In this document: positions 1 to 64,000 of the stretch, piece by piece
Layout of the letters: every line of letters starts with the position of its first letter
Numbering within the stretch: the stretch's first letter is position 1
Assembly (NCBI GenBank): GCA_025594325.1
Contig: JANHCV010000007.1
Span: 744,001 to 808,000 of the forward strand
Source: Blastocladiella emersonii ATCC 22665
Taxonomy: Eukaryota; Fungi; Blastocladiomycota
Reading direction: 5' to 3'
DNA: 64,000 nt
The notes under the pieces: generated by a model
Seen by the model: the letters and a program-made list of their open reading frames with translations, nothing else
What the model was told of the DNA's origin: nothing
The model's database searches: none
Made by a program: the position numbers and the translations under genes

Positions 1-1053
1 AGCGCGCGCGAGACGCGTCGCGATGGGCGTGGCAGGTCACATGCCCACGTGGCGAGGCTTGCGGTGCGGGCCGATTTTCTTTTTTCCAAGGAAGCTTCGG
101 CACGCCTCCGCGGCGGCGGGCTGAGCCCCGGGGCAGAAGCGTCGCCAACCGCCCGCGCGCCAGCCAACCGCAACACCCCGGCCCAAGCGCACCCCGCGGC
201 TCAGCGGCTCAGCGCAATCCCATCAGTCACGTTCGCAAGACCGCCGCGTCCCGCCGTGCCCCGCCCGCGTCCCGCGTCTCGCACCGCCACGCCGCCCACT
301 CGTGCGCCCTGCCTGCCTCCATCCGGCGCCCACCCGCCCGACTGTCCCCAAGTGTCTCCCGCCCTTCCCGCTCGGGCCGCCCTTCCTGCGCCCTTCCCAC
401 CCGCTCGCGCACCTTCCCGCCGGCTCCGCCCGCCGCGCCGCGAAGCTCTGTTCCGGGCAGCTGTTCCTCGATCCCTGCCCGCCCGCGTGGCGTCGCCATC
501 GCCGCCCGCACCTCGCGAAGCGTGCGAGCGCTGTGTGATCGCGCACTTCGAGCGGTCCAGCGCCCCGATTATCGCGTTCGCGTGGGAGTGGGTGCAGCCA
601 GCGCGAGAGAGCTGCGATCGAACGGCCGCCCCCCGCGCGCGCCCCTGCGCTCCCATCGCGCATCGCGCCGCGCCGCCTCGGTCGCTGGTTCCCTCCGCCG
701 CACCCGCCATCCGCCTGACCCGGTTGCTGTCTCGCACCCGCGTCCTGCCGCGTGATTGACCGGCGCGTCTCGCAGCTGCGTTTGCGGTTCGAGCGCGCGC
801 GTCAGAGTCACGTCGCGCCATCCATCGGCCGCGTTCCGCCCGCCCGCCTCGCCGTGTGCCCCCGTCACGCACGCACACGCAGACGCCGCCGCTCGCTGCA
901 TCGCGTGCCCGGCCCCGCGCCCCTGCCCTTCCGCTGCCGATCCGGTCGTCGTCGTCCGCGTGGTACGCTTGTCTCGCGCGACCCTGTCGCCGACCGCGAT
1001 CTGACTCGACTGACCATGGACCTCGTAGATCCTACCTATACCCGCTCGGCGCT

Positions 1054-4000
1054 ATGCAGCAGCAGCCGTCGTCGACGCCCGGCCCCTCCGGCCAGCAGCC
1101 GCAGTTTGCTTTCGCCCAGCAACAGCAGCAGCAGCAGCAGCAGCAGATGCCACAGCTCGGCGGCCAGGGTATCCCGCCCAACCAGCTCGCCGCGTACCAG
1201 CAGATGCTCCAGCAGCAACAGCAGCAGCAGCAGATGTACCAGCAGCAGCAGCAACCACAACAACAGCAGCAGCAGCAGTATGTCCAGCAGCAGCAGCAGT
1301 TCGGTCAGCAGCAGGCCGCCTTCAACAACGCGGCGTCGGGCGCCATGCAGCCGCCCACCGTGTCGGCCTCGGCCATGGGCGGCAACGCCGGCGGCGCCAT
1401 GCAGCCGCCGTCCAACGCGCCGTACGCCGGCATGACCATGCAGCAGCTCCAGATGCTCCAGTTCCAGCAGCAACAGCAGCTCCTCCTTCAGCAGCGGCTC
1501 CAGCAGCAGCAGCAACAGCCCGGCGCCGGCGGCTTCACGATGCAGCAGATCCAGGCCCTGCAGCTCCAGCAACAGCTCCAACAGCAGCAGCAGGCCGCGG
1601 CCAACCAGCCGCCCGCCGCCGCGATCCAGCCGCAGCTCTCGGGAAACAGCAACATGGGCGTCGCCGCCGCCGCCGGGATGCAGGGCATGCAGCAGCGCCA
1701 GCCGAGCGTGAGCCTGCAACAGCAGCAGCAGCAACCGATCGCGACCAACGTCACGGGCGGCAGCGTCACGTCCAACAACGCCCAGCAGCAGCAGCGCCAG
1801 CCGAGCCAGACGCCCGGCCCGCCCAACAACAACAGCATGGACAACACGGCCACCGCCGCCAACTCGGCCGTCTTCTCGTCCGCCTCGGGCGCGCCCTCGA
1901 CCGCCTCGACCCCCGCGTCTGCCCTCGCCATGGGCCCCGGATCCGCGTCCGCGTCGGCGTCCGCGTCGGCACCGCAGTCCAACCTCGCCTCACCTGCGTT
2001 CTCCTCGCCCGCCGCTGGCATGGCGCCCGCCGGCCAGATGGGCCAGACGCAGAACTTTGGCGGCGGCGGCGGCATGGCGCCCGTCCACCCGGCCGCGCAA
2101 AAGTACATGGCCGCCGCGATCCAGCAGCAGCAGCAACAGCAGCAGCAGTCCCAGCTCCCGCTCCAGCAGCCGATGCAGACCCAGCAGTCGCAGCTCCCGC
2201 TCCAGCAACCGATGCAGCAGCAGCAGCAGCAGCCCCAGATGCAGTCGATCCAGCCGCAGATGCAGCAGCAGCAGCAGCAACCGCAGCAGCCGCAGGGCAC
2301 CATGCCGCAGCTCCTCAACCCGACCTCGGAGGCCAACGTCAACGCCAACATCAACCTCTTCTTCCAGCGCGTCCGCCAGGCGCTCCAGTCGGGCCGCATG
2401 TCCGAGCAGCAGGGCCGCGCCATGCTCCAGCAGTTTGCCCAGCGCCAGCAGCTCGCCCTCCAGACGTTCCGCGCTCAGCAGGCCCAGGTCCAGGCCCTTC
2501 AGCAGCAGCAACAGCAACAGCAGCAACAGCAGGTCGGCGGCCCGCAGATCCAGCTCACCCCGCAGCAGCAGCAGCAGATTCTCATCCAGCAGCAGATTCT
2601 CCAACAGCAGCAGCAGCAGCAACAGCAGCTCATGCAGCAACAGCAGGCCGCCGCCGCCGGCTCCGCGACCGCCACCCCTGCGCTCGCCTCGCCCACCACC
2701 ATGCTCCCGCGCGTCCCGCCGCCCGGCGGGTACAGCCCCGCGCTGACCGGCGGACCCGAGGGCGGCGCCACCTCGACCTCGCTCCTCGTCGCACCGCCCA
2801 CGGGCGTCGTCCAGGGCCCCGCGGCGGCCGCCGCCGCCGCGCTCCCCGGCGCGTCCCACGGATCCTCGCCCGCTGTCACCAACGCGTCCGCGCCCATGTC
2901 GCCCACGTCCAGCGCATCGGGTGTCCCTGCCGCTGCTGCCGCGGCGGGTCCAGCGGTGCCACCGCAGCTGCAGATCTCGACGACGGCGCCCGGCGAAAAA
3001 CTCGGCTCGCCCGAGGCCTCCGTCACCTCGCCCACCGACGACGGCGAGGACGCGGATACCGTGTCGGCGACGGGCGGGCCCGCGAAACTCGCCAAGAAGC
3101 GCGCCCGCCCGCCACGAAAGAAAAAGGCCACGCCGACCCCGACGTCCGCCACCGCGGCTGGCGGCGAGGAGTCTGACGCGGCGGCGGCAGCGACCGCCGC
3201 CAGCGCGACGACGCCCGGTCCCGCGTCCGCGGGCACGCCGACCAAGCCCGTCATGGCCAACGGCGTCGTGACGAGCCCCGCGTCAACGGTCGCTCCGCCC
3301 GCGCAGCAGCAGCAGCTCCCCGTCCAGCAGCCGCAACCACCACCGCCGCCGCCAGCGCCGCCCGCGCCCGTGTACCACTACGACCGGCTCCCGCCGTCGT
3401 TCCGCACGGTCGTGTCGCAGGCGACGCTGAAGCGGTACGTGTCGCGCGAGAAGCGGCACGACCGCGGCACCGAGCAGTCCAAGAAGCGCCTGATCGGCGT
3501 GCTCGACCAGATGCGCCGGCTCATCCCGCAGTTCGGCGAGTACGAGAAGGCCTCGGTCCTCGCCCACCACAGCCGCATGGGCCCGCTGCCCCGCGCGCAC
3601 CGCGCCGTCGACGCCCGCGACGGCGTCGTCCCGCCGCCCGCGCCCGGCGGCCGCACCGCCGAGCTCCGCATCCTGCGCCCGCACGATAAGCGGCACCTCG
3701 TCAACGCGGCGGGCGGGATCGGGTTCCCGTCCCGCGACTACGACTTTACCGCCGACGCGCACCTCGCGGCCGCCGACGCCCCCGAGGAGCTCGTGGCCAT
3801 CCGGATCGACGTCGAGGTCGAGAACGTCAAGGTCCGCGATACCATCACGTGGAACGCGTTCGAGTCGGTCATCTCGCCCGACGCGTTCGCCGCCGCCATG
3901 GTCGAGGACCTCAAGCTTGTCCCCGCCCACACGTTCCGCGCCCAGATCGCTAAGACTATCACCGACCAGGTCGCCGAGTACCGCGCGTGGCGCGCGACGG

Positions 4001-6647
4001 CGGCCGCGGGCGTCCCGCTTGCGGCGTCGGCGGCAGCGGCGACCGAGTCGGCCGGGTCCGTCGTGCCAGCAGCCGCTGCGGGAGTGGGAGCGGGCTCGAG
4101 TGGCGCCATCGAGACCACGGCGAGCGGCGGGTGGACCGCGGCCAACATGGAGGACCTGCGGTTCGTCGTCAAGCTGCACATCACGGTGCGGCAGTCGGCG
4201 CTCGTCGACGAGTTCGAGTGGGACCTCGTCTCCCCGCGCAACTCGCCCGAGCGGTTCGCCACCAAGTATTGCCAGGAGCTCGGGCTCGACGGCGAGTACT
4301 GGTACGCTGCCTCGGCTTCGTTTCTCATTCGAACGCGACAACTGACACCCTCGCGCACTCGAACCGTAGCACGGCGATCGCGCACGGCATCCGCGAGCAA
4401 GCGCAGCTCCACGTGCGCTCGCTCGTCCTCGCCGGGTACCAGTTCGACAACTCGCCGATCGCGCGCATCTCGCCCGAGCTCGCCGAGCAGTTCCTCCTCC
4501 CCGTCGAGGCCGGCCAGCTCGTCCGGCCCGCCGCGGTCCTCGAGCGGTTCACGCCGTCGTTCGTCGAGATGACCGAGGAGGAGTCGGAGCGCCTCGACAA
4601 GGACAGCGACCGCGACGCGCGCCGCAAGCGCCGCACCACGCGCAAGCTCGTCGGCGGGCGCGGTACCGCTGCAGCGGCGGCGGCCGCGGCCGCGGCGGTC
4701 GCCAGCGCGGTCGTCGACGGCGAGCCGCTCCGCACCAAGCGCTCGCACTTCCCCGCCCACCAGCTGCGCACCGGCCGCCTCCGCCTCCCCGTCCCGTCCG
4801 AGCACGTGCACGAGGACGTCGACGCGCTCGAGACGGCCGACGACGCTACGCTCGTCAAGCTGTACGCCGCCGCACACGCCGCCGCCGCCGATAACGACGC
4901 GCACGCGCACGCCGTCCACGCGGCCCGCCCAGACAGCCACCTGATCCTGCGCCTGTGCCGCCCGCTCGACCGCACCGCGTCCGCGCTCGGCGCGCGCGGC
5001 GCGACCGCCGGCGCCGGCGCCGACTCGTGGCACTGCGCGCACTGCTGGTGCCCCGCCGACGGGACCCCTGTGCGCCGCCGCGGACCCGCCGGCACCTGGC
5101 TCTGCAACGCGTGCGGGCTGTACTTCCTCGCCCACGGCGAGCTCCGCGCGCTCCCGCGCGCCGTCGTCCGCGCCCGGCCGCAGGTCGCGCACCCCGCCGC
5201 GCTCTGGGCCACGTACGCGCCCGAGGCCGCGGCGAATGCGGCGGCGGCTGTCCCGGTCGACGTGGCCGCGTACCCGCCGCTCGCGGTCGCGGGAGTGCCG
5301 CCGGCCGATGGCGCGGCGGGCGGCGACGCGTCCGTCGTCGGGTCGCCCGCGCCGACCACCGTGACGCCCGCCCTCGACGCGGGGCCGCCGGGGACCACGA
5401 TCGTCGAGACGTCCGCGGGCCCGAAAGCCATGCCCGAGTGGATGGCGGCACGCGCCGAGGAGCTTCGCGCAAAGTACCCGACGGACCTGTTCCACTTTGT
5501 CCCCGTCGGCACCTCGTTCAAGCTCGCGTGCGACGACTGCTCCCTCAGCAAGCCCATCGCCCCCGGACCCGCGCACACGCTCGCCAACTTCGAGGTGCAC
5601 CTCCGCAACGTCCGGCACCGCGCGCGCGTCCAGGCGCGGCTCGACGCGGGGTCGGCGGCGGCCGCGGCCAACGACGAGGTGGCCAAGGTCACTGCAGCGG
5701 CGACGGGTAAGGCTGCCGCGGGCTCGTCGTCCCGCAGCGCATCCCGCAGCGCATCCCGCGGCGCGAGCGTCGACTCGACCACGCACCACGTCGGCAAGCG
5801 CTCGCGCGTGTCGACCGGAGGCAACGGGCGCGGCAGCGCGAGCGCCGCGACCAAGGTCCACTCGCGCGCGCGGATCAGCGACGACGAGGATGACGATGAC
5901 GATGATGATGATGACGACGACGAGGACGTCGCGATCGTCCTGCCCACGCGCCGCACCAACAGCCGCAACAAGAACCGCCGCCAGGCCCCGCAGCGGGAAC
6001 GGACGCGGGAGCGCGAACGTGAGCGGGAACGCGAACGTGAACGTGAACGTGAACGCGAGCGAGCGCGAGAGCGGGAGCGCGAGGCGCCCATGGTCACGGC
6101 GCCCCTCGCGGCGTTCGGCACGTACCAGGACTACCCCGACGACGACGAGGACGACGACGACTACGCGACGCGGGGTAGTGGTGCGGCCGCGGTCGCTGCC
6201 GCCGTGCGACTTCCCGACGACATGGACGAGGACGGCGACGACGCGTACGAGGCGCGCAGCCGGCTCGACGACGACGGGGATGCCGAGGAGGGCGAGGTTG
6301 AAGAGGGCGAGCTGCGCGACATCACGTCGGCGGCGGCCGACGCGCAGCAGCAGCAGCACCATGCCGTCGCGGCGCCGTCGACGGCCACGACCACGATCCG
6401 GTTCCGCGGGCTCCCGCCAAAACCGCCGACGGGTCCACCGCATGTGCTGCCGCGGCACCGGCACGCGCTGCCGCCGCCGCCGCACCAGCACCAGCAGCAG
6501 CTGTATCACGATCATGCGCCCGCGGCGGCCGACGCGCACTGCCACCACCACCAGCAGTACCACGCGGCAGCGGTCCCGCCAGCCGCGGCGGCCAGGGTGC
6601 CCGTGTTCCCCAGCGACCACGACTCGAGCAGCGACAGCGACTACTGA
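1054..6647 (+). CDS. SNF5: SWI/SNF (SNF5/Sfh1 family) chromatin-remodelling subunit with long Q-rich N-terminus, two SNF5 repeats, GATA-type zinc finger and C-terminal Cys/His motif; 2 exons (1054-4301, 4370-6647)
   Basis: SNF5 repeat motifs LVAIRIDVEVENVKVRDTITWN, DLRFVVKLHITVRQSALVDEFEWDL and NSPERFATKYCQELGL. Splicing the GTACGC..TAG intron 4302-4369 restores CTAIAHGIREQ. GATA-like CAHC-x19-CNAC and CDDC..NFEVHLRNVRH follow. Confidence 0.88.
5994..6083 (+). repeat. Arg-Glu dipeptide repeat (CGNGAR)n within the SNF5 CDS, next to a poly-Asp run
   Basis: cgggaacggacgcgggagcgcgaacgtgagcgggaacgcgaacgtgaa... translates as RERTRERERERE... Confidence 0.9.
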
Positions 6648-6743
6648 GCGAGGAGGAGTTTTGAACACTGGCGGTTCATTTTTCGTTTTTGACACCACGC
6701 ACATATATATCGTCACATTAGCACCGACGTCACGGTCTCTCCG

Positions 6744-7341
6744 TCATTCGAGGTCCATCGAGTGCACCGACACAAAGTCGTGGTGGCCCGCCGCGATGAC
6801 CAGCTTCAGGTAGCTCACGGGCTGCGCGACGCGGACTGGGACCGAGATGCGCGACTGGCCGGCGGGGACCTCTACGAACTCGCGCGGGAGAGTGAGGACG
6901 GGCGCGAGGAGCGCAGGGGAGGAAACAGGGGCGTACGCAGCGACGTGACGAGATCGAACGGGTCGAGCACCGCGTCGGCCGTGGCCGCCGTCGACGGCGC
7001 GGTGCCCGACGGCAGCGACGGGTCCGACAGCGAGTCGGCGGTCGCGGCGTAGATCTCTATGTCCTTGACTAGTCACCAGCGATGACGCAGGTCAGCGGAT
7101 ATCTTCCTCGCAACTCAGCAGTCAGTACACACGCACCCTTGGTCGCCAACAGTGTGATCCGGCGCGGCGTCGCGGGTGCCGCGAGCTTGAGCACGAGCTC
7201 CTGCGGGAACATGCCCGTCGACGTCCAGAAGGTGCGCGGGTTGCCGTCGACGGCCGCGTCGGGCGGGAACCGGTCATCGGTCGAGCTCGCGAACACGACC
7301 AGGGGCGAAGACGCGGTTGCAGCAGGTGATGCGGCGATCAT
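6744..7341 (-). CDS. IFT25: Intraflagellar transport protein 25 (HSPB11); 3 exons (7341-7137, 7068-6937, 6871-6744)
   Basis: N-terminal FASSTDDRFPPDAAVDGNPRTFWTSTGMFPQE and C-terminal YLKLVIAAGHHDFVSVH match IFT25. Two GT..AG introns keep the frame. Confidence 0.88.
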
Positions 7342-7503
7342 GGTGACGGATACATGGATGACGAGGTTACGGGAGGACCGAGGGGAAGTGGACGGCGCGT
7401 AGTCGAGTGTGGCGCGACGCGGTCACGCGGGCCGTTCCCATGCCTCCTTGGTCAGGGCGGTCGTGCAAGTATGAGATGTATTTATTGAGAGCCCACGCAT
7501 ACT

Positions 7504-8476
7504 TTAACGAGGCCGGAAGGCGACGTTCCCGCCGGCGCTGAGCCCCTGGAACGTCGACTTGAGCGCCCGCGGGTTGGCCCAGGCCGAGCTCGTGTAGCTC
7601 GTGTCGTCCTCGTCGTCCTCGAGCCGCTTGAGCTCCTCCTGCTTGCGGTAGTAGAAGGCCATCATCTCGCGCTGCGCCGCCTCGTCCATGACGGGCTCGC
7701 GCATCGGCGCGCCCATTCCACGCCGCGCCAGCTTGGCGATGATGGTCGTCTTGTCGTTGCGGCCGACGTAGTCGCTCAGCAGCTTGCCGCGCACCAGCTC
7801 CTTGCCCGCCCACCACAGCGCCGTGTTGGCGGCGTCGAGCACCTCCTTGGCGTGCTACATTTTCGTGGGTGGAGGTGAGTTGCGCGCGACCACTCCCTTC
7901 CAAGAACGAACGCACGATGGTCTCGCCAAGGTCCTCGGTGCCGTCGAGAATCTCGCGGACTGAGTCGTACTCGGGAATGCCCATCGGGTACGCGATGGCG
8001 ACGGCGGCGCGCAGGCGGTCGACGACGCCGCGCAGCTCGTCGGCCGTGGTGACGTGCTTGGCCGCGACGCGCTGCTTGGCCGCGATGGCGTCGCGCGCCT
8101 CGGCCACGGTCGCCTCGAGCGTCGCCGCGTACGTCGCCAGCGGTGCGAGCCCCGTGCGGCGGCCCGTCGGGTCGGCGACTTTGCGGTACTCGCGGCCCTC
8201 GTGCGTCACGATCTGCTCCTGGCCACCGGCCTCCTCCTCCGCATCGCCAGCGGCAACAAACTTGTCGAGGTCCTCGGGCTGGTACCCGTGCTGCGCGTAC
8301 GGCTTGAAGACGCCGTACTTGGCGAGGTCCTCGACGGCGACGCACAGGCGCTCGATGCGCAGCCGCTCGTTGTGCAGGTGCACGAGCGCGTCGATGGCGT
8401 CGTCGGTCGACCCGGCCGCGGGGCACTGCGCGAGGAACAGCGACGCGTCGTTTTTCTTGAGGTGGATGAGGACCAT
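7504..8476 (-). CDS. CFAP298: Cilia- and flagella-associated protein 298 (C21orf59/Kurly); 2 exons (8476-7916, 7854-7504)
   Basis: MVLIHLKKND.., HNERLRIERLC, DPTGRRTG, IAYPMGIP, LWWAGKEL, LSDYVGRNDKTTIIAK, YYRKQEELKRLE and C-terminal FRPR are all characteristic of C21orf59. Confidence 0.92.
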
Positions 8477-8648
8477 GGTGTCTGTGATTGCATGCGGGTA
8501 TGTGAGGGGCGGGAGAGTGAGGGCGTGCGAAGACCGACGAGGAACGCGTCGACGCGTCTCCGGCCGACCGCACGTGGCACGAATGCCGCTGATCACTCGC
8601 TTCAGGCGCCGCGAGACACTTTTGTCTCTCGCACCCCGTCAACCACCC

Positions 8649-9955
8649 ATGGACACGGCAATGGACTCGATGCAACGCAACCACGACCCGGTCCTCGACA
8701 ACGACGAGATCCTGCGCTACGGCCGGCAGCTGATCATTCCCGCCTTCGGCATCGAGGGTGCGCTCCTCGAGAGCAACTACTCGAGCAGCACGACCCCTAA
8801 CAGCCACAGCGACCAGGACAGAGGAAGCTCAAGCAGTCGAGCGTGCTGATTGTGGGCACGGGCGGGCTGGGCGCCCCCGCCGCCATGTACCTCGCCGCGG
8901 CGGGGATCGGGACGCTCGGCCTGGTCGACTTTGACACGGTCGACGCCACCAACCTGCACCGCCAGGTCATCCACACCGAGGCCGCCGCCGCTACCAATAC
9001 CCCGAAAGTGGCGTCGGCGCGCCGCGCGCTCGAGTCCCTCAACAGCCGCGTGCGGTACGTCGAGCACGACCTCGTCCTCGACGCCTCCAACGCGCTCTCT
9101 GTCCTCAAAGAGTACGACGTGGTGCTCGACTGCACCGACAACGCGGCGACGCGGTACCTGCTCAACGACGCGTGCGTGCTGCTCGGCCGCCCGCTCGTGT
9201 CGGCGTCCGCGCTGCGCACCGAGGGCCAGCTGACGGTCTACCACTTTGCGGGCGGCCCGTGCTACCGGTGCCTGTTCCCGCGCCCGCCGCCCGCGGCCGC
9301 CGTGACCAACTGCGCCGACGGCGGCGTGCTGGGCCCCGTCACGGGCATGCTGGGCTCGATGCAGGCCATGGAGGCCATCAAGGTGCTGCTCGCCGGCGTC
9401 CACTCTGCCGCAGTCCCGGAGCCGGTGACGTACGCGGGCCGCATGCTCGCCGTCGACGCGTGGGCGGGCACGTTCCGCACGGTCCGGCTGCGCGTGCGGC
9501 AGGCGTCCTGCGCCGTGTGTGGCGACACGCCGACCATCACGCGGCCAATGGACGACTACGCCGCGTTCTGCGGGTCGGGCGCGCTCGACAAGGCGCCCGC
9601 GCTGCAGCTGCTCCCGCCCGAGCACCGCATCTCGCCGCGCGACCTCGCGTCCCGAGATTTGGGTGTGGACGGCGGCAACCAGGTGCTCCTTCTCGACGTG
9701 CGCGAGCCGGTGCAGTTTGCGATCGCGCACCTGCCCGGGTCCGTCAACGTGCCGTACCGCCAGCTTGGCAAGCGGCTCGGCGAGGTGCGCGGGCTGACGC
9801 AGGGAAAGGCCGAGGTGCTGGTGCTGTGCCGCCGCGGCAACGACAGCCAGCGCGCGGTGAACGACCTACGCGCCGCCGGAATCGAGTGCGCCGACGTGGC
9901 GGGTGGGCTCGAGGCGTGGAGTGAGCAGGTCGATCCGTCGTTTCCGCGGTACTGA
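8649..9955 (+). CDS. UBA4: Adenylyltransferase/sulfurtransferase MOCS3/Uba4 (ThiF + rhodanese); 2 exons (8649-8757, 8817-9955)
   Basis: RYGRQLI, GxGGLG, DFDTVDATNLHRQ, DCTDN, CYRC, GVLGP, CAVC and C-terminal rhodanese domain (LLDVRE, CRRGNDSQ, GGLEAW). Confidence 0.95.
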
Positions 9956-10859
9956 ATAGATCTCCTTCCTAGCGTAGCAGCAGCTTGATGAGCGTCGCCA
10001 CGGCCGAGTGTGGCAAGGACGACGCGACCCTCTGGAGGCGGAGGTCGCGCCGGCTAGGAACGACCAAGCGGTCCCTGAGGTTGAGCTCACGAATCTGCTT
10101 ACGCTAATAGTTACTCTGACCGTGCGTCTGATAGAAGCGGTCCCGCAATGCCGTCGCCGTCGTTATCAAGTCGATCCGGTTCTCTGTGAAGTTCATGCAC
10201 CAAGTCGCACCACAGCCACAAGGCGCCCGCACGGGTTGTTCAAGCGCGCGTTCCACTTGCGAAGCAGCGATCGCCCGGTGAGACCGCCCTAGTGGCCTCC
10301 ATCGGCGCCATCCTGGCCTGATCACGCCCAAGGACCCCGTCGTCGTCGTTTTCGCGACCACGAATAGGCCCCCGCCCGGTGTGCTTGTTCTTGATGGTGT
10401 TTTATGCGAGGACCTCAACTGACCCCTTTGCTTTCATGTCTTGGCCGTCGTTGACATCAAGGTCCAGATCACGGCCAAGCACTCGTCAGTTTTCGCACCT
10501 CATCCCGCGGTCCCTAGAACGCCGAGCTTGTTGTCCCAGTGCATGTACTCGGCCATCGTCAGGCCGTCGGCTCACCGTTTGGTAAGTCGTGGTTTCTCGC
10601 CCGCTTGAGGTGCTCTCGCTCACGCCCGGCAAGTCGAACCGGCGCTCCGAGGCCTTCCAGGTTTTCTTGGTCCACATCGCTCTTTGCACCAAATCGCACT
10701 TCCTCCGCTGACCGTATTTGGGCTCGTGTTCGCTCACGCGGGCGCGGCGTCGAGGCGCGTCGCGGAGCTTGACGTGTTCATGTGTGTGTAATGCATGACG
10801 TCACATCATCACGACCAGACGCGCAGGACCGCACTGTTGAGCGACTTCGTGAAATGTAC

Positions 10860-12222
10860 TCGTGAGTTTGAGCAAGGCTTGCTCGACTGAGTGCGCTTGG
10901 GGGCCTCCTCTTGTGATTCAGTTCACAGTCAAGTTGCTTCTCTTGCACCCACCCCCCCCCCCTCGCTTGCTCGCCTACCCACCCGCGCCCTTGTCGCTGA
11001 AGCGCCGGTCGCACAAGTGCTGCGACTCGGACAAGTTGCTCGTACACATTGCCGCACCGTCTTTCACCGTCCATGGCCAGCGACAGTCTTTCGGCGCTGC
11101 TGCCTGCAGCTGGCGACGCCCGGAGCTCCCTTCGCCTCCATGTCGCCGCTCTGCCCCGTCGCAAGATGCGAAGTTATCCGTCGCACCTCATTCCAAAAGC
11201 GGAGCGGGGTCAAGGCGTCGTAGCAAAGCTGTCCGACTACCAGCGGCTTCTTCGCTTCAGTCGACGTGTCACAAAGCTGCTCGATCCTAAGCCTCGCAAA
11301 CCCGCATATCCGTCTACCAAGGCACTAATACGGCAGCTACGAAACTTGCTGGCTTTTGTCCAAGAGCCAGTGCCCTTCATTTACGCCGCAACAGCCATCA
11401 TCCCAGCGTCGTCTCGATGGGGACTCTCAGGCTCGTGGGTGTACGCGGCACTTAAGAGCGTTACTGTGGACAGAACAGAAGCTAGAAACGACCCCTGCCA
11501 AGTTGAGCTCGACGGCGAAATCACGATAATGAACATGCGCGCGGCTGATTCGAGTACGTGCCCTCGACGTGTTTCGCTGTTTTGCCAAGCTCGATACACG
11601 CGTCGTATTTCCCATGTATAGAAACGAGTGTTGCAACCTCGTCGGCACACATGGTCGAACAGCCGGTCAGTCTCGCTCCCCTTGCTGCAATGCACGCACG
11701 ACCAAGCAGCACCCCGAGACGGACCAGGAATCTCTATGGAGGCTTTCATCGCACGAAGTCAACCAGCTGAACACATTCTTCGTTGAGTTCGGAATTGTTC
11801 TCACCGGAACTGCGCTCACGCTCCCGAACCGGTCGTCGCTAACAAATCTTGTCAATCGCCTCGAGCTGCTCCTTCCGTTGGTGCCACCACACCCCAAGGC
11901 TGCAGGAGATCCCATTCGACTCGTAAAATGCGCCGCTGAACCTGTTCAAGCTCAACATGGTGACCTTTTGTGTCGTCTCTTTCACAAGCCGAGTCACGGT
12001 CGATGGATTTTTGTCCAAGCAAACCACAGTGCCGCATGGACGAGCCATCAAGAAAAGATGGGCCACGAGTTTGCCAAACAAAGTATTCAAAGGTTTGCCG
12101 TGAAAACACATCAGAAATCGCTGTGGGGCCGGAGTGCCCAAGCGGCGTTTCCTCTCAACTTCCTCACGCGCGTGCGAGCCGCGGCATCAGAAATTGTATT
12201 CGATGACGTGTCCACCACCTGA
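10860..12222 (+). pseudogene. Family B copy 1 (unknown two-domain protein), apparently frameshifted
   Basis: Exons of about 11110-11553 and 11622-12222 are homologous to copies at 13.0 and 13.5-14.7 kb (KLSDYQRLLRF, LRNLLAFVQEPVP, SRWGLSGSWV, WTSHQEKMGHEFAKQ). Similarity to copy 3 switches frame near 11690-11720. 5' structure is uncertain. Confidence 0.55.
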
Positions 12223-12749
12223 AAACAACGAAGATGACTCTATGAATTTTTTTGTAAACGCACACTGGCCGCTCTTGTTCGGGAACCATCAGCTCGAGTG
12301 GGCGAACGACGCGTCGCGTCGCGTCGCGTCGCGTTTCAGGTCACGCCACATGATCAGATCGCGATCACCATCGCCTAAACGGGAACCGCGAACCTCGCAC
12401 CTGCCCTCGCATCAACCCTCGCATTAATCCAGGCGCCAGGTCTGACGCGACGATCTGTGCGAGGTCTAACGCAAGACCCCCGCCTGTCCCGACCTACGAC
12501 ATTTTGACTTTGGCGCCAGCACTCGCATCGCAACCCTCGCATCACACCTGGCTTCAGGCCTGGCTTCAGGCATCTCAAAATGGGAGGCTTTTCGGTGATG
12601 ATAGGAGATATTGTGCGGGACGCGACGGGGGCATGGGATGCGCGCACGTGTGAACGACGAATGACGTCGTGACCTCATTCACACCATAACGCCCGTCCGC
12701 ACCCCCAGGGCTCCGATGCTCATTTTCTTGCCAAATGTACTCGTTTCTT

Positions 12750-13372
12750 TGATGCGGCTTGCTTAGATCAATGCGCGCTAGTGCTTTTGGCGTGCTGCGA
12801 GCGCACTAGGGCTGCCCTCGCCCGCACCTTACTGCTCTCAACCCCGTTCGTCATTGGCAACGTCCTGATCGCATACAAGCGACATCAAGAACTCAACCAG
12901 CTACCGCAGGAACGAGGTTTAGGCCCGGTCGACCCGCAGCGCTCAGCCCACGGACCGCGAGCATCGCTCAGCAATCATGTTGCCCTAAGCTGGCGCCGCC
13001 CAGACTTCAGCCAAGCGTCATGCGGCTGCACTTCCCCGCCGTGCGATGCGCAGCAGTCCCTCGCATCTCCTCGTACCTCGGACGCAATGGTCGCCAGATG
13101 TAGTTGGAAAACAGTCCGACTACATCAGGCTGCTCAGGTCCACTCGCCAGCTCACCAAGATTCTCACGGGCGAGCCGTACGCTACCGCGAAACCAAACGG
13201 CCCAGAGATTGCCATACAACTTCGGAAGCTCCTCGCGCTCCTGCAAGAACCGGTACCTCTGGATCCCAGCGCACCGCCGCCAAGGATCCCCGCCGCATCT
13301 CGTTGGGGCTTCTCGGGCACGTGGGTCTTCGTTCCGCTGACGGCCAAAGACACCTCGAGCAACGACTGCTAG
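12750..13372 (+). pseudogene. Family B copy 2, truncated after the first domain
   Basis: AALPRRAMRSSPSHLL..KQSDYIRLLRS..QLRKLLALLQEPVP..AASRWGFSGTWVFVP, then a stop at 13370-13372. It has the same ag|ctggcg acceptor as copy 1. Confidence 0.55.
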
Positions 13373-13504
13373 CGAGGGCACAAGATCGCACGCACGCATG
13401 AGCAGAAGCGAGTCCGGCCCGATGTATTTTCTCATGAGCACCAACAGTATAAACAAGAACTTGCGCTTGAAGACAGGTCAAGACGTTGCGGCACTTGATC
13501 ACTC

Positions 13505-14728
13505 GTGCTCGGTATTGACGTGGCCAGTCTCAACGTCGAGCGAGCTCGTCGGCGAGATGTTCTCGGCGTCGGCGTGCGCGTCCTGGGACTCGGCAGCATT
13601 CGTAGCGGCGGCCGGAATGCTCGCGTCGCGCTGGCGCTGGTTGGTGTTGTCTATGATGACCAGCGGGGTGGGAATGACCTAGAGAATAGCAACCCTCCTA
13701 TGGCGCTCCGGCTTCTCGCGGGTGCCGTCCCTCGCCGCTCGATTCGAGGGAAACCTTCACACTTTGACCCATTCGTCGCCATGGGCATCGATGTGGCGGC
13801 AAAGCAGTCTGACCACCGGCGGCTCATCAAGTTCACTCGACGGCTTACATCGGCCCTTGCGGGGGCCTCCGTTCCATCTTCACCGTCATCCAGTACTCCA
13901 ACCGCGACGGAGATCCTCGGCCAGCTGTATAAGCTCCTCCCACTTGTGAGCGAGCTGGTTCCTCAAAGCCACGCCAACAGCAAGGTCCGAGCTGCATCAC
14001 GCTGGGGTCTTTCTGGATCATGGGTTTACGTACCGTTCGTTCCGCATCCCTCAGCAAGTCTCTCGATCCAGCTTAGCCAAGATTCTGAACAAGCCTCACG
14101 AGGAACAGCCAGTCATGCATCGAAGGACCATTCTGGAGCGGCTGTTGGACCAGGTACGAGCGTCTTTGTTGAAAGCACAGATATCCGAGACACAACTGAC
14201 CGTTTACCGCCTTCAACTCGACGGTTCTACTTGTTTCACTGCTGTGTCTTGTCGAAACCTGTTTTCCTCGCGATGATTTGACGGCTTTACTCGACCCGTG
14301 TAGACAGAAAACCTCCGAGCGATTCAAATCGTGTTCAAGAACTGGGCAAACTCAAGTTCCCGGTCCTGCGCCCAGTATCGAGGGACCCTGACGGCGTCTG
14401 GATCCTCTCGAACTACGAACCCCAGGAACTGCACATGTTCACCCTTGCTCTATCTGAGGCAGTAACTGGAACCGGTTTGCTGCTTCCGGACTCGACAAGC
14501 GTGACCAACCTTCTCAACCACCTCGAACTCATGCTGCCACTTGTCGAGTCGGCAGGTACCACGACGCAGCCCGTTTCAGCGTCCAATGCCGAGTCGCTGC
14601 GCCCATCACGATACTCGATTTCCAGACCACAACACGGGCAATGGGTCTTTGCGGCATCTGATCCCGAACATTGGACGTCACATCAAGCCAAGCTCGGCAT
14701 CGAGTTCGCCAAGCAGCATGCTAGTTGA
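13505..14728 (+). CDS. Family B copy 3 (unknown two-domain protein); true start unresolved
   Basis: AKQSDHRRLIKF..LYKLLPLVSELVP..AASRWGLSGSWVYVP. A GTACGA..TAG intron (about 14154-14303) joins in frame to WILSNYEPQELHMF..TNLLNHLELMLPLV..HGQWVF..WTSHQAKLGIEFAKQ. Confidence 0.55.
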
Positions 14729-15006
14729 CGCGTGTCTCCATCGCCGTTTGAAGTGTCCCATAGATTTCAGTATAATGTCACTTGTCGATTGATTCACTTC
14801 CAATGTCCTCGCGTCGAAAAACTGCCGGTGTCTCGCACGTCCGCGCGCGTGTCTCGTGTTTCAAGCCGAGCCGTGATCGCGTGAGACTCGACGCGTCGCG
14901 TTGCGCCACACCAGCACCCTGAATTTGAGGAATTTGAGGACCCCCAACCCCCGTCCACCCCCTTGACCCTCTCGGGCCACAGCAAACGACTTGATGCAAC
15001 GGCTCT

Positions 15007-18000
15007 ATGAATGTAGCTCGAGCCTGCGTTACCATTGTCTGCGTGGCCCTCCTGTTCCTCGCCTGCGGCGGGGGTGCGGCTGTCGCTGCGACGACGGCGC
15101 CCGTGCGAGTCGTCCTGCCGGTGAATGCGCGCTCCGAGTCGGCGTTCGTCGATGCGCTCGCGGGCGTGCTCGACGAGTTCAAGAACGAGACGGGGATCAG
15201 CGTCGAGATCCTCATGGACCCGAAGAAGACGCCGTACATCACCGACGATCTCGCGGGCGCGTTCGGCGTGCTCAACGAGCAGCGGAGCTCCGTGTGGGAC
15301 GTGTAAGTGCGGTCTGCTTATCTCTCTTTGGATGGTCCTACTCACTCGTGCTCTTCACTAGTCTCTCGCTCGACGGTGCGCAAACCTGCGAACGACTGCT
15401 CCCAACACGTACTGACGCGTGCCTCGTACATACGCCAAAGTGATCTGGATCGGCGACCTTGCCGAGAACCTGCTCGCGCCACTCGAGGGCCTGATCAACG
15501 CGTCGTCGATCCGCGCGCATAAGGTTGACATCACGCGCGTGGCGACCATCAACGACCACGTCTACGGTCTGCCGCAGCTCTCGGACCACGGGTTCCTGTA
15601 CTATCGGCGCGACCTGCTGCGTAAGTACGGGTTCACTGATCCGCCCAAGACGGTACGCTACACAGAACACGCCTTTCTTCCGCTCGAGCTGACCCCCTTC
15701 TCGCTGCGTAGTGGACCGAGATGGGCGTGATGCTGAGCAAGATCCTCCCCGCGGAGCGCGCGGTGCAGCCGCAGCTGCAGGGCTTTATGACGAGCATGTA
15801 CTCGTTCGAGGGCCTGACGTGCAACGTGGTCGAGTGGCTGCACGGCGCCAACATCTCGTTCCTCGGTCCCGGCGCCAACCCCGGCTCGGTCCATCTATCA
15901 ACCGTCGCCGAAGACCGCGCCGCAGCCATCGCCGAACTATCGCGTCTACGGTCGTGGATCGAACGCGGGTGGATCTCGCCCGCGTCCGTGATCTCGACCG
16001 AGGTCGGCGTGTTCGCGGCGTGGGACCAGGGCAACCTCGTCTTCATGCGCAACTGGGTCGGGCCCAACACGCGCGGAATTTCGGACGACGGGCCCGCGGG
16101 CGTCGCACCGATCCCGGGCGACGCGCGGACCGCGGTGTCGACGCTCGGCGGGTGGTTCCTCGGCGTCTCGCGGCACTCGCGCCAGGTCGGGAACGCGGCA
16201 AAGGTCGTCGAGCTGCTCACGTCCGAGCGGATCCAGCGGCTGAGGAGAGAGAAGTCGGGCGTGTTTACGACTATCACGGCGCTCATGAACGGTACGCTCT
16301 CTGGGTCACGAACGTGGACGTGCCACTGACTTGGTCACCGCCCAACGACAGACATGTCCGCGTGCCGCGTGCCGTCAGCCTGCCGCGCGCTGCCGTCGCT
16401 CAGCATCATCCCGCGCCCGTCAGCATTCACGGGGAACCGGTACATGTCCGTGTCAAAAGCAATCCACTTGACGTGGAACGCGGCGCTCGCGGGGTACACG
16501 ACGCCGGCCGACTCAATCGACACGATGAACAAGGCCATCGCGTCACAACTCGGCATCGACCTGCTGGGTATCCCGCGCAACCTTCCCTGGACCCACCCGG
16601 GCGCGTGGGTGATCGTGGGCGCGGCCATCGCATGCAACCTCGTCGGCGCGTACGCGTCCGTGCGGCTGTACCGGTCGCGCGACAGCACGCCGGTACGTCG
16701 CGCGACGGCGGTGCTGCTGGCCGCGATCATTGCGAGCCTGTGCGCGATCAGCGCGGTGCCCGTGACATACGTGGGGGTGCCGACGGCACCGCAGTGCGCG
16801 GTGCGGACCGCGCTCCTGCCGTTCGGGTTCGCGGTCATGGCGAGCTGCGTGACGGCCCAGAAATACCGCGTGTACCTGATCGTGTCGTCGCCGCTGCGCC
16901 AAGTCGCGCGCGAGGTGCTCGCGCGGCTACGGCGGTTTGTGGTCGGGCTGGTGGGTGTCAACGCGGCGCTCGTCGTGGTGTGGCAGGTGTGCGCGCCGCC
17001 GAGGCCCGTCGACGTGCCGTTTCCTGAGGCCGGGTGGCGGTATACGGGCTGTGGGAGCAGGGACGCGACGCTCGACTACGCCATGATCGGGATCCAGGCC
17101 GTGTACTGCGCCGGGGTCACGGGCATCTACGTGTTCTGCGAGCGCAAGACGCGCGCCGCGCTGCCCGAGGACGCGGCGGGCACGCGGTACCATCTCGTGT
17201 ACCTGATCGGGCTGCTCATTATGCTCTGCGTACGGTCATTTTGATGGTGGCGAGAGAGACTTATGCTGACCCGTCGTGCAAGTGTAGGTCACCCTCACGC
17301 TGATCCCGCTGCTGGGGCCAGTGGTCCACGCGTCGCTCATCTCGACGGGCGTGACGATCGCCGCGCTGGCCATCTTCCGCCTCTTCCTGTTCCCGCTGCT
17401 GCAGGGCAAGCGCGAGGCCGAGGGCGAGTCGTGGGTGGGCGGCGCGACGACCATGGGCGTCGGTTCAGACACGACGGCGACGACCACGACCATGGGTACC
17501 GCGGGCGACGGCCTCACGCACCACCACTCGGCGGCCCAACTCATGCCCGGCAGCTCCCGGACCGACCTCGCCGCGACGGGCGGAATCGCGACATGGCCAG
17601 CCCGCTTCCGGTTCACAGGCAGCAAGTGGAGCATGTTCGAGGACTGGCACGCGGGCGAGGTGGTCCTGCTCAAGGCGCAGGGTCTGCTGGTGCTGGTGGC
17701 GCCGAAACGGCGCATGGTGCTGGGGCTCGGCGCGCTGGTGCAGCTGACGACGGTGACCGAGCAGCAGAAGCGGCTCATGAGCGTCACGTTCGCGTCTGGC
17801 GGCGCGCTGCAGCTCGTGCCCGTCACGGCGGCGCACTTTGACCAGCTCGCGGCGGTTCTGACGCCTCGGAGCGAGCGGCGGTCGACGCGTGACGGGACGC
17901 TGGGCAGGCGGCGGACTGCGTCGGTCGAGGCACCACCGCCGCCGCCTGCGCCGCAGGAGGTCCCGACGCCGATCGAGGACACGCGCGGGTTCTCGGTCGT

Positions 18001-18010
18001 CTCGTCCTAG
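15007..18010 (+). CDS. Class C-like (7tm_3) GPCR with signal peptide, extracellular solute-binding-protein domain and C-terminal PH-like tail; 6 exons (15007-15302, 15362-15375, 15441-15652, 15712-16291, 16352-17229, 17288-18010)
   Basis: Hydrophobic signal peptide. SBP family-1-like motifs DVLSLDVIW, YGLPQLSDHGFLYYRRDLL..KYG..PPKTWTE and TLGGWFLGV. Seven hydrophobic segments with class C-like motifs (C..R..LLPFGF, QKYRVYLI). All splice junctions keep the frame. Confidence 0.8.
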
Positions 18011-18046
18011 TGGTGCTAGTTGCTGTACTGTATGTATATATTCCCA

Positions 18047-18640
18047 TCACGCCAACGCCTCGCCCGACTCGCCGCGCGCGTGCATGTTTGGCGGCACGCT
18101 GCCGACCTCGGTGACGAGCGGGATGAGCGCAATGATAATAACGAGGACCGACACGCCCAGCAGTCCCGCCATGAACGGGTTCCCCGGCACGGGCGCCTTG
18201 GCGAGGAACGCGGCCGCGCACCCGGCGAGGACCACGAGGACGCCGAGGTACGACTTGTTGGCGGCGCGGCCCTCGACCTTGCCGCTGGCGCTGAGCCACG
18301 ACACGTCCATGAACCGGCAGCTCGCGGGGGACCGGCCCGCCGCGCCGAGGACGCCGGCGAGCGCGAGCAGCGCGTGGGTGAAGCAGAAGGCGATGAACAG
18401 GCCGCGGTACACGGCCGACGACTCGGGCGGTGATGCGCCGGGTGCGACGCCCTTGGGACCCGCGAGGAAGGCCGGCCACTTGGCTGCCGCGTACGCGCCC
18501 AGCGCGATGTACGCGAGCGACTCGAGCAGGAAGGCGTAGAGCGACAGCACGCGCCACGGGCCGTGCAGCTTGCGCGGAGACCCCGCCGCGGTGTCGTCGG
18601 CGTCCGCGGGCCGGCTCAGCGTGAAAAAGTCGTTGGCCAT
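18047..18640 (-). CDS. Hypothetical small multi-pass membrane protein (about 4 TM, 197 aa)
   Basis: Single ORF with ATG, host-like GC3-rich codons and four hydrophobic stretches. Confidence 0.7.
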   Translation of the reverse strand: MANDFFTLSRPADADDTAAGSPRKLHGPWRVLSLYAFLLESLAYIALGAYAAAKWPAFLAGPKGVAPGASPPESSAVYRGLFIAFCFTHALLALAGVLGAAGRSPASCRFMDVSWLSASGKVEGRAANKSYLGVLVVLAGCAAAFLAKAPVPGNPFMAGLLGVSVLVIIIALIPLVTEVGSVPPNMHARGESGEALA

Positions 18641-19011
18641 GGTGGTCGGGTGGTGGGTTGCGGCAAGTGTGCAACAGTTACATGGGGATCCCGCGCGCGG
18701 GAGAGGTGTAGCAAGTGTACGGTCGATGGAGAGAGAGGGAGAGCGCGGGCCTCATTCCCTCCTTGGGCCGCCGCCACCCGGCCGCGAGCCGGCGTGACGC
18801 GGCGGTTTCTTGCGGCAGCTGCGGCCACGGGCACCGAACGGCGGCTTTGGTCGCAATCGAGAAGGTGGTTATTTGTGCAGCGGGGGGTGGGGGGTGGTCG
18901 GCGGGCAGGTTGGTTGACCGCTGTCCGCCGCGGCTGCCGACCATCGACTCGTCGACCCTGCCGCGAAGCCACACTGCTTCTCCAACGGCACCCCATGTAT
19001 CGCTCGCGCCC

Positions 19012-20568
19012 ATGCTAGCGCGCACCGCGACCTGGTGCAACCGATCGCTCCCCCTCCTCCGCCGCTTCGCCATGTCCACACCAACACCCGCACCCGCGCC
19101 CCGCCGTCCGCCCGTCATCTGCGTGGTCGGCACGACGGGCGCGGGCAAGAGCGACGCGGCGCTGCTCCTGGCCGAGCGGCTCGGCGGCGAGGTCATCAAC
19201 TCGGACGCCCTGCAGGTGTACTCTGCGCTCGACGTGGTCACCAACAAGGTGCCCGCCGCCGACCGCGCCCGCGTCCCGCACCACCTGCTGGACCTGCGCG
19301 AAGTTGATTCCGCCGACCCTGCGGACCGCGCGCCGTACTCGGTCCGCGACTTTGCGCGCGACGCGGCGAGGATCATCGACGACCTGCACGCGCGCGGGAA
19401 GCCTGCGGTGGTTGTTGGCGGGACGCATTATTACCTCCAGTACCTCCTGTACGGCGACGAGCGCGGCAGCGGATCCGGTGAGGCGGGCTCCGACGACGGC
19501 AACGGCGCCGCAGCGATCCCGGCCGACATCGCCGCGTCAATCGCCGCCAACGACGCACCCGCGATGCACGCGCACCTCGCGCGCCTCGCTCCTGCGGCCG
19601 GCGCCAAGTGGCACCCGAACGACGTGCGCCGCGTGCGCCGTGCGCTCGAGCGGCACTTCGCTTCAGGCCCCACTCCCACTACGAGCGACCCCGTGGCGCC
19701 GCTGCGGTACCCGACGCTCGCGGTCTGGGTGCACTCGGACTCGGAGACGCTCGATGCGCGGCTCGACGCGCGCGTCGACGGCATGGTGCGCCGCGGCCTG
19801 TTCGCCGAGGTCCGCCACCTGCGCGCCGTTGCGCACCGGCTCGCGCTGTCGGCCGAGGACACCGCGCGCGGCGTGTATGTCGCGATCGGGGTCAAGGAGC
19901 TCGCCGCGTACATGGACGCCGTCGACGCGGCGGCCAAAGAGGCTGGCGTCGATCCCGCGTCGGTCCCGGCAACCGCAGAACCGATGGATGCCGTCGACGC
20001 GGCGATCCGCGCGACCGTCGACCCCGCGCAAGACCCGGCGTGGCCCGCGCGGCTCGCGGACCTCGACCGCCTGCGCGACGAGGGCCTGCACGCCGTGAAA
20101 CTCGCGACGCGCCAGTACGCGCGGCGCCAGGTGACGTGGATCCGGAGGCGGCTCGGTCCGCGGTTGCGGCTCGCCGGGGACCCGCCGGGCGGGATGTACG
20201 TCCTCGACACGACCGACGCGACCGGTGAGGCGTGGCTCGCCGAACACGTCGTCGACCCCGTGTACGAGCGGCTCGCGGCGCCGTTCATTCGCGGGAACCT
20301 CGAGACGTGGCCCGACCCGCGCGACTTCCACCCGCGCGCGGCCGAGCTGCTGCGGCTCGACGCGGACCCGGCCGCGGTCCTCGCGGGGAACCACGACTTT
20401 GAGACGTCGACGTGCGCCGTGTGCCAGCGCGTGCTGCGCGGCGCCGCCGAGGTCGAAGCGCATAACCGGTCGCGCGCGCACCGCAACGCCGTCAAGAAGC
20501 AGCGCAAGCTCGCGGCAATGAACGCGCATCTCGACGGCGAGCCAGAGGCGAAGCGGGTCAAGGAGTGA
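19012..20568 (+). CDS. MOD5: tRNA dimethylallyltransferase (IPPT/MiaA family) with C-terminal C2H2 zinc finger
   Basis: VGTTGAGKS P-loop, EVINSDALQVY, TNK, VPHHL, VVGGTHYY, HPNDVRRVRRALE, ATRQYARRQVTWIR, and CAVC..H..SRAH. Confidence 0.95.
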   Translation: MLARTATWCNRSLPLLRRFAMSTPTPAPAPRRPPVICVVGTTGAGKSDAALLLAERLGGEVINSDALQVYSALDVVTNKVPAADRARVPHHLLDLREVDSADPADRAPYSVRDFARDAARIIDDLHARGKPAVVVGGTHYYLQYLLYGDERGSGSGEAGSDDGNGAAAIPADIAASIAANDAPAMHAHLARLAPAAGAKWHPNDVRRVRRALERHFASGPTPTTSDPVAPLRYPTLAVWVHSDSETLDARLDARVDGMVRRGLFAEVRHLRAVAHRLALSAEDTARGVYVAIGVKELAAYMDAVDAAAKEAGVDPASVPATAEPMDAVDAAIRATVDPAQDPAWPARLADLDRLRDEGLHAVKLATRQYARRQVTWIRRRLGPRLRLAGDPPGGMYVLDTTDATGEAWLAEHVVDPVYERLAAPFIRGNLETWPDPRDFHPRAAELLRLDADPAAVLAGNHDFETSTCAVCQRVLRGAAEVEAHNRSRAHRNAVKKQRKLAAMNAHLDGEPEAKRVKE

Positions 20569-20579
20569 GTGTACAACCA

Positions 20580-23500
20580 TTACGTCAATGTATCATCGCA
20601 TCCTCGCTCTTCCATCACGTCCTTGGGCTTGACCCACGTCGCCTTGAACGCGGGGCACTCGAGCTCCGCGTCGGCGACCGCGACCGCCGTCACCTCGGCC
20701 GCGCCGATGACGACGGGCACGGCGACCCCGCGGTTGAGCACCATGAGGTCGAACTTGCACACGTCGCGCGGTGCAACACCACCGCTGCCGAACCGGACAA
20801 ACGCCTCGGCCTGCATCTCCGCGACGCGCGCGACGCCGAACCCGACGCGCACGGGCTCCGTGGCCGCGGGCACGAACCCGCCGCGCGCACCCGTCCCCTC
20901 CTTGGCCGCCGGCGCGACGCGCGCGAAATGCACCTCGACGAGGTCCGTCGGCACCTCGTCCCCCTCCGCGAGGTGCGCCGGCTTGAACTCGCCGTACACG
21001 GCGCGCTCGTCGTCCGTCTCGCTCGGGACAAACGCGTGCGTCGAGACCGGGTCGACGAGGTGCCCGGCGATCGCGTGGCGGACCATGGACGTGATATCGC
21101 GCGTCCACGCCGCGCTCGCGGCGTCGACGCGCGGGCCCGAGGTGGACGTGTTCGTCGAGACCGAGACCAGGAACTCGGCGTCACGTGTGAACACGTACAG
21201 GACCGTGGTCCCCTCGACACGCAGCCCGACGCCCGTCAGCGGGCCCGGGACCACGGCGGTCTCAAAGTACCCCATGACGGGGTGCTCGGGCGCCTTCAGC
21301 GGCTCGCGCTTCGGCTGCTTGCGCGTCTTGACGCGCTCGAACGCGACGGCGTGGTCGGCGACGGGCATCAGAGCCGGCGCAGCGACGCTGTGCGCGTCAA
21401 CGAGCCCCGAGGCGGCGCGCGCGAGCGGGACGTACTCGTCCGCACCGGCCACGGGCGCCGTGAAGCTGACGTGCGTCGCGGCGTCATGCGCAGCGAGCGT
21501 GACGGTCGGGAACCACGTGCGCGCGGCGTCGATGCCGCGGAACACGACGATCGGCGCGCCGCCGTTGACGGCGACCGAGATGGTGCCCGCGTCGAGGTCG
21601 AGGAGGCACGCGGCGACGGACACGCGGCCGTGGCGGACCGGGTGCTTGATGTTGCGCGCGGTGCCAGAGTGCACCGCGAGCCACGACGACAGGTCGACGG
21701 CGTAGCTGTGCGCGTCACCGCCGAGCGCGTGGCCAGGGACCAGCGCGGCGTCGGGCGTCGTCCACGCGAGGACCGGCGCGTTGGTGGTGTGGCCAGGGGA
21801 CAGCGTCACCGTGTACGCGTACTTGCCCGACCGCGTCGCGCCGAACGCCGCGCGCGCGTGCTGCGAGGTGAGGGCCGGGTTGATGGTGAGCGCGGTCGCC
21901 GGGTCGCGGACGAGGAGGGACCCGGTGGCCAGGGCGGTGCGCGCGGGCACTGCGGGGCGGACGGCGAGCGAGCGCGCGTAGGACAGGATGGTGGCCGTGT
22001 TGAGGTCGGCGGAGGCCTGGTCGAGCGACTTGGCGGCCGCGTAGATGATCTCGTCGCCCTCGAGGATGCGGTCGAGATCGGTCACTGGCACTGTGGGTCG
22101 CGAGGCGGTGGTCAGTGGCTGTTGCGACAACGATGAGCAGGCAATGAAAGCGTACGGGCAGCGTGGAGGTTGATAAAGTGGCGAACGGCCGTGGGCGTCG
22201 AGCAGTAGTCGAACATGAGCTCGAACGCCTCATAGATAGACTCGTCGGGCGACTGGAACACGTCTACATACACGAGCCCACGAGAGTGTCAGTCGCGCTC
22301 TACTCTGGCAGCGAAAAGCACCGTACCCTTGTACAGCGCGAGGTTCCCGTGCACCTCGATCGCGAGCGCCTGGATGTTGGGCAGGAACGACTTGCCGAGC
22401 ACGCCGGCGACGCCGTCGAGGAACAGGTCGTTGTCGACGAGCTTGGACATCTCCTCGCGCCCGCGCGCCGCCTGGTACCGCGCCGTCGCCTTGCCGACGT
22501 TGTCGTTGAAGATGAGGTCGCCGTTCTCGTCAGTGAGGATCGCGTGCACGAGGCCGACCGACTTGGCGCTGAGGTCGGACAGCAGCGCCCTCCCCTCGTC
22601 GCTCGCGGCGAGCGCGGCGACGACGCTGGCGGACAGCCCGGTGAAAAACGCGCGGACGTGCGGGACCAGCGCGTCGGCCGCGTCCTGCACCTCCTTGGTC
22701 GGCACGCGCCGCGCGACCATCTTGGTGCGGACGAGCTGGGTAGCAGCTGCCGACTTGGCCGCGACCGCGTCGAGGTCAAAGTTGAGCTTCTTGAGCGCGG
22801 GACCGTACACCTCGACCGCGAGCAAGCCGGCGCGGTCCGGGACCGCGGCCACGACGGCGGCCATGGCGGCGCCGCACGCGGCCTGCGCGCCGAGCGTCGC
22901 GTGCGCGGCAACGCGCGCCGTGATGCCAACGAGGTTGCCCTGGTCGACGAGGTGGCGGAACAGGGCGGTGTCGGAGGTGGTGGCGAGCTGGGCGAGCGTC
23001 GCGAACAGGGGCGCGACGCGCGACTCGGTCGAGGCGTCGAGCGCCGCGATCGTCGACAGCTCGGCGCACAGGGCCTGCGTGAGCTTGGCGCGGTCGGGCT
23101 CGAAGGTGGCGAGGAACGCGACGGCGGTCGTGTTGGACTCGACGAGCTGCGTGTAAGCGAACGCGAGCGCGGGCGTGTCGTGGATCTGGTCGCGGACGGC
23201 AACTGAGTGGAACAAGTGAGAATGACGAGCGTCAGATCGAGCGAGCAAGACATGCGTACCACTTGCAGGGAACGAGAGCGCAAACTCGAGGAAACTGGTG
23301 CCGCGCGCCGCGTCGTCGAACGCGCCGGGCGTGCTGAGGAGGGCCTTAAGGTGGCCCTTCTCGACTGCCTGGACGCGGAGCGAGTCGCTGGCGAGGACGA
23401 GGGCCGGAAGGGCAACGTAGGCGACGTGCTGGTCGGCGATCACGGACCACCCGCGGATCAGCTCGTCGAGCACGTCCACGTCGAACGCAGCGAGCTGGTC

Positions 23501-24610
23501 GGCCAGGTCGCGCGTGCGGTACGCGCCGCTCGCGGACAGGTACGCGGCGAGGACGAGCGCGTGCTTGCGCTTGGCGAGGTTGTCTGTGGGCAGCGACGTG
23601 GATGATCGCGTTAGTGTCAAATCTCCAGGTCCGCGGTCGCGGGGCAACGCACCAGCAGTCGACGCGTCGGCGTGGAAGCGGAGCAGGTCCTGGACCAGCT
23701 TGGCGACATCGGCCGAGTTGACGCCGTCAAACACGTTGGGCGCGTCGGCGTCGAGCTCGAAGGTGAAGATGGCGCCGGCGAGGACCGTGATGGGGACGAG
23801 CGCCTCGTCCTCGTCTGCGAGGTGGCGCTGGAGGTACACGAGCACGGCCTTGTGGAGGCCGGCCTTGACGACGCTGTTCGTCGCCGTGACGGGCTCGCGG
23901 AGGACGATGCGCGCGAGAAGGGTCGCGAGCAGCGCGGTGGTGTGCGCGTCAGCAACCGCATCGAGGCGCGCGGCGAGGTCGGCGGCGAGGCCAGCGAAGG
24001 AAGCGGAGTGCACGAACACGGCCAGGTTGGCGTCTACATCGAGTTGCGGGAAGCCGCGTCAGTGCGGTGGCCGTGGCGGAGGCGGTGTGGCGCAACGCGT
24101 ACCGTTCTGGAGCAGGTGGCCGAGGTACGCCACGGCGCTGACGAGCGTCTCGGGGTGCTCGTGGTTGCCGACGATGCTGGCGACGACCGAGGCCAGGTGC
24201 TCCTCTACAACCGCGATAAGGATCATGAGGGACACGTCTCGAAACAGCGGGTGCTACGGCACCCGATCCGGGGCGCAGGCAGTCCGTACCAGCAACGGGG
24301 GCTTTGGGCGCCTTGGCGATGAGGCCGTCCTGGCCGTGCTTGGCGAGCAGCTCGTCAAAGTCTGCCAGAGGGCGCGCGAACGTCAGCTAGGGAACATTCG
24401 CAACCACACGCCAGACGCACCCCGCGTCGAGTGCGAGTCGATGCGCTTGCGGCCGAACCCGATGGCCGAGATGCGCTTGAAGAACCCGCCCTTCTTCTTC
24501 TTCTCGGCGCCCGGCGAGTGCGACCCGGCGGCGCGCTCGTGCTCGGCGAGCGAGGCGAACAGGTCCACAGCGGCGGGCGAGAGGTCGGGCGAGTTGAGGG
24601 TGACGGTCAT
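20580..24610 (-). CDS. Large multi-exon protein with ARM/HEAT-like helical N-terminal half and two C-terminal SPRY-like domains
   Basis: Exons can be joined through GTGCGT/GTACGG/GTACGC introns from the ATG at 24610. SPRY-like VAACLLDLDAGTISVAVNG...FPTVTL, and a second copy GYFETAVV...VRVGFGV. Confidence 0.65.
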
Positions 24611-24962
24611 GGACGGTGTGTCGGGGAGAGGATCAATCAAGTCGATCCGCGGCCTTGGGCTCCGGGGGGCGGCCGGGGTTTATACTGTATTTATCGCCCG
24701 CGGGTCGGAGGGCGGGGGCGCAGCGGGCGACGGTGGTGCGGTCAGGGCGACTCGCCGAAGGTCGATCTAGTGGGCGGCGGGCGCCAGATTAGGCGTCTGT
24801 TCCTGCATCGCTGCGGTTCGGCAGAGAAGTCAAAACGCGTATGTGCGGAAAGGAGAGGAGGCGCCGACGTGCCGACGCGCCGACGGTCCGTCCCCAGATG
24901 GCCCTCATCGCGTGCAGAGTCTCGCTTGTGAATAGCGCGCGTGGGAAGGATCGCGAAACCGC

Positions 24963-25031
24963 GGGCGCTTAGCTCAACGGGCAAGCGCTTGCTTTTGCAA
25001 GCTGGTCGGGGTTCGAACCTCGGCGCATCCA
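24963..25031 (+). pseudogene. Degenerate tRNA-Ala(UGC)-like element with intact A and B boxes
   Basis: GGGCGCT TAGCTCAACGG...CTTGC TTTTGCAA GC TGGTC GGGG TTCGAAC CTCGG CGCATCC A. It has G3:U70 and discriminator A73, but the anticodon stem is broken and there are acceptor mismatches. Confidence 0.6.
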
Positions 25032-25270
25032 CCTCGACAGCCGTGGCCTGCTGGCAGTGCGTGCCCGGCCTCGCCTCGGATTAATCGTCATCAGTGGTGT
25101 TGCCTTCTGCTCGACTTGGACATGAGCAGAAAACTTGGAGTTCCGTCCATCGTGGCCAAGGTCGACTTTTTCACGCCAGCGCGCAACTGCCACGCGTCGT
25201 TCATCGCCAGCGACGTGGCGACTCGCCTTCCGCTCTCCATCTCCTCGCTCCACCTCCCGACTCAGGGACC

Positions 25271-27455
25271 ATGCAACTATCACACTCAATGCAACGCCGA
25301 TATCTCCGCTGGCCGGCCCCACCACGGCTACTCGCCATTGCCGCGTCCATGCCGTTCCTCGGCACGCTGGCGTCGGCAGCACCGACCGAATCCGCAGCCG
25401 CAGCAGCCGAGCCAGACCCCGCAGCGCCGCTGCCCGAGGAAGAGGAGCTGCTGAGCTCGCGCGCGCTGCTGGTGCTCGTGTCGCTGCTGATGGTGACGCT
25501 GTGGGCGTCGTACGTGCTGCAGCGGCACCGGATCCGGATCATCCACGAGTCGGTGGTGGCGCTGGTCCTCGGGTCGACGGTCGGCCTCATCGTGCGCGTG
25601 TCGAGCGTTGGCCCGCACCTCGCCGAGCTGCTGTCGTTCAAGCACACGTATTTCTTCAACCTGATTCTCCCGCCCATCATTCTGCACTCGGGGTACCAGC
25701 TGCGCGAGGTCCTTACTCCATCGTTTCAAACGCTTGAAGCGCAATCCTAACCGCGCGAGCTGCAAGTAGGGCGACTTCTTCGGCCACCTCGGCCCGATCG
25801 CGACGTTTGCGTTCGCGGGCACCTTCACGTCCATCATCGCGATCGGGATCATCGAGTACGCGCTGACGCTGGTGGGCCTGAGCCCGCTGTCGTTTATCGA
25901 GTGCCTGCTGTTTGGGTGCATCCTGTCGTCGACGGACCCCGTCACGGTGCTCGCCATCTTCTCGCAACTGGGCGTCGACGCGCGGCTGTACTCGGTCATC
26001 TTCGGCGAGTCGCTGCTCAACGACAGCGTGGCGATCGTCATGTTCAGCGCGCTCAACGACATGAAGTCGGCCGCGGGCGGTCCCCTGGGCCTGCACCTCC
26101 TGGGCGTGTTCGTGCTGGTGTTCGCGGGCTCGCTAGCGATCGGCGTCGGCATCGGGCTGGCCGCGGCGCTGCTGCTCAAGCACACGGACCTGCACCGGTT
26201 CCCCGGGTGCGAGGCGTGCCTGGTGTCGCTGCTCGCGTACACGGCGTTCCTGCTCGCGCAGGCCGGCGGGCTGTCGGGCATCGTGTCGCTGCTGTTCGCG
26301 GGCATCACGCTCAAGCACTACGCGTACGAGAACATGTCCCGCCGGTCGCAGCTCGCCACCACGTCCCTGTTCGCCACGCTGTCGCAGCTGTCCGAGACCT
26401 TCATCTTCATCCAGCTCGGCATCTCGCTGTTTACGACGCAGCTCGGCGCGTTCTCGGTCCCCATGATCCTCGTCACCTTCTTCGCCATCCTCGTCGCGCG
26501 CTACGTGTCCGTGTTCCCGTTCGCCGCGCTCATCAACGCGATTGGCCGCCGCTGGTTCCCGCGCAACGCTCCGCCACCGTCGGGAAACCGGCCCGCCGCC
26601 GGGTCCATGTTCCTGACCACGGCCTCGTCCGCGGACCTACACCACCACCATCCACGACACCACCCCCGCCCATCTTCGTGGCGCAACCTGTGGAACCTCC
26701 TCTCCCCCACCCCCTCATCCGCCGCCTTGGGCCCCGACGTGATCCCGCGCAACCACCAGATCATGCTATGGTGGGCCGGCCTCCGCGGTGCCGTGTCGTT
26801 CGCACTGGCGCTCGAGTTCACGTCGGCGTCGTCGGACCCGCGCGTCCCCGCGCTGATCCAAAGCACGACGCTCGTCATCGTGCTCGCGACCGTCGTCATC
26901 TTCGGCGGGACCGTCCCGCAGGCGCTCGCGCACTTCAACATCAAGTCGCAGGCCGTCGTCGACAGCGTGTTCGTGCTCGACGACGAAGAGGTGCTGCCGC
27001 GGCTCGTGCCGAGGGCCAGCGCGACGACGAGGGCCAGCTTGCCCGTCGGCGCGACGTCGCGGCGCGGCGGGGTGGCGGGGGCGGGAGTCGGGCCGGCGGT
27101 GAGGCGGAGCGAGAGTATCCCGCTGTTCGGCGCCGCGGTCGTCGAGCAGGACGACGCCGAGGACAGCGGCAGCGACGATAACGCGCCGCCATTAGCCCCG
27201 CTCGGGTCGCGGTCGGGCGCGGACCCAGCGTCGCCGGCCGCGCTCACCACCGACGGAGGCGGGTTGTTCGGTCCTGGACGACAGCGCGCGCGGACGTCGT
27301 CGGCAACCATGACCGGCGCCGCTGGCGCCGCGGCCAGCGAGCCCGCCGCCGCCGCGGAGAACTGGTTCCTGCGGCTCGACCGCGTGTACCTCAAACCCTT
27401 CTTCTCGCGGCCGGGGCGCGAGCATCTCCGCAGCCACGCGCAAGGGGGGCATTGA
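25271..27455 (+). CDS. NHX1: Endosomal Na+/H+ exchanger (CPA1 family); 2 exons (25271-25708, 25770-27455)
   Basis: IIHES, FFNLILPPIILHSGY, ILSSTDPVTVL, IFGESLLNDSVAIV, SGIVSLLF, WWAGLRGAVSFALA. Confidence 0.93.
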
Positions 27456-27514
27456 TGATGATAAAACCTTTTTTTTTGTGAATGAATCCAAAAACGTCAA
27501 CAAAACCTCGCGAC

Positions 27515-29223
27515 CTACTGGGGCGCGGCCCACAGAATGACCTGCTTCGCCGCATCGCTCACCGCAACCACGCCGCGAGCGTGCGCGGTCCACGCGACCT
27601 TGGTGATCGCGCCAGCGCCGGTGACGGCGGACTCGGCGACCTTGGTCCACTTCTTGGCCGCATACGCGAACGCGGCGAGGTGTGCTTCGGCGGTGCCGAC
27701 CGCGAGGTAGTTGCCCGTGTAGTCAAACGCGAGGGCGCGGACGTCGGCGGGGGCGGCGAGGGTGGCGGCGACCTCGAGCTTGCGCAGGTCCCAGATCTGC
27801 ACGTCACTGGCGTTGGCGGCGGCGAGGTGGAACCCGTTCTCGGAGAAGGCGAGGACGGCGGCGTCGGCGGCGTCGGCGGCGAGCGTGGCCACGACTTCGA
27901 GCTCCACCACGTTGTACACGAGGGTCTCGCCGGACACGAGCGCGGCGGCGAGGAGGATGCCGTCCGGGTGCACGGCGATATCGCGGATCGCCGCGGGCGG
28001 GGTGAGCGTGGCGACGAGGGCGCCGTCGGCGGCGGCCGCGTACAGGTGGACCGCGGGCTCGGCCGTGGCGACGAACAGGTAGTTGCCCGACGGGTGCGCG
28101 GCGAGGGCGACGACGGGCGCGGGGGTCTGGATGTTGAGCGACACTTCGGCGTGCGTCGCGACAATGACGTGGTCCTTGACGGCGCCGGCGAACACGGGGG
28201 TGTCGGTGTCGTGCGACAGGACGACGAGTGAGGACACCTTGCTCGCCTTGAGCTGGCCGGGCAGATGGCCGGCGAGCTGCTTGGACGCCCAGTCGACGGT
28301 GGCGGTGCCGCGCGACTTGCCCGCGATGGCGAGGAGGGTGGGGGCGTCGGTAGCCGGGTTGGGCGTCACGACGGCGAGCGAGGCCAGGCCGGCGTAGCTC
28401 GACTCGAGCACTGTCGAGGGGGTGAAGGCGGCCAGGTCGTCGGCGGTCGCGGTCTCGGGCGTCTTGCGCTTCTTGCGGGTCTTGCTCAGGCTGAATGAGT
28501 GGGGAAGCGGGTTAGTGTGTGCGAAGGCCAGCGGCGTGGGAGAGAGCGCGCGTACCGCTCGTTGGTGGCCTCGAAATCGGCGACCACGTCTGCTGGCAGC
28601 GCAGCGGCGGGCGCGGCGGTGGGCGACGCGGGGGCAGCGACGGCCGCGTCGACATCCATGGCATCCGACACAGACGCTGCTGGTGCCGCCGCAACCGGCG
28701 CCGCAGCGGGAACCGCACCAGTCCGGATCTGGCGCTTGAGCGCGTCAATCTCGAGCTTGAGGGTATCCTTCTCGGCCATAAGCCGGGCGACGACGCGGCA
28801 CGCGGCGTCGTGCTGGTAGAGCGCGCGCGAGAGCTCCTGGCGGACCTGGGCGTTCTGGACCTTGAGGGCGTGGGTCTCGAGCATGGCCGCGTCCCACTCG
28901 GCCTGGAGCGAGCGCAGCAGCGACGGGATCGAGGTGGCGCTAGCGGGCTTGGGCGCCACGGCGACGCTCGACGGCGTGTCCGAGCCCGCGGGCGGCTGCT
29001 TGACGGCAAACAGGTCGTCGCGCGTCAGCGGCTCGCCCGACACGGGGCACACGGACCCGTTCGACGCGAGCGCCTGCTCGATCAGGCGCCGCTCGAACAC
29101 GTAGCCCGTGCGCGAGACTACGGGCTCGGCGCACGGTTGGCCGGAGACTATGAAGGGTGGGGCGTGAGAAGTGGTCTTGGCGGGGCGCGAGCGCGCGGGT
29201 GGGGGCGTACTGCTGCAGAACAT
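27515..29223 (-). CDS. PRP19: Pre-mRNA-processing factor 19 (U-box, coiled coil, WD40); multi-exon
   Basis: MFCS|ISG..EPVVSRTGYVFERRLIE..CPVSGEPL, TSIPSLL..LQAEWDA, RQELSRALYQHDAACRVVARL, and WD40 repeats (HPDG, FSENG, IWDLRKL). Confidence 0.95.
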
Positions 29224-29496
29224 GCTGGTTCCGACGGTGCTGCTGCGGGTGGTGGTGCGTCAGAGATCCGTTGCAGAGCAGGGCAGTCGATGGTGCCGAG
29301 AGGAGCGCCTCCCTCCCCTCAACGTCGCCGTCGCGGCGCAGCGAGAGCGACGCAACGCGCGGCGAGCGTCAGCTGGACTCGCATGATCGGCTGGCCGATC
29401 TCTCTCCCTCTCGCCCCCTTTCCGCTGCGCCCCGCGCCACCGCGTCGTCTCCGCTCCCACGCCCACCAAAGCGCACACCCACAAATCACAAACACC

Positions 29497-30057
29497 ATGG
29501 ATGACTCGGAGCTCGCCCAGATCCGCGCCCGCCGCATGGTGCGTGCGGCCCTCGCGCGACGACAACGACCGGCGCGCTCATCGCGGATGGACGTGTAGGC
29601 GGAGCTGCAGGCGCGCAAGGCCGCGTCGAGCGGCGGCGCCGGCGGCATGGACCTCGGCGGCATGGTGGGCTCGGGTGCCGGCGGCATGAAGGGCGGTAAC
29701 GGCGAGGACGACGCCAAGAAGGCGCAGGCCGAGGAGATGCGCAAGACCATGGTACGCCCTGGTCGCACGACGCGCGCCACAGGCGGTCCGTAACACGCTC
29801 GCGTACCCGTGTAGCTCATGTCGATCCTCGACAACGAGGCGCGCGAGCGGCTGTCGCGCATCGCCATCGTCAAACCGAGCAACGCGCGCGCCGTCGAGGA
29901 CATGGTGCTGCGCATGGCGCAGACGGGCCAGCTGCGCGGCAAGGTCACCGAGGACCAGCTCATCGACCTGCTCGGCAACATCTCGGACGCCAAGGCCGAG
30001 ACCAAGGTTGTCTTCAACCGCCGGAGGGCGCTCGACTCGGACGACGACGACTGGTAG
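29497..30057 (+). CDS. PDCD5: Programmed cell death protein 5 homologue; 3 exons
   Basis: MDDSELAQIRARRM, ILDNEARERLSRIAIVKP, GKVTEDQLIDLL and FNRRR..DSDDDDW. Confidence 0.92.
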
Positions 30058-30182
30058 TCGCTCGCCGTCTCCCGCTGTTCAATACATTCCTCATCTGACA
30101 CGCGCACATGTTCCGTTGGCTCGTTGGTATGACTGACTGATGTACATTGAAAAAACTCTCAATAACACACGACAAAGAGACC

Positions 30183-30727
30183 TTACTCGTAGATGAGCGA
30201 GTCGATGACCTTGGTGTAGGTGTTGACGCCCTCGGGGAACCAGAGAGCAATCTCCTTCTCGGCCGACTCGACGGCGTCCGAGCCGTGGCAGATGTTGCGG
30301 CCGACGTCAATGGCAAAGTCGCCGCGGATCGTGCCGGGGGCCGAGTCGCGGGGGTTGGTGGCGCCGAGCATGACGCGGCCGGTGCGGACGACGTCCTTGC
30401 CAACCCACACCATGGCGACCACGGGGCCCGAGGTCATGTACTTGATGAGGCCGGGGAAGAAGGCCTTGGCCTTGAGGTCGGCGTAGTGCTCCTCGAGGTG
30501 CGCCTGGGTCGGGGTCACCATCTTGAGGGCAGCGAGCTTGAAGCCGCGGGTCTCGAAGCGCTTGATGATCTCGCCAACAAGGCCACGGGCAACGCCTGGA
30601 AGCAGAGCGGCGGAGTCGTTCGTGAGCTCGCGATCAGACCACGACGACGAGCGCGGGCGCGCGCCGCCGATCAGCGAGCAGCCGTACCGTCGGGCTTGAC
30701 CATGATGTAGGTGCGCTCGGTAGCCAT
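30183..30727 (-). CDS. NDK1: Nucleoside diphosphate kinase; 2 exons
   Basis: [46 protein letters not shown]. Confidence 0.97.
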
Positions 30728-31129
30728 GTTGAGGATGTTGGTGGTGGTTGGGCGGGGTACAGCAAGTATCTCGGGCAAGGGGATCGGAGCGCGGGCGGGC
30801 GACGGGGGGCGCTCGTCGCTTTTGTACGGCCGCCCTCCTCGAGCCTCGAAGGCGGCGAAGCGAACGTGCCCGTCTTGTTGATCATGCACACGTGTGCCTG
30901 CTGCAAGCTTCCTTGCCTTTCTCGTTGCCCTCGCAAACGCGTTGCTCGCGGACCGCGTAGTTACCGCGCACGCGGGGTCAGCTGACCTGCGTACACCTGG
31001 GAGACGCGTGGCTGCGTGGCTGTGCCTCCCGCCTGCCTCGCTCGCGGCCGCGCTGCTGGCCGCTGCCGGCCGCACGCGTTTCTCCACCGCATGCCGATGC
31101 AACGCTGCAGAACCTCACCCCAAGCAACC

Positions 31130-32237
31130 ATGTCGTTCCTCGGCGTCGAGATCACCAAGGACTCGGTCTTCGAGACCCAGCTGCCCGCGGCGCTGCGCCT
31201 GACCATGGCGGCGCTGCCGCACAAGCTCGCCGACAAGAACGGCCGCAGCACGCTGTCGCTGGCCACCGACGACAACGAGTTTGTCCCCGTGTGCTCGCTC
31301 ATCGCCGGCAAGGTCGAGCAGCAGGCGCTCGACATTGAGCTCGAGCCCGGATGCGAGCTCCGCATCAAGGTCGAGGGCGCCAAGTACGTTTTTGTTTTGT
31401 GCGGTCTGTGAGTTTGATCACGGCCGCTGACGCGTCTCTGACGACTGTAGCCCCATCTCGCTCTCGGGCTACTTCTCGGCCGACCAGGACGAGGTGTCCG
31501 ACGGCGAGGACGACGAGGAGCACGTCCACGGCTCTGACTGCGACCACGACGACGAGGAGGAGGAGTCTGAGGACGAGGAGGAGGCCGCTGCCGAGGCCGC
31601 CGCCGCTGCCGAGGCCGAAGCCAAGAAGCAGAAGGCTGCCGCCGCCGCCGAGGCCAAGAAGAAGGCCGACAAGGCCGCTGCCGAGGCCAAGAAGAAGGCC
31701 GCGGCCGAGAAGGCTGCTGCCGACGCTGCCGCCAAGAAGGCCGCCGCAGAGACCGAGTCCAAGAAGCGCAAGGCCGAGGAGTCGGCGGCCACCGAGAAGG
31801 AGGCCAAGAAGCCCAAGGCCGAGGAGACGGTGACGCTCAAGGGCGGGCTCAAGTACGTGAACCTGACGGCCGCGGACGCGACGGCGCCCAAGGCCAAGGC
31901 CGGCCAGACGGTGCAGATGCGGTACATTGGCAAGCTCACCAACGGCAAGGTGTTCGACTCCAACACCAAGGGCGCGCCCTTCTCGTTCAAGCTCGGCCGC
32001 GGCGAGGTGATCGCCGGGTGGGACCAGGGGATCCCCGGCATGGCCGTCGGCCAGCGCCGCAAGCTCACCATCCCCCCGAAGATGGCCTACGGCGCCCGCG
32101 GCGCGCCCCCGGACATTCCGCCCGTACGTTTTCTCTTCTTGTGCGAGTGCCTCGATCGGCTGCTGACTTCTCTCGCCCTCGCCCTGTAGAACGCCACCCT
32201 CGAGTTCGAGGTCAAGCTCCTCGGCATCCGCAAGTAG
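31130..32237 (+). CDS. FPR3: Nucleolar FKBP-type peptidyl-prolyl isomerase (nucleoplasmin-like domain, acidic/Lys-rich linker, FKBP domain); 3 exons
   Basis: N-terminal nucleoplasmin-like domain, E/D and K/A tracts, then MRYIGKLTNGKVFDSN, FKLGRGEVIAGWDQG, RKLTIPP.MAYG and TLEFEVKL. FPR3 versus FPR4 orthology cannot be resolved. Confidence 0.9.
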
Positions 32238-32491
32238 AGCGTTCGCCCCGCGCGCGTCCCGCCGTGCACGACTTGACTTTCTCGAGACAATCTCCGAATA
32301 CATTTATCGCCCGTTAGCTTCGACCACCACCGCGTCTCCTGTCCTCGTTGAGAACGGTGAGCGAAGTGCACCCGTTCAGCGCGCGCGTGCCCGCGTTCGC
32401 CTCGCGTTCGCGTTCGCGCGTCGGCGAACCGTACAAGTACCGCCCGCGCCCCCCGTCTCCCTGGACTGCTCGCCCACCCAAGCTCGCCAAG

Positions 32492-33694
32492 ATGATGATG
32501 ATGATGGATTCCTCCCACCACGACGCGCCGGCCGCGTGCGCCGGCAGCAACGACGACCTGGCCGCAGCGCCCATGTTCACGCAGATCCCGGTGCTCGACG
32601 TGTCGCGTCTCTACGCTTCGCCCGCCGACCGCGCGGCGTTCTGCGAGGACCCCGCCGAGCTCGCCCGCCTCGCCCTCACGCTGCGCGACGCGTGCGAGAA
32701 CGTCGGCTTCTTCCTCGTGACGGGCCACGGCGTCGACCCGGCGCCCATGTTCCGCGAGGCACGGCGCTTCTTCTCCCTCCCACTCGCGACCAAGCACGCG
32801 ACGACGGTCGCCAACAACCGCGGGTACTTTGGGATCGGCGCCGAGAACCTCAACCCGGAGACGCAGACGGGCGCGGGCGATCTCAAGGAGGGTCTGGATA
32901 TCGGGCCCGAGGTCCCGTACACGATGCCCGAGGACGCGTCGGCCGAGATGGCCGCGGCCATCGCGGCGCTGCGCAAGCCCAACAAGTGGGTCAGCGAGCA
33001 AGACCTGCCGGGGTTCCGCGCGGCCGCCATGGACTACTACGCGCGTGCGTCGGGCGTCGCGGACGTGGTCCTGCGGGTCCTCGCCGTGGCCATGGGCCAG
33101 CGCGCCGACTTCTTCCACGCGGTCGGCGGCGCGTACCCGTTCGGCCAGCTGCGTCTCGTGCGGTACCCGGCAGCCGCGAAAGCGGACGCGAAGCAGCTTG
33201 GGTGCGGCGCGCACAGCGACTACGGGTGCATCACGGTGCTCGCGGCCGATGCGCCGGGGCTGCAGGTGTACCTGTCGTTGGCGGCGGCGCGCAAGTACGG
33301 CGTGGCGGGGTCCGCGGAGACGGAGGTCAAGGCGCACCCGACGTCGCGGCAGTACGGGGCCGAGCGCGGCGGGACGTAGGTCCGCGTACCCGTCGTGGCC
33401 GGCGCGTTCGTGGTCAACGTCGCCGACATGGTGTCGCGGTGGACCAACAAGCGGTTCAAGTCGACGCTGCACCGCGTCGTGCACGTTGGGGACCCCGAGG
33501 CGGACCGCGTCAGCATCCCGCTGTTCTACGACGTCGACCTGACGACCGAGGTGCGCGTGCTGCCCGAGTTCCTGCCCGGCGGCAAGCTCGCGGACCCGCG
33601 CGAGACGGTGAACCACTTCCCCGAGCCGATCACGGTCGGCGAGCATTTCGCGAAAATGTTTGCGTCCACGTTCATCCCGGCCGCGGACGAGTGA
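32492..33694 (+). CDS. 2-oxoglutarate/Fe(II)-dependent dioxygenase (IPNS/DIOX family) interrupted by an in-frame TAG at 33377-33379
   Basis: IPVLD, ACENVGFFLVTGHG, HSDYGCITVL (HxD), VVNVADM..RWTN.RFKSTLHRV and RVSIPLF (RxS). The segments before and after the TAG are in the same frame. Confidence 0.85.
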
Positions 33695-33718
33695 TTGGGG
33701 GTACGGTATCGGGTGTAT

Positions 33719-33750
33719 GCGATGCGAATGAATGCGATGCGATGCGATGC
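33719..33750 (+). repeat. (GATGC)n microsatellite between convergent genes
   Basis: gcgatgcgaatgaatgcgatgcgatgcgatgc. Confidence 0.6.
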
Positions 33751-33816
33751 TATGTACAAAACGCGCGAGAGAGGCACGGACAGCTCGCGCGGCCAAGGTC
33801 ACAGCCGCGGCCACGA

Positions 33817-35595
33817 TCACTCGGCCATGGACCCGCGGCCGCGCATGGCCGACATGAGCAGCCGCTTGAGCGAGTGGTGCGGCTTGGCCGGCTTCGCGTT
33901 CGCGCTGGCGCCCGCCTCGCCGGCCGACGACATCCGCTGCGTGGGGGCGGGGGCGGGCACCGCGACACTCGTCGACGGCGCGACGATGACGGGCGCGTGG
34001 ACGGGTGCCGTGTGCGGGCGCAGCATGACGAGCGACTTCCACCCGGCCGACACCGGGACCGAGGGTGCGGCTTCGGGGTGCGCACACGAGAGCGCCGGCG
34101 GCGGGGTCACGGGCTCGCCGTGCGCGAGGGCGTCGAAGGCGAGGTGGTCCGAGTGCGAGCAGGTCGAGGCCGAGCCCGAGATGTGTGACGATGACGTGAA
34201 GGTCGATGCGGCGGCCGAGTCGATCTGCATGGGCGACTGGACGAGGTCGCCGAGCAGCAGCGAGCCGCTGGACGACGCGGCGGTGGCGGTCGCGGTCGGG
34301 ATCGAGAGGAACAGCGGATCGCCCATGCTGAACCGATTCTTGGTGTCGTTGTCCGACTCGGTGATGTCGTCGACCTCGGCGTCAGCGGAGTCCGGGTTGA
34401 GCGACATGGCCGAGTCGGAGGCGTGCAGCGCGGGGTGCGGCTTGGCCGAGTCGAGCTCGGCGGCGGCGGGCGGCGGCGAGTCGGCGTGAAGTGGACCGCC
34501 GTCGCCCGTCGCGACGTGCGGCTCCTGGCCGTCGTCGTTGTCACTCGCGGCCGATGGATCGCGTGCGACAGCAGCCGACGACACCTCGGTGGCACGCAGC
34601 CCGTAGTCGCCGGTGGCCAGCGATGCCGTGTCGGTAGCCAGCGAAGCCGCGTAGTCGTTGTTCGTGGCGGACTCGGCGATGGCCGCCGGCGGCACGTCGT
34701 GCAGCTCCTCCTGCTCAGCCGTGAGGCGCAGCGAGCCGTCCGAAACGAAGAGCGACATGCGGTTGTAGTATCCGACGTCACCGTCGCGGTCGTCATCGTC
34801 ATGGTTGCCGCCGGGCTGCGACGCGATGGGCGACTCGTCCGCGGCCGCCGCAGCAGCGATCCCCTCGGACCACGTCTTGGACCGCGCGATCCCGCCAGCG
34901 CCCGGGTGCGGGTGTGGATGGAGCGCGTCGTCGAGCGAGGGCGCCGAGAGGTCGAGGCCGCGGATCGACAGGTCGGCCGAGTTGGAGTAGTAGCGCGGGT
35001 CCGAGGGCGCCGCGTCCATGATGGCGGCGAGCAGGCGGTCCTGCGCGGCGGCGGCGGGGCTGTCGTCGCGGTACACCATGGCGGGACCGGGGCTCGAGGT
35101 GCGCGTGGTGGTGGCGGTGCGCTCGCCGCCCGCGGACTCGAAGAAAGCGACGCGGTGGGCGACGGTCGGCGACGTGTGCTCAGCGGACGGGATGCGCGAG
35201 TGCGGGCGCGTGGACGAGGGCGTCGGGCACTGCGAGGCGAGGAGGTAGGGGACAGCGGGGTCCGGGTTGGCGACGCACCACTTGTTGTTGACGTTGCCGT
35301 GCGGGTCGGTCGCGGTCGGGTAGGCGGCGCAGGTGCGCCAGTGGACGCCGTCGACGATGAACTTGAAGGTGTGGACGCGGTGCTGGTCGGCCCACGGCAG
35401 CGGGACCGCGGCGAGCCAGACGCGGCCGGGCGCGCCGACGGGGGCGGGAGCGGGCCGCATCGCAATCGACCGCGCCCACTGGTCGAAAGAGCCGGTCAGC
35501 GTCACGGCGTGCGGGGTCGGGTCGCCGGGCGGGACCTCGTAGACAAAGTGGTGGACGTGGCAGCACTGCATCGCGCCGGCGGCCGAGGCGGCCAT
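33817..35595 (-). CDS. CBM48/AMPK-beta-type glycogen-binding domain protein (Crp1/Mdg1-like) with long disordered tail
   Basis: VTLTGSFDQW, FKFIVDGVHW and DPHGNVNN define the CBM48 module. The remainder is S/D/A/P-rich. Confidence 0.8.
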   Translation of the reverse strand: MAASAAGAMQCCHVHHFVYEVPPGDPTPHAVTLTGSFDQWARSIAMRPAPAPVGAPGRVWLAAVPLPWADQHRVHTFKFIVDGVHWRTCAAYPTATDPHGNVNNKWCVANPDPAVPYLLASQCPTPSSTRPHSRIPSAEHTSPTVAHRVAFFESAGGERTATTTRTSSPGPAMVYRDDSPAAAAQDRLLAAIMDAAPSDPRYYSNSADLSIRGLDLSAPSLDDALHPHPHPGAGGIARSKTWSEGIAAAAAADESPIASQPGGNHDDDDRDGDVGYYNRMSLFVSDGSLRLTAEQEELHDVPPAAIAESATNNDYAASLATDTASLATGDYGLRATEVSSAAVARDPSAASDNDDGQEPHVATGDGGPLHADSPPPAAAELDSAKPHPALHASDSAMSLNPDSADAEVDDITESDNDTKNRFSMGDPLFLSIPTATATAASSSGSLLLGDLVQSPMQIDSAAASTFTSSSHISGSASTCSHSDHLAFDALAHGEPVTPPPALSCAHPEAAPSVPVSAGWKSLVMLRPHTAPVHAPVIVAPSTSVAVPAPAPTQRMSSAGEAGASANAKPAKPHHSLKRLLMSAMRGRGSMAE

Positions 35596-36663
35596 GGTGG
35601 CAACGGGATGGTGGCGACGAGATGGTGGCGGGCGGCAGGCAGGGTGGCGGTCGAGTGGAACTAGATCCAGGAGCCAAGGGCTTGAGCAGAGGAGCTAACG
35701 GTGCAGCCGAGAGAGGGAGCGTTGATCGGCAGGGCGAGCTCGGTGGCGATGAAGGCCGGATCGGCGGGCGGGAGCACAAGAGGATACCGGCAAAGAAGAC
35801 TGGGGCGGGTCCCACGCACGCGGCGAGTCGCGAAGTTGCAGGTGCACGGCAGCGTGGGATCGCCCAGCACGTGCGGGGCTCGCCTTCCCTCGCCAAAAGC
35901 GCTGTGCACGAAGGCAAGCGCGGAACGCGGAACGGGGCGGGCGGAGACGCGTCGGCCCGCGTTGCTCTCGATGCGAGACATCACGTGCGCGTCGCGCCGC
36001 GAACAAACCGGTCGTGCTGGTCCGGGGCGTCGGGCCGATCGGCGTGCCCCTTGCACCGCGATCTCGGCGTGGCCGCGCCCGTTGCTGTTGCCCCTTGTCC
36101 TCGGGCGTCCCCTGCCCCGCAAGCAGCGACAAGCACCGCGGTGGGATGGATGCCGTCACCGTGAGGTGCTGCTGACTGATATGCGCGCATGCGTCGCGTG
36201 CCGGACGTCTCCCGTCTCCGCTGCCGTCGTCGTCGCGGCGGGGCGGGGTGGGAGAGCGGGGCGGGTCAAGCACGATCGCGTCTGCGGCCGGGCGACCGCG
36301 CTCACCCGACGCACAAGGGCCGCCCGATATCTGCGCAGCGGGTGGGGGAGCCGTGCTGCGGGACGCGCCGCCGTCGCACAAGCAGGACGGCAAGGACGGG
36401 GAGAAGGAGGAGCGAGGAGAACAAGGGAACAAGGCCCGGTTCGCTGCCGCACCTTCGGCCGCTCGCCCGCTCGCCCGCTCGCTGCGCCGCCGCCCTCTCT
36501 CTCCCTCGCCTCGCTTCCTCCTCGTCCTCTCCTGCCATTTCGCTCACTACGCGCAACGCACTGCTTTCAACGTATTCGTCGCGCTCTGCTCGCCGCACGC
36601 CGCACGCCGCTCGGTCCATCATCACTCGGCGACTCAACGACCGACCGACCGACCAACCCGGCC

Positions 36664-39478
36664 ATGGCGTCGCACCCCTCGGACCCGCCTGCGGGCCCAC
36701 CAGCGCCGCCGCCTGCCGCCACCGATCCCCACGCACACATGGCGCACGCTGAGCAGTACGGCCTGCTGCCGTCGACGGCCTCGGCGCGGTCGGCCGCGTC
36801 CGCGTCGGGCGTCCCCGAGTACTTTCTGTGCCCGATCACGCTCGAGCTCATGGCCGAGCCGACGACGACGCGGTGCGGCCACCTGTTCGACCGCACCGCC
36901 ATCCTCAAGTGGATGAAGGGCGAGTACGACCCGACCCGCACCGCCGCCTTCTGCCGCGCCTGCCCCGTCTGCCACCAGCCCATTGACGAGGCCTCGCTGA
37001 GCCCGTGCTTCCCGATCAAGACCGCCATTGCCGACTGGGTCGCCGCCAATGCGGCCGCTGCGAGTGCTGCGGCCGTCGACGCGGACCTCACGGGCGACTC
37101 GAGCGCGGGTGCCGAGAAGAACAAGTCCGGCAACGTCGTCGCCTCGTTCCTCCGCGGCAAGCTGCGCCTCGGCAAGCGCTCCAGCTCGACCGGCAAGCTT
37201 AACAGCTCGGGCTCCGGCTCGGCGTCTTCGTCGAGCGACGACCGGTACGGCGTTTCCCCGCCGCGCCGCGACGCGTCTCGCGAACCTTCTCGACTAACCT
37301 TCCTTGCCCCTCCGTAGCCGCCGCGACATCAGCGGCCGTCTCCCCGCCGCTGCCTCGTCGGGCCCCGTCGGCCACCTCTCGTCGCCCTCGTCGTCGCAGA
37401 GCAACGGCAACCTCGCGTCCTCGGGCACCCCCATCGTCGCCGCCTCCTCGGGTACCGCCCACGCCAACACCAGCCAGTCTGGCAGCGGTAGCGGCAGCGG
37501 TGACCACCACCAGACGCAGTTGGTTCTCGCGCAGCAGCAGCCGCAGCCCATGCCGAACCCGGCGGCCGCGGCCGCGGCGATGCAGCTCATCCCGCAGCAG
37601 CAGCAGCAGCTCCTCCAGATGCAGTACCAGCAGTTTGCCGCCCAGCAGCAGATCCAGCAGCAGCAGCAGCAGGCCCAGATCCAGCAACAGCAGCCGGTTC
37701 TCCAGTACTACCACCAGCAACAGCAACGGCTCCAGCAGGCCCAGGTGCAGGCTGCTGCGGCGGCCGCCGCCGCCGCAACCTCGTCCTCGTCGCGCAGCTA
37801 CAACAACGTCGGCGTCAACTCGGCGCCCGCCGCGCCCTCGTCGTCGACGCGCCCGATCCACCCGTACTACACGACGCAGACCGGGTCCATTAGCGGCCAC
37901 GCCGTGACGCAGACGGCGAGCCGCAACGGCGGTAACAACGGCGTCGCGAGCGGTACGGGCCACGAGCACGAGGACGCGTCGCCCGAAGTCCCCGTGTGGG
38001 GCCGCCTCGTCCCGCTGATCCCGCACATCCACGTCCCGCTGTCGCTCAACCGCGAAAAGTTTGTGATCGGCCGCCACGTCGGGTGCTCGGGCCGCCTCAA
38101 CCTGTCCGAGATCTCGTCGCGCCACGCGTTCCTGTGGCGCGCGCGCCGCGAGCCGCCCGCCGGCGGGCCCATCGGCGGTGGGTCCTCGTCGGCCGGCGGG
38201 AGTAGCGGCGACGCCGTGTGGGAAGTGTACATCGAGGACCGCAGCACGAACGGCACCTTCGTCAACGGGCGCACCGTCGGCAAGGGCCACCGGCGCCTGC
38301 TGCGGCACGGCGACGAGATCGCCTTCGGCCGCAAGTTCACGACGCGCCGCGAGATCCCCGCCGTCGCCTCGTTCCTCGACTGGGTGTTTGTCGGCACCCT
38401 GCTCGCCAACGACCACAAGCCGTCCATCGACCGCGCCAAGCAGGTGCCGTCGTTCGAGGCGTTGGTGGGCATGGCGGACGCGGACCTCGCGCAGTTTGGC
38501 GTCGCCGCGGAACCCGTCCGCCAGACGATTCTGACGGCCGTCGCCAACTGGAAGCACGAGAACCGGTTCCCCGCGTACCGCCTCGAGCTCGTCGACCCGC
38601 AGCTGTACGCGCCCGCCGCCAACGCGTCCGCCGTGTCGCACCCCGATGCCGCTGCCGCCGCGGCTGACCCGCACGGCTCCGCCACGTCGCTGCACCGCCC
38701 GCCGACCAACCCGCGCGCGGCGCCCGAGGACCTGCAGCTCCAGTCGCACCAGGAGGACCAGACCGTCGCGTTGCGCCTCGGCCTCCCCTCCGCGACCTCG
38801 CCGCAGGCCTCGTCGTCGCTCGCCGCGTCCCCGCTTGACGTAGTCCTCGCGCGCCTCGCCGCGCAGTTCCCGCGGCTCGACGCCGAGTCCATCTCGGTCG
38901 TCGCCAAGTACGAGCGGCTCATGGCGCAGCGCCCGCTGTCGCTCGACGAGTGGGAGGCGCGCGCCGCCGTCAAGCTCGGCGAGCTCGCGGCACGCCAGTC
39001 GCCCGCCATCGCGCAGCTCGCGGCGGCTATGGGCGCTGGTGCCAGCGCGACGAACTTGCCGACGGTCCCGCCCCGCGGCGCCGCGTCGGTCGCGCCTACG
39101 CTTGCGAATATGGTCGCGGCGGCAGCGGCGGCTGCGGCTGCGGCGAACGGGACGCCGCCCGTCTTGCCCGCGGCGGTCCCGTCACCAGGCGGTGGTGGTG
39201 GCGCGACAACGTACGTCCAGATCATCGGGCCGAACGGGCAGCCGATGCTCCTCCCGATCGTGCTCCCTGCCGGCACCATGCCCATCCAGCAACAGCAGCA
39301 GCAGTCCCCGGCCCCCGAACCGGCGGCGCCCGCACCCGCTCCCGTCGTCTCGCCACCACAGCCGCCAGCACCAGCACCACCAGGCGCGCTCGTGCCCGCG
39401 GGGCAGCTCCCTCCCGGGATCAACATGCAGGCGCTCGCGCAGGCGTTTGCGGCGATGCAGCAGCAGCAGGCGGTCGCT

Positions 39479-39509
<31 letters not shown>

Positions 39510-39772
39510 GCGCCCAGGCGATGCAGCAGCAGGCGCAGCACCAGCAGCACCAGCTCATGCTCGCGTTCCAGCAGATGCAGCTTCACCAACAGCAACAGCA
39601 ACAGCAGCAGTACGCGCCGCACCACCACCACGCCCACCACGCGCACCCGCACCCGCACCACCAGCAGCAGCAGAACGGCGTCGAGCCGCCACCACCACCA
39701 CCAGCAGGCGGCGGCGGTGACGATCCAGCGGCCGTGGCGCCAGGATCCGCTGGCGCAGGAGCTGACGCGTAA
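36664..39772 (+). CDS. U-box + Q-rich + FHA + SAM-like domain protein (putative E3 ligase); 2 exons (36664-37244, 37318-39772)
   Basis: U-box PEYFLCPITLELMAEP..CGHLFDRTAILKW..CPVC. FHA VIGR..ISSRH..EDRSTNGTFVNG..LRHGDEIAFG. SAM-like FEALVGMADADLAQFGV..RQTILTAV. Confidence 0.82.
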
Positions 39773-40006
39773 GCGCGGTCTCGGCCGTCCGTGTCTCAGA
39801 CACATCCTCATACATGACCTTCTTTTTTCCACTCACTCGACCGCTCCGTGTCTCACCCGCCACTGCGGCGCAGCTGCGCGCCGACCACGCGCGGCGGTCA
39901 TCTTCGCCGCGGCCCCCGCGGGCCCCACTTGCCCTCCCCGCTTCCATCATCGACGTAACGCATCAACACCACCACCAAGATCTACCTCACCCTCGTTGCC
40001 AACACC

Positions 40007-41077
40007 ATGTACCCGACCTCCTCGTCGCGCTACACCTCGGCCCCGGGCTACGGCTCGGGCTACGACGACTACCGCCGCGACCCGCGCCCGTACTCCGCGG
40101 GCACCGGCACCAGCACCGGCACCGGCGGGTACGGCGACCCGTTCTACAGCGGCGGCAGCGGCGGCGGTTACGGCGGCAGCGGCGGCGGCGGTTACGGCGG
40201 CAGCGGCGGCGGCGGTTACGGCGGCCGCACCGACGACTACCGCCGCACCCAGGGCTACGACGACTACGAGCGCGAGCGCCAGCGCGCCCCCGGGTACCAC
40301 CGCGCGAGCTACGAGGACTACGGCGGCGCGCCACGCGCCGGGCTCGCGGGTCGCGCGACGGGCGCGTTCGACCGCGCCCTGGGTCGTGCCGAGGTACGCG
40401 TCGCTGTGTGACGAGCGCGGGCGGTGACACGACGCGACGCGGCGCGGCGCGATGTCTCACCACCACTGCCGCCCTCCGCCGCCCGTCGTGTGTGTGTGTA
40501 GGAGATTGCCGGCCGCACGGCGAGCCGCCCCGAGTGGACGGCCGCGGGCCGCGAGCGCATGGGCCGCGGCGACTGGGAGGACCAGTACGCGCGGTCGACG
40601 CAGCATATCGGCCCGCCGCTTGGCAGCGGCGCGAGCGGCTACGACCGCGGCGGGTACGACCGCGGCTACAACGGTGATCGTGGCTACGGCGACCGCGGCT
40701 ACGGCGGCGGCGACCGCGGGTACACCCGCGACGATTCGGGCTTCGGTGGCGGCGGTCGCTACGGGCCCAGCAGCTACAGCGGCTACGGCCGCGGCGAGCC
40801 GGGCTACGGCTACAGCGGGCCCAGCAGCTACGGGTACGGTAGCGGCGCCGACCGCGGTGGCAGCGGCTACCCGTCGGGCGCGTACTACCCGGACCCGCGC
40901 GGTGGCAGCGGCAGCGGCAGCGGGTACCGCACGGGCCGCCACAAGCACAAGTCGAGCGGCGGCGGCTACCCGCGCCGGTCGGGCTCGTCGTCGTCCTCGT
41001 CGTCCGGGTCGCGCAGCCCGATGCAGCCGGCGCTTCCGCCGCGTGGCCCGCGCCGCACCGCGTCGTGGAGCCACTGA
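40007..41077 (+). CDS. Gly/Tyr/Ser/Arg-rich low-complexity protein; 2 exons (40007-40393, 40502-41077)
   Basis: Phase-0 GTACGC..TAG intron joins two GYGG/DRGY-rich ORFs. Tandem GGSGGGGY repeats at about 40147-40225. Confidence 0.7.
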
Positions 41078-41558
41078 GGGCGACGGCGGCGGTGATGACG
41101 GATGGGCGGAGAGATACCCTTGTGGGTCGAGAGTGAGTCATGTTCAATGACAGCGAGTTTGTTTGATCCATCATCCACCTTCCGCGTGTCGCGCGTCTCG
41201 CGCGTGTCGCGCGAGATGATGTCCCTCGAGCTGGGCGAGTAAGCAGTCTCTGTCTTGCATAGCGACGGTTGCTTCCGAGAGCGCAAACGAGCGCCCTGCG
41301 GTGCAGTTAAGCGTAAGGCAGACCAGCAACTCGGTCACACAAAGCGACGCGTCGCGAAATCATGTGAGTTTCGGCTGATATTCGAACGCGTCTCGCGCGC
41401 CAGCGGCTCCGACTAGTGCCCCTTCGGAAGCTCACAGCCGAGGAGGAGTGCTTTCAGAGTAAGCACGCTTCGAGGAAAGCAGACGAGGTAGCGGTCACAG
41501 ACGAGAGAAGTGTGTATAAAGAAAATCTATGGGTTGAATCGCAACTTCAAACCTACCG

Positions 41559-43829
41559 CTACTGCTGCGTCTTGACCTCGAGCAGCGCCGGGCTCAGGTC
41601 CACGGTCGTCTCGGGCCCCGCGAGCGACGGCGGGTGCTCGTCGGCCGGGGTCGCCGCCGCCGCCTCGGACGCGACGACCACCTCCTCGCCCGCGTCGGCG
41701 GCGCGCGGGATCGTCGCGGGGGTGACCATGAGGAAGTGGTCGGCGGCCGTGACCGTCTCGTTCTCGCCCGACGACAGGACCGCGAGCACCACGTCCTCGC
41801 CGTCGATCGCGCGCGGGGTCTCGGGGCGCGCGGGCGCGTCGATGCCGACGTGCTTGTTGGAGCGGACGAGGCGCAACAGGGCAAAGTAGGCGAGCGCCGT
41901 GAACCCGAGGTAGATGGCAAAGGGCGCGAGCGTGTTGGCCAGGATCGAGCCCTTGTCGTCGAACCCGAGCGCCGTGATCGTGTCCTCGCCGCGCACACAG
42001 CCGCGCGCGCGCACGCGCGCGTCCGTGTCCTTGGACTCGCTCGGGCACATGACGAGCCCCGTGAACTCGTTCTTGATGAAGGCGCGGAACCCGTACGCCA
42101 TGGGCGAGAGCCACTTGATCCACGCGAGCGCCTTGGGCATCTCGCTCGCGAGGAAGTCGGACCCGAGGATCATGGGCATGAGGATCAGCGGGACCAGGAC
42201 CAGGGAGATGTGCAGGTCGTCGACCGCCGCCGCCGTCATGGTGCCGATCGCCGTGCCGCACAGCGACATGGCCACGGTCACGAGCGTCGCGATCACGTAC
42301 TTGCCCGCGTCGTGCTGCAGCCCGACCATGTAGTAGGAGATGGCGACGAGGATCGCCGGCGTGATGAGCTGGAACGGCAGCTCGACGGCCATCTTGGAGA
42401 AGAAGAAGGCGGGCAGGCCGTAGTACCCCGCGCCGTACTCGCGCCGGAACACCTCCTTTTCGGACGAGAAGACGGCGACGACGCCCATGCCCGACGAAAT
42501 CACCTGCTGGATGGCGAGGAAGAAGAGGACGCCCGTGCGGTCCTGGATCTGCGACAACAGCTTGCGGTCCTTGATGTCGAAGAAGAGCGCGCCGACCAGG
42601 AGCCCGATCACGACGCTCTGCGCGATCTTGGCCTTGACGATGAGCGGGTGGCGCACCACGTTGCGGCCCGCGCGCGCCATGAGCACAGAAAATTGGGAAA
42701 CGAACCCGGCGACGTATTTGTGTGCGTCGCGCTTGATCCCGTCGGCGCGCGCCGGCCGCGCGATCGCCTCGAGGACCGCCTTGTTCTCGGGCGAGTGCTT
42801 CCACACCTCGAGCAGCCGCGGGATGCGCTCCTTGGGCGCGTAAGGGCCCGTCACCTCGCCCGTGCCGCGGCCGCTGCCCTCCGTGTTGAGAATGTCCATG
42901 AAGAAGAAGTCGGCCGGGTTCGAGTACTGCGGGCACGGGTACCCCGCGCGGGCGAAATAGGGCACCGACTCCTCGGCGGGACCGTAGTACATGACCTCGC
43001 CCTGCGACAGGATGCACAGGTCGTCGACGAGGTGGAAGATCTCGGACGACGGCTGGTGCAGCGTCGCGACCACCGTCCGCCCGCTCTCGGCCAGCTTCTT
43101 CAGCAAACGGACCACGGACCACGCCGTGTACGAATCTTGCCCAGAACTTGGCTCGTCGAGGAAAAAAACTGGTGGATTCGAGACGAGTTCGCGCGCCATG
43201 CACACGCGCTTGCGCTCGCCGCCCGAGATGCCCTTGGCGGTGGCCGTGCCGACGATCGAGTGCTTGCACTTGTCGAGCCCGAGCATCGTGATGGTCTCGT
43301 CGATGCGCTGCTGGCGCTCCGCGTCCGACATGCCGCTGGGCAGGCGCAGCTGCGCCGACATGGTGATGGCCTCGAGCACCGTCTGCGTGCCCATGAGCAC
43401 GTCGTCCTGGTGGACGAATCCCGAGACGCGCTTGATCTCGCCGCCCGCCGCGCGCTGCCCGTTGAGGTACACGTTGCCCGAGATGGTGCCCGACGTCGCC
43501 TCTCCCGCGACCGCGTTCAAGCACGAGGTCTTGCCCGCGCCCGACGCGCCCACGATGACGGTGAGGCGGCCGGCCTTGAACGTGGACGCGATGCCGTGCA
43601 GGATGGTGCGCTTGGTGGCCTTGCTGCCGCTGCCGATCATGATGTCGTAGCGCAGCTCGTCGAACGCAATGTCGACGCGCTGGCTCGCCGGCAGCTCGGG
43701 GATCGGGACCATCCACGCGCTGCTCGTTGACGCGCGCGGCTCAGGCTCGGCCGGGACCGTGAGCGAGTAGCCCGCCGCCGTGGCCGTGGTCGGGCTCGTG
43801 GGTTTCTGCAGGGGTGATTCGAAGGCCAT
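41559..43829 (-). CDS. ABCG (White-type) half-transporter, intronless
   Basis: Walker A GASGAGKT, signature ISGGERKR, Walker B FFLDEP, H-loop TLHQPS, and a C-terminal ABC2 membrane domain (FRREY, WLSPMAY). Confidence 0.95.
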   Translation of the reverse strand: MAFESPLQKPTSPTTATAAGYSLTVPAEPEPRASTSSAWMVPIPELPASQRVDIAFDELRYDIMIGSGSKATKRTILHGIASTFKAGRLTVIVGASGAGKTSCLNAVAGEATSGTISGNVYLNGQRAAGGEIKRVSGFVHQDDVLMGTQTVLEAITMSAQLRLPSGMSDAERQQRIDETITMLGLDKCKHSIVGTATAKGISGGERKRVCMARELVSNPPVFFLDEPSSGQDSYTAWSVVRLLKKLAESGRTVVATLHQPSSEIFHLVDDLCILSQGEVMYYGPAEESVPYFARAGYPCPQYSNPADFFFMDILNTEGSGRGTGEVTGPYAPKERIPRLLEVWKHSPENKAVLEAIARPARADGIKRDAHKYVAGFVSQFSVLMARAGRNVVRHPLIVKAKIAQSVVIGLLVGALFFDIKDRKLLSQIQDRTGVLFFLAIQQVISSGMGVVAVFSSEKEVFRREYGAGYYGLPAFFFSKMAVELPFQLITPAILVAISYYMVGLQHDAGKYVIATLVTVAMSLCGTAIGTMTAAAVDDLHISLVLVPLILMPMILGSDFLASEMPKALAWIKWLSPMAYGFRAFIKNEFTGLVMCPSESKDTDARVRARGCVRGEDTITALGFDDKGSILANTLAPFAIYLGFTALAYFALLRLVRSNKHVGIDAPARPETPRAIDGEDVVLAVLSSGENETVTAADHFLMVTPATIPRAADAGEEVVVASEAAAATPADEHPPSLAGPETTVDLSPALLEVKTQQ

Positions 43830-46239
43830 GGCCGAGGGGGAGTTTGCTACGTTGCTACGTCGGGTTTCTGTGGAATCTCCTGGCGAGGGCGGGGCGCTCC
43901 CGCGTCTTTATACTTGCGTGCCCTCGCGCGCGCACACATCAGAGAGGCGTTCCCCCGCGGCCTCGCGGCGTCGCCCTTGTGCAGTCGCGACCGCGCGACC
44001 GTGGCGAAAGATGGCGTCCATGATCGTTGGGCCTGTAGTGCATGACGGTGAAGCAGTCTCGAGGCGCCAAATTGAGCGCCAGGGACGTGCCGCGCGCGCT
44101 GCACCGCAAGCGCGTTGTTGCTTGGATGGCTGAAACAGGACTCAGTCTCCAGCGGGTGGGACCCACAGGTGCTCGACTGGGGACCCGAGGGCCGAATCCG
44201 GCGTCTCGCGGGGTCCCTCACCATAGCCCACCCGTCTTTTGCCCCACGTGCTGGTTCTCCGCCGTCGACGGCGACGCCAAGCGGTGGCGACTCCCAGACG
44301 CCCGAGCAGGAATCTGCGCGTGGGCGTCGAGTTGGTGGTGACGAATTGGCCATGCGGTCACAGGTCGACGGCGCCCTGATCAGTGACTCGGTCGTGAATC
44401 CTCGCGCTCGGAACGACTTGAGGCCGACTCGCGTGCGCAATGACGTTGGTTGATGACCGTGGACGCGCTGAGAACCGAGGGTCCATCCGCTCGATGGATG
44501 GTCACCGAGTGAGTTAGGTTCCTATCAAAGTGTGTTGTGTCATGGATCGAGCTTTGCTATCAGTGAGTTCCCTCGCGAGAGTCACGGCCTCGTCTCACAA
44601 GAGTCATCGATCGACGGACATCGCTAGCTCGTCCACTACAGGGCGGGCGTGCCGTGAAAGAACACTTGTGGTGCCGGGTGCGGTTCCTCGCCTGCCGCGG
44701 CGCTGCGAGACAGAGACGCGTCGATCAAACACGTGAGCGGGCACGTGAGCTTGACCGGCGCGCTCCCACCGAGCGGAGCTCCCGCGCGCCGAGTTCTCAA
44801 GCGCTCGCCATGCAAGCGCTTTTTCCTTAGAGTAAGCGTCAAAAGAATATGTAAGTGCATGCATTCTCATGAAACTTTGGCGGTTTAGGCGGTCCAGTGC
44901 GTCCCGCGCTCGAGCCTCGCCCTCGCGGGACGGATGCTAGTTCCCTCGAGCCGCTCTGAGCCTGACCCCGCTTTCAATGGCAACTAACGATTTATTGCAT
45001 TGATGGTTTGTGTCTGGCTTTGGCGTTCTCGCACCGGCAGCCCAAGGGTACGCACTTCCTGCACCGGACGCAGTTGTGGCACATATGGCTCTGGCGACCT
45101 GGCACGCGTACCCGTCACGCTCGCCTGCAGGGATAACTGACGCAGCGCAATTGGGCGTCTTGTGCAACCTGCCAGTGCGAGAGCCACGCGTAACGCTACT
45201 TTGACGACGAACCATCCTTCTCATGAGCGTTTGCAACACCACCTCGTAGAAATCCGAAAACGGAACGGATACTCGACCCGGCGACTTGCTCGCCCCTGCG
45301 CGCCGGTTGCCCGGACCACCCGTTCGTCCTGGAACACGGCGCGAGTGGACGGGCAACCTCAACGCCTTTCTCTGACCGGAAAACGGTGCCTCGGTCGTCT
45401 TGCGTTATGTCAAGGGTTCATCTCGGGCTCATCCTTGCGACCGTGGCGTGCCGTGCGCTACTCGCGCGGTAACCCTCGATGGTCACTGAGAACCACGACT
45501 TCTTACAACCTCGCTGCCCTGGAGAGCTATGTCGTGTTGCGTTTGGTCACGTTGAAATCCACGACCGACATCTCCTGCTCAGGATTCCGTTGGAGCAGGC
45601 GCTGTTCGCCCTTTGAGGCTAAGCACGATTCCGCTCACTTACTCGAGATGCCCCTGGTCACCCGTGCAACCAGTCCTGCTACTTTCCGCATTTGTCTCCA
45701 TTGGCAAGTTTGCGCTGCACACATCGCAGACAAGTCTGGCATTTATCGCGCTCCGCTGCTCAGTCCAGCAGTCGTCGCGCAACGCTCGTGGACCGCCGTT
45801 CCAGGATTATCGAGCCCGATCCATGATCCCGCGCATGCACCTGCCCGTACTCGCATGCAGACTCGCCCCGGCACGCCCATCCGTCACTCGTCTCCTCGGC
45901 CTTCTGCCGCGGCAGGGCCACGGGTCGCGTCCCGTGTTTGCCATTTTGTACTGAGGGATCGCGTTCCCTCATGTCGCCGCGTCGTTGGACCGGGCAAAAG
46001 AGCGCGGATGCTTCAGTGCGGTTCGCGAGCAGTCGAGCACGGGCGATCGGGTGCGTGTGCGGGATGGTGGATCCGCTCGGTGATTCTGGCAGCGGGGTTT
46101 GAGCGAAAAGCGCGGCTCGTTGGCGGCAGGATGGAATCTCAATGTATATATATTTTTATCCGGAAGCAAGCTCATGACGTTCGATTGCGGCGAGGATGAA
46201 CCTTGAGTCGGGAAGAGTCGCGCGCGGGAGGGCCGATAT

Positions 46240-46271
46240 GTTTCAGCCGCTCACGCGGTGGCGCAACGCGT
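46240..46271 (-). promoter_or_regulatory. Family A upstream element, instance 0 (orphan)
   Basis: + strand GTTTCAGCCGCTCACGCGGTGGCGCAACGCGT, near-identical to the elements upstream of copies 1, 3 and 4. Confidence 0.55.
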
Positions 46272-46357
46272 ATTCGGCTCACGCCGGCCGCCGACGAACT
46301 GGAAAGCTGAGAGAAACGGGAATCAGACAAATGATTCTGATTGATTGAGCGGTAACA

Positions 46358-47782
46358 TCATTTCTCGTGCTTGATGAACACGGCAGGCAGGAGTCCCGTC
46401 TGCGCGTCGCGAGGCAGAGCGAACGAAGGGCTTCGCCCTGTAGCCGTAGGTTCGTGCTCTCGGCGAAGCTTGTCGATGATCGCGCGCGATTCCATGAAGA
46501 AGTTCTCGCCGAAAAACTCACCCTTACCGAGCGAAGCCATGGCTTCGTCATACAGGGGCTGAAGCGGCGGGAGATGCTTGCGCTCGATGCGGAAGCGCGC
46601 GGCAAATCCAGTAGTCGCCTAAGTGGTGCGATGAACACGTCAGCGACCGTGCGATGAGGGAGAACCCGGGAGACTGGACGCACCAAGACGGCAATCGTGA
46701 TGACGATGAGAGGCGCGAGCTGGTGAAGCGTGACGATCTTGGGCTCGGCCCCGCCCTCCACTGCCAGCGCCGTGCGCGCGTTGAGCCGCGTGAGGTACGT
46801 CTCGAGCTCAGAAATGCTGTGCACTAGAGAGTGTGGCCGTGAGGTGATGGTCAAAACCGTATCAAAGCACAATGTACACACGATCGCGCCAGGCCATTGC
46901 TCGCTCAACGAGCGAGACCAGGAACGGGCTCAAAGCGCGCGCCCCGCTCCCATCGTCCAGCGGTGCGAACATCCAGCGCTGCATAAACGCAAGGGTCCGA
47001 ACCTCGGTAGCGGTCGCGGTTGAAGGAAGAGTTGAACAGAGCGCGGAAGCCCGCGGATTGTCAAACATTTTGGTCATGATCTGGCGCACGGACTTGCGGA
47101 ACTTGATGCCGAATTCCGCAAACAGGCTCTGGTACTAGATTGACGGGAATGGTTAGAACGAGGTCAGGTCGCGCGGCAGTGAGTTCGGCAGGCACGCACC
47201 GCCTCAAAGTCCAAACGGCTTTCACCTCCGCCAAAGAGCTCGAGAAAATCGACATAGCAGTGGTTGCGGACGATCGAGGTGTCCGTGAAGAGGCCGTAGA
47301 CAAGCACACTCAGCCGGACCTGCAGCTTGACGTCATTCGAAAGCGTCTTGAGCCGCACCCGCTTAGCCGCGTGCCTGACGCCGTTCCCACGCGAAGGTCG
47401 CAACAAGGCGGTCAGTCTAACTCCGAAGCAGGTAGACAGGCCCGTAAACGTACACGGCCACCTTCTCCTCGGCCTCCTCGTCGTCGTCGTCGTTGGCCGC
47501 ATCCTCGAACTCGCTCTGACTCGCGGCAGCGTCATCACCGCTGTGCGAGTCACCCTCGCCTTGGGCAGTCTCACGGCGACCCCTCTGATCGTCGACACCA
47601 GCTTCGCGTTTCACACGAACGGCGGATTCAGGGCGACCACGGCTCGGTCGGTCCGCTCTCGGGCGAGGACGCGCCCGTGCGGCGTCAGCGAGGGGGCGCT
47701 CCGGCCGAGTCGGTTCGGGCCGCGCCGAGCGCTCGCGGATACGCTTACTGCGTCGAGCCGTTTCAGTTGCATGAGGTTCCAT
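46358..47782 (-). CDS. Family A copy 1, unknown 5-exon protein (about 400 aa)
   Basis: MEPHATETARRSKRIRER, acidic tract, LVYGLF..HCYVDF, EVRTLAF..W..SPFL..W, VTLHQLAPLIVITIAVL, LYDEA, RDAQTGL. Confidence 0.72.
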
Positions 47783-47856
47783 GGGTTTTGCGTCCGCAAT
47801 GGCAGCGGGTTGCTGCTTTTGTCGGGGAGCAGCGACTGATGCGGCCGCCCGCGTTC

Positions 47857-47889
47857 GTTTCAGCCGGCACGGGAGGTGGCGCAACGCGT
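47857..47889 (-). promoter_or_regulatory. Family A upstream element, instance 1
   Basis: + strand GTTTCAGCCGGCACGGGAGGTGGCGCAACGCGT, about 75-105 bp upstream of the ATG at 47782. Confidence 0.6.
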
Positions 47890-47997
47890 TTGTTCCCTTC
47901 CAGCCCGCTTGCAGAAAAAGCGAGTCACTCGGGACAGGACTTCGGATCAAGATCTTTGAGAATGCGTTATTGATACAAACTGATGAGATGGACGCCA

Positions 47998-49282
47998 TCA
48001 CATGCCATGCTTGGCGAACGCTGCCATCGGGAGCCCCGACCGCGCATCGCGAAGCACGTCCGACGGCCGGTTTCGGCGCGAAACCACCGACTTGCCCCCC
48101 TTGAGCAGCTTCTGAGCGAGAGCGCGTGAGTCCTTGACAAACTGCTCGTCGAGGACGCCGTCCTGGTCCTGGAGCGACTCGATGGCCTCGTTGTACAGTC
48201 CGTGGAGCGGCGGGAGGTGCGTCGAGTCGATGCCGAGGTGCGAGACGATAGCAGGGTTTGCCTGTGGGGCACTTATGGGTGAGCGGAGCGACTACGATGG
48301 CGGAAGCGTGATCGAGTGGTACCAGAGTCGCAATCGTGACCACGATCAGCGGCGCGAGCTGGTGCAGCGTGATGGTCCTACCCTCGCCGGCCCGCGCCAT
48401 GCGCTTGTTGATCTGCTTGAGGCAGGCCTCGACCTCGACAAAGCCGTTCCCTGAGCACGGGTGCTGGGCGTCAGTGGACGGTCGCGGTCGAACACCCGTA
48501 CGAAGCGTGCACGTACCTTCGCGCCAGGTGATCGCTTTCTCGACGAGGTCGTTGAGGAACGGGTGCAAGACGGACGTGCCGGCACTCGTCCGCTCCTTGA
48601 GCATCCAGTGGCGGTTGAATTCGAGCGTCCGGACGTCGGAATCAGCGTCGACGTCGGGAAAGGTCGGTCGGACCGAAGCGCTCGCTTTGCGCTTGAGGAT
48701 GCCATTCGCCGCGGTAGTGATGCTCTGGCGGTACGACTTGAGCGCCTTCCTGTACGCCTCGAGGTACTGTGACACGAAGAGACGAGTGAGATGCGTCCAA
48801 GTGCGGTGTTCGTTCAGTCAAGCCGTCGCACCTCCTCGAATCGCATCGCCGAATCTCCCTTGGAGACCGCGTCGAGGTAGTTGGCGTAGCAGTGCTCGCG
48901 GATGACCGCGCGACTCGCGAACGGCCCGTAGACGAGGGCGCTCACGCGGACGTGGACCGGGGGCAGAGACGCAACACGCCGGCGCTTCTTTGCGCTAGCG
49001 ACGACCATGGCGTTTAGGTTCGAGCGACGCGGACGGGGGCGCGTGAACGATGCCGTACCCTTGAACGCCGCGGTCGTCCGTTTCCTCGCCATCCTCACCG
49101 CCACCGTCATCATCGTCGTCACCTTTACGCTCGTCCGCGCTCTCGTCCAGGTCCTCATCTTGCCCTCGACCAGTTCCACGAGTGCGACCGGCATCGCCCA
49201 TCCCAGATGACTCCAAACCGACCGCCGATTGCGGGCGGCGGCGCTTGATAACACCGGCCGTGGTAGTTGCATGAGGCTCCAT
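47998..49282 (-). CDS. Family A copy 2
   Basis: MEPHAT, acidic tract, LVYGPF..REHCYANY, DVRTLEFNRHW..HPFL..W, ITLHQLAPLIVVTIATL, LYNEAIESLQDQDG, RDARSGLPMAAF. Confidence 0.75.
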
Positions 49283-49503
49283 GGCGTTTATTGTCAATGT
49301 GCTGCGAGGGCGCTGAGAAGGTCGCAACGCTGGTGTGCGAAGCGAAGCAGGACTCACACAGCCCACGGTGCGCGGGCACGCGGATGTGGCGCAACGCGTC
49401 CGCGGCCCCGACTCTGCCCGTTCCGATCGTTTCGCGACTCTCAACGGCACAAAAAGGAGGCAAACTTGCGAATCGTTTACACTGCTGGAAAACGCGACAC
49501 GAA

Positions 49504-51062
49504 TCAAACATGACGGATGAACGCAGCGAGCGGGAGCCCGAGCAGCGGGTCACGCGGCACGCTGCTCGCGGGCTCAGTGACACGCGGCGGCACACGCTTG
49601 TGTGGCAGGTCGGCGAGTAGTGTGCGCGAGTCTTCGGCGAACTGCCTGCCGAGAATGCCGTCCGAGTCGTTGAGCGCGGCGAGGGCCTCGTTGTACAGCT
49701 CCTGGATCGGCGGGGCATGAGTGCAGTCGACATCGAGAGTGGACGCGATGCCCGCGCTCGCCTACGATGCGAAACAAGGTGAGTCGTGGAAGACGCCAAG
49801 TCGATGGCGGTGGGATTGAGCGAAGCGGTGCGTACCAGAACGGCGATGGTGACGACTATGAGGGGCGCGAGTTGCTGCAGCGTGACGATCTTGGGCTCAG
49901 GCTGAGTCTCTGCCTCAGCGGCCCGAGCTGCGCGCTCGTTCAGCCGCTCAAGGTAGGCTTCGATTGCGGAGAAGCTGTTCACTACAGGCGCGTACCAAGC
50001 GAAACGTAAGCGATCAACTAGCGCGCGGCGAACTCGAGAGCATGTACCATCCTTCCAGTTCATCGCCTTCTCTACAACCTTGTGCAGGAACGGGTGAATG
50101 GTGAGCGCATCGACGTCACTCGCCGGGGACTTGATGATCCACTGCTGATTGAAGGAGAGCGTCCGAATGTTGGCCGGCGAAGCAGAGATGGGAAGGGTCG
50201 GGTGAACCGAGGCGAGCGTCTCGTCCTTGAAAATTTTCACCGTGGCCTCGTTGATTCTGCGGCGAAAGTAGCCGAGAACCTCGACAAAAAACTCGCGGTA
50301 CTAGCTCGGGAAGAGAACATGTAAGCCTTGGAGCGATGAACAGGCCAGTGGAGAAGAGTCGTACCGCATCAAAGTCCAGCGCCTCGCCCTCTGCTCCAAC
50401 GATTTCGAGATAGTCGGCGTAACAGTGCGTGCGGATGATGTCGGCGTCCACGAAGGGCCCGTAAACAAGAAAACTGGCACGAAGCTGCGTCTTGACGGCC
50501 AGCGGCAGCTTCGTCAACTTCCCGGGCACGCGGCGCTTCTTCGCACTCCTAAATCAATCCCAGTGCTCAACACGTAAGGTTGTGTGTCGTTCGGCGAAAT
50601 GCTTGGAACGGAAGCGCACCTGGGTGCAACAACATCTCCCTTCCTGTCGGTACCTCCGTCGGACTCGCGATTCCCAGCAAGAACATCGCGACCGCCGCGA
50701 GCGCCCTTGCCGTCGTCGACTGCACCGCGATTCTCAGCTGTGATACGTCTCGCGCTGCCAGGCGCTCCAACAAGCACATCGGCGCTTTCGCCCTCCTCCT
50801 CCGATTCAACAACAACCACAAGAGCCGCGGTGCGACGACGACTCGGCCTTACCGTCCTAGTGCGTAGAACAAGGCTCGCCGCTCCGTCATCCAAGTCCTC
50901 TTTCATAAGGCCTGACTCGGACGCGGTGCGCTTCACACCGGGGCCAAGTCGTGTGCGCTTCGAAGCAGCGGCGATGGCGCGCGACGGCGGAACCCATCCG
51001 TCCGCGACGCGCTGTTTGATGCGTTCGCTGCGGCGGCCCGAGCCTGTTGCATGAGGTTCCAT
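49504..51062 (-). CDS. Family A copy 3
   Basis: MEPHATGSGRRSERIK, LVYGPF..RTHCYADY, NIRTLSFNQQW..HPFL..W, VTLQQLAPLIVVTIAVL, LYNEALAALNDSDG, RDPLLGLPLAAF. Confidence 0.75.
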
Positions 51063-51554
51063 GGTCTCTGCTTTCATTGCGGCGTCGTGGGTTAAAGAGA
51101 AGGAGAGCGGTGATGGACGCCTAAGCGACCGACCAGGCTGGCGGTGGCGCAGTGACATGCGTGACAGCCACTTCCCGCGTGCCGCTCGCGAACCGGCCGC
51201 AACGAGCTCGTTCTCCCCATCGAGCGGACCCCTCCATGTAGCGCCATGGAAACTTGATGCAACGGGTGGTAGGATGGTAGATCAAGCGCCATCCGCAATC
51301 AAGTCGAGCGGGTTTGTCGGTGTAACTGGCTCGCGCTTCTCTCGGCCCGCAGCTGCCGCTCCTCACGCAGCTTGAGCACAGGCCAGGTTGCGTAGCGGAG
51401 GCGCCGCACGATTCCGAACAAGTCGGATCAAGAGCGGACTGGTGAGCTTTGCTACGTTCAACCGTAGCTCTTGCATCAGATTATGGCCACCCGCTTGACA
51501 TGAAGCTGTTCCCTGGCAACGACGGGCGGCTGTGATGGAGAGAGAGGCCTGAGC

Positions 51555-51586
51555 GTTTCAGCCACTCACGAGGTGGCGCGACGCGT
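51555..51586 (-). promoter_or_regulatory. Family A upstream element, instance 3
   Basis: + strand GTTTCAGCCACTCACGAGGTGGCGCGACGCGT. Confidence 0.55.
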
Positions 51587-51688
51587 CCAGCCCGCTTCGC
51601 GAGCGGCTCCTTGCTCCAGTCTCCTCCGAACGAGTTCATGCACGACGTGGTATATTATACGACTTGATGCAGAGAAGGAAAACGCCGA

Positions 51689-53091
51689 CTACTTCTGGTG
51701 CTGGACAAACGCCGCGAGCGGCAGGCCCGAGAGCGCATCGCGGGGCACCACGGTCGGCGTGTGCGCCTTTGTGTACCCCTCGACGAGCGGGCGGCGCTCC
51801 TGGTACAGCTCGTCCACGAGGGTACGCGCGTCGGTCGCAAACTTCTCGCCGAGGATGCCGTCCGGGTCATGGAGCGCTTCGAGCGCCTCGTTGTAAAGCG
51901 CCTGGAGCGGGGGTAGCTGGTGGCTCTTGAAACCGAGGTGAAGCGCGATTCCGGCGTTTGCCTGATGGAGAGAATGGTTGGTGAGTTTTCGACGAGGCGC
52001 GGATGCGGACTACAAGGGGCAACGTACAAGCACGGCGATGGTGGCGACAATGAGCGGCGCGAGCTGGTGCAGCGTGACGGGCGTCGTGTCGCCGTTCCGG
52101 TTGGCGCGGGCCATGCGCTCGTTGAGTCGAGTGATGTAGGCCTCGATCTCGGCCAAGCTGCTGCCTATTTTATGGCACACGCGGAGTCGGAGGCAGCTAT
52201 CAGTGGGTGTTCACCGCGTCATGGGTGCGAGGACATACCGTTGCGCCAGTTCATGACTCGGCGGAAGACCGCAGCAAAGAACGGGTGGATGGTCAACGTG
52301 CTACCGCGTTTGCTGGACGTCCCCTTGATCATCCAGTGCCGGTTGAAGTTGAGGGTACGAATCGCCTCACCCGCGTCAACGGCCGGCAGCTTTGGCCAAA
52401 TCGAGGCGGTTCCCTTGGCCTTGAATAGTTTCGTGACCACACGGGCGATGAGAGACCGGAACGGCCTGCTGACCATCAAAAAATGTTTGTTGTACTAGGG
52501 CGCGGTTGATCGAGTCAGCGTGGATGGGTTATGGGGCGAGGGAAAGGCGCGTACCTCCTCAAAGTCCATGTTCGAGTCATTCTCGCCGCAGAGCCCGACG
52601 TAGTCCGCATGGCAATGTTGGCGAAGAGTCTCGAGATCCACAAACGGCCCGTGAACGAGGTAACACACGCGAGTCTGCACCTTGAGCTTCATGGGCAGCT
52701 CGGACAAATTCAGATGCCGCCTCTTCGACGACCTATTAAGACCGTAGTGTTAAATACATGAGCACTGAGGAAGCATATCAGAAAAGCCGCACCCGTCAAC
52801 CTGGGCGTGGGCGTCGTCGAGCTCGTCCTCGTCGTCCTGCTCTCCCTCGTGCTCCAACCCCTCATCGTAATCGCTCCCATCCTCGCCGTCGGCGGCAGCG
52901 TCCTGGACGACGAGCTCAGTTTTGACGCGACTGGCCGTGGAAGCCTGCTCTCGAGAGAGCCGGCCCGCTCCAGGGCGCAGCCGCGGCCGTGGGGCGGCTG
53001 CGACGGCTGGCTCCAAAGTGGCGTCATCGTCCGCCGAGCGCTCGCGGAGACGCTTGCTGCGTCGGACCGGCTCAGTTGCATGAGCTTCCAT
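51689..53091 (-). CDS. Family A copy 4
   Basis: MEAHATEPVRRSKRLRER, acidic tract, LVHGPF..RQHCHADY, AIRTLNFNRHW..HPFF..W, VTLHQLAPLIVATIAVL, LYNEALEALHDPDG, RDALSGLPLAAF. Confidence 0.75.
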
Positions 53092-53198
53092 GACTGGCAC
53101 GTTTGTAGCCGTAGAGGGATGTTTCGTCGGCTGCTGCGAGTGAGGGCGAGTGTGAGCGGCGGGCATTTCGGCCCGGAGCGCGACGGGCGATCCGCAGC

Positions 53199-53232
53199 GT
53201 TTCAGCCTGGTCACCTGAGTGGCGCAACGCGT
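53199..53232 (-). promoter_or_regulatory. Family A upstream element, instance 4
   Basis: + strand GTTTCAGCCTGGTCACCTGAGTGGCGCAACGCGT, about 110-140 bp upstream of the ATG at 53091. Confidence 0.6.
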
Positions 53233-53497
53233 CCAGCCGGGCTGAGCAGCTCCAGCTCTCCTAGCCCGAGCCGGAGCGCACGAGCTGAGGCGAAGAGAAA
53301 TCGGCTGGTTGGGGACCCTCTCTGACTGATGGTTGGCGGGCGGACTGTGGCCTGATTTCGCCACGCGGCTCGCATCTCGATGCACCGCACGCGTTGGACC
53401 GCATCGATGCCACTGAAGTCATCCTCTCGAGCCTCCATGGGACAAAACCGCAAACACATGATGCTGTAGATACTCGACTTCTCGCTCGATCCATGAA

Positions 53498-54981
53498 TCA
53501 ACTGTCATCCTCGCCCTCATCGCTGTCAGCAAGCATCGCAAGCGGAACTCCCGTGAGCGCGTCCCGCTTGACATCGCCGTCAGCAGCGTTGCCCAATGAT
53601 GCGTCAGCACCCAAGTCGTTGATCAGCTTGCGGCACTGCTCGACAAAGCGTTTTCCAAGCAGGCCCTGCTTGTTCTCAAGCTCCTGGACCAGGTTGGCGT
53701 ACAGTTGGCTGATTGGCGGAAGCGGATCGCGAGAGACGCCAAGGTGGAACCCGATCCCAAGAGTAGCCTGGATAATTGAAGCGAAGGTCAGTTACGCGTG
53801 AGCATGAGTGGGGACTGAGATAACGTACGAAGCATGCCGTCATAAGGACGATCTGCGGTGCGACGTGGTCGAGCTTGACAAGCTTTGGCGGCGAGACCGC
53901 ACGGGACGAGTTCGCGATGCGAGCGTTGAGTCGGGCGAGAGAGGCCGAGACGGCCATAAGCGAGTTACCTGCAATGGATCGGTGGATGAGGTCGAGGTCA
54001 GTCTCGACCCGGGAGCCACGAAATGGAATCACGTACCGTTACGCCAGCAGAGCGACCGTTTCGTCAAAGTGGCGAGGAACGGATGAAGGTCACGCGCGCC
54101 GACAGTGCCGTCCGTTGCGGGAGCGAGCATCCAAGCCAGGTTGAAGGCAAGGCTGCGGGTCTCGCCACTGGACGAGAGGTTCGGGAAGTGAGGAACTGGC
54201 GGGTTGGGCTCGGTTTCTGCGGTTGCTGCCGAAGCGAGCAAGTGTTTTGCTGACTCGACGGTAATTTTGCGAAGACTCGAAGTAACATTCGTGACGTAAG
54301 GAAGGTACTAAACAACATGCGTGAGTGCGCCGGAGCGCAACGAACCGCAAGTGAGAGAACAACGCACCGCTTCGAATGAGAGCAGCGGGTCGTGCCCTGC
54401 AAAGAGCTCGCAGTAGTCGACGTAAAAAAAGTCTCGGATGATCTGCTCGCTAGCAAAAAGTCCGTGTACCAAGACGCATGCGCGGATGTGGTTCGTAAAG
54501 GAGCGCGGCATGCCGGTCAAGACAGCGACGCAACGTCTCCGCTTGCTAGCCGGGGAACGTGACGTGCGTCCGCGTTTCGCAGGACTATCGGGGCGGAGGT
54601 GCGTATCAGCATGGCGCGGCGCATACGCTGGTTTCCAGATATGACATACGGCGTGAAATCGTCCTTTTCCTCATCCTCCTCCTCGTCATCGTCGCTACGC
54701 TCAACGTCCGTTCCCGCTGCGCTGGGTTCGTCCTCACATTCATCGGCTGCAGCGCCATGCCGCTGCGCGCTGTCGCCCGTTGCCGCCGTGGAACGGGATC
54801 CGCGTCGTTCGCGCTTTACCCGCAGCGGGATCTCGTTTGGCAGCTGCGAGGTTGCGCGCGCCTCGAGCGGACGATTGGGGCACCGCGCCGGTGACTCGCT
54901 AGGGGCGAGAACGGCAGCGCGCGAGCGGTCCGCGAGGCGTAGGCTACGCCGCGGTTTACATTCGTTTGCATCAAGTGTCAT
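53498..54981 (-). CDS. Family A copy 5 (most divergent intact-looking copy)
   Basis: MTLDANECKPRRSLRL, acidic tract, LVHGLF..DFFYVDY, ETRSLAFNLAW..HPFL..W, VKLDHVAPQIV, LYANL..NKQGLLG, RDALTGVPLA. Confidence 0.7.
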
Positions 54982-55335
54982 GTTGGCGTGGCAAGTCCGA
55001 GGTTGAGTATCAGGAAAAGAGCTGGCCGCGGCGGACTTGCGAGCGAGGATCGACCGCCGAGTCATCTGTTTTAGCGACGCGTCTCACACGCCACACGGCG
55101 CGCGCGTCACCGGCGCCGCATGGCGTTGGCGAAATCAATGCGCTCCTGACATGAATCCCTCGCTTCAAGTTAGGTGCGTTTGATAACACGTTCGAAAAAC
55201 GACGGTTTTGATTGCACGAGCCCAGTTTGATCACGTTGATGTCAAAAATCGTGTCTGTATTTACTTCTCTCGCACACACACCAGACACTTTGCGCCCATG
55301 CGAACCACTCGCACACAAATCAGACCTCACGTTCT

Positions 55336-56514
55336 CTACTGGGGGCTGAGGTAGAGGAGACGGTTGGGCGACCCGTTGACGTCATAGATCTTGTTGGGCG
55401 TGGCGTCGTTGAGCAGCTTGGCGACGAGCCCGTCCTTGGACAGCGACGGGTTGGCGGACCAGGTGGCGGCGGCGGCGCCGACGACCATGGGCGTGGCCAT
55501 GGAGGTCCCCGAGATGGTGTTGTACCCGCCGTTGTTCCACGCGCTGTAAATGTCCTGGCCGGGCGCGATGATGTCGACGCACTGGCCGTAGTTGGAGAAG
55601 GACGCGCGCGCGTCGTTGCTCGTCGACGCGGCCACGCACACGGCGCCCGCCGCCGACGCCGGCGACACGTTGCACGCGTCCTGCGACTCGTTGCCCGCGG
55701 CTACGCCAACAAAAACGCCCGATGCGGCGAGCGCCGAGACGGCGTCGTTGGTGGCCTGCGAAAAACCGCCGCCGAGGCTCAGGTTGGCGACCGACCGGCG
55801 GCCCGTCTGGCGCGCGTGCTGCGCGACCCACGACACGCCGTTGATGATCTCCGAGTTGGACCCGAACCCGTCATCTCCGAGCACCTTCACGGCGATGACG
55901 TTGGCCCGCTTGGCCACGCCCGTGGTGGCGCCCGCGACGGTGCCGGCGACGTGGGTGCCGTGGCCCTGGCCGTCGCGCTGCGAGCAGCCCGAGCACACGT
56001 AGCCCCACGACGCGCGGCCGCCAAACTCGCGGTGGTTCACCGTGACGCCCGTGTCGATGATGTACGCGTTGACGCCCGACCCGGCGGCGTCCGGGTAGAC
56101 GAACGGCGCGCCGCGCAGGTTGAGGTCGCGCTGCGAGATGCGCGCCAGGCCCCACGACGGCGGCGACTGCTGGACGCCCGAGATGGCGACCCACGTGTCC
56201 TGCTCGACGGCGGCGACCTTGGGGTGCTCCTTGAGGCGCTTGGCGAGGCCCGCCGAGAAGGTGCCCGCGTAGCCCTTGAAGGCCGCCGACACGGCAAACT
56301 CGTGGTCGACCTTGGACTGCACGGCGACGCCCTCGCGCGCGTTCTCGGTGGCGACCTCGGCCTTGAGCGCCTTGGTGAAGGCGGCCTGGTCGACGTCGGG
56401 CTTGAGGCGCACAATGAACTGGTTCGGGATCACGTCGCCCGCCTTCTTGCCGCCGGGCGCGGCCTGCACGCCGACGACGAGGGCCAGAGCAGCGAGGAGG
56501 GTGGCGATCTTCAT
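55336..56514 (-). CDS. Secreted subtilisin-like serine protease (S8A, proteinase K type) with signal peptide and I9 propeptide; intronless
   Basis: Signal MKIATLLAALALVVGVQA. Catalytic motifs YIIDTG, GHGTHVAG, AAGN and SGTSMATP. WGLARI. Confidence 0.96.
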   Translation of the reverse strand: MKIATLLAALALVVGVQAAPGGKKAGDVIPNQFIVRLKPDVDQAAFTKALKAEVATENAREGVAVQSKVDHEFAVSAAFKGYAGTFSAGLAKRLKEHPKVAAVEQDTWVAISGVQQSPPSWGLARISQRDLNLRGAPFVYPDAAGSGVNAYIIDTGVTVNHREFGGRASWGYVCSGCSQRDGQGHGTHVAGTVAGATTGVAKRANVIAVKVLGDDGFGSNSEIINGVSWVAQHARQTGRRSVANLSLGGGFSQATNDAVSALAASGVFVGVAAGNESQDACNVSPASAAGAVCVAASTSNDARASFSNYGQCVDIIAPGQDIYSAWNNGGYNTISGTSMATPMVVGAAAATWSANPSLSKDGLVAKLLNDATPNKIYDVNGSPNRLLYLSPQ

Positions 56515-57803
56515 GGTGTTGGTGGTGGTGACGACTTCTAGGGTCTAGCGGGTCAGGAGCGCAGCTGCTGATGCTGGTTCAGTTGGGAGGAAGCGGGGGA
56601 GGCGGCCGCTCTTTATACTCGCGCTGCCGTCGCCGCTGTGTACGCAGGGCATCCCACTCCCAACGCCGGCACGGCACGTTGCCGACTGGTTCCCTGCGAC
56701 TCCATCGATGCAGGAGCAAGGAGTCGCGTGCATAACGGGGCGACGCGTCGTCCTTGTTCCCGTGATCAAAGTCATGATCGCGTCGCGTGAGTGGACCGCG
56801 CGCCGAAACACGCCCCCGCGCTCGAATCCCCGCGCGCACCAACCACTCACGTCGCTCTTTCGCTCGGCATCGAGCGCGGAATCGTGTCGCGTGGTCCAAT
56901 TTAGGATCCGCGCGAGGTGCGCGCGAGTTCGCGGGACGGTTGTTCTTGTGACGCGGGACGCGCCGCACCGCGTGTGCGCGCTGCAACTGCCCTCTCTCAT
57001 CGTCGCCCCCTGACTCGACCCGCCGCTGTGCGCGCGAGTCTGCGGCCATGCGTGATGGGAAGGCCGAGGACACGCGGTGACGGTTGATCGGTGGAATGAT
57101 CTGCGCGCGCGCGGGCCGAGAGCCTGGCCCCAGCGCCGCACGCGTGTGTCCGCTCCTCCCCTCTCCTGTACGCAGCGGCATCCCGTGGCCGTCACCGACG
57201 ACGATGAACTATCGTCGCAACCCTGGCCTGACGTTGGGGATAGATGATCCGAGGATGCACACATGAGCGAGACTCGTCGTCGTCCTATAGATGATCCGTG
57301 GGAACGGCTCCGTTCATCTCCATCTCCATCGACATCACAGCTTGGGCTCGGGCATCGCGCCGGCGGGCGTCGCGACGACAAGCGGCGGCTCTTCGGCCGG
57401 CGCACCACCCGTCTTCCCGCCGAGCCATCCCGCGTCCTCGGGCCGGCCAAGGTACCCGGCCCCCATCTTGGCGAGCGCCGCATCGAGGAGGCGGCGGACG
57501 CGTGGCGAGAGGCCCGCGCGCGCATAGTACCGCATCACGCCGTCCTTGTCGCGGCGGAGCCGGTGCCGCGTCGCGAGCGAATGGCAGGCGAGATGGCGGG
57601 CGAGATGCCGGACCAGTGAAACGATTGGCGGTAGCACCCCGTGAGTGGCGCAATGCGTCCTTGTTCCACGTATAGTTCACGTTGGGCGACGAGAAGGAAC
57701 GACTCTACCTCACTCACCAAGTGTTTTTCGAACACTGAAGAATGGGGCATGCAGAAACGAGCATCAGAACGACATGTTATGCATACAAACGTCCAGGCCG
57801 GGA

Positions 57804-59248
57804 TCACTTCTTATCCAGAGGAATCGCCGCGAGCGGGAGGCCCGAACACGGATCGCAGTTGGCATCGTCCATGTTGGCGATCGCCAACTGACGCCCGCAG
57901 CTCATCCTGGTGGCAATTGCGCGCGCGTCCGCAATAAACTGCGCACCGAATACTTGATTGTCGCGAGTGGCAAGCGTCTCAAGAGCCTCGATGTAGAGGT
58001 TCGCGACTGGCGGAAGCGGTGCACGGCTGAGACCGAGGTGCCATGCGATTCCCTGGTTTGCCTAGCGAACATGAACATGCAGCAGTGGTTGACAATCGTC
58101 AATCGCGTTGCAAAGTAGGAGATCGGCGAGCACGTACGATTGAGGCCAGCGCAAGGACAATCATCGGCGCGACTTGCTGATGCGTGATCACCTTGGGTTC
58201 GGCGTCAACGCTGGCCCGAGCCATCCGCTCGTTGAGTCAATGGAGGCACGACTCGACCTCGACAAACCCGTTGGCTAACGGACAACGACGCGAAAACTTA
58301 GGGGACGACCCGCTGCGCGTCTCGGCGCTCGACTTGTAACCCGAAATGTTTGGGGCCGAGAGGGTAGCACCACGCCTCCCTGCCGCCGACAAGGAGGCGA
58401 GGCGGTACTTGGCGGCTTTGAGCGTCGTTTTGCGAAGGCTGAGCTCGGCGTTGGCGACCTAGAGACAGTACTATAATGACCGCACGCGCAATGCACGTCA
58501 GCACGAGCGGAGACGGTACCCGGGCCCACGCGCAAACAGGCCCCGTGACGGATCTTGTCAAAAGGAATGAGCGGACCATCGGCGGCGAAAAGGGCGGAGT
58601 AGTCGGCGTAGAAAAGTCGCGGATGACCTGCTTGCTCGCAAACGGCCCGTGAACAAGCAGGCAGGCGCGGATGTGGTAGGTGAAGGCGACCGGCATGTCA
58701 AGGAGGATGGCCGTCTTGCGCTTCTGCTGGCCCTCTGGACCGCTCACCAGTGGGCGGTTAGTTTTGCTGCGCAGCTTCTTCTTCTTCGGGCTGGCGTCGG
58801 TGTTAGCGGCAAGGGCTCCGAATCAGCAATAAGATGGGCACAGCGTACCGTGTGATTCCGTCGTCCTCGTCATCCTCGTCGTTGACTTCATTGGCATCAT
58901 CGTCATCCTCCTCGCTGTCGTCATCATCGACGTTCTCTTTGTCCTCAAAGCTGCCCGTGTCGCTGTCGGCCTCGCTGCTCTCGCTCCCGTTGTGGCCGTG
59001 GCGCGTGCCACGGGTGGCCGATGGAGCGGTACGGGCCGCGAGCGGCTTACGCTTCACACCCGGCGCCAGCTTGGGCGGCGGCAGGGGCGGCAGCGGCAGA
59101 GGTGGCCCCGGAGAGTCCCGAGCGCGCTCCTCGAGGACGCCGCGAGGCAGCCGGGCCCGCGCCTCGTTGGGAGGCCGCGCGGCCGAGTTGGCGGCGGTGG
59201 CGAGGCGGCCACTGCGGCGCTGGTCGGGCCCGTTGCATGAGCTTCCAT
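57804..59248 (-). pseudogene. Family A copy 6, pseudogene
   Basis: MEAHAT is out of frame with the following RRSGR/acidic segment. There is a 1-nt deletion at DF(F)YADY, in-frame TAG and TGA stops, and loss of the FNxxW..HPF..W block. Exon 5 (LYIEAL..DPCSGLPLAA) is still recognisable. Confidence 0.75.
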
Positions 59249-59794
59249 GGTGATGCTACGGGGTTGCTCACGTAGGGCACGGCAAGCTGAGGCCAAGAAG
59301 ATTGCGCAGCAAGGCGAGGGATGCCGAGTCACCTGTTTTCGCGTCGCGTCTCGCAGCAACGCGCGTTGGGCGAACAGCTCCCTCGCGCCTCCGCTCGCGC
59401 CATCACCGATCCTGTCAGCTTGCGCTTCCCAAGTCCTCGAGCGGCGATCGCCATGGGCAGGCGTCCTCGTAGCGGACAGTGACCGCCATGAGCGACGCGT
59501 TCGCGGTGCGCCACCAAGTCCCTGCCCCTGATCCTGCAGCGGGCCTTGACGGCGAAAGTCTTGACCATCGCTGACGGGCAGATGGAGGGACGCCGGTGGC
59601 AGCCCGCTCTCGTGCAGGGCTGGAGCAACGCGAGCGCCAACGAGGCCGAGAGCACTCGAAAGCGAGGAGGACGGATGGCTGACCAACGCGCTGCGGGTCC
59701 CACGCTCACGGGCCCGCGCGTTCTTCACTCGCCCTTCCACTCTCCCCGTCCCCGCCCTCGCCGTGTTTCCTTCACGCTGCATGCAACACTCACA

Positions 59795-60512
59795 ATGACC
59801 TCTTACAAGCTCCTCTACTTTCCCGCGACGGCCCGCGCCGAAGTGATCCGTCTCGTGCTTGAGGCTGCCGGTGTACGTGTGCTCCGCGTTGTTCCCGCGT
59901 TGGGCCAGACGTCGCTGACGGCCGCTCCCGCTCCCGCTCCCGCTTGTTCAGGTCGAGTACGAGAACACGTACCCCAAGAACTGGCCGGCCGAGAAGGCGA
60001 GCCTGCCGTTCGGGCAGATGCCGGTGCTCATCTTCCAGTCGGCGGACGGCAAGGAGCAGGTGGTCGCACAGTCGGCGGCCATCGTGCGGTACCTCGCGGC
60101 CAAGCACGGCCTGGTGCCGGACACGGAGCACGACGTGTTCGTCGCCGACAGCCTGGCCGAGTCGATCCGCGACGCGTACGAGGCGGTGCTCAAGGTGGTG
60201 TGGCGGACGCCCGAGGCCGAGAAGGAGGCGGCGCACGCGGACCTCAAGACCAAGGTGATCCCGGCCTTCGCCAAGGCACACGCCAAGTACCTCGCGGCCA
60301 ACGGGAGCAACGGCTACTACTTTGGGACCAAGCTGACGTACGTCGAGCTCGCGCTGTTCAACTTTGTCGAGAGCTGCCGCGGGGTGCTCGGGCCCGACGC
60401 GTTCGCGGCCGCGGGCGACGACGCGGGCCCCGTGCTCAAGGCCGTCGAGACGGTCGCGAACCACCCAAAGATCAAGGAGTACCTCGCGTCGCCGCGCCTG
60501 CACAAGAAGTAG
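59795..60512 (+). CDS. Glutathione S-transferase (sigma-like cytosolic GST); 2 exons (59795-59872, 59952-60512)
   Basis: YKLLYF..ARAEVIRL, LPFGQMPVL, QSAAIVRYLA, G.KLTYVELALF, HPKIKEY. Confidence 0.93.
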
Positions 60513-61075
60513 GTGGATAACCATGTGGCAGACTGTTGAGTTCATAAATACAGGCCCGTGAGTCTTGTCACCCAGCGTCTCGTAGAGCGCAGAGAAGCCT
60601 TGAGACGCGTTGCGTAACTCTGAAGCGAGCATGGCCGCCGCCGCAGCGGCTCGGCTCGATCCCGCACGTCAAGTGGCGCCGACGTGCGCGATGGATTCCT
60701 GCAAGAGCGTCGAGCGGCGCGGCGCGTTGCTTCAAGTCGGCGGTGCCGCGCGGCGAGTGGCGCGCCCCAGCGCCCCCGTGGCACCGCGTCGAGAAGCACC
60801 AGCCACGCCGTCGTGGCCGCGTCGCCGCTCGCTCGCCTCTCGTCGCGCTCGTCCCGCTCCTCTCCTCCCGCTCGAACACTCGCTGCAACGGAGTACTTGA
60901 ACGAGCGCACCCGCCGCCCCGGACCGATCGCCCACACCTGCGCGACCGACTCGGATCTTCGCTTCCTGCCCGAGACACGCGCCGCTGCTGCCGCTGCGAC
61001 CGCTAGTGCGCCGCCACACCACCACCACCGCCACAGCCCCCCACCCCGCAACCTTCCGAACCGGTGCCATCCGCC

Positions 61076-62891
61076 ATGTCGACCTCGTCGGGCACCACCA
61101 TGGTCGCGCTGCCGTCGTCCGCCTCGGCCACGTCGGCCGCGCACGCGCCGCTGCACCCGCACCCGCTGCACGAGTCGTCGGTGCTGCCGCACAGCCCGTC
61201 GGCGACGTCGCACTACGACGAGGACGGCGGCGCGGCTGGCGACTACGAGGACGACGGCGAGTACGACGACGAGGAGGAGGAGGACGAGGACGACTACGAC
61301 CTCGGCCTGACGCCCGCGACCACCCCGGGCGCGACCACGACCGAGGCGGGCGCCGTCGTCGCGGCCGTCTCGGCGGCCACCGCCAACTCGGCCACGGACC
61401 TGTGGCAGCGCGAGATGGCGTGCGAGCGGCTCGTGCGGTCCGGCTGGCTCGAGAAGCGCGGCGACCGCGGGCGCAAGGCGTGGAAGCGCCGCTGGTTCGT
61501 TCTGCGCGCGAGCCGCCTCGCCTACTACAAGGACGAGAGTGTACGTTCGGTCTCTCTTCGTCGCTCCACCGAGCCGTGTACTGACTCTCGCGCCCCCCAA
61601 ACAGGAATACTCGCCCCTCGGCATCCTCGCCATTGCCGAGATCCACAGCGTCACCGCCATCGAGTACTCGGCGACCCGCGCCCACGTCCTCGCCATCGTC
61701 ACGCGCAAGCGCACCCTGTACCTCGAGGCGCCCGTGCGCTCCGAGCTCGAGGCCTGGCTCGTCGCATTTGACGAGGTCGTCCGATCGCTGCCACCCTCGG
61801 TTCCCTCGGTCCTGTCGCTCAACGACCTCGCTGCCGCCCACCACGGTGCTGCCGCGCCTGCGGCCGCCGCCGCTGCTGCTGCTGGCGCGCCCGAAAACAT
61901 GACGGCCGACCCCGCCCTCGCCTCGTCGCCCGTCACGGGCTCGACCTCGCTCCTGATCCACACCCTGCGCCGCATGTCCAACCCGACTTCGGGCGCCGCC
62001 GCCGCCGGTGGGACGACCGACTCGCCCGCGCCCGTCACGGCCGGCGTGATCCCCGGCGACGACACGGATGACCCGTACGCGGGCGACAGCCCCGTCGACG
62101 ACGTCGAGTCGGGCGACGAGCTCGGCGCCATGCCGCACACTCACCAACCCGAGTCGCCGACGCGCCGCATGACGCTCGCCGCGATCGCCACCGCCGCCGC
62201 CTCCACACCAACCACCACCTCCAGCACGGCGCCCACGGCGCGCATCTCGTCGCACCAGCAGACGCTCGCGCCGTCGGTCACGGACGAGGTGGTGCGGCAG
62301 ATCACGCACCGGTCCGGGTGGCTGTGGCGGTACGAGCGGTCGGGCGTCATGGGCGGCCGGCTCGGCGGGAAGCACTGGAAGCGCCGGTGGTGCGTGCTGC
62401 GCGGCGACCGCCTCGTCGTCTACAAGGACATGCGCGAGTACTCGCCGCTGCGCGTCGTCGACGTCGCTTCCGTCCTCGACGTGCTCACCGCGCCCATGTC
62501 CAAGAGCCTCGAGAAGCATCTCCCGACGTGGGTCGCCGCGCACGCGGCAGGAGCAGGGGCGAGTCCGAGCACCCCGTCGCCCGAGTCCCCGCCGTCCCCG
62601 CCCCTGCCCGAGCCGACGCCGGCGGGCAGCGAGGAGCCGCCATTACTCTTCACGAGCAGCGCCGCGAGCGCGGCTGCTGCGGCCGCGGCTGCCGCGGACC
62701 CGACCACGACGTGCTTCCACGTCATCGCCACGGCCAAGACGCACCAGCTCGCGGCCGAGTCGCGCGACGACATGTGCGCGTGGGTCCGCGACCTGCGCCG
62801 GCTCATGGCGCCGTACCACGCGGGCGTCGTGGTCGCGGGGGCGGCAACGGATGCCGCGGATGCACACCATCCCGCGGGCCACGCGCTGTAG
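61076..62891 (+). CDS. Tandem PH-domain protein; 2 exons (61076-61540, 61605-62891)
   Basis: Two PH domains: RSGWLEKRG..WKRRWFVLR..LAYYKDE..AW and RSGWLWR..WKRRWCVLRGDRLVVYKD..AESRDDMCAWV. Confidence 0.88.
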
Positions 62892-62958
62892 ACATGGGAG
62901 AGATTACTGGTATATATAAACGGCCCGTTTGTGTTCTACTCCACGTCGTCGACGCGTT

Positions 62959-63987
62959 CTAGTGCTTCTCGTCCTTGCGATCGTCGCCGTCGCGCTCGTC
63001 GTCGTCATCGGCCCAGCCAGTCTCGGCGCTCTGCACCAGGACCACGCCGCCCTTCCCGCCCGCCACCTCGGCACGCACCACGCCCTGCTTCGCGGCATCA
63101 CCCGGCACGCTCCCGCTGACCGCCGTCGTCGGCAGCTTGTTCACCACGACGCCCGCGCCGCCGGCCGCCGTCCAGTCGACCGCAACCCCCGTCGGCACGC
63201 GCACCGTGACGCCGCCGCGGCCCAGGGTCGCGCTGACGCTCCACCCGGCGGTCAGCGGGCTGAGCGCAATCTTCGCGTGGCCCTCGGGCGCGGTCACGGC
63301 GACACGCGCGTCCTTGCCGACCGCGACGCGGCCGAGGACCACGTCGCCCGCGCGGGACGCGGTGAAGGTGAGCGACCCCCCGCCGTCGGCCGCAAGCGAG
63401 ATGGTGCCGTTGCTCGGCTGGACGAGTTTGCCCCATGCCGTGGACACGGAGAGCCGCGCGAGTGTCGCGGTGCCGTGCAGGTACGTCGAGTGGAAGTATC
63501 CCTCGGTCTCGATTGAGATCGGGTCGGAGGAAGAGGAAGCGGGGAGGGTGAGCTTCGTCACGGTCGACCCGCCGCACGGCAGCGAGTACAGCGACGGCCA
63601 GAAGGAGCGCGGGCGGCCGCCGGGCGTCAGCGTCCACACGGGGCCCGCGGGCTGGGCGAGAGTCAAAGGCAGGGAGGACGGGTCCGAGGAGGACGAGTAC
63701 TGCGCGACCGTGTACGACAGCGTGCCTGGCTGGGTGCCGTTGAAGTTGACGATGAGACGGTGGCTCGTCGACTTGATGGAAGCGTGGGTCAGCAAGCTGG
63801 TCAGCGAGGGCGGCGTGGTGAGAGCGAAGTGGGACGTACGATCTTGGTCGCATCGACACGAATCCCAGTGATCCCAATGAGCGAGTGCGTGCCCGACTCG
63901 ATGCGTCTCGCCGCCGTGGTCCCGAACTTGCTCGCGTCGACGGGGTGGCACGACGAGCGCGTGGCCAGGTACGCGATCTACACGCAC
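62959..63987 (-). CDS. Partial gene (5' end probably outside the window); beta-strand-rich repeat protein, possibly adhesin/DUF4097-like
   Basis: Host-like codon usage and repeated short V/T/G-rich beta-strand segments ending ..DEKH*. The family assignment is tentative. Confidence 0.5.
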   Translation of the reverse strand: MRVDRVPGHALVVPPRRREQVRDHGGETHRVGHALAHWDHWDSCRCDQDRTSHFALTTPPSLTSLLTHASIKSTSHRLIVNFNGTQPGTLSYTVAQYSSSSDPSSLPLTLAQPAGPVWTLTPGGRPRSFWPSLYSLPCGGSTVTKLTLPASSSSDPISIETEGYFHSTYLHGTATLARLSVSTAWGKLVQPSNGTISLAADGGGSLTFTASRAGDVVLGRVAVGKDARVAVTAPEGHAKIALSPLTAGWSVSATLGRGGVTVRVPTGVAVDWTAAGGAGVVVNKLPTTAVSGSVPGDAAKQGVVRAEVAGGKGGVVLVQSAETGWADDDDERDGDDRKDEKH

Positions 63988-64000
63988 GAGTCAGCCGTGG

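Follow-up and report, generated by a model that had tools for sequence, protein, structure and literature searches.

A tandem gene array of Blastocladiella emersonii encoding a predicted DUF6532-like helical domain: a candidate nuclear binding module

Introduction

DUF6532 (PF20149) is an uncharacterised domain that has expanded mainly in the Agaricomycetes, the mushroom-forming fungi. To our knowledge it has no known function. A literature search found DUF6532/PF20149 in only one paper, as a list entry: some Ganoderma species are enriched in it together with the transposon domains KDZ, Plavaka and CxC2 (PMC8955403). It is not mentioned in a transposon study that we checked.

How does this domain compare with an orphan family from a very distant fungal lineage? 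We describe family A of Blastocladiella emersonii ATCC 22665 (Blastocladiomycota), six copies of which occupy positions 46358–59248 of a 64,000-nucleotide stretch of DNA, here called the window. Family A, as modelled, and DUF6532 are alike in being all-helical and of similar size, and both are multi-copy in fungi. However, only the Blastocladiella family has the MExHAT/RRSxR tail and the motifs LVYGPF, HCYADY, FNxxWM, HPF, RLNxR, TLHQLAP and PPLxxLY. The array is real; its role we infer.

Layout and gene models of the array

A motif scan, six-frame segment listings and a scan of the six-frame translation with the family HMM placed all six copies on the minus strand (entries 1–6, table 1). Five are intact (c1–c5, 342–427 aa, five exons each) and one, c6, is a pseudogene. 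The initial annotation had the number and orientation right, but its spacing of 1.5–1.9 kb gives way to 1.5–2.0 kb for c1–c5 and 4.3 kb from c5 to c6, where a subtilase gene intervenes (entry 7, table 1). The three core introns that it reported do sit at shared positions, but the full count is four, all at conserved positions, in phases 2, 0, 1 and 0 and with lengths of 58–79 nt. In c1–c5 the frames stay open through all five exons and the introns are canonical GT-AG.

Table 1. Family A copies, the intervening gene and intergenic elements of the array (window coordinates).
Entry	Feature	Coordinates	Strand	ATG	Exons	Description and basis
1	c1	46358..47782	-	47782	47782-47454, 47374-47200, 47134-46882, 46823-46684, 46618-46358	subfamily A1, intact, 385 aa; splice model and HMM matches
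2	c2	47998..49282	-	49282	49282-49059, 48994-48832, 48766-48517, 48450-48323, 48261-47998	A1, intact, 342 aa; splice model
3	c3	49504..51062	-	51062	51062-50620, 50548-50365, 50300-50048, 49981-49836, 49761-49504	A1, intact, 427 aa; splice model
4	c4	51689..53091	-	53091	53091-52793, 52732-52555, 52494-52239, 52164-52028, 51961-51689	A1, intact, 380 aa; splice model
5	c5	53498..54981	-	54981	54981-54650, 54584-54368, 54307-54037, 53968-53829, 53767-53498	subfamily A2, intact, 409 aa; splice model and HMM
6	c6	57807..59248	-	59248		pseudogene, A2-like by motifs; six-frame listing and HMM
7	subtilase (Peptidase_S8 + Inhibitor_I9)	55336..56514	-			intronless; between c5 and c6; non-member; GC3 0.96, host-like
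8	motif (G/A/T)ACGCGTTGCGCCAC	46258..46272	-			intergenic; one of seven minus-strand array copies
9	motif (G/A/T)ACGCGTTGCGCCAC, further copies	47876-47890, 49386-49400, 51573-51587, 53219-53233, 57645-57659	-
10	upstream element AAAACAGRTGACTCGGC	55056..55072	-			common to c5 (55072) and c6 (59339)

How do these models compare with those deposited at NCBI? Wherever both overlap they are the same, bar one mismatch in c4. Residues 76–341 of c2 are identical to residues 6–271 of P0001, and residues 140–427 of c3 to P0005 (H9P43_006207); residues 214–380 of c4 depart from P0012 (H9P43_006208) at a single position, at the intron 3 junction. H9P43_006206 matches c1 in part and wrongly joins c2 to c1. 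Throughout, NCBI annotates family A as ‘hypothetical proteins’ in joined or shortened models, and we take the RabGAP-TBC fusion in H9P43_006338 as a gene-model fusion, not a true architecture.

That one copy is dead was correctly recognised from the start. In c6 the MEAHAT start (59248) and the acidic tract lie in separate frames, exon 2 carries a frameshift near 58616, HMM positions 60–155 (exon 3, FNxxW/HPF) are absent and an in-frame stop lies at about 58237–58239, while a remnant of exon 5 is still detectable (58061–57822). A seventh, decayed copy at 44.9–46.3 kb was ruled out, neither tblastn nor the family HMM giving a match there.

Two short elements recur between the genes. The (G/A/T)ACGCGTTGCGCCAC motif lies about 85–165 nt past the stops of c1, c2, c3, c4 and c6, and 283 nt past that of c5; AAAACAGRTGACTCGGC stands about 90 nt ahead of the ATGs of c5 and c6. 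The CGCGTTGCGCCAC element is a candidate promoter, terminator or factor site.

Relatives, other arrays and subfamilies

When 1.84 billion representative proteins were searched exhaustively with a profile, 24 relatives came back; each lay at 1e-10 or lower and came from B. emersonii ATCC 22665, and none was from outside it. As far as public data go, family A appears confined to this species. In hmmscan no Pfam match was found for exon pieces, nine full-length members or all 32 alignment rows; the family is as unrecognised as first described.

At the DNA level four more loci carry arrays of 5, 8 and 4 copies, the 5-copy array being present at two near-identical loci, and exon borders fall at the same HMM positions (58/59, 143–145 and 188). 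Two contigs share, at 99.4% identity, a 12.9-kb block that holds most of one array; because its two gene regions show no differences, dN/dS cannot be obtained from it. Several members of other arrays are truncated. Family A amounts to 30 or more annotated models or fragments, spanning tens of kilobases.

The members fall into two old subfamilies, A1 (c1–c4) and A2 (c5 and, by motifs, c6). In the tree c5 clusters with P0010, P0011 and P0021-type members (SH-like support 0.99), and it bears the A2 hallmarks IRACxLVHGxF, FYVDYC and an acidic C-terminus. A1 adjoins A2 in three of the five placed arrays (the window array, L003 and the 006335–006340 cluster); L001 and L004 hold A1 only. Island 1 of the window contains family B, likewise a head-to-tail, spliced, fast-diverging orphan array in a lower-GC island. 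The two families encode unrelated proteins; neither tblastn nor the family HMM connects family A to island 1.

Duplication, divergence and base composition

Family A has grown by DNA-level tandem and segmental duplication, since intron positions and phases are identical in every array. Same-strand paralogues, shared introns, graded divergence and pseudogenes mark tandem birth and death, and the proposal of such evolution is upheld by c6, the truncated copies elsewhere and the 12.9-kb block. The five intact window copies are 30–46% identical (amino-acid divergence 54–70%). Divergence is fast (dN 0.45–0.75). The initial annotation asked for dN/dS among the copies. Pairwise values for the core are below 1 (0.35–0.73), but with dS near saturation they are not decisive.

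Codon usage is unlike that of host genes, as had been claimed: GC3 is 0.67–0.80 against 0.96–0.97 in the adjoining subtilase and GST genes, and the arrays lie in lower-GC islands. RIP-like mutation was ruled out as the source of the low GC; TpA/ApT (about 0.5) and CpG o/e (1.2–1.3) are host-like. Low GC3 and high dN could equally reflect weak constraint.

The predicted protein

Each protein starts with a disordered tail and continues into a compact domain of about 270 aa that is predicted to be all-helical. This N-terminal tail runs basic-acidic-basic: a conserved ME(P/A)HAT...RRSxR(I/L) start, an acidic tract and, right before the domain, a K(K/R)x(K/R) patch, with KKRRR-type NLS-like patches in c1–c5. 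The M(E)xHAT start and RRSxR patch first reported are the general form, from which c5 has diverged (MTLDAN...RRSLRL).

Might the domain be an enzyme? Over about 30 members 45 alignment columns are at least 80% conserved, chiefly L, R, P, Y, G, W and F. Among these we found no conserved D/E/H/C/S catalytic set, the residues being structural or arginine, and the earlier view that the family lacks an enzyme motif holds.

With 5 sequences AlphaFold (AF2) reached a pLDDT of 48, and a 32-row, paralogue-only alignment was needed for a confident model (pLDDT 90, pTM 0.84, all-alpha). In this model a central hydrophobic helix is ringed by amphipathic helices. The 23-residue hydrophobic helix LAPLIVVTIATLANVGIVSHLG is either a buried core helix or a site of membrane association. 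An N-terminal three-helix sub-domain has a lysine/arginine-rich third helix, and eight arginines are conserved in the family.

Could the array instead be decaying and non-functional, its apparent genes relics or annotation artefacts? The dead copy in the window, the truncated copies in other arrays, a GC3 lower than that of host genes and the broken-up or fused NCBI models might be read so. Yet five copies retain open five-exon frames, canonical GT-AG introns and conserved phases despite 54–70% divergence; 45 columns stay conserved, dN/dS is below 1, and covariation among the paralogues is enough for a pLDDT-90 model. We regard wholesale decay as very improbable.

Comparison with DUF6532 and other folds

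What does the predicted fold resemble? Against AFDB clusters (Foldseek), DUF6532 proteins make up 10 of the 30 best matches, with probability 0.5–1.0 and TM 0.25–0.47 over alignments of about 225–245 residues (identity 9–15%, rmsd 7.6–17.5 Å, E 0.04–0.4); several unnamed proteins in the same top 30 score like them. Foldseek against PDB, BFVD and Swiss-Prot AFDB gave noise only (TM <0.25), as did an ESM Atlas shape search; ESM Atlas feature searches of all clusters and of named clusters were uninformative (best score 0.80). Modelling, as initially suggested, gave a confident all-helical domain that matched no solved, viral or Swiss-Prot structure. A PDB sequence profile search had no match below E 0.3.

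The resemblance to DUF6532 first suggested by motif order is the only positive structural lead. The DUF6532 matches stand well above the noise that the other libraries return, and at the level of fold, with TM <0.5, the prediction comes closest to DUF6532. Membership by sequence is another matter: the DUF6532 HMM gave no match even at E<=10 with exon pieces, nine full-length members or the 32 rows.

The three-helix DNA-binding domains fare less well. Homeodomain, Myb/SANT, Zeste and capicua C1 scores fall below the tool's noise line for helical folds, and family A shows no sequence signature of these domains. Unlike those domains, the three-helix sub-domain of family A packs in the model against the remainder of the helical domain. 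A viral origin was ruled out, there being no BFVD match and the spliceosomal introns being conserved.

If DUF6532-fold proteins are passengers of large DNA transposons, do the arrays descend from such an element, carrying an accessory gene that has been domesticated or is still linked to a transposon? The predicted fold neighbours, the Ganoderma co-enrichment, the lower-GC islands and the near-identical member-bearing block on two contigs would agree with this. But co-listing (PMC8955403) is not linkage. The genes keep four spliceosomal introns, lie head-to-tail like ordinary tandem duplicates and lack a RIP-like signature, and their neighbours are ordinary host genes (midasin, metacaspase, RhoGEF, BCDHK kinase). 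Gene lists and Pfam domains for four loci, together with ORFs scanned at one of them, disclosed neither a transposase nor a reverse transcriptase, integrase or other TE domain beside the arrays; what they showed was limited to host genes, LRR fragments and members of the family. In the same lists and scan no terminal repeats were met beside the arrays. The transposon role entertained initially finds no footing in these lists, and we consider such a link unlikely.

Genetic conflict offers a further alternative: a poison-antidote, drive or allorecognition system in which A1 and A2 are interacting partners and their divergence an arms race. The adjoining of A1 and A2 in three of five arrays, the fast divergence together with pseudogenes, the restriction to one lineage and the predicted hydrophobic helix in its amphipathic ring would all suit it. 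Against this, two arrays hold only A1, pairwise dN/dS is below 1 and the fold searches turned up no toxin domain, pore-forming or other; conflict of this kind seems improbable. Still more speculative is a proposal that family A and Agaricomycete DUF6532 belong to a single ancient and fast-evolving superfamily of fungal selfish or conflict genes that act as two components, with A1 and A2 adjoining as an interacting pair (for instance poison and antidote, or chromatin binders that form heterodimers and descend from a mobile element).

Proposed function

That this is a tandem array of a B. emersonii-restricted family, with a disordered tail and a helical domain whose predicted fold comes closest to DUF6532, we state with high confidence. 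What role might its proteins play? The best overall explanation, which we advance tentatively, is a species-restricted tandem array encoding a candidate nuclear binding or adaptor module. The protein would be a non-enzyme. Three elements would contact nucleic acid, chromatin or partner proteins: the N-terminal sub-domain of three helices, the lysine/arginine-rich third of these helices and the eight conserved arginines. The paralogues would diversify in specificity. Nuclear binding as the mechanism is a possibility that we put forward with rather more reserve. A nuclear or chromatin reading derives solely from the basic and acidic tails and the NLS-like K(K/R)x(K/R) patches.

Might the domain instead serve in the cytoplasm or an organelle? 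The life cycle of B. emersonii is tightly staged, and a stage-specific helical protein, structural or regulatory, could belong to a zoospore or sporulation programme, its charged tails being generic disordered linkers. A GC3 of 0.67–0.80 is in keeping with genes whose expression is not constitutively high, and the common intergenic motif suggests co-regulation. However, retention of K(K/R)x(K/R) and RRSxR(I/L) across paralogues only 30–46% identical argues for functional NLS-like tails, and no signal peptide or N-terminal targeting sequence was seen in family A. We think this alternative rather unlikely.

Significance

A large orphan family of a model zoosporic fungus, formerly scattered among fused or truncated ‘hypothetical proteins’, is now cleanly described. 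Experiments in B. emersonii can start from the corrected gene models, from subfamilies A1 and A2 and from the intergenic motif that the copies share. The predicted fold may be the first structural bridge from an orphan of an early-diverging fungus to DUF6532, itself among the large, unexplained families of domains in mushroom-forming fungi; given such a bridge, characterising either family would inform the other.

Gene models of the array

How many family A genes does the array hold, and how many of them are intact? The window has a GC content of ~70% overall and two lower-GC islands (~55-64%). Six minus-strand units, c1-c6, were found by a six-frame motif scan combined with frame-by-frame segment listing; scanning the six-frame translation with a family HMM gave the same six and no others in the 64 kb, and tblastn concurred. 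Each unit carries, in order, ME(P/A)HAT, LV(Y/H)G(P/L)F, HCYADY, RTLxFNxxWM, HPF(L/F), xLxRLNxR, VTLHQLAPLIV, LYNEA and SGLPLAAF. We conclude that the six-copy array is real, much as the initial annotation had described it: six same-strand copies with these motifs in this order.

Splice models, built by enumerating GT-AG introns that join coding segments without stops, are intact for c1-c5 (see table). Each has five exons and four introns of 58-79 nt, in phases 2, 0, 1 and 0. All four introns lie at shared positions; the initial annotation was right on this point but had described only the three core introns. It had also called one copy dead. This is c6: its MEAHAT start and acidic tract are in different frames, exon 2 is frameshifted near 58616, HMM positions 60-155 are missing and exon 4 contains an in-frame stop. 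Pairwise amino-acid identity among c1-c5 is 30-46%. Codon usage is indeed unlike that of host genes, GC3 being 0.67-0.80 in family A, in contrast to a host-like 0.96 in the subtilase embedded in the array.

Where they overlap deposited NCBI models, our models are identical for c2 residues 76-341 and c3 residues 140-427 (intron 1 included), and for c4 residues 214-380 save one mismatch at a junction. A stop-free ORF over c2 exons 3-4, used as query, gave four matches, all B. emersonii ATCC 22665 'hypothetical protein'. The NCBI models are unreliable at family A genes: H9P43_006206 is an erroneous fusion of c2 with parts of c1, H9P43_006207 and H9P43_006208 are without N-terminal tails, and in H9P43_006338 (1725 aa) a RabGAP-TBC protein is fused with a copy of subfamily A2, defined below.

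Features of the window and of two further family A loci, L001 and L002 (window coordinates unless a locus is named)
Feature	Position	Strand	Description
c1	47782 (ATG)	-	intact spliced model, 385 aa
c2	49282 (ATG)	-	intact spliced model, 342 aa
c3	51062 (ATG)	-	intact spliced model, 427 aa
c4	53091 (ATG)	-	intact spliced model, 380 aa
c5	54981 (ATG)	-	intact spliced model, 409 aa
c6	59248 (ATG)	-	pseudogene
Subtilase	55336-56514	-	intronless, Peptidase_S8 + I9 propeptide, 392 aa, between c5 and c6
Lower-GC islands	roughly 10-15 kb; 45-55 kb plus 58-59 kb
Repeated ORFs, unrelated family	about 10000-15000	+	second lower-GC island, GC 0.55-0.60
CGCGTTGCGCCAC	46258-46272, 47876-47890, 49386-49400, 51573-51587, 53219-53233, 57645-57659	-	intergenic motif
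CGCGTTGCGCCAC	14895-14909	+	further copy
CGCGTTGCGCCAC	24087-24101	-	further copy
AAAACAGRTGACTCGGC	55056-55072, 59323-59339	-	common to c5 and c6, ~90 nt 5' of ATG
12.9-kb block	L001 2680-15541; L002 2464-15357
Tandem units	L001 15557-16682		~8 of ~143 bp (128-bp matches, 87-89% identity)
Leucine-rich-repeat ORF	L001 4585-5211	-	low-GC island of contig-8 array
Leucine-rich-repeat ORF	L001 6717-7289	+	low-GC island of contig-8 array

Distribution and subfamilies

How far does the family extend? Searched against 1.84 billion representative proteins, the family profile (alignment A2) gave 24 matches, each at or below 1e-10 and none weaker; P0025 aside, every match is a B. emersonii ATCC 22665 model, and the models lie on three contigs. 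In the DNA of four further loci (L001-L004), scanned with the family HMM, there are arrays of 5, 8 and 4 copies, one of them held in two near-identical loci. This check of copy number and taxonomic range, suggested in the initial annotation, brings the total to roughly 35 copies, many truncated. By sequence comparison, family A is an apparent orphan of one species.

Exon borders in the other arrays fall at HMM positions 58/59, 143-145 and 188, as in the window, so the family multiplied as DNA and not by retroposition. Array neighbours are ordinary host genes (midasin, metacaspase, RhoGEF, NEDD4_Bsd2, BCDHK kinase), and no transposon domains were seen beside the arrays, either in the gene lists of four loci or in the ORFs of one. 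In the searchable literature DUF6532 (Pfam PF20149), the closest family by predicted fold, occurs once, as a list entry beside KDZ/Plavaka/CxC2 transposon domains (PMC8955403). We consider it rather improbable that family A is a transposon-derived accessory gene.

Most of one array is carried by a 12.9-kb block, 99.4% identical between L001 and L002, on contigs JANHCV010000008.1 and JANHCV010000014.1 at a near-equal coordinate (about 781-802 kb) in both. Its flanks are not alignable between the two contigs, and its two annotated family genes show zero differences. Either this segment was duplicated very recently or the assembly is redundant here. Tandem units stand at its right edge, and the differences between its copies lie mostly in, or just before, these units.

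In a tree of 33 copies five intact members stand apart from all others (SH-like support 0.99). We term these subfamily A2 (c5, the C-terminus of H9P43_006338 and three L003 copies) and the remainder A1. Where A1 has LVYGPF and HCYADY, A2 has IRACxLVHGxF and F(Y/F)xDYC; its C-terminus is acidic. The pseudogene c6 carries A2 features, and its fragmentary sequence joins the A2 clade weakly (support 0.38). Could A1 and A2 be a conflict pair? A2 adjoins A1 in three of the five placed arrays, while L001 and L004 hold A1 only; we give this reading a slim chance.

Intergenic elements

Of 22 family copies in four loci, 15 have the motif CGCGTTGCGCCAC 85-283 nt past their final exon. Among these 15 are the terminal copies c1 and c6, with no family gene downstream. 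In L004 and L001 the motif also stands upstream of copies that are first or divergent. This placement suits a putative intergenic boundary element (terminator, promoter or general factor site) better than a simple promoter. The motif is present near non-family genes too. A different upstream element, AAAACAGRTGACTCGGC, is shared by c5 and c6; with up to two mismatches allowed, it has no match in L001, L003 or L004. Peptides recurring in the second lower-GC island are KQSDYxRLLxFxRRxTKxL, ...ASSRWGLSGSWVY... and HWTSHQxKxGxEFAKQ; tblastn and the family A HMM gave no match there.

Predicted fold and possible relation to DUF6532

No Pfam family was matched by any piece or member, and a PDB sequence search found no relative; the family is, as first proposed, an unrecognised one. 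What fold might it adopt? AlphaFold with five sequences gave a pLDDT of 48. With a 32-row paralogue alignment, the deposited protein P0003 (276 aa) was predicted as an all-helical domain (pLDDT 90, pTM 0.84). Foldseek matches were below TM 0.25 in the PDB, and below TM 0.22 and probability 0.25 in both BFVD viral models and Swiss-Prot models; an ESM Atlas shape search reached TM 0.36, with partial alignments to unrelated families. Among AlphaFold-DB clusters, DUF6532 proteins are 10 of the 30 best matches (probability 0.5-1.0, TM 0.25-0.47, about 225-245 residues), several unnamed proteins scoring alike. The remaining rows have probability 0.10-0.18 and TM 0.13-0.17, except one DUF533 (0.54 and 0.22). 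Since the scores fall in two classes, DUF6532 appears to be the real nearest neighbour, although TM below 0.5 and E 0.04-0.4 fall short of proving homology. The suspected likeness is thus supported for the predicted fold but not for the sequence, DUF6532 being without a Pfam match even at E<=10. By predicted fold, family A appears to be a distant variant of DUF6532. We know of no function for DUF6532 itself.

Among about 30 members, conservation reaches 80% or more in 45 columns; L, R, P, Y, G, W and F account for most of them, eight being arginines. Neither the H and C of HCYADY nor the H in HPF and LHQ is invariant, which makes a metal or catalytic site unlikely, in keeping with the early remark that no enzyme motif was recognised.

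Selection and possible function

Is the array under selection or in decay? Core dN/dS is 0.35-0.73 (Nei-Gojobori; dN 0.45-0.75, dS 0.8-2.1), below 1 but not decisively so, with dS near saturation and GC3-biased; in the N-terminal tails it is 0.32-0.83. Intact frames and splice sites, conserved columns and a domain that folds from paralogue covariation alone point to real but moderate constraint. The same three features tell against simple decay, which is very improbable.

The N-terminal tails (94-174 aa) begin with M(E/T)xxA(T/N)...RRSxR(I/L) in c1, c3, c4, c5 and members of other arrays, and also carry an acidic tract and, immediately N-terminal of the domain, a K(K/R)x(K/R) patch. Such basic/acidic features typify classical nuclear localisation signals as well as nuclear acidic/basic proteins; from them we infer that family A proteins may be targeted to the nucleus. 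A stage-specific cytoplasmic role is unlikely, though with some chance. Among RNA data, no listed run covers this DNA, and the genome paper of B. emersonii mentions ESTs alone.

Our tentative reading is that family A proteins are targeted to the nucleus and serve there in binding or as adaptors, without enzymatic activity. Recognition of nucleic acid, chromatin or partner proteins would fall to their helical, DUF6532-like domain, perhaps to the basic three-helix sub-domain within it, and variants would arise by duplication and divergence.
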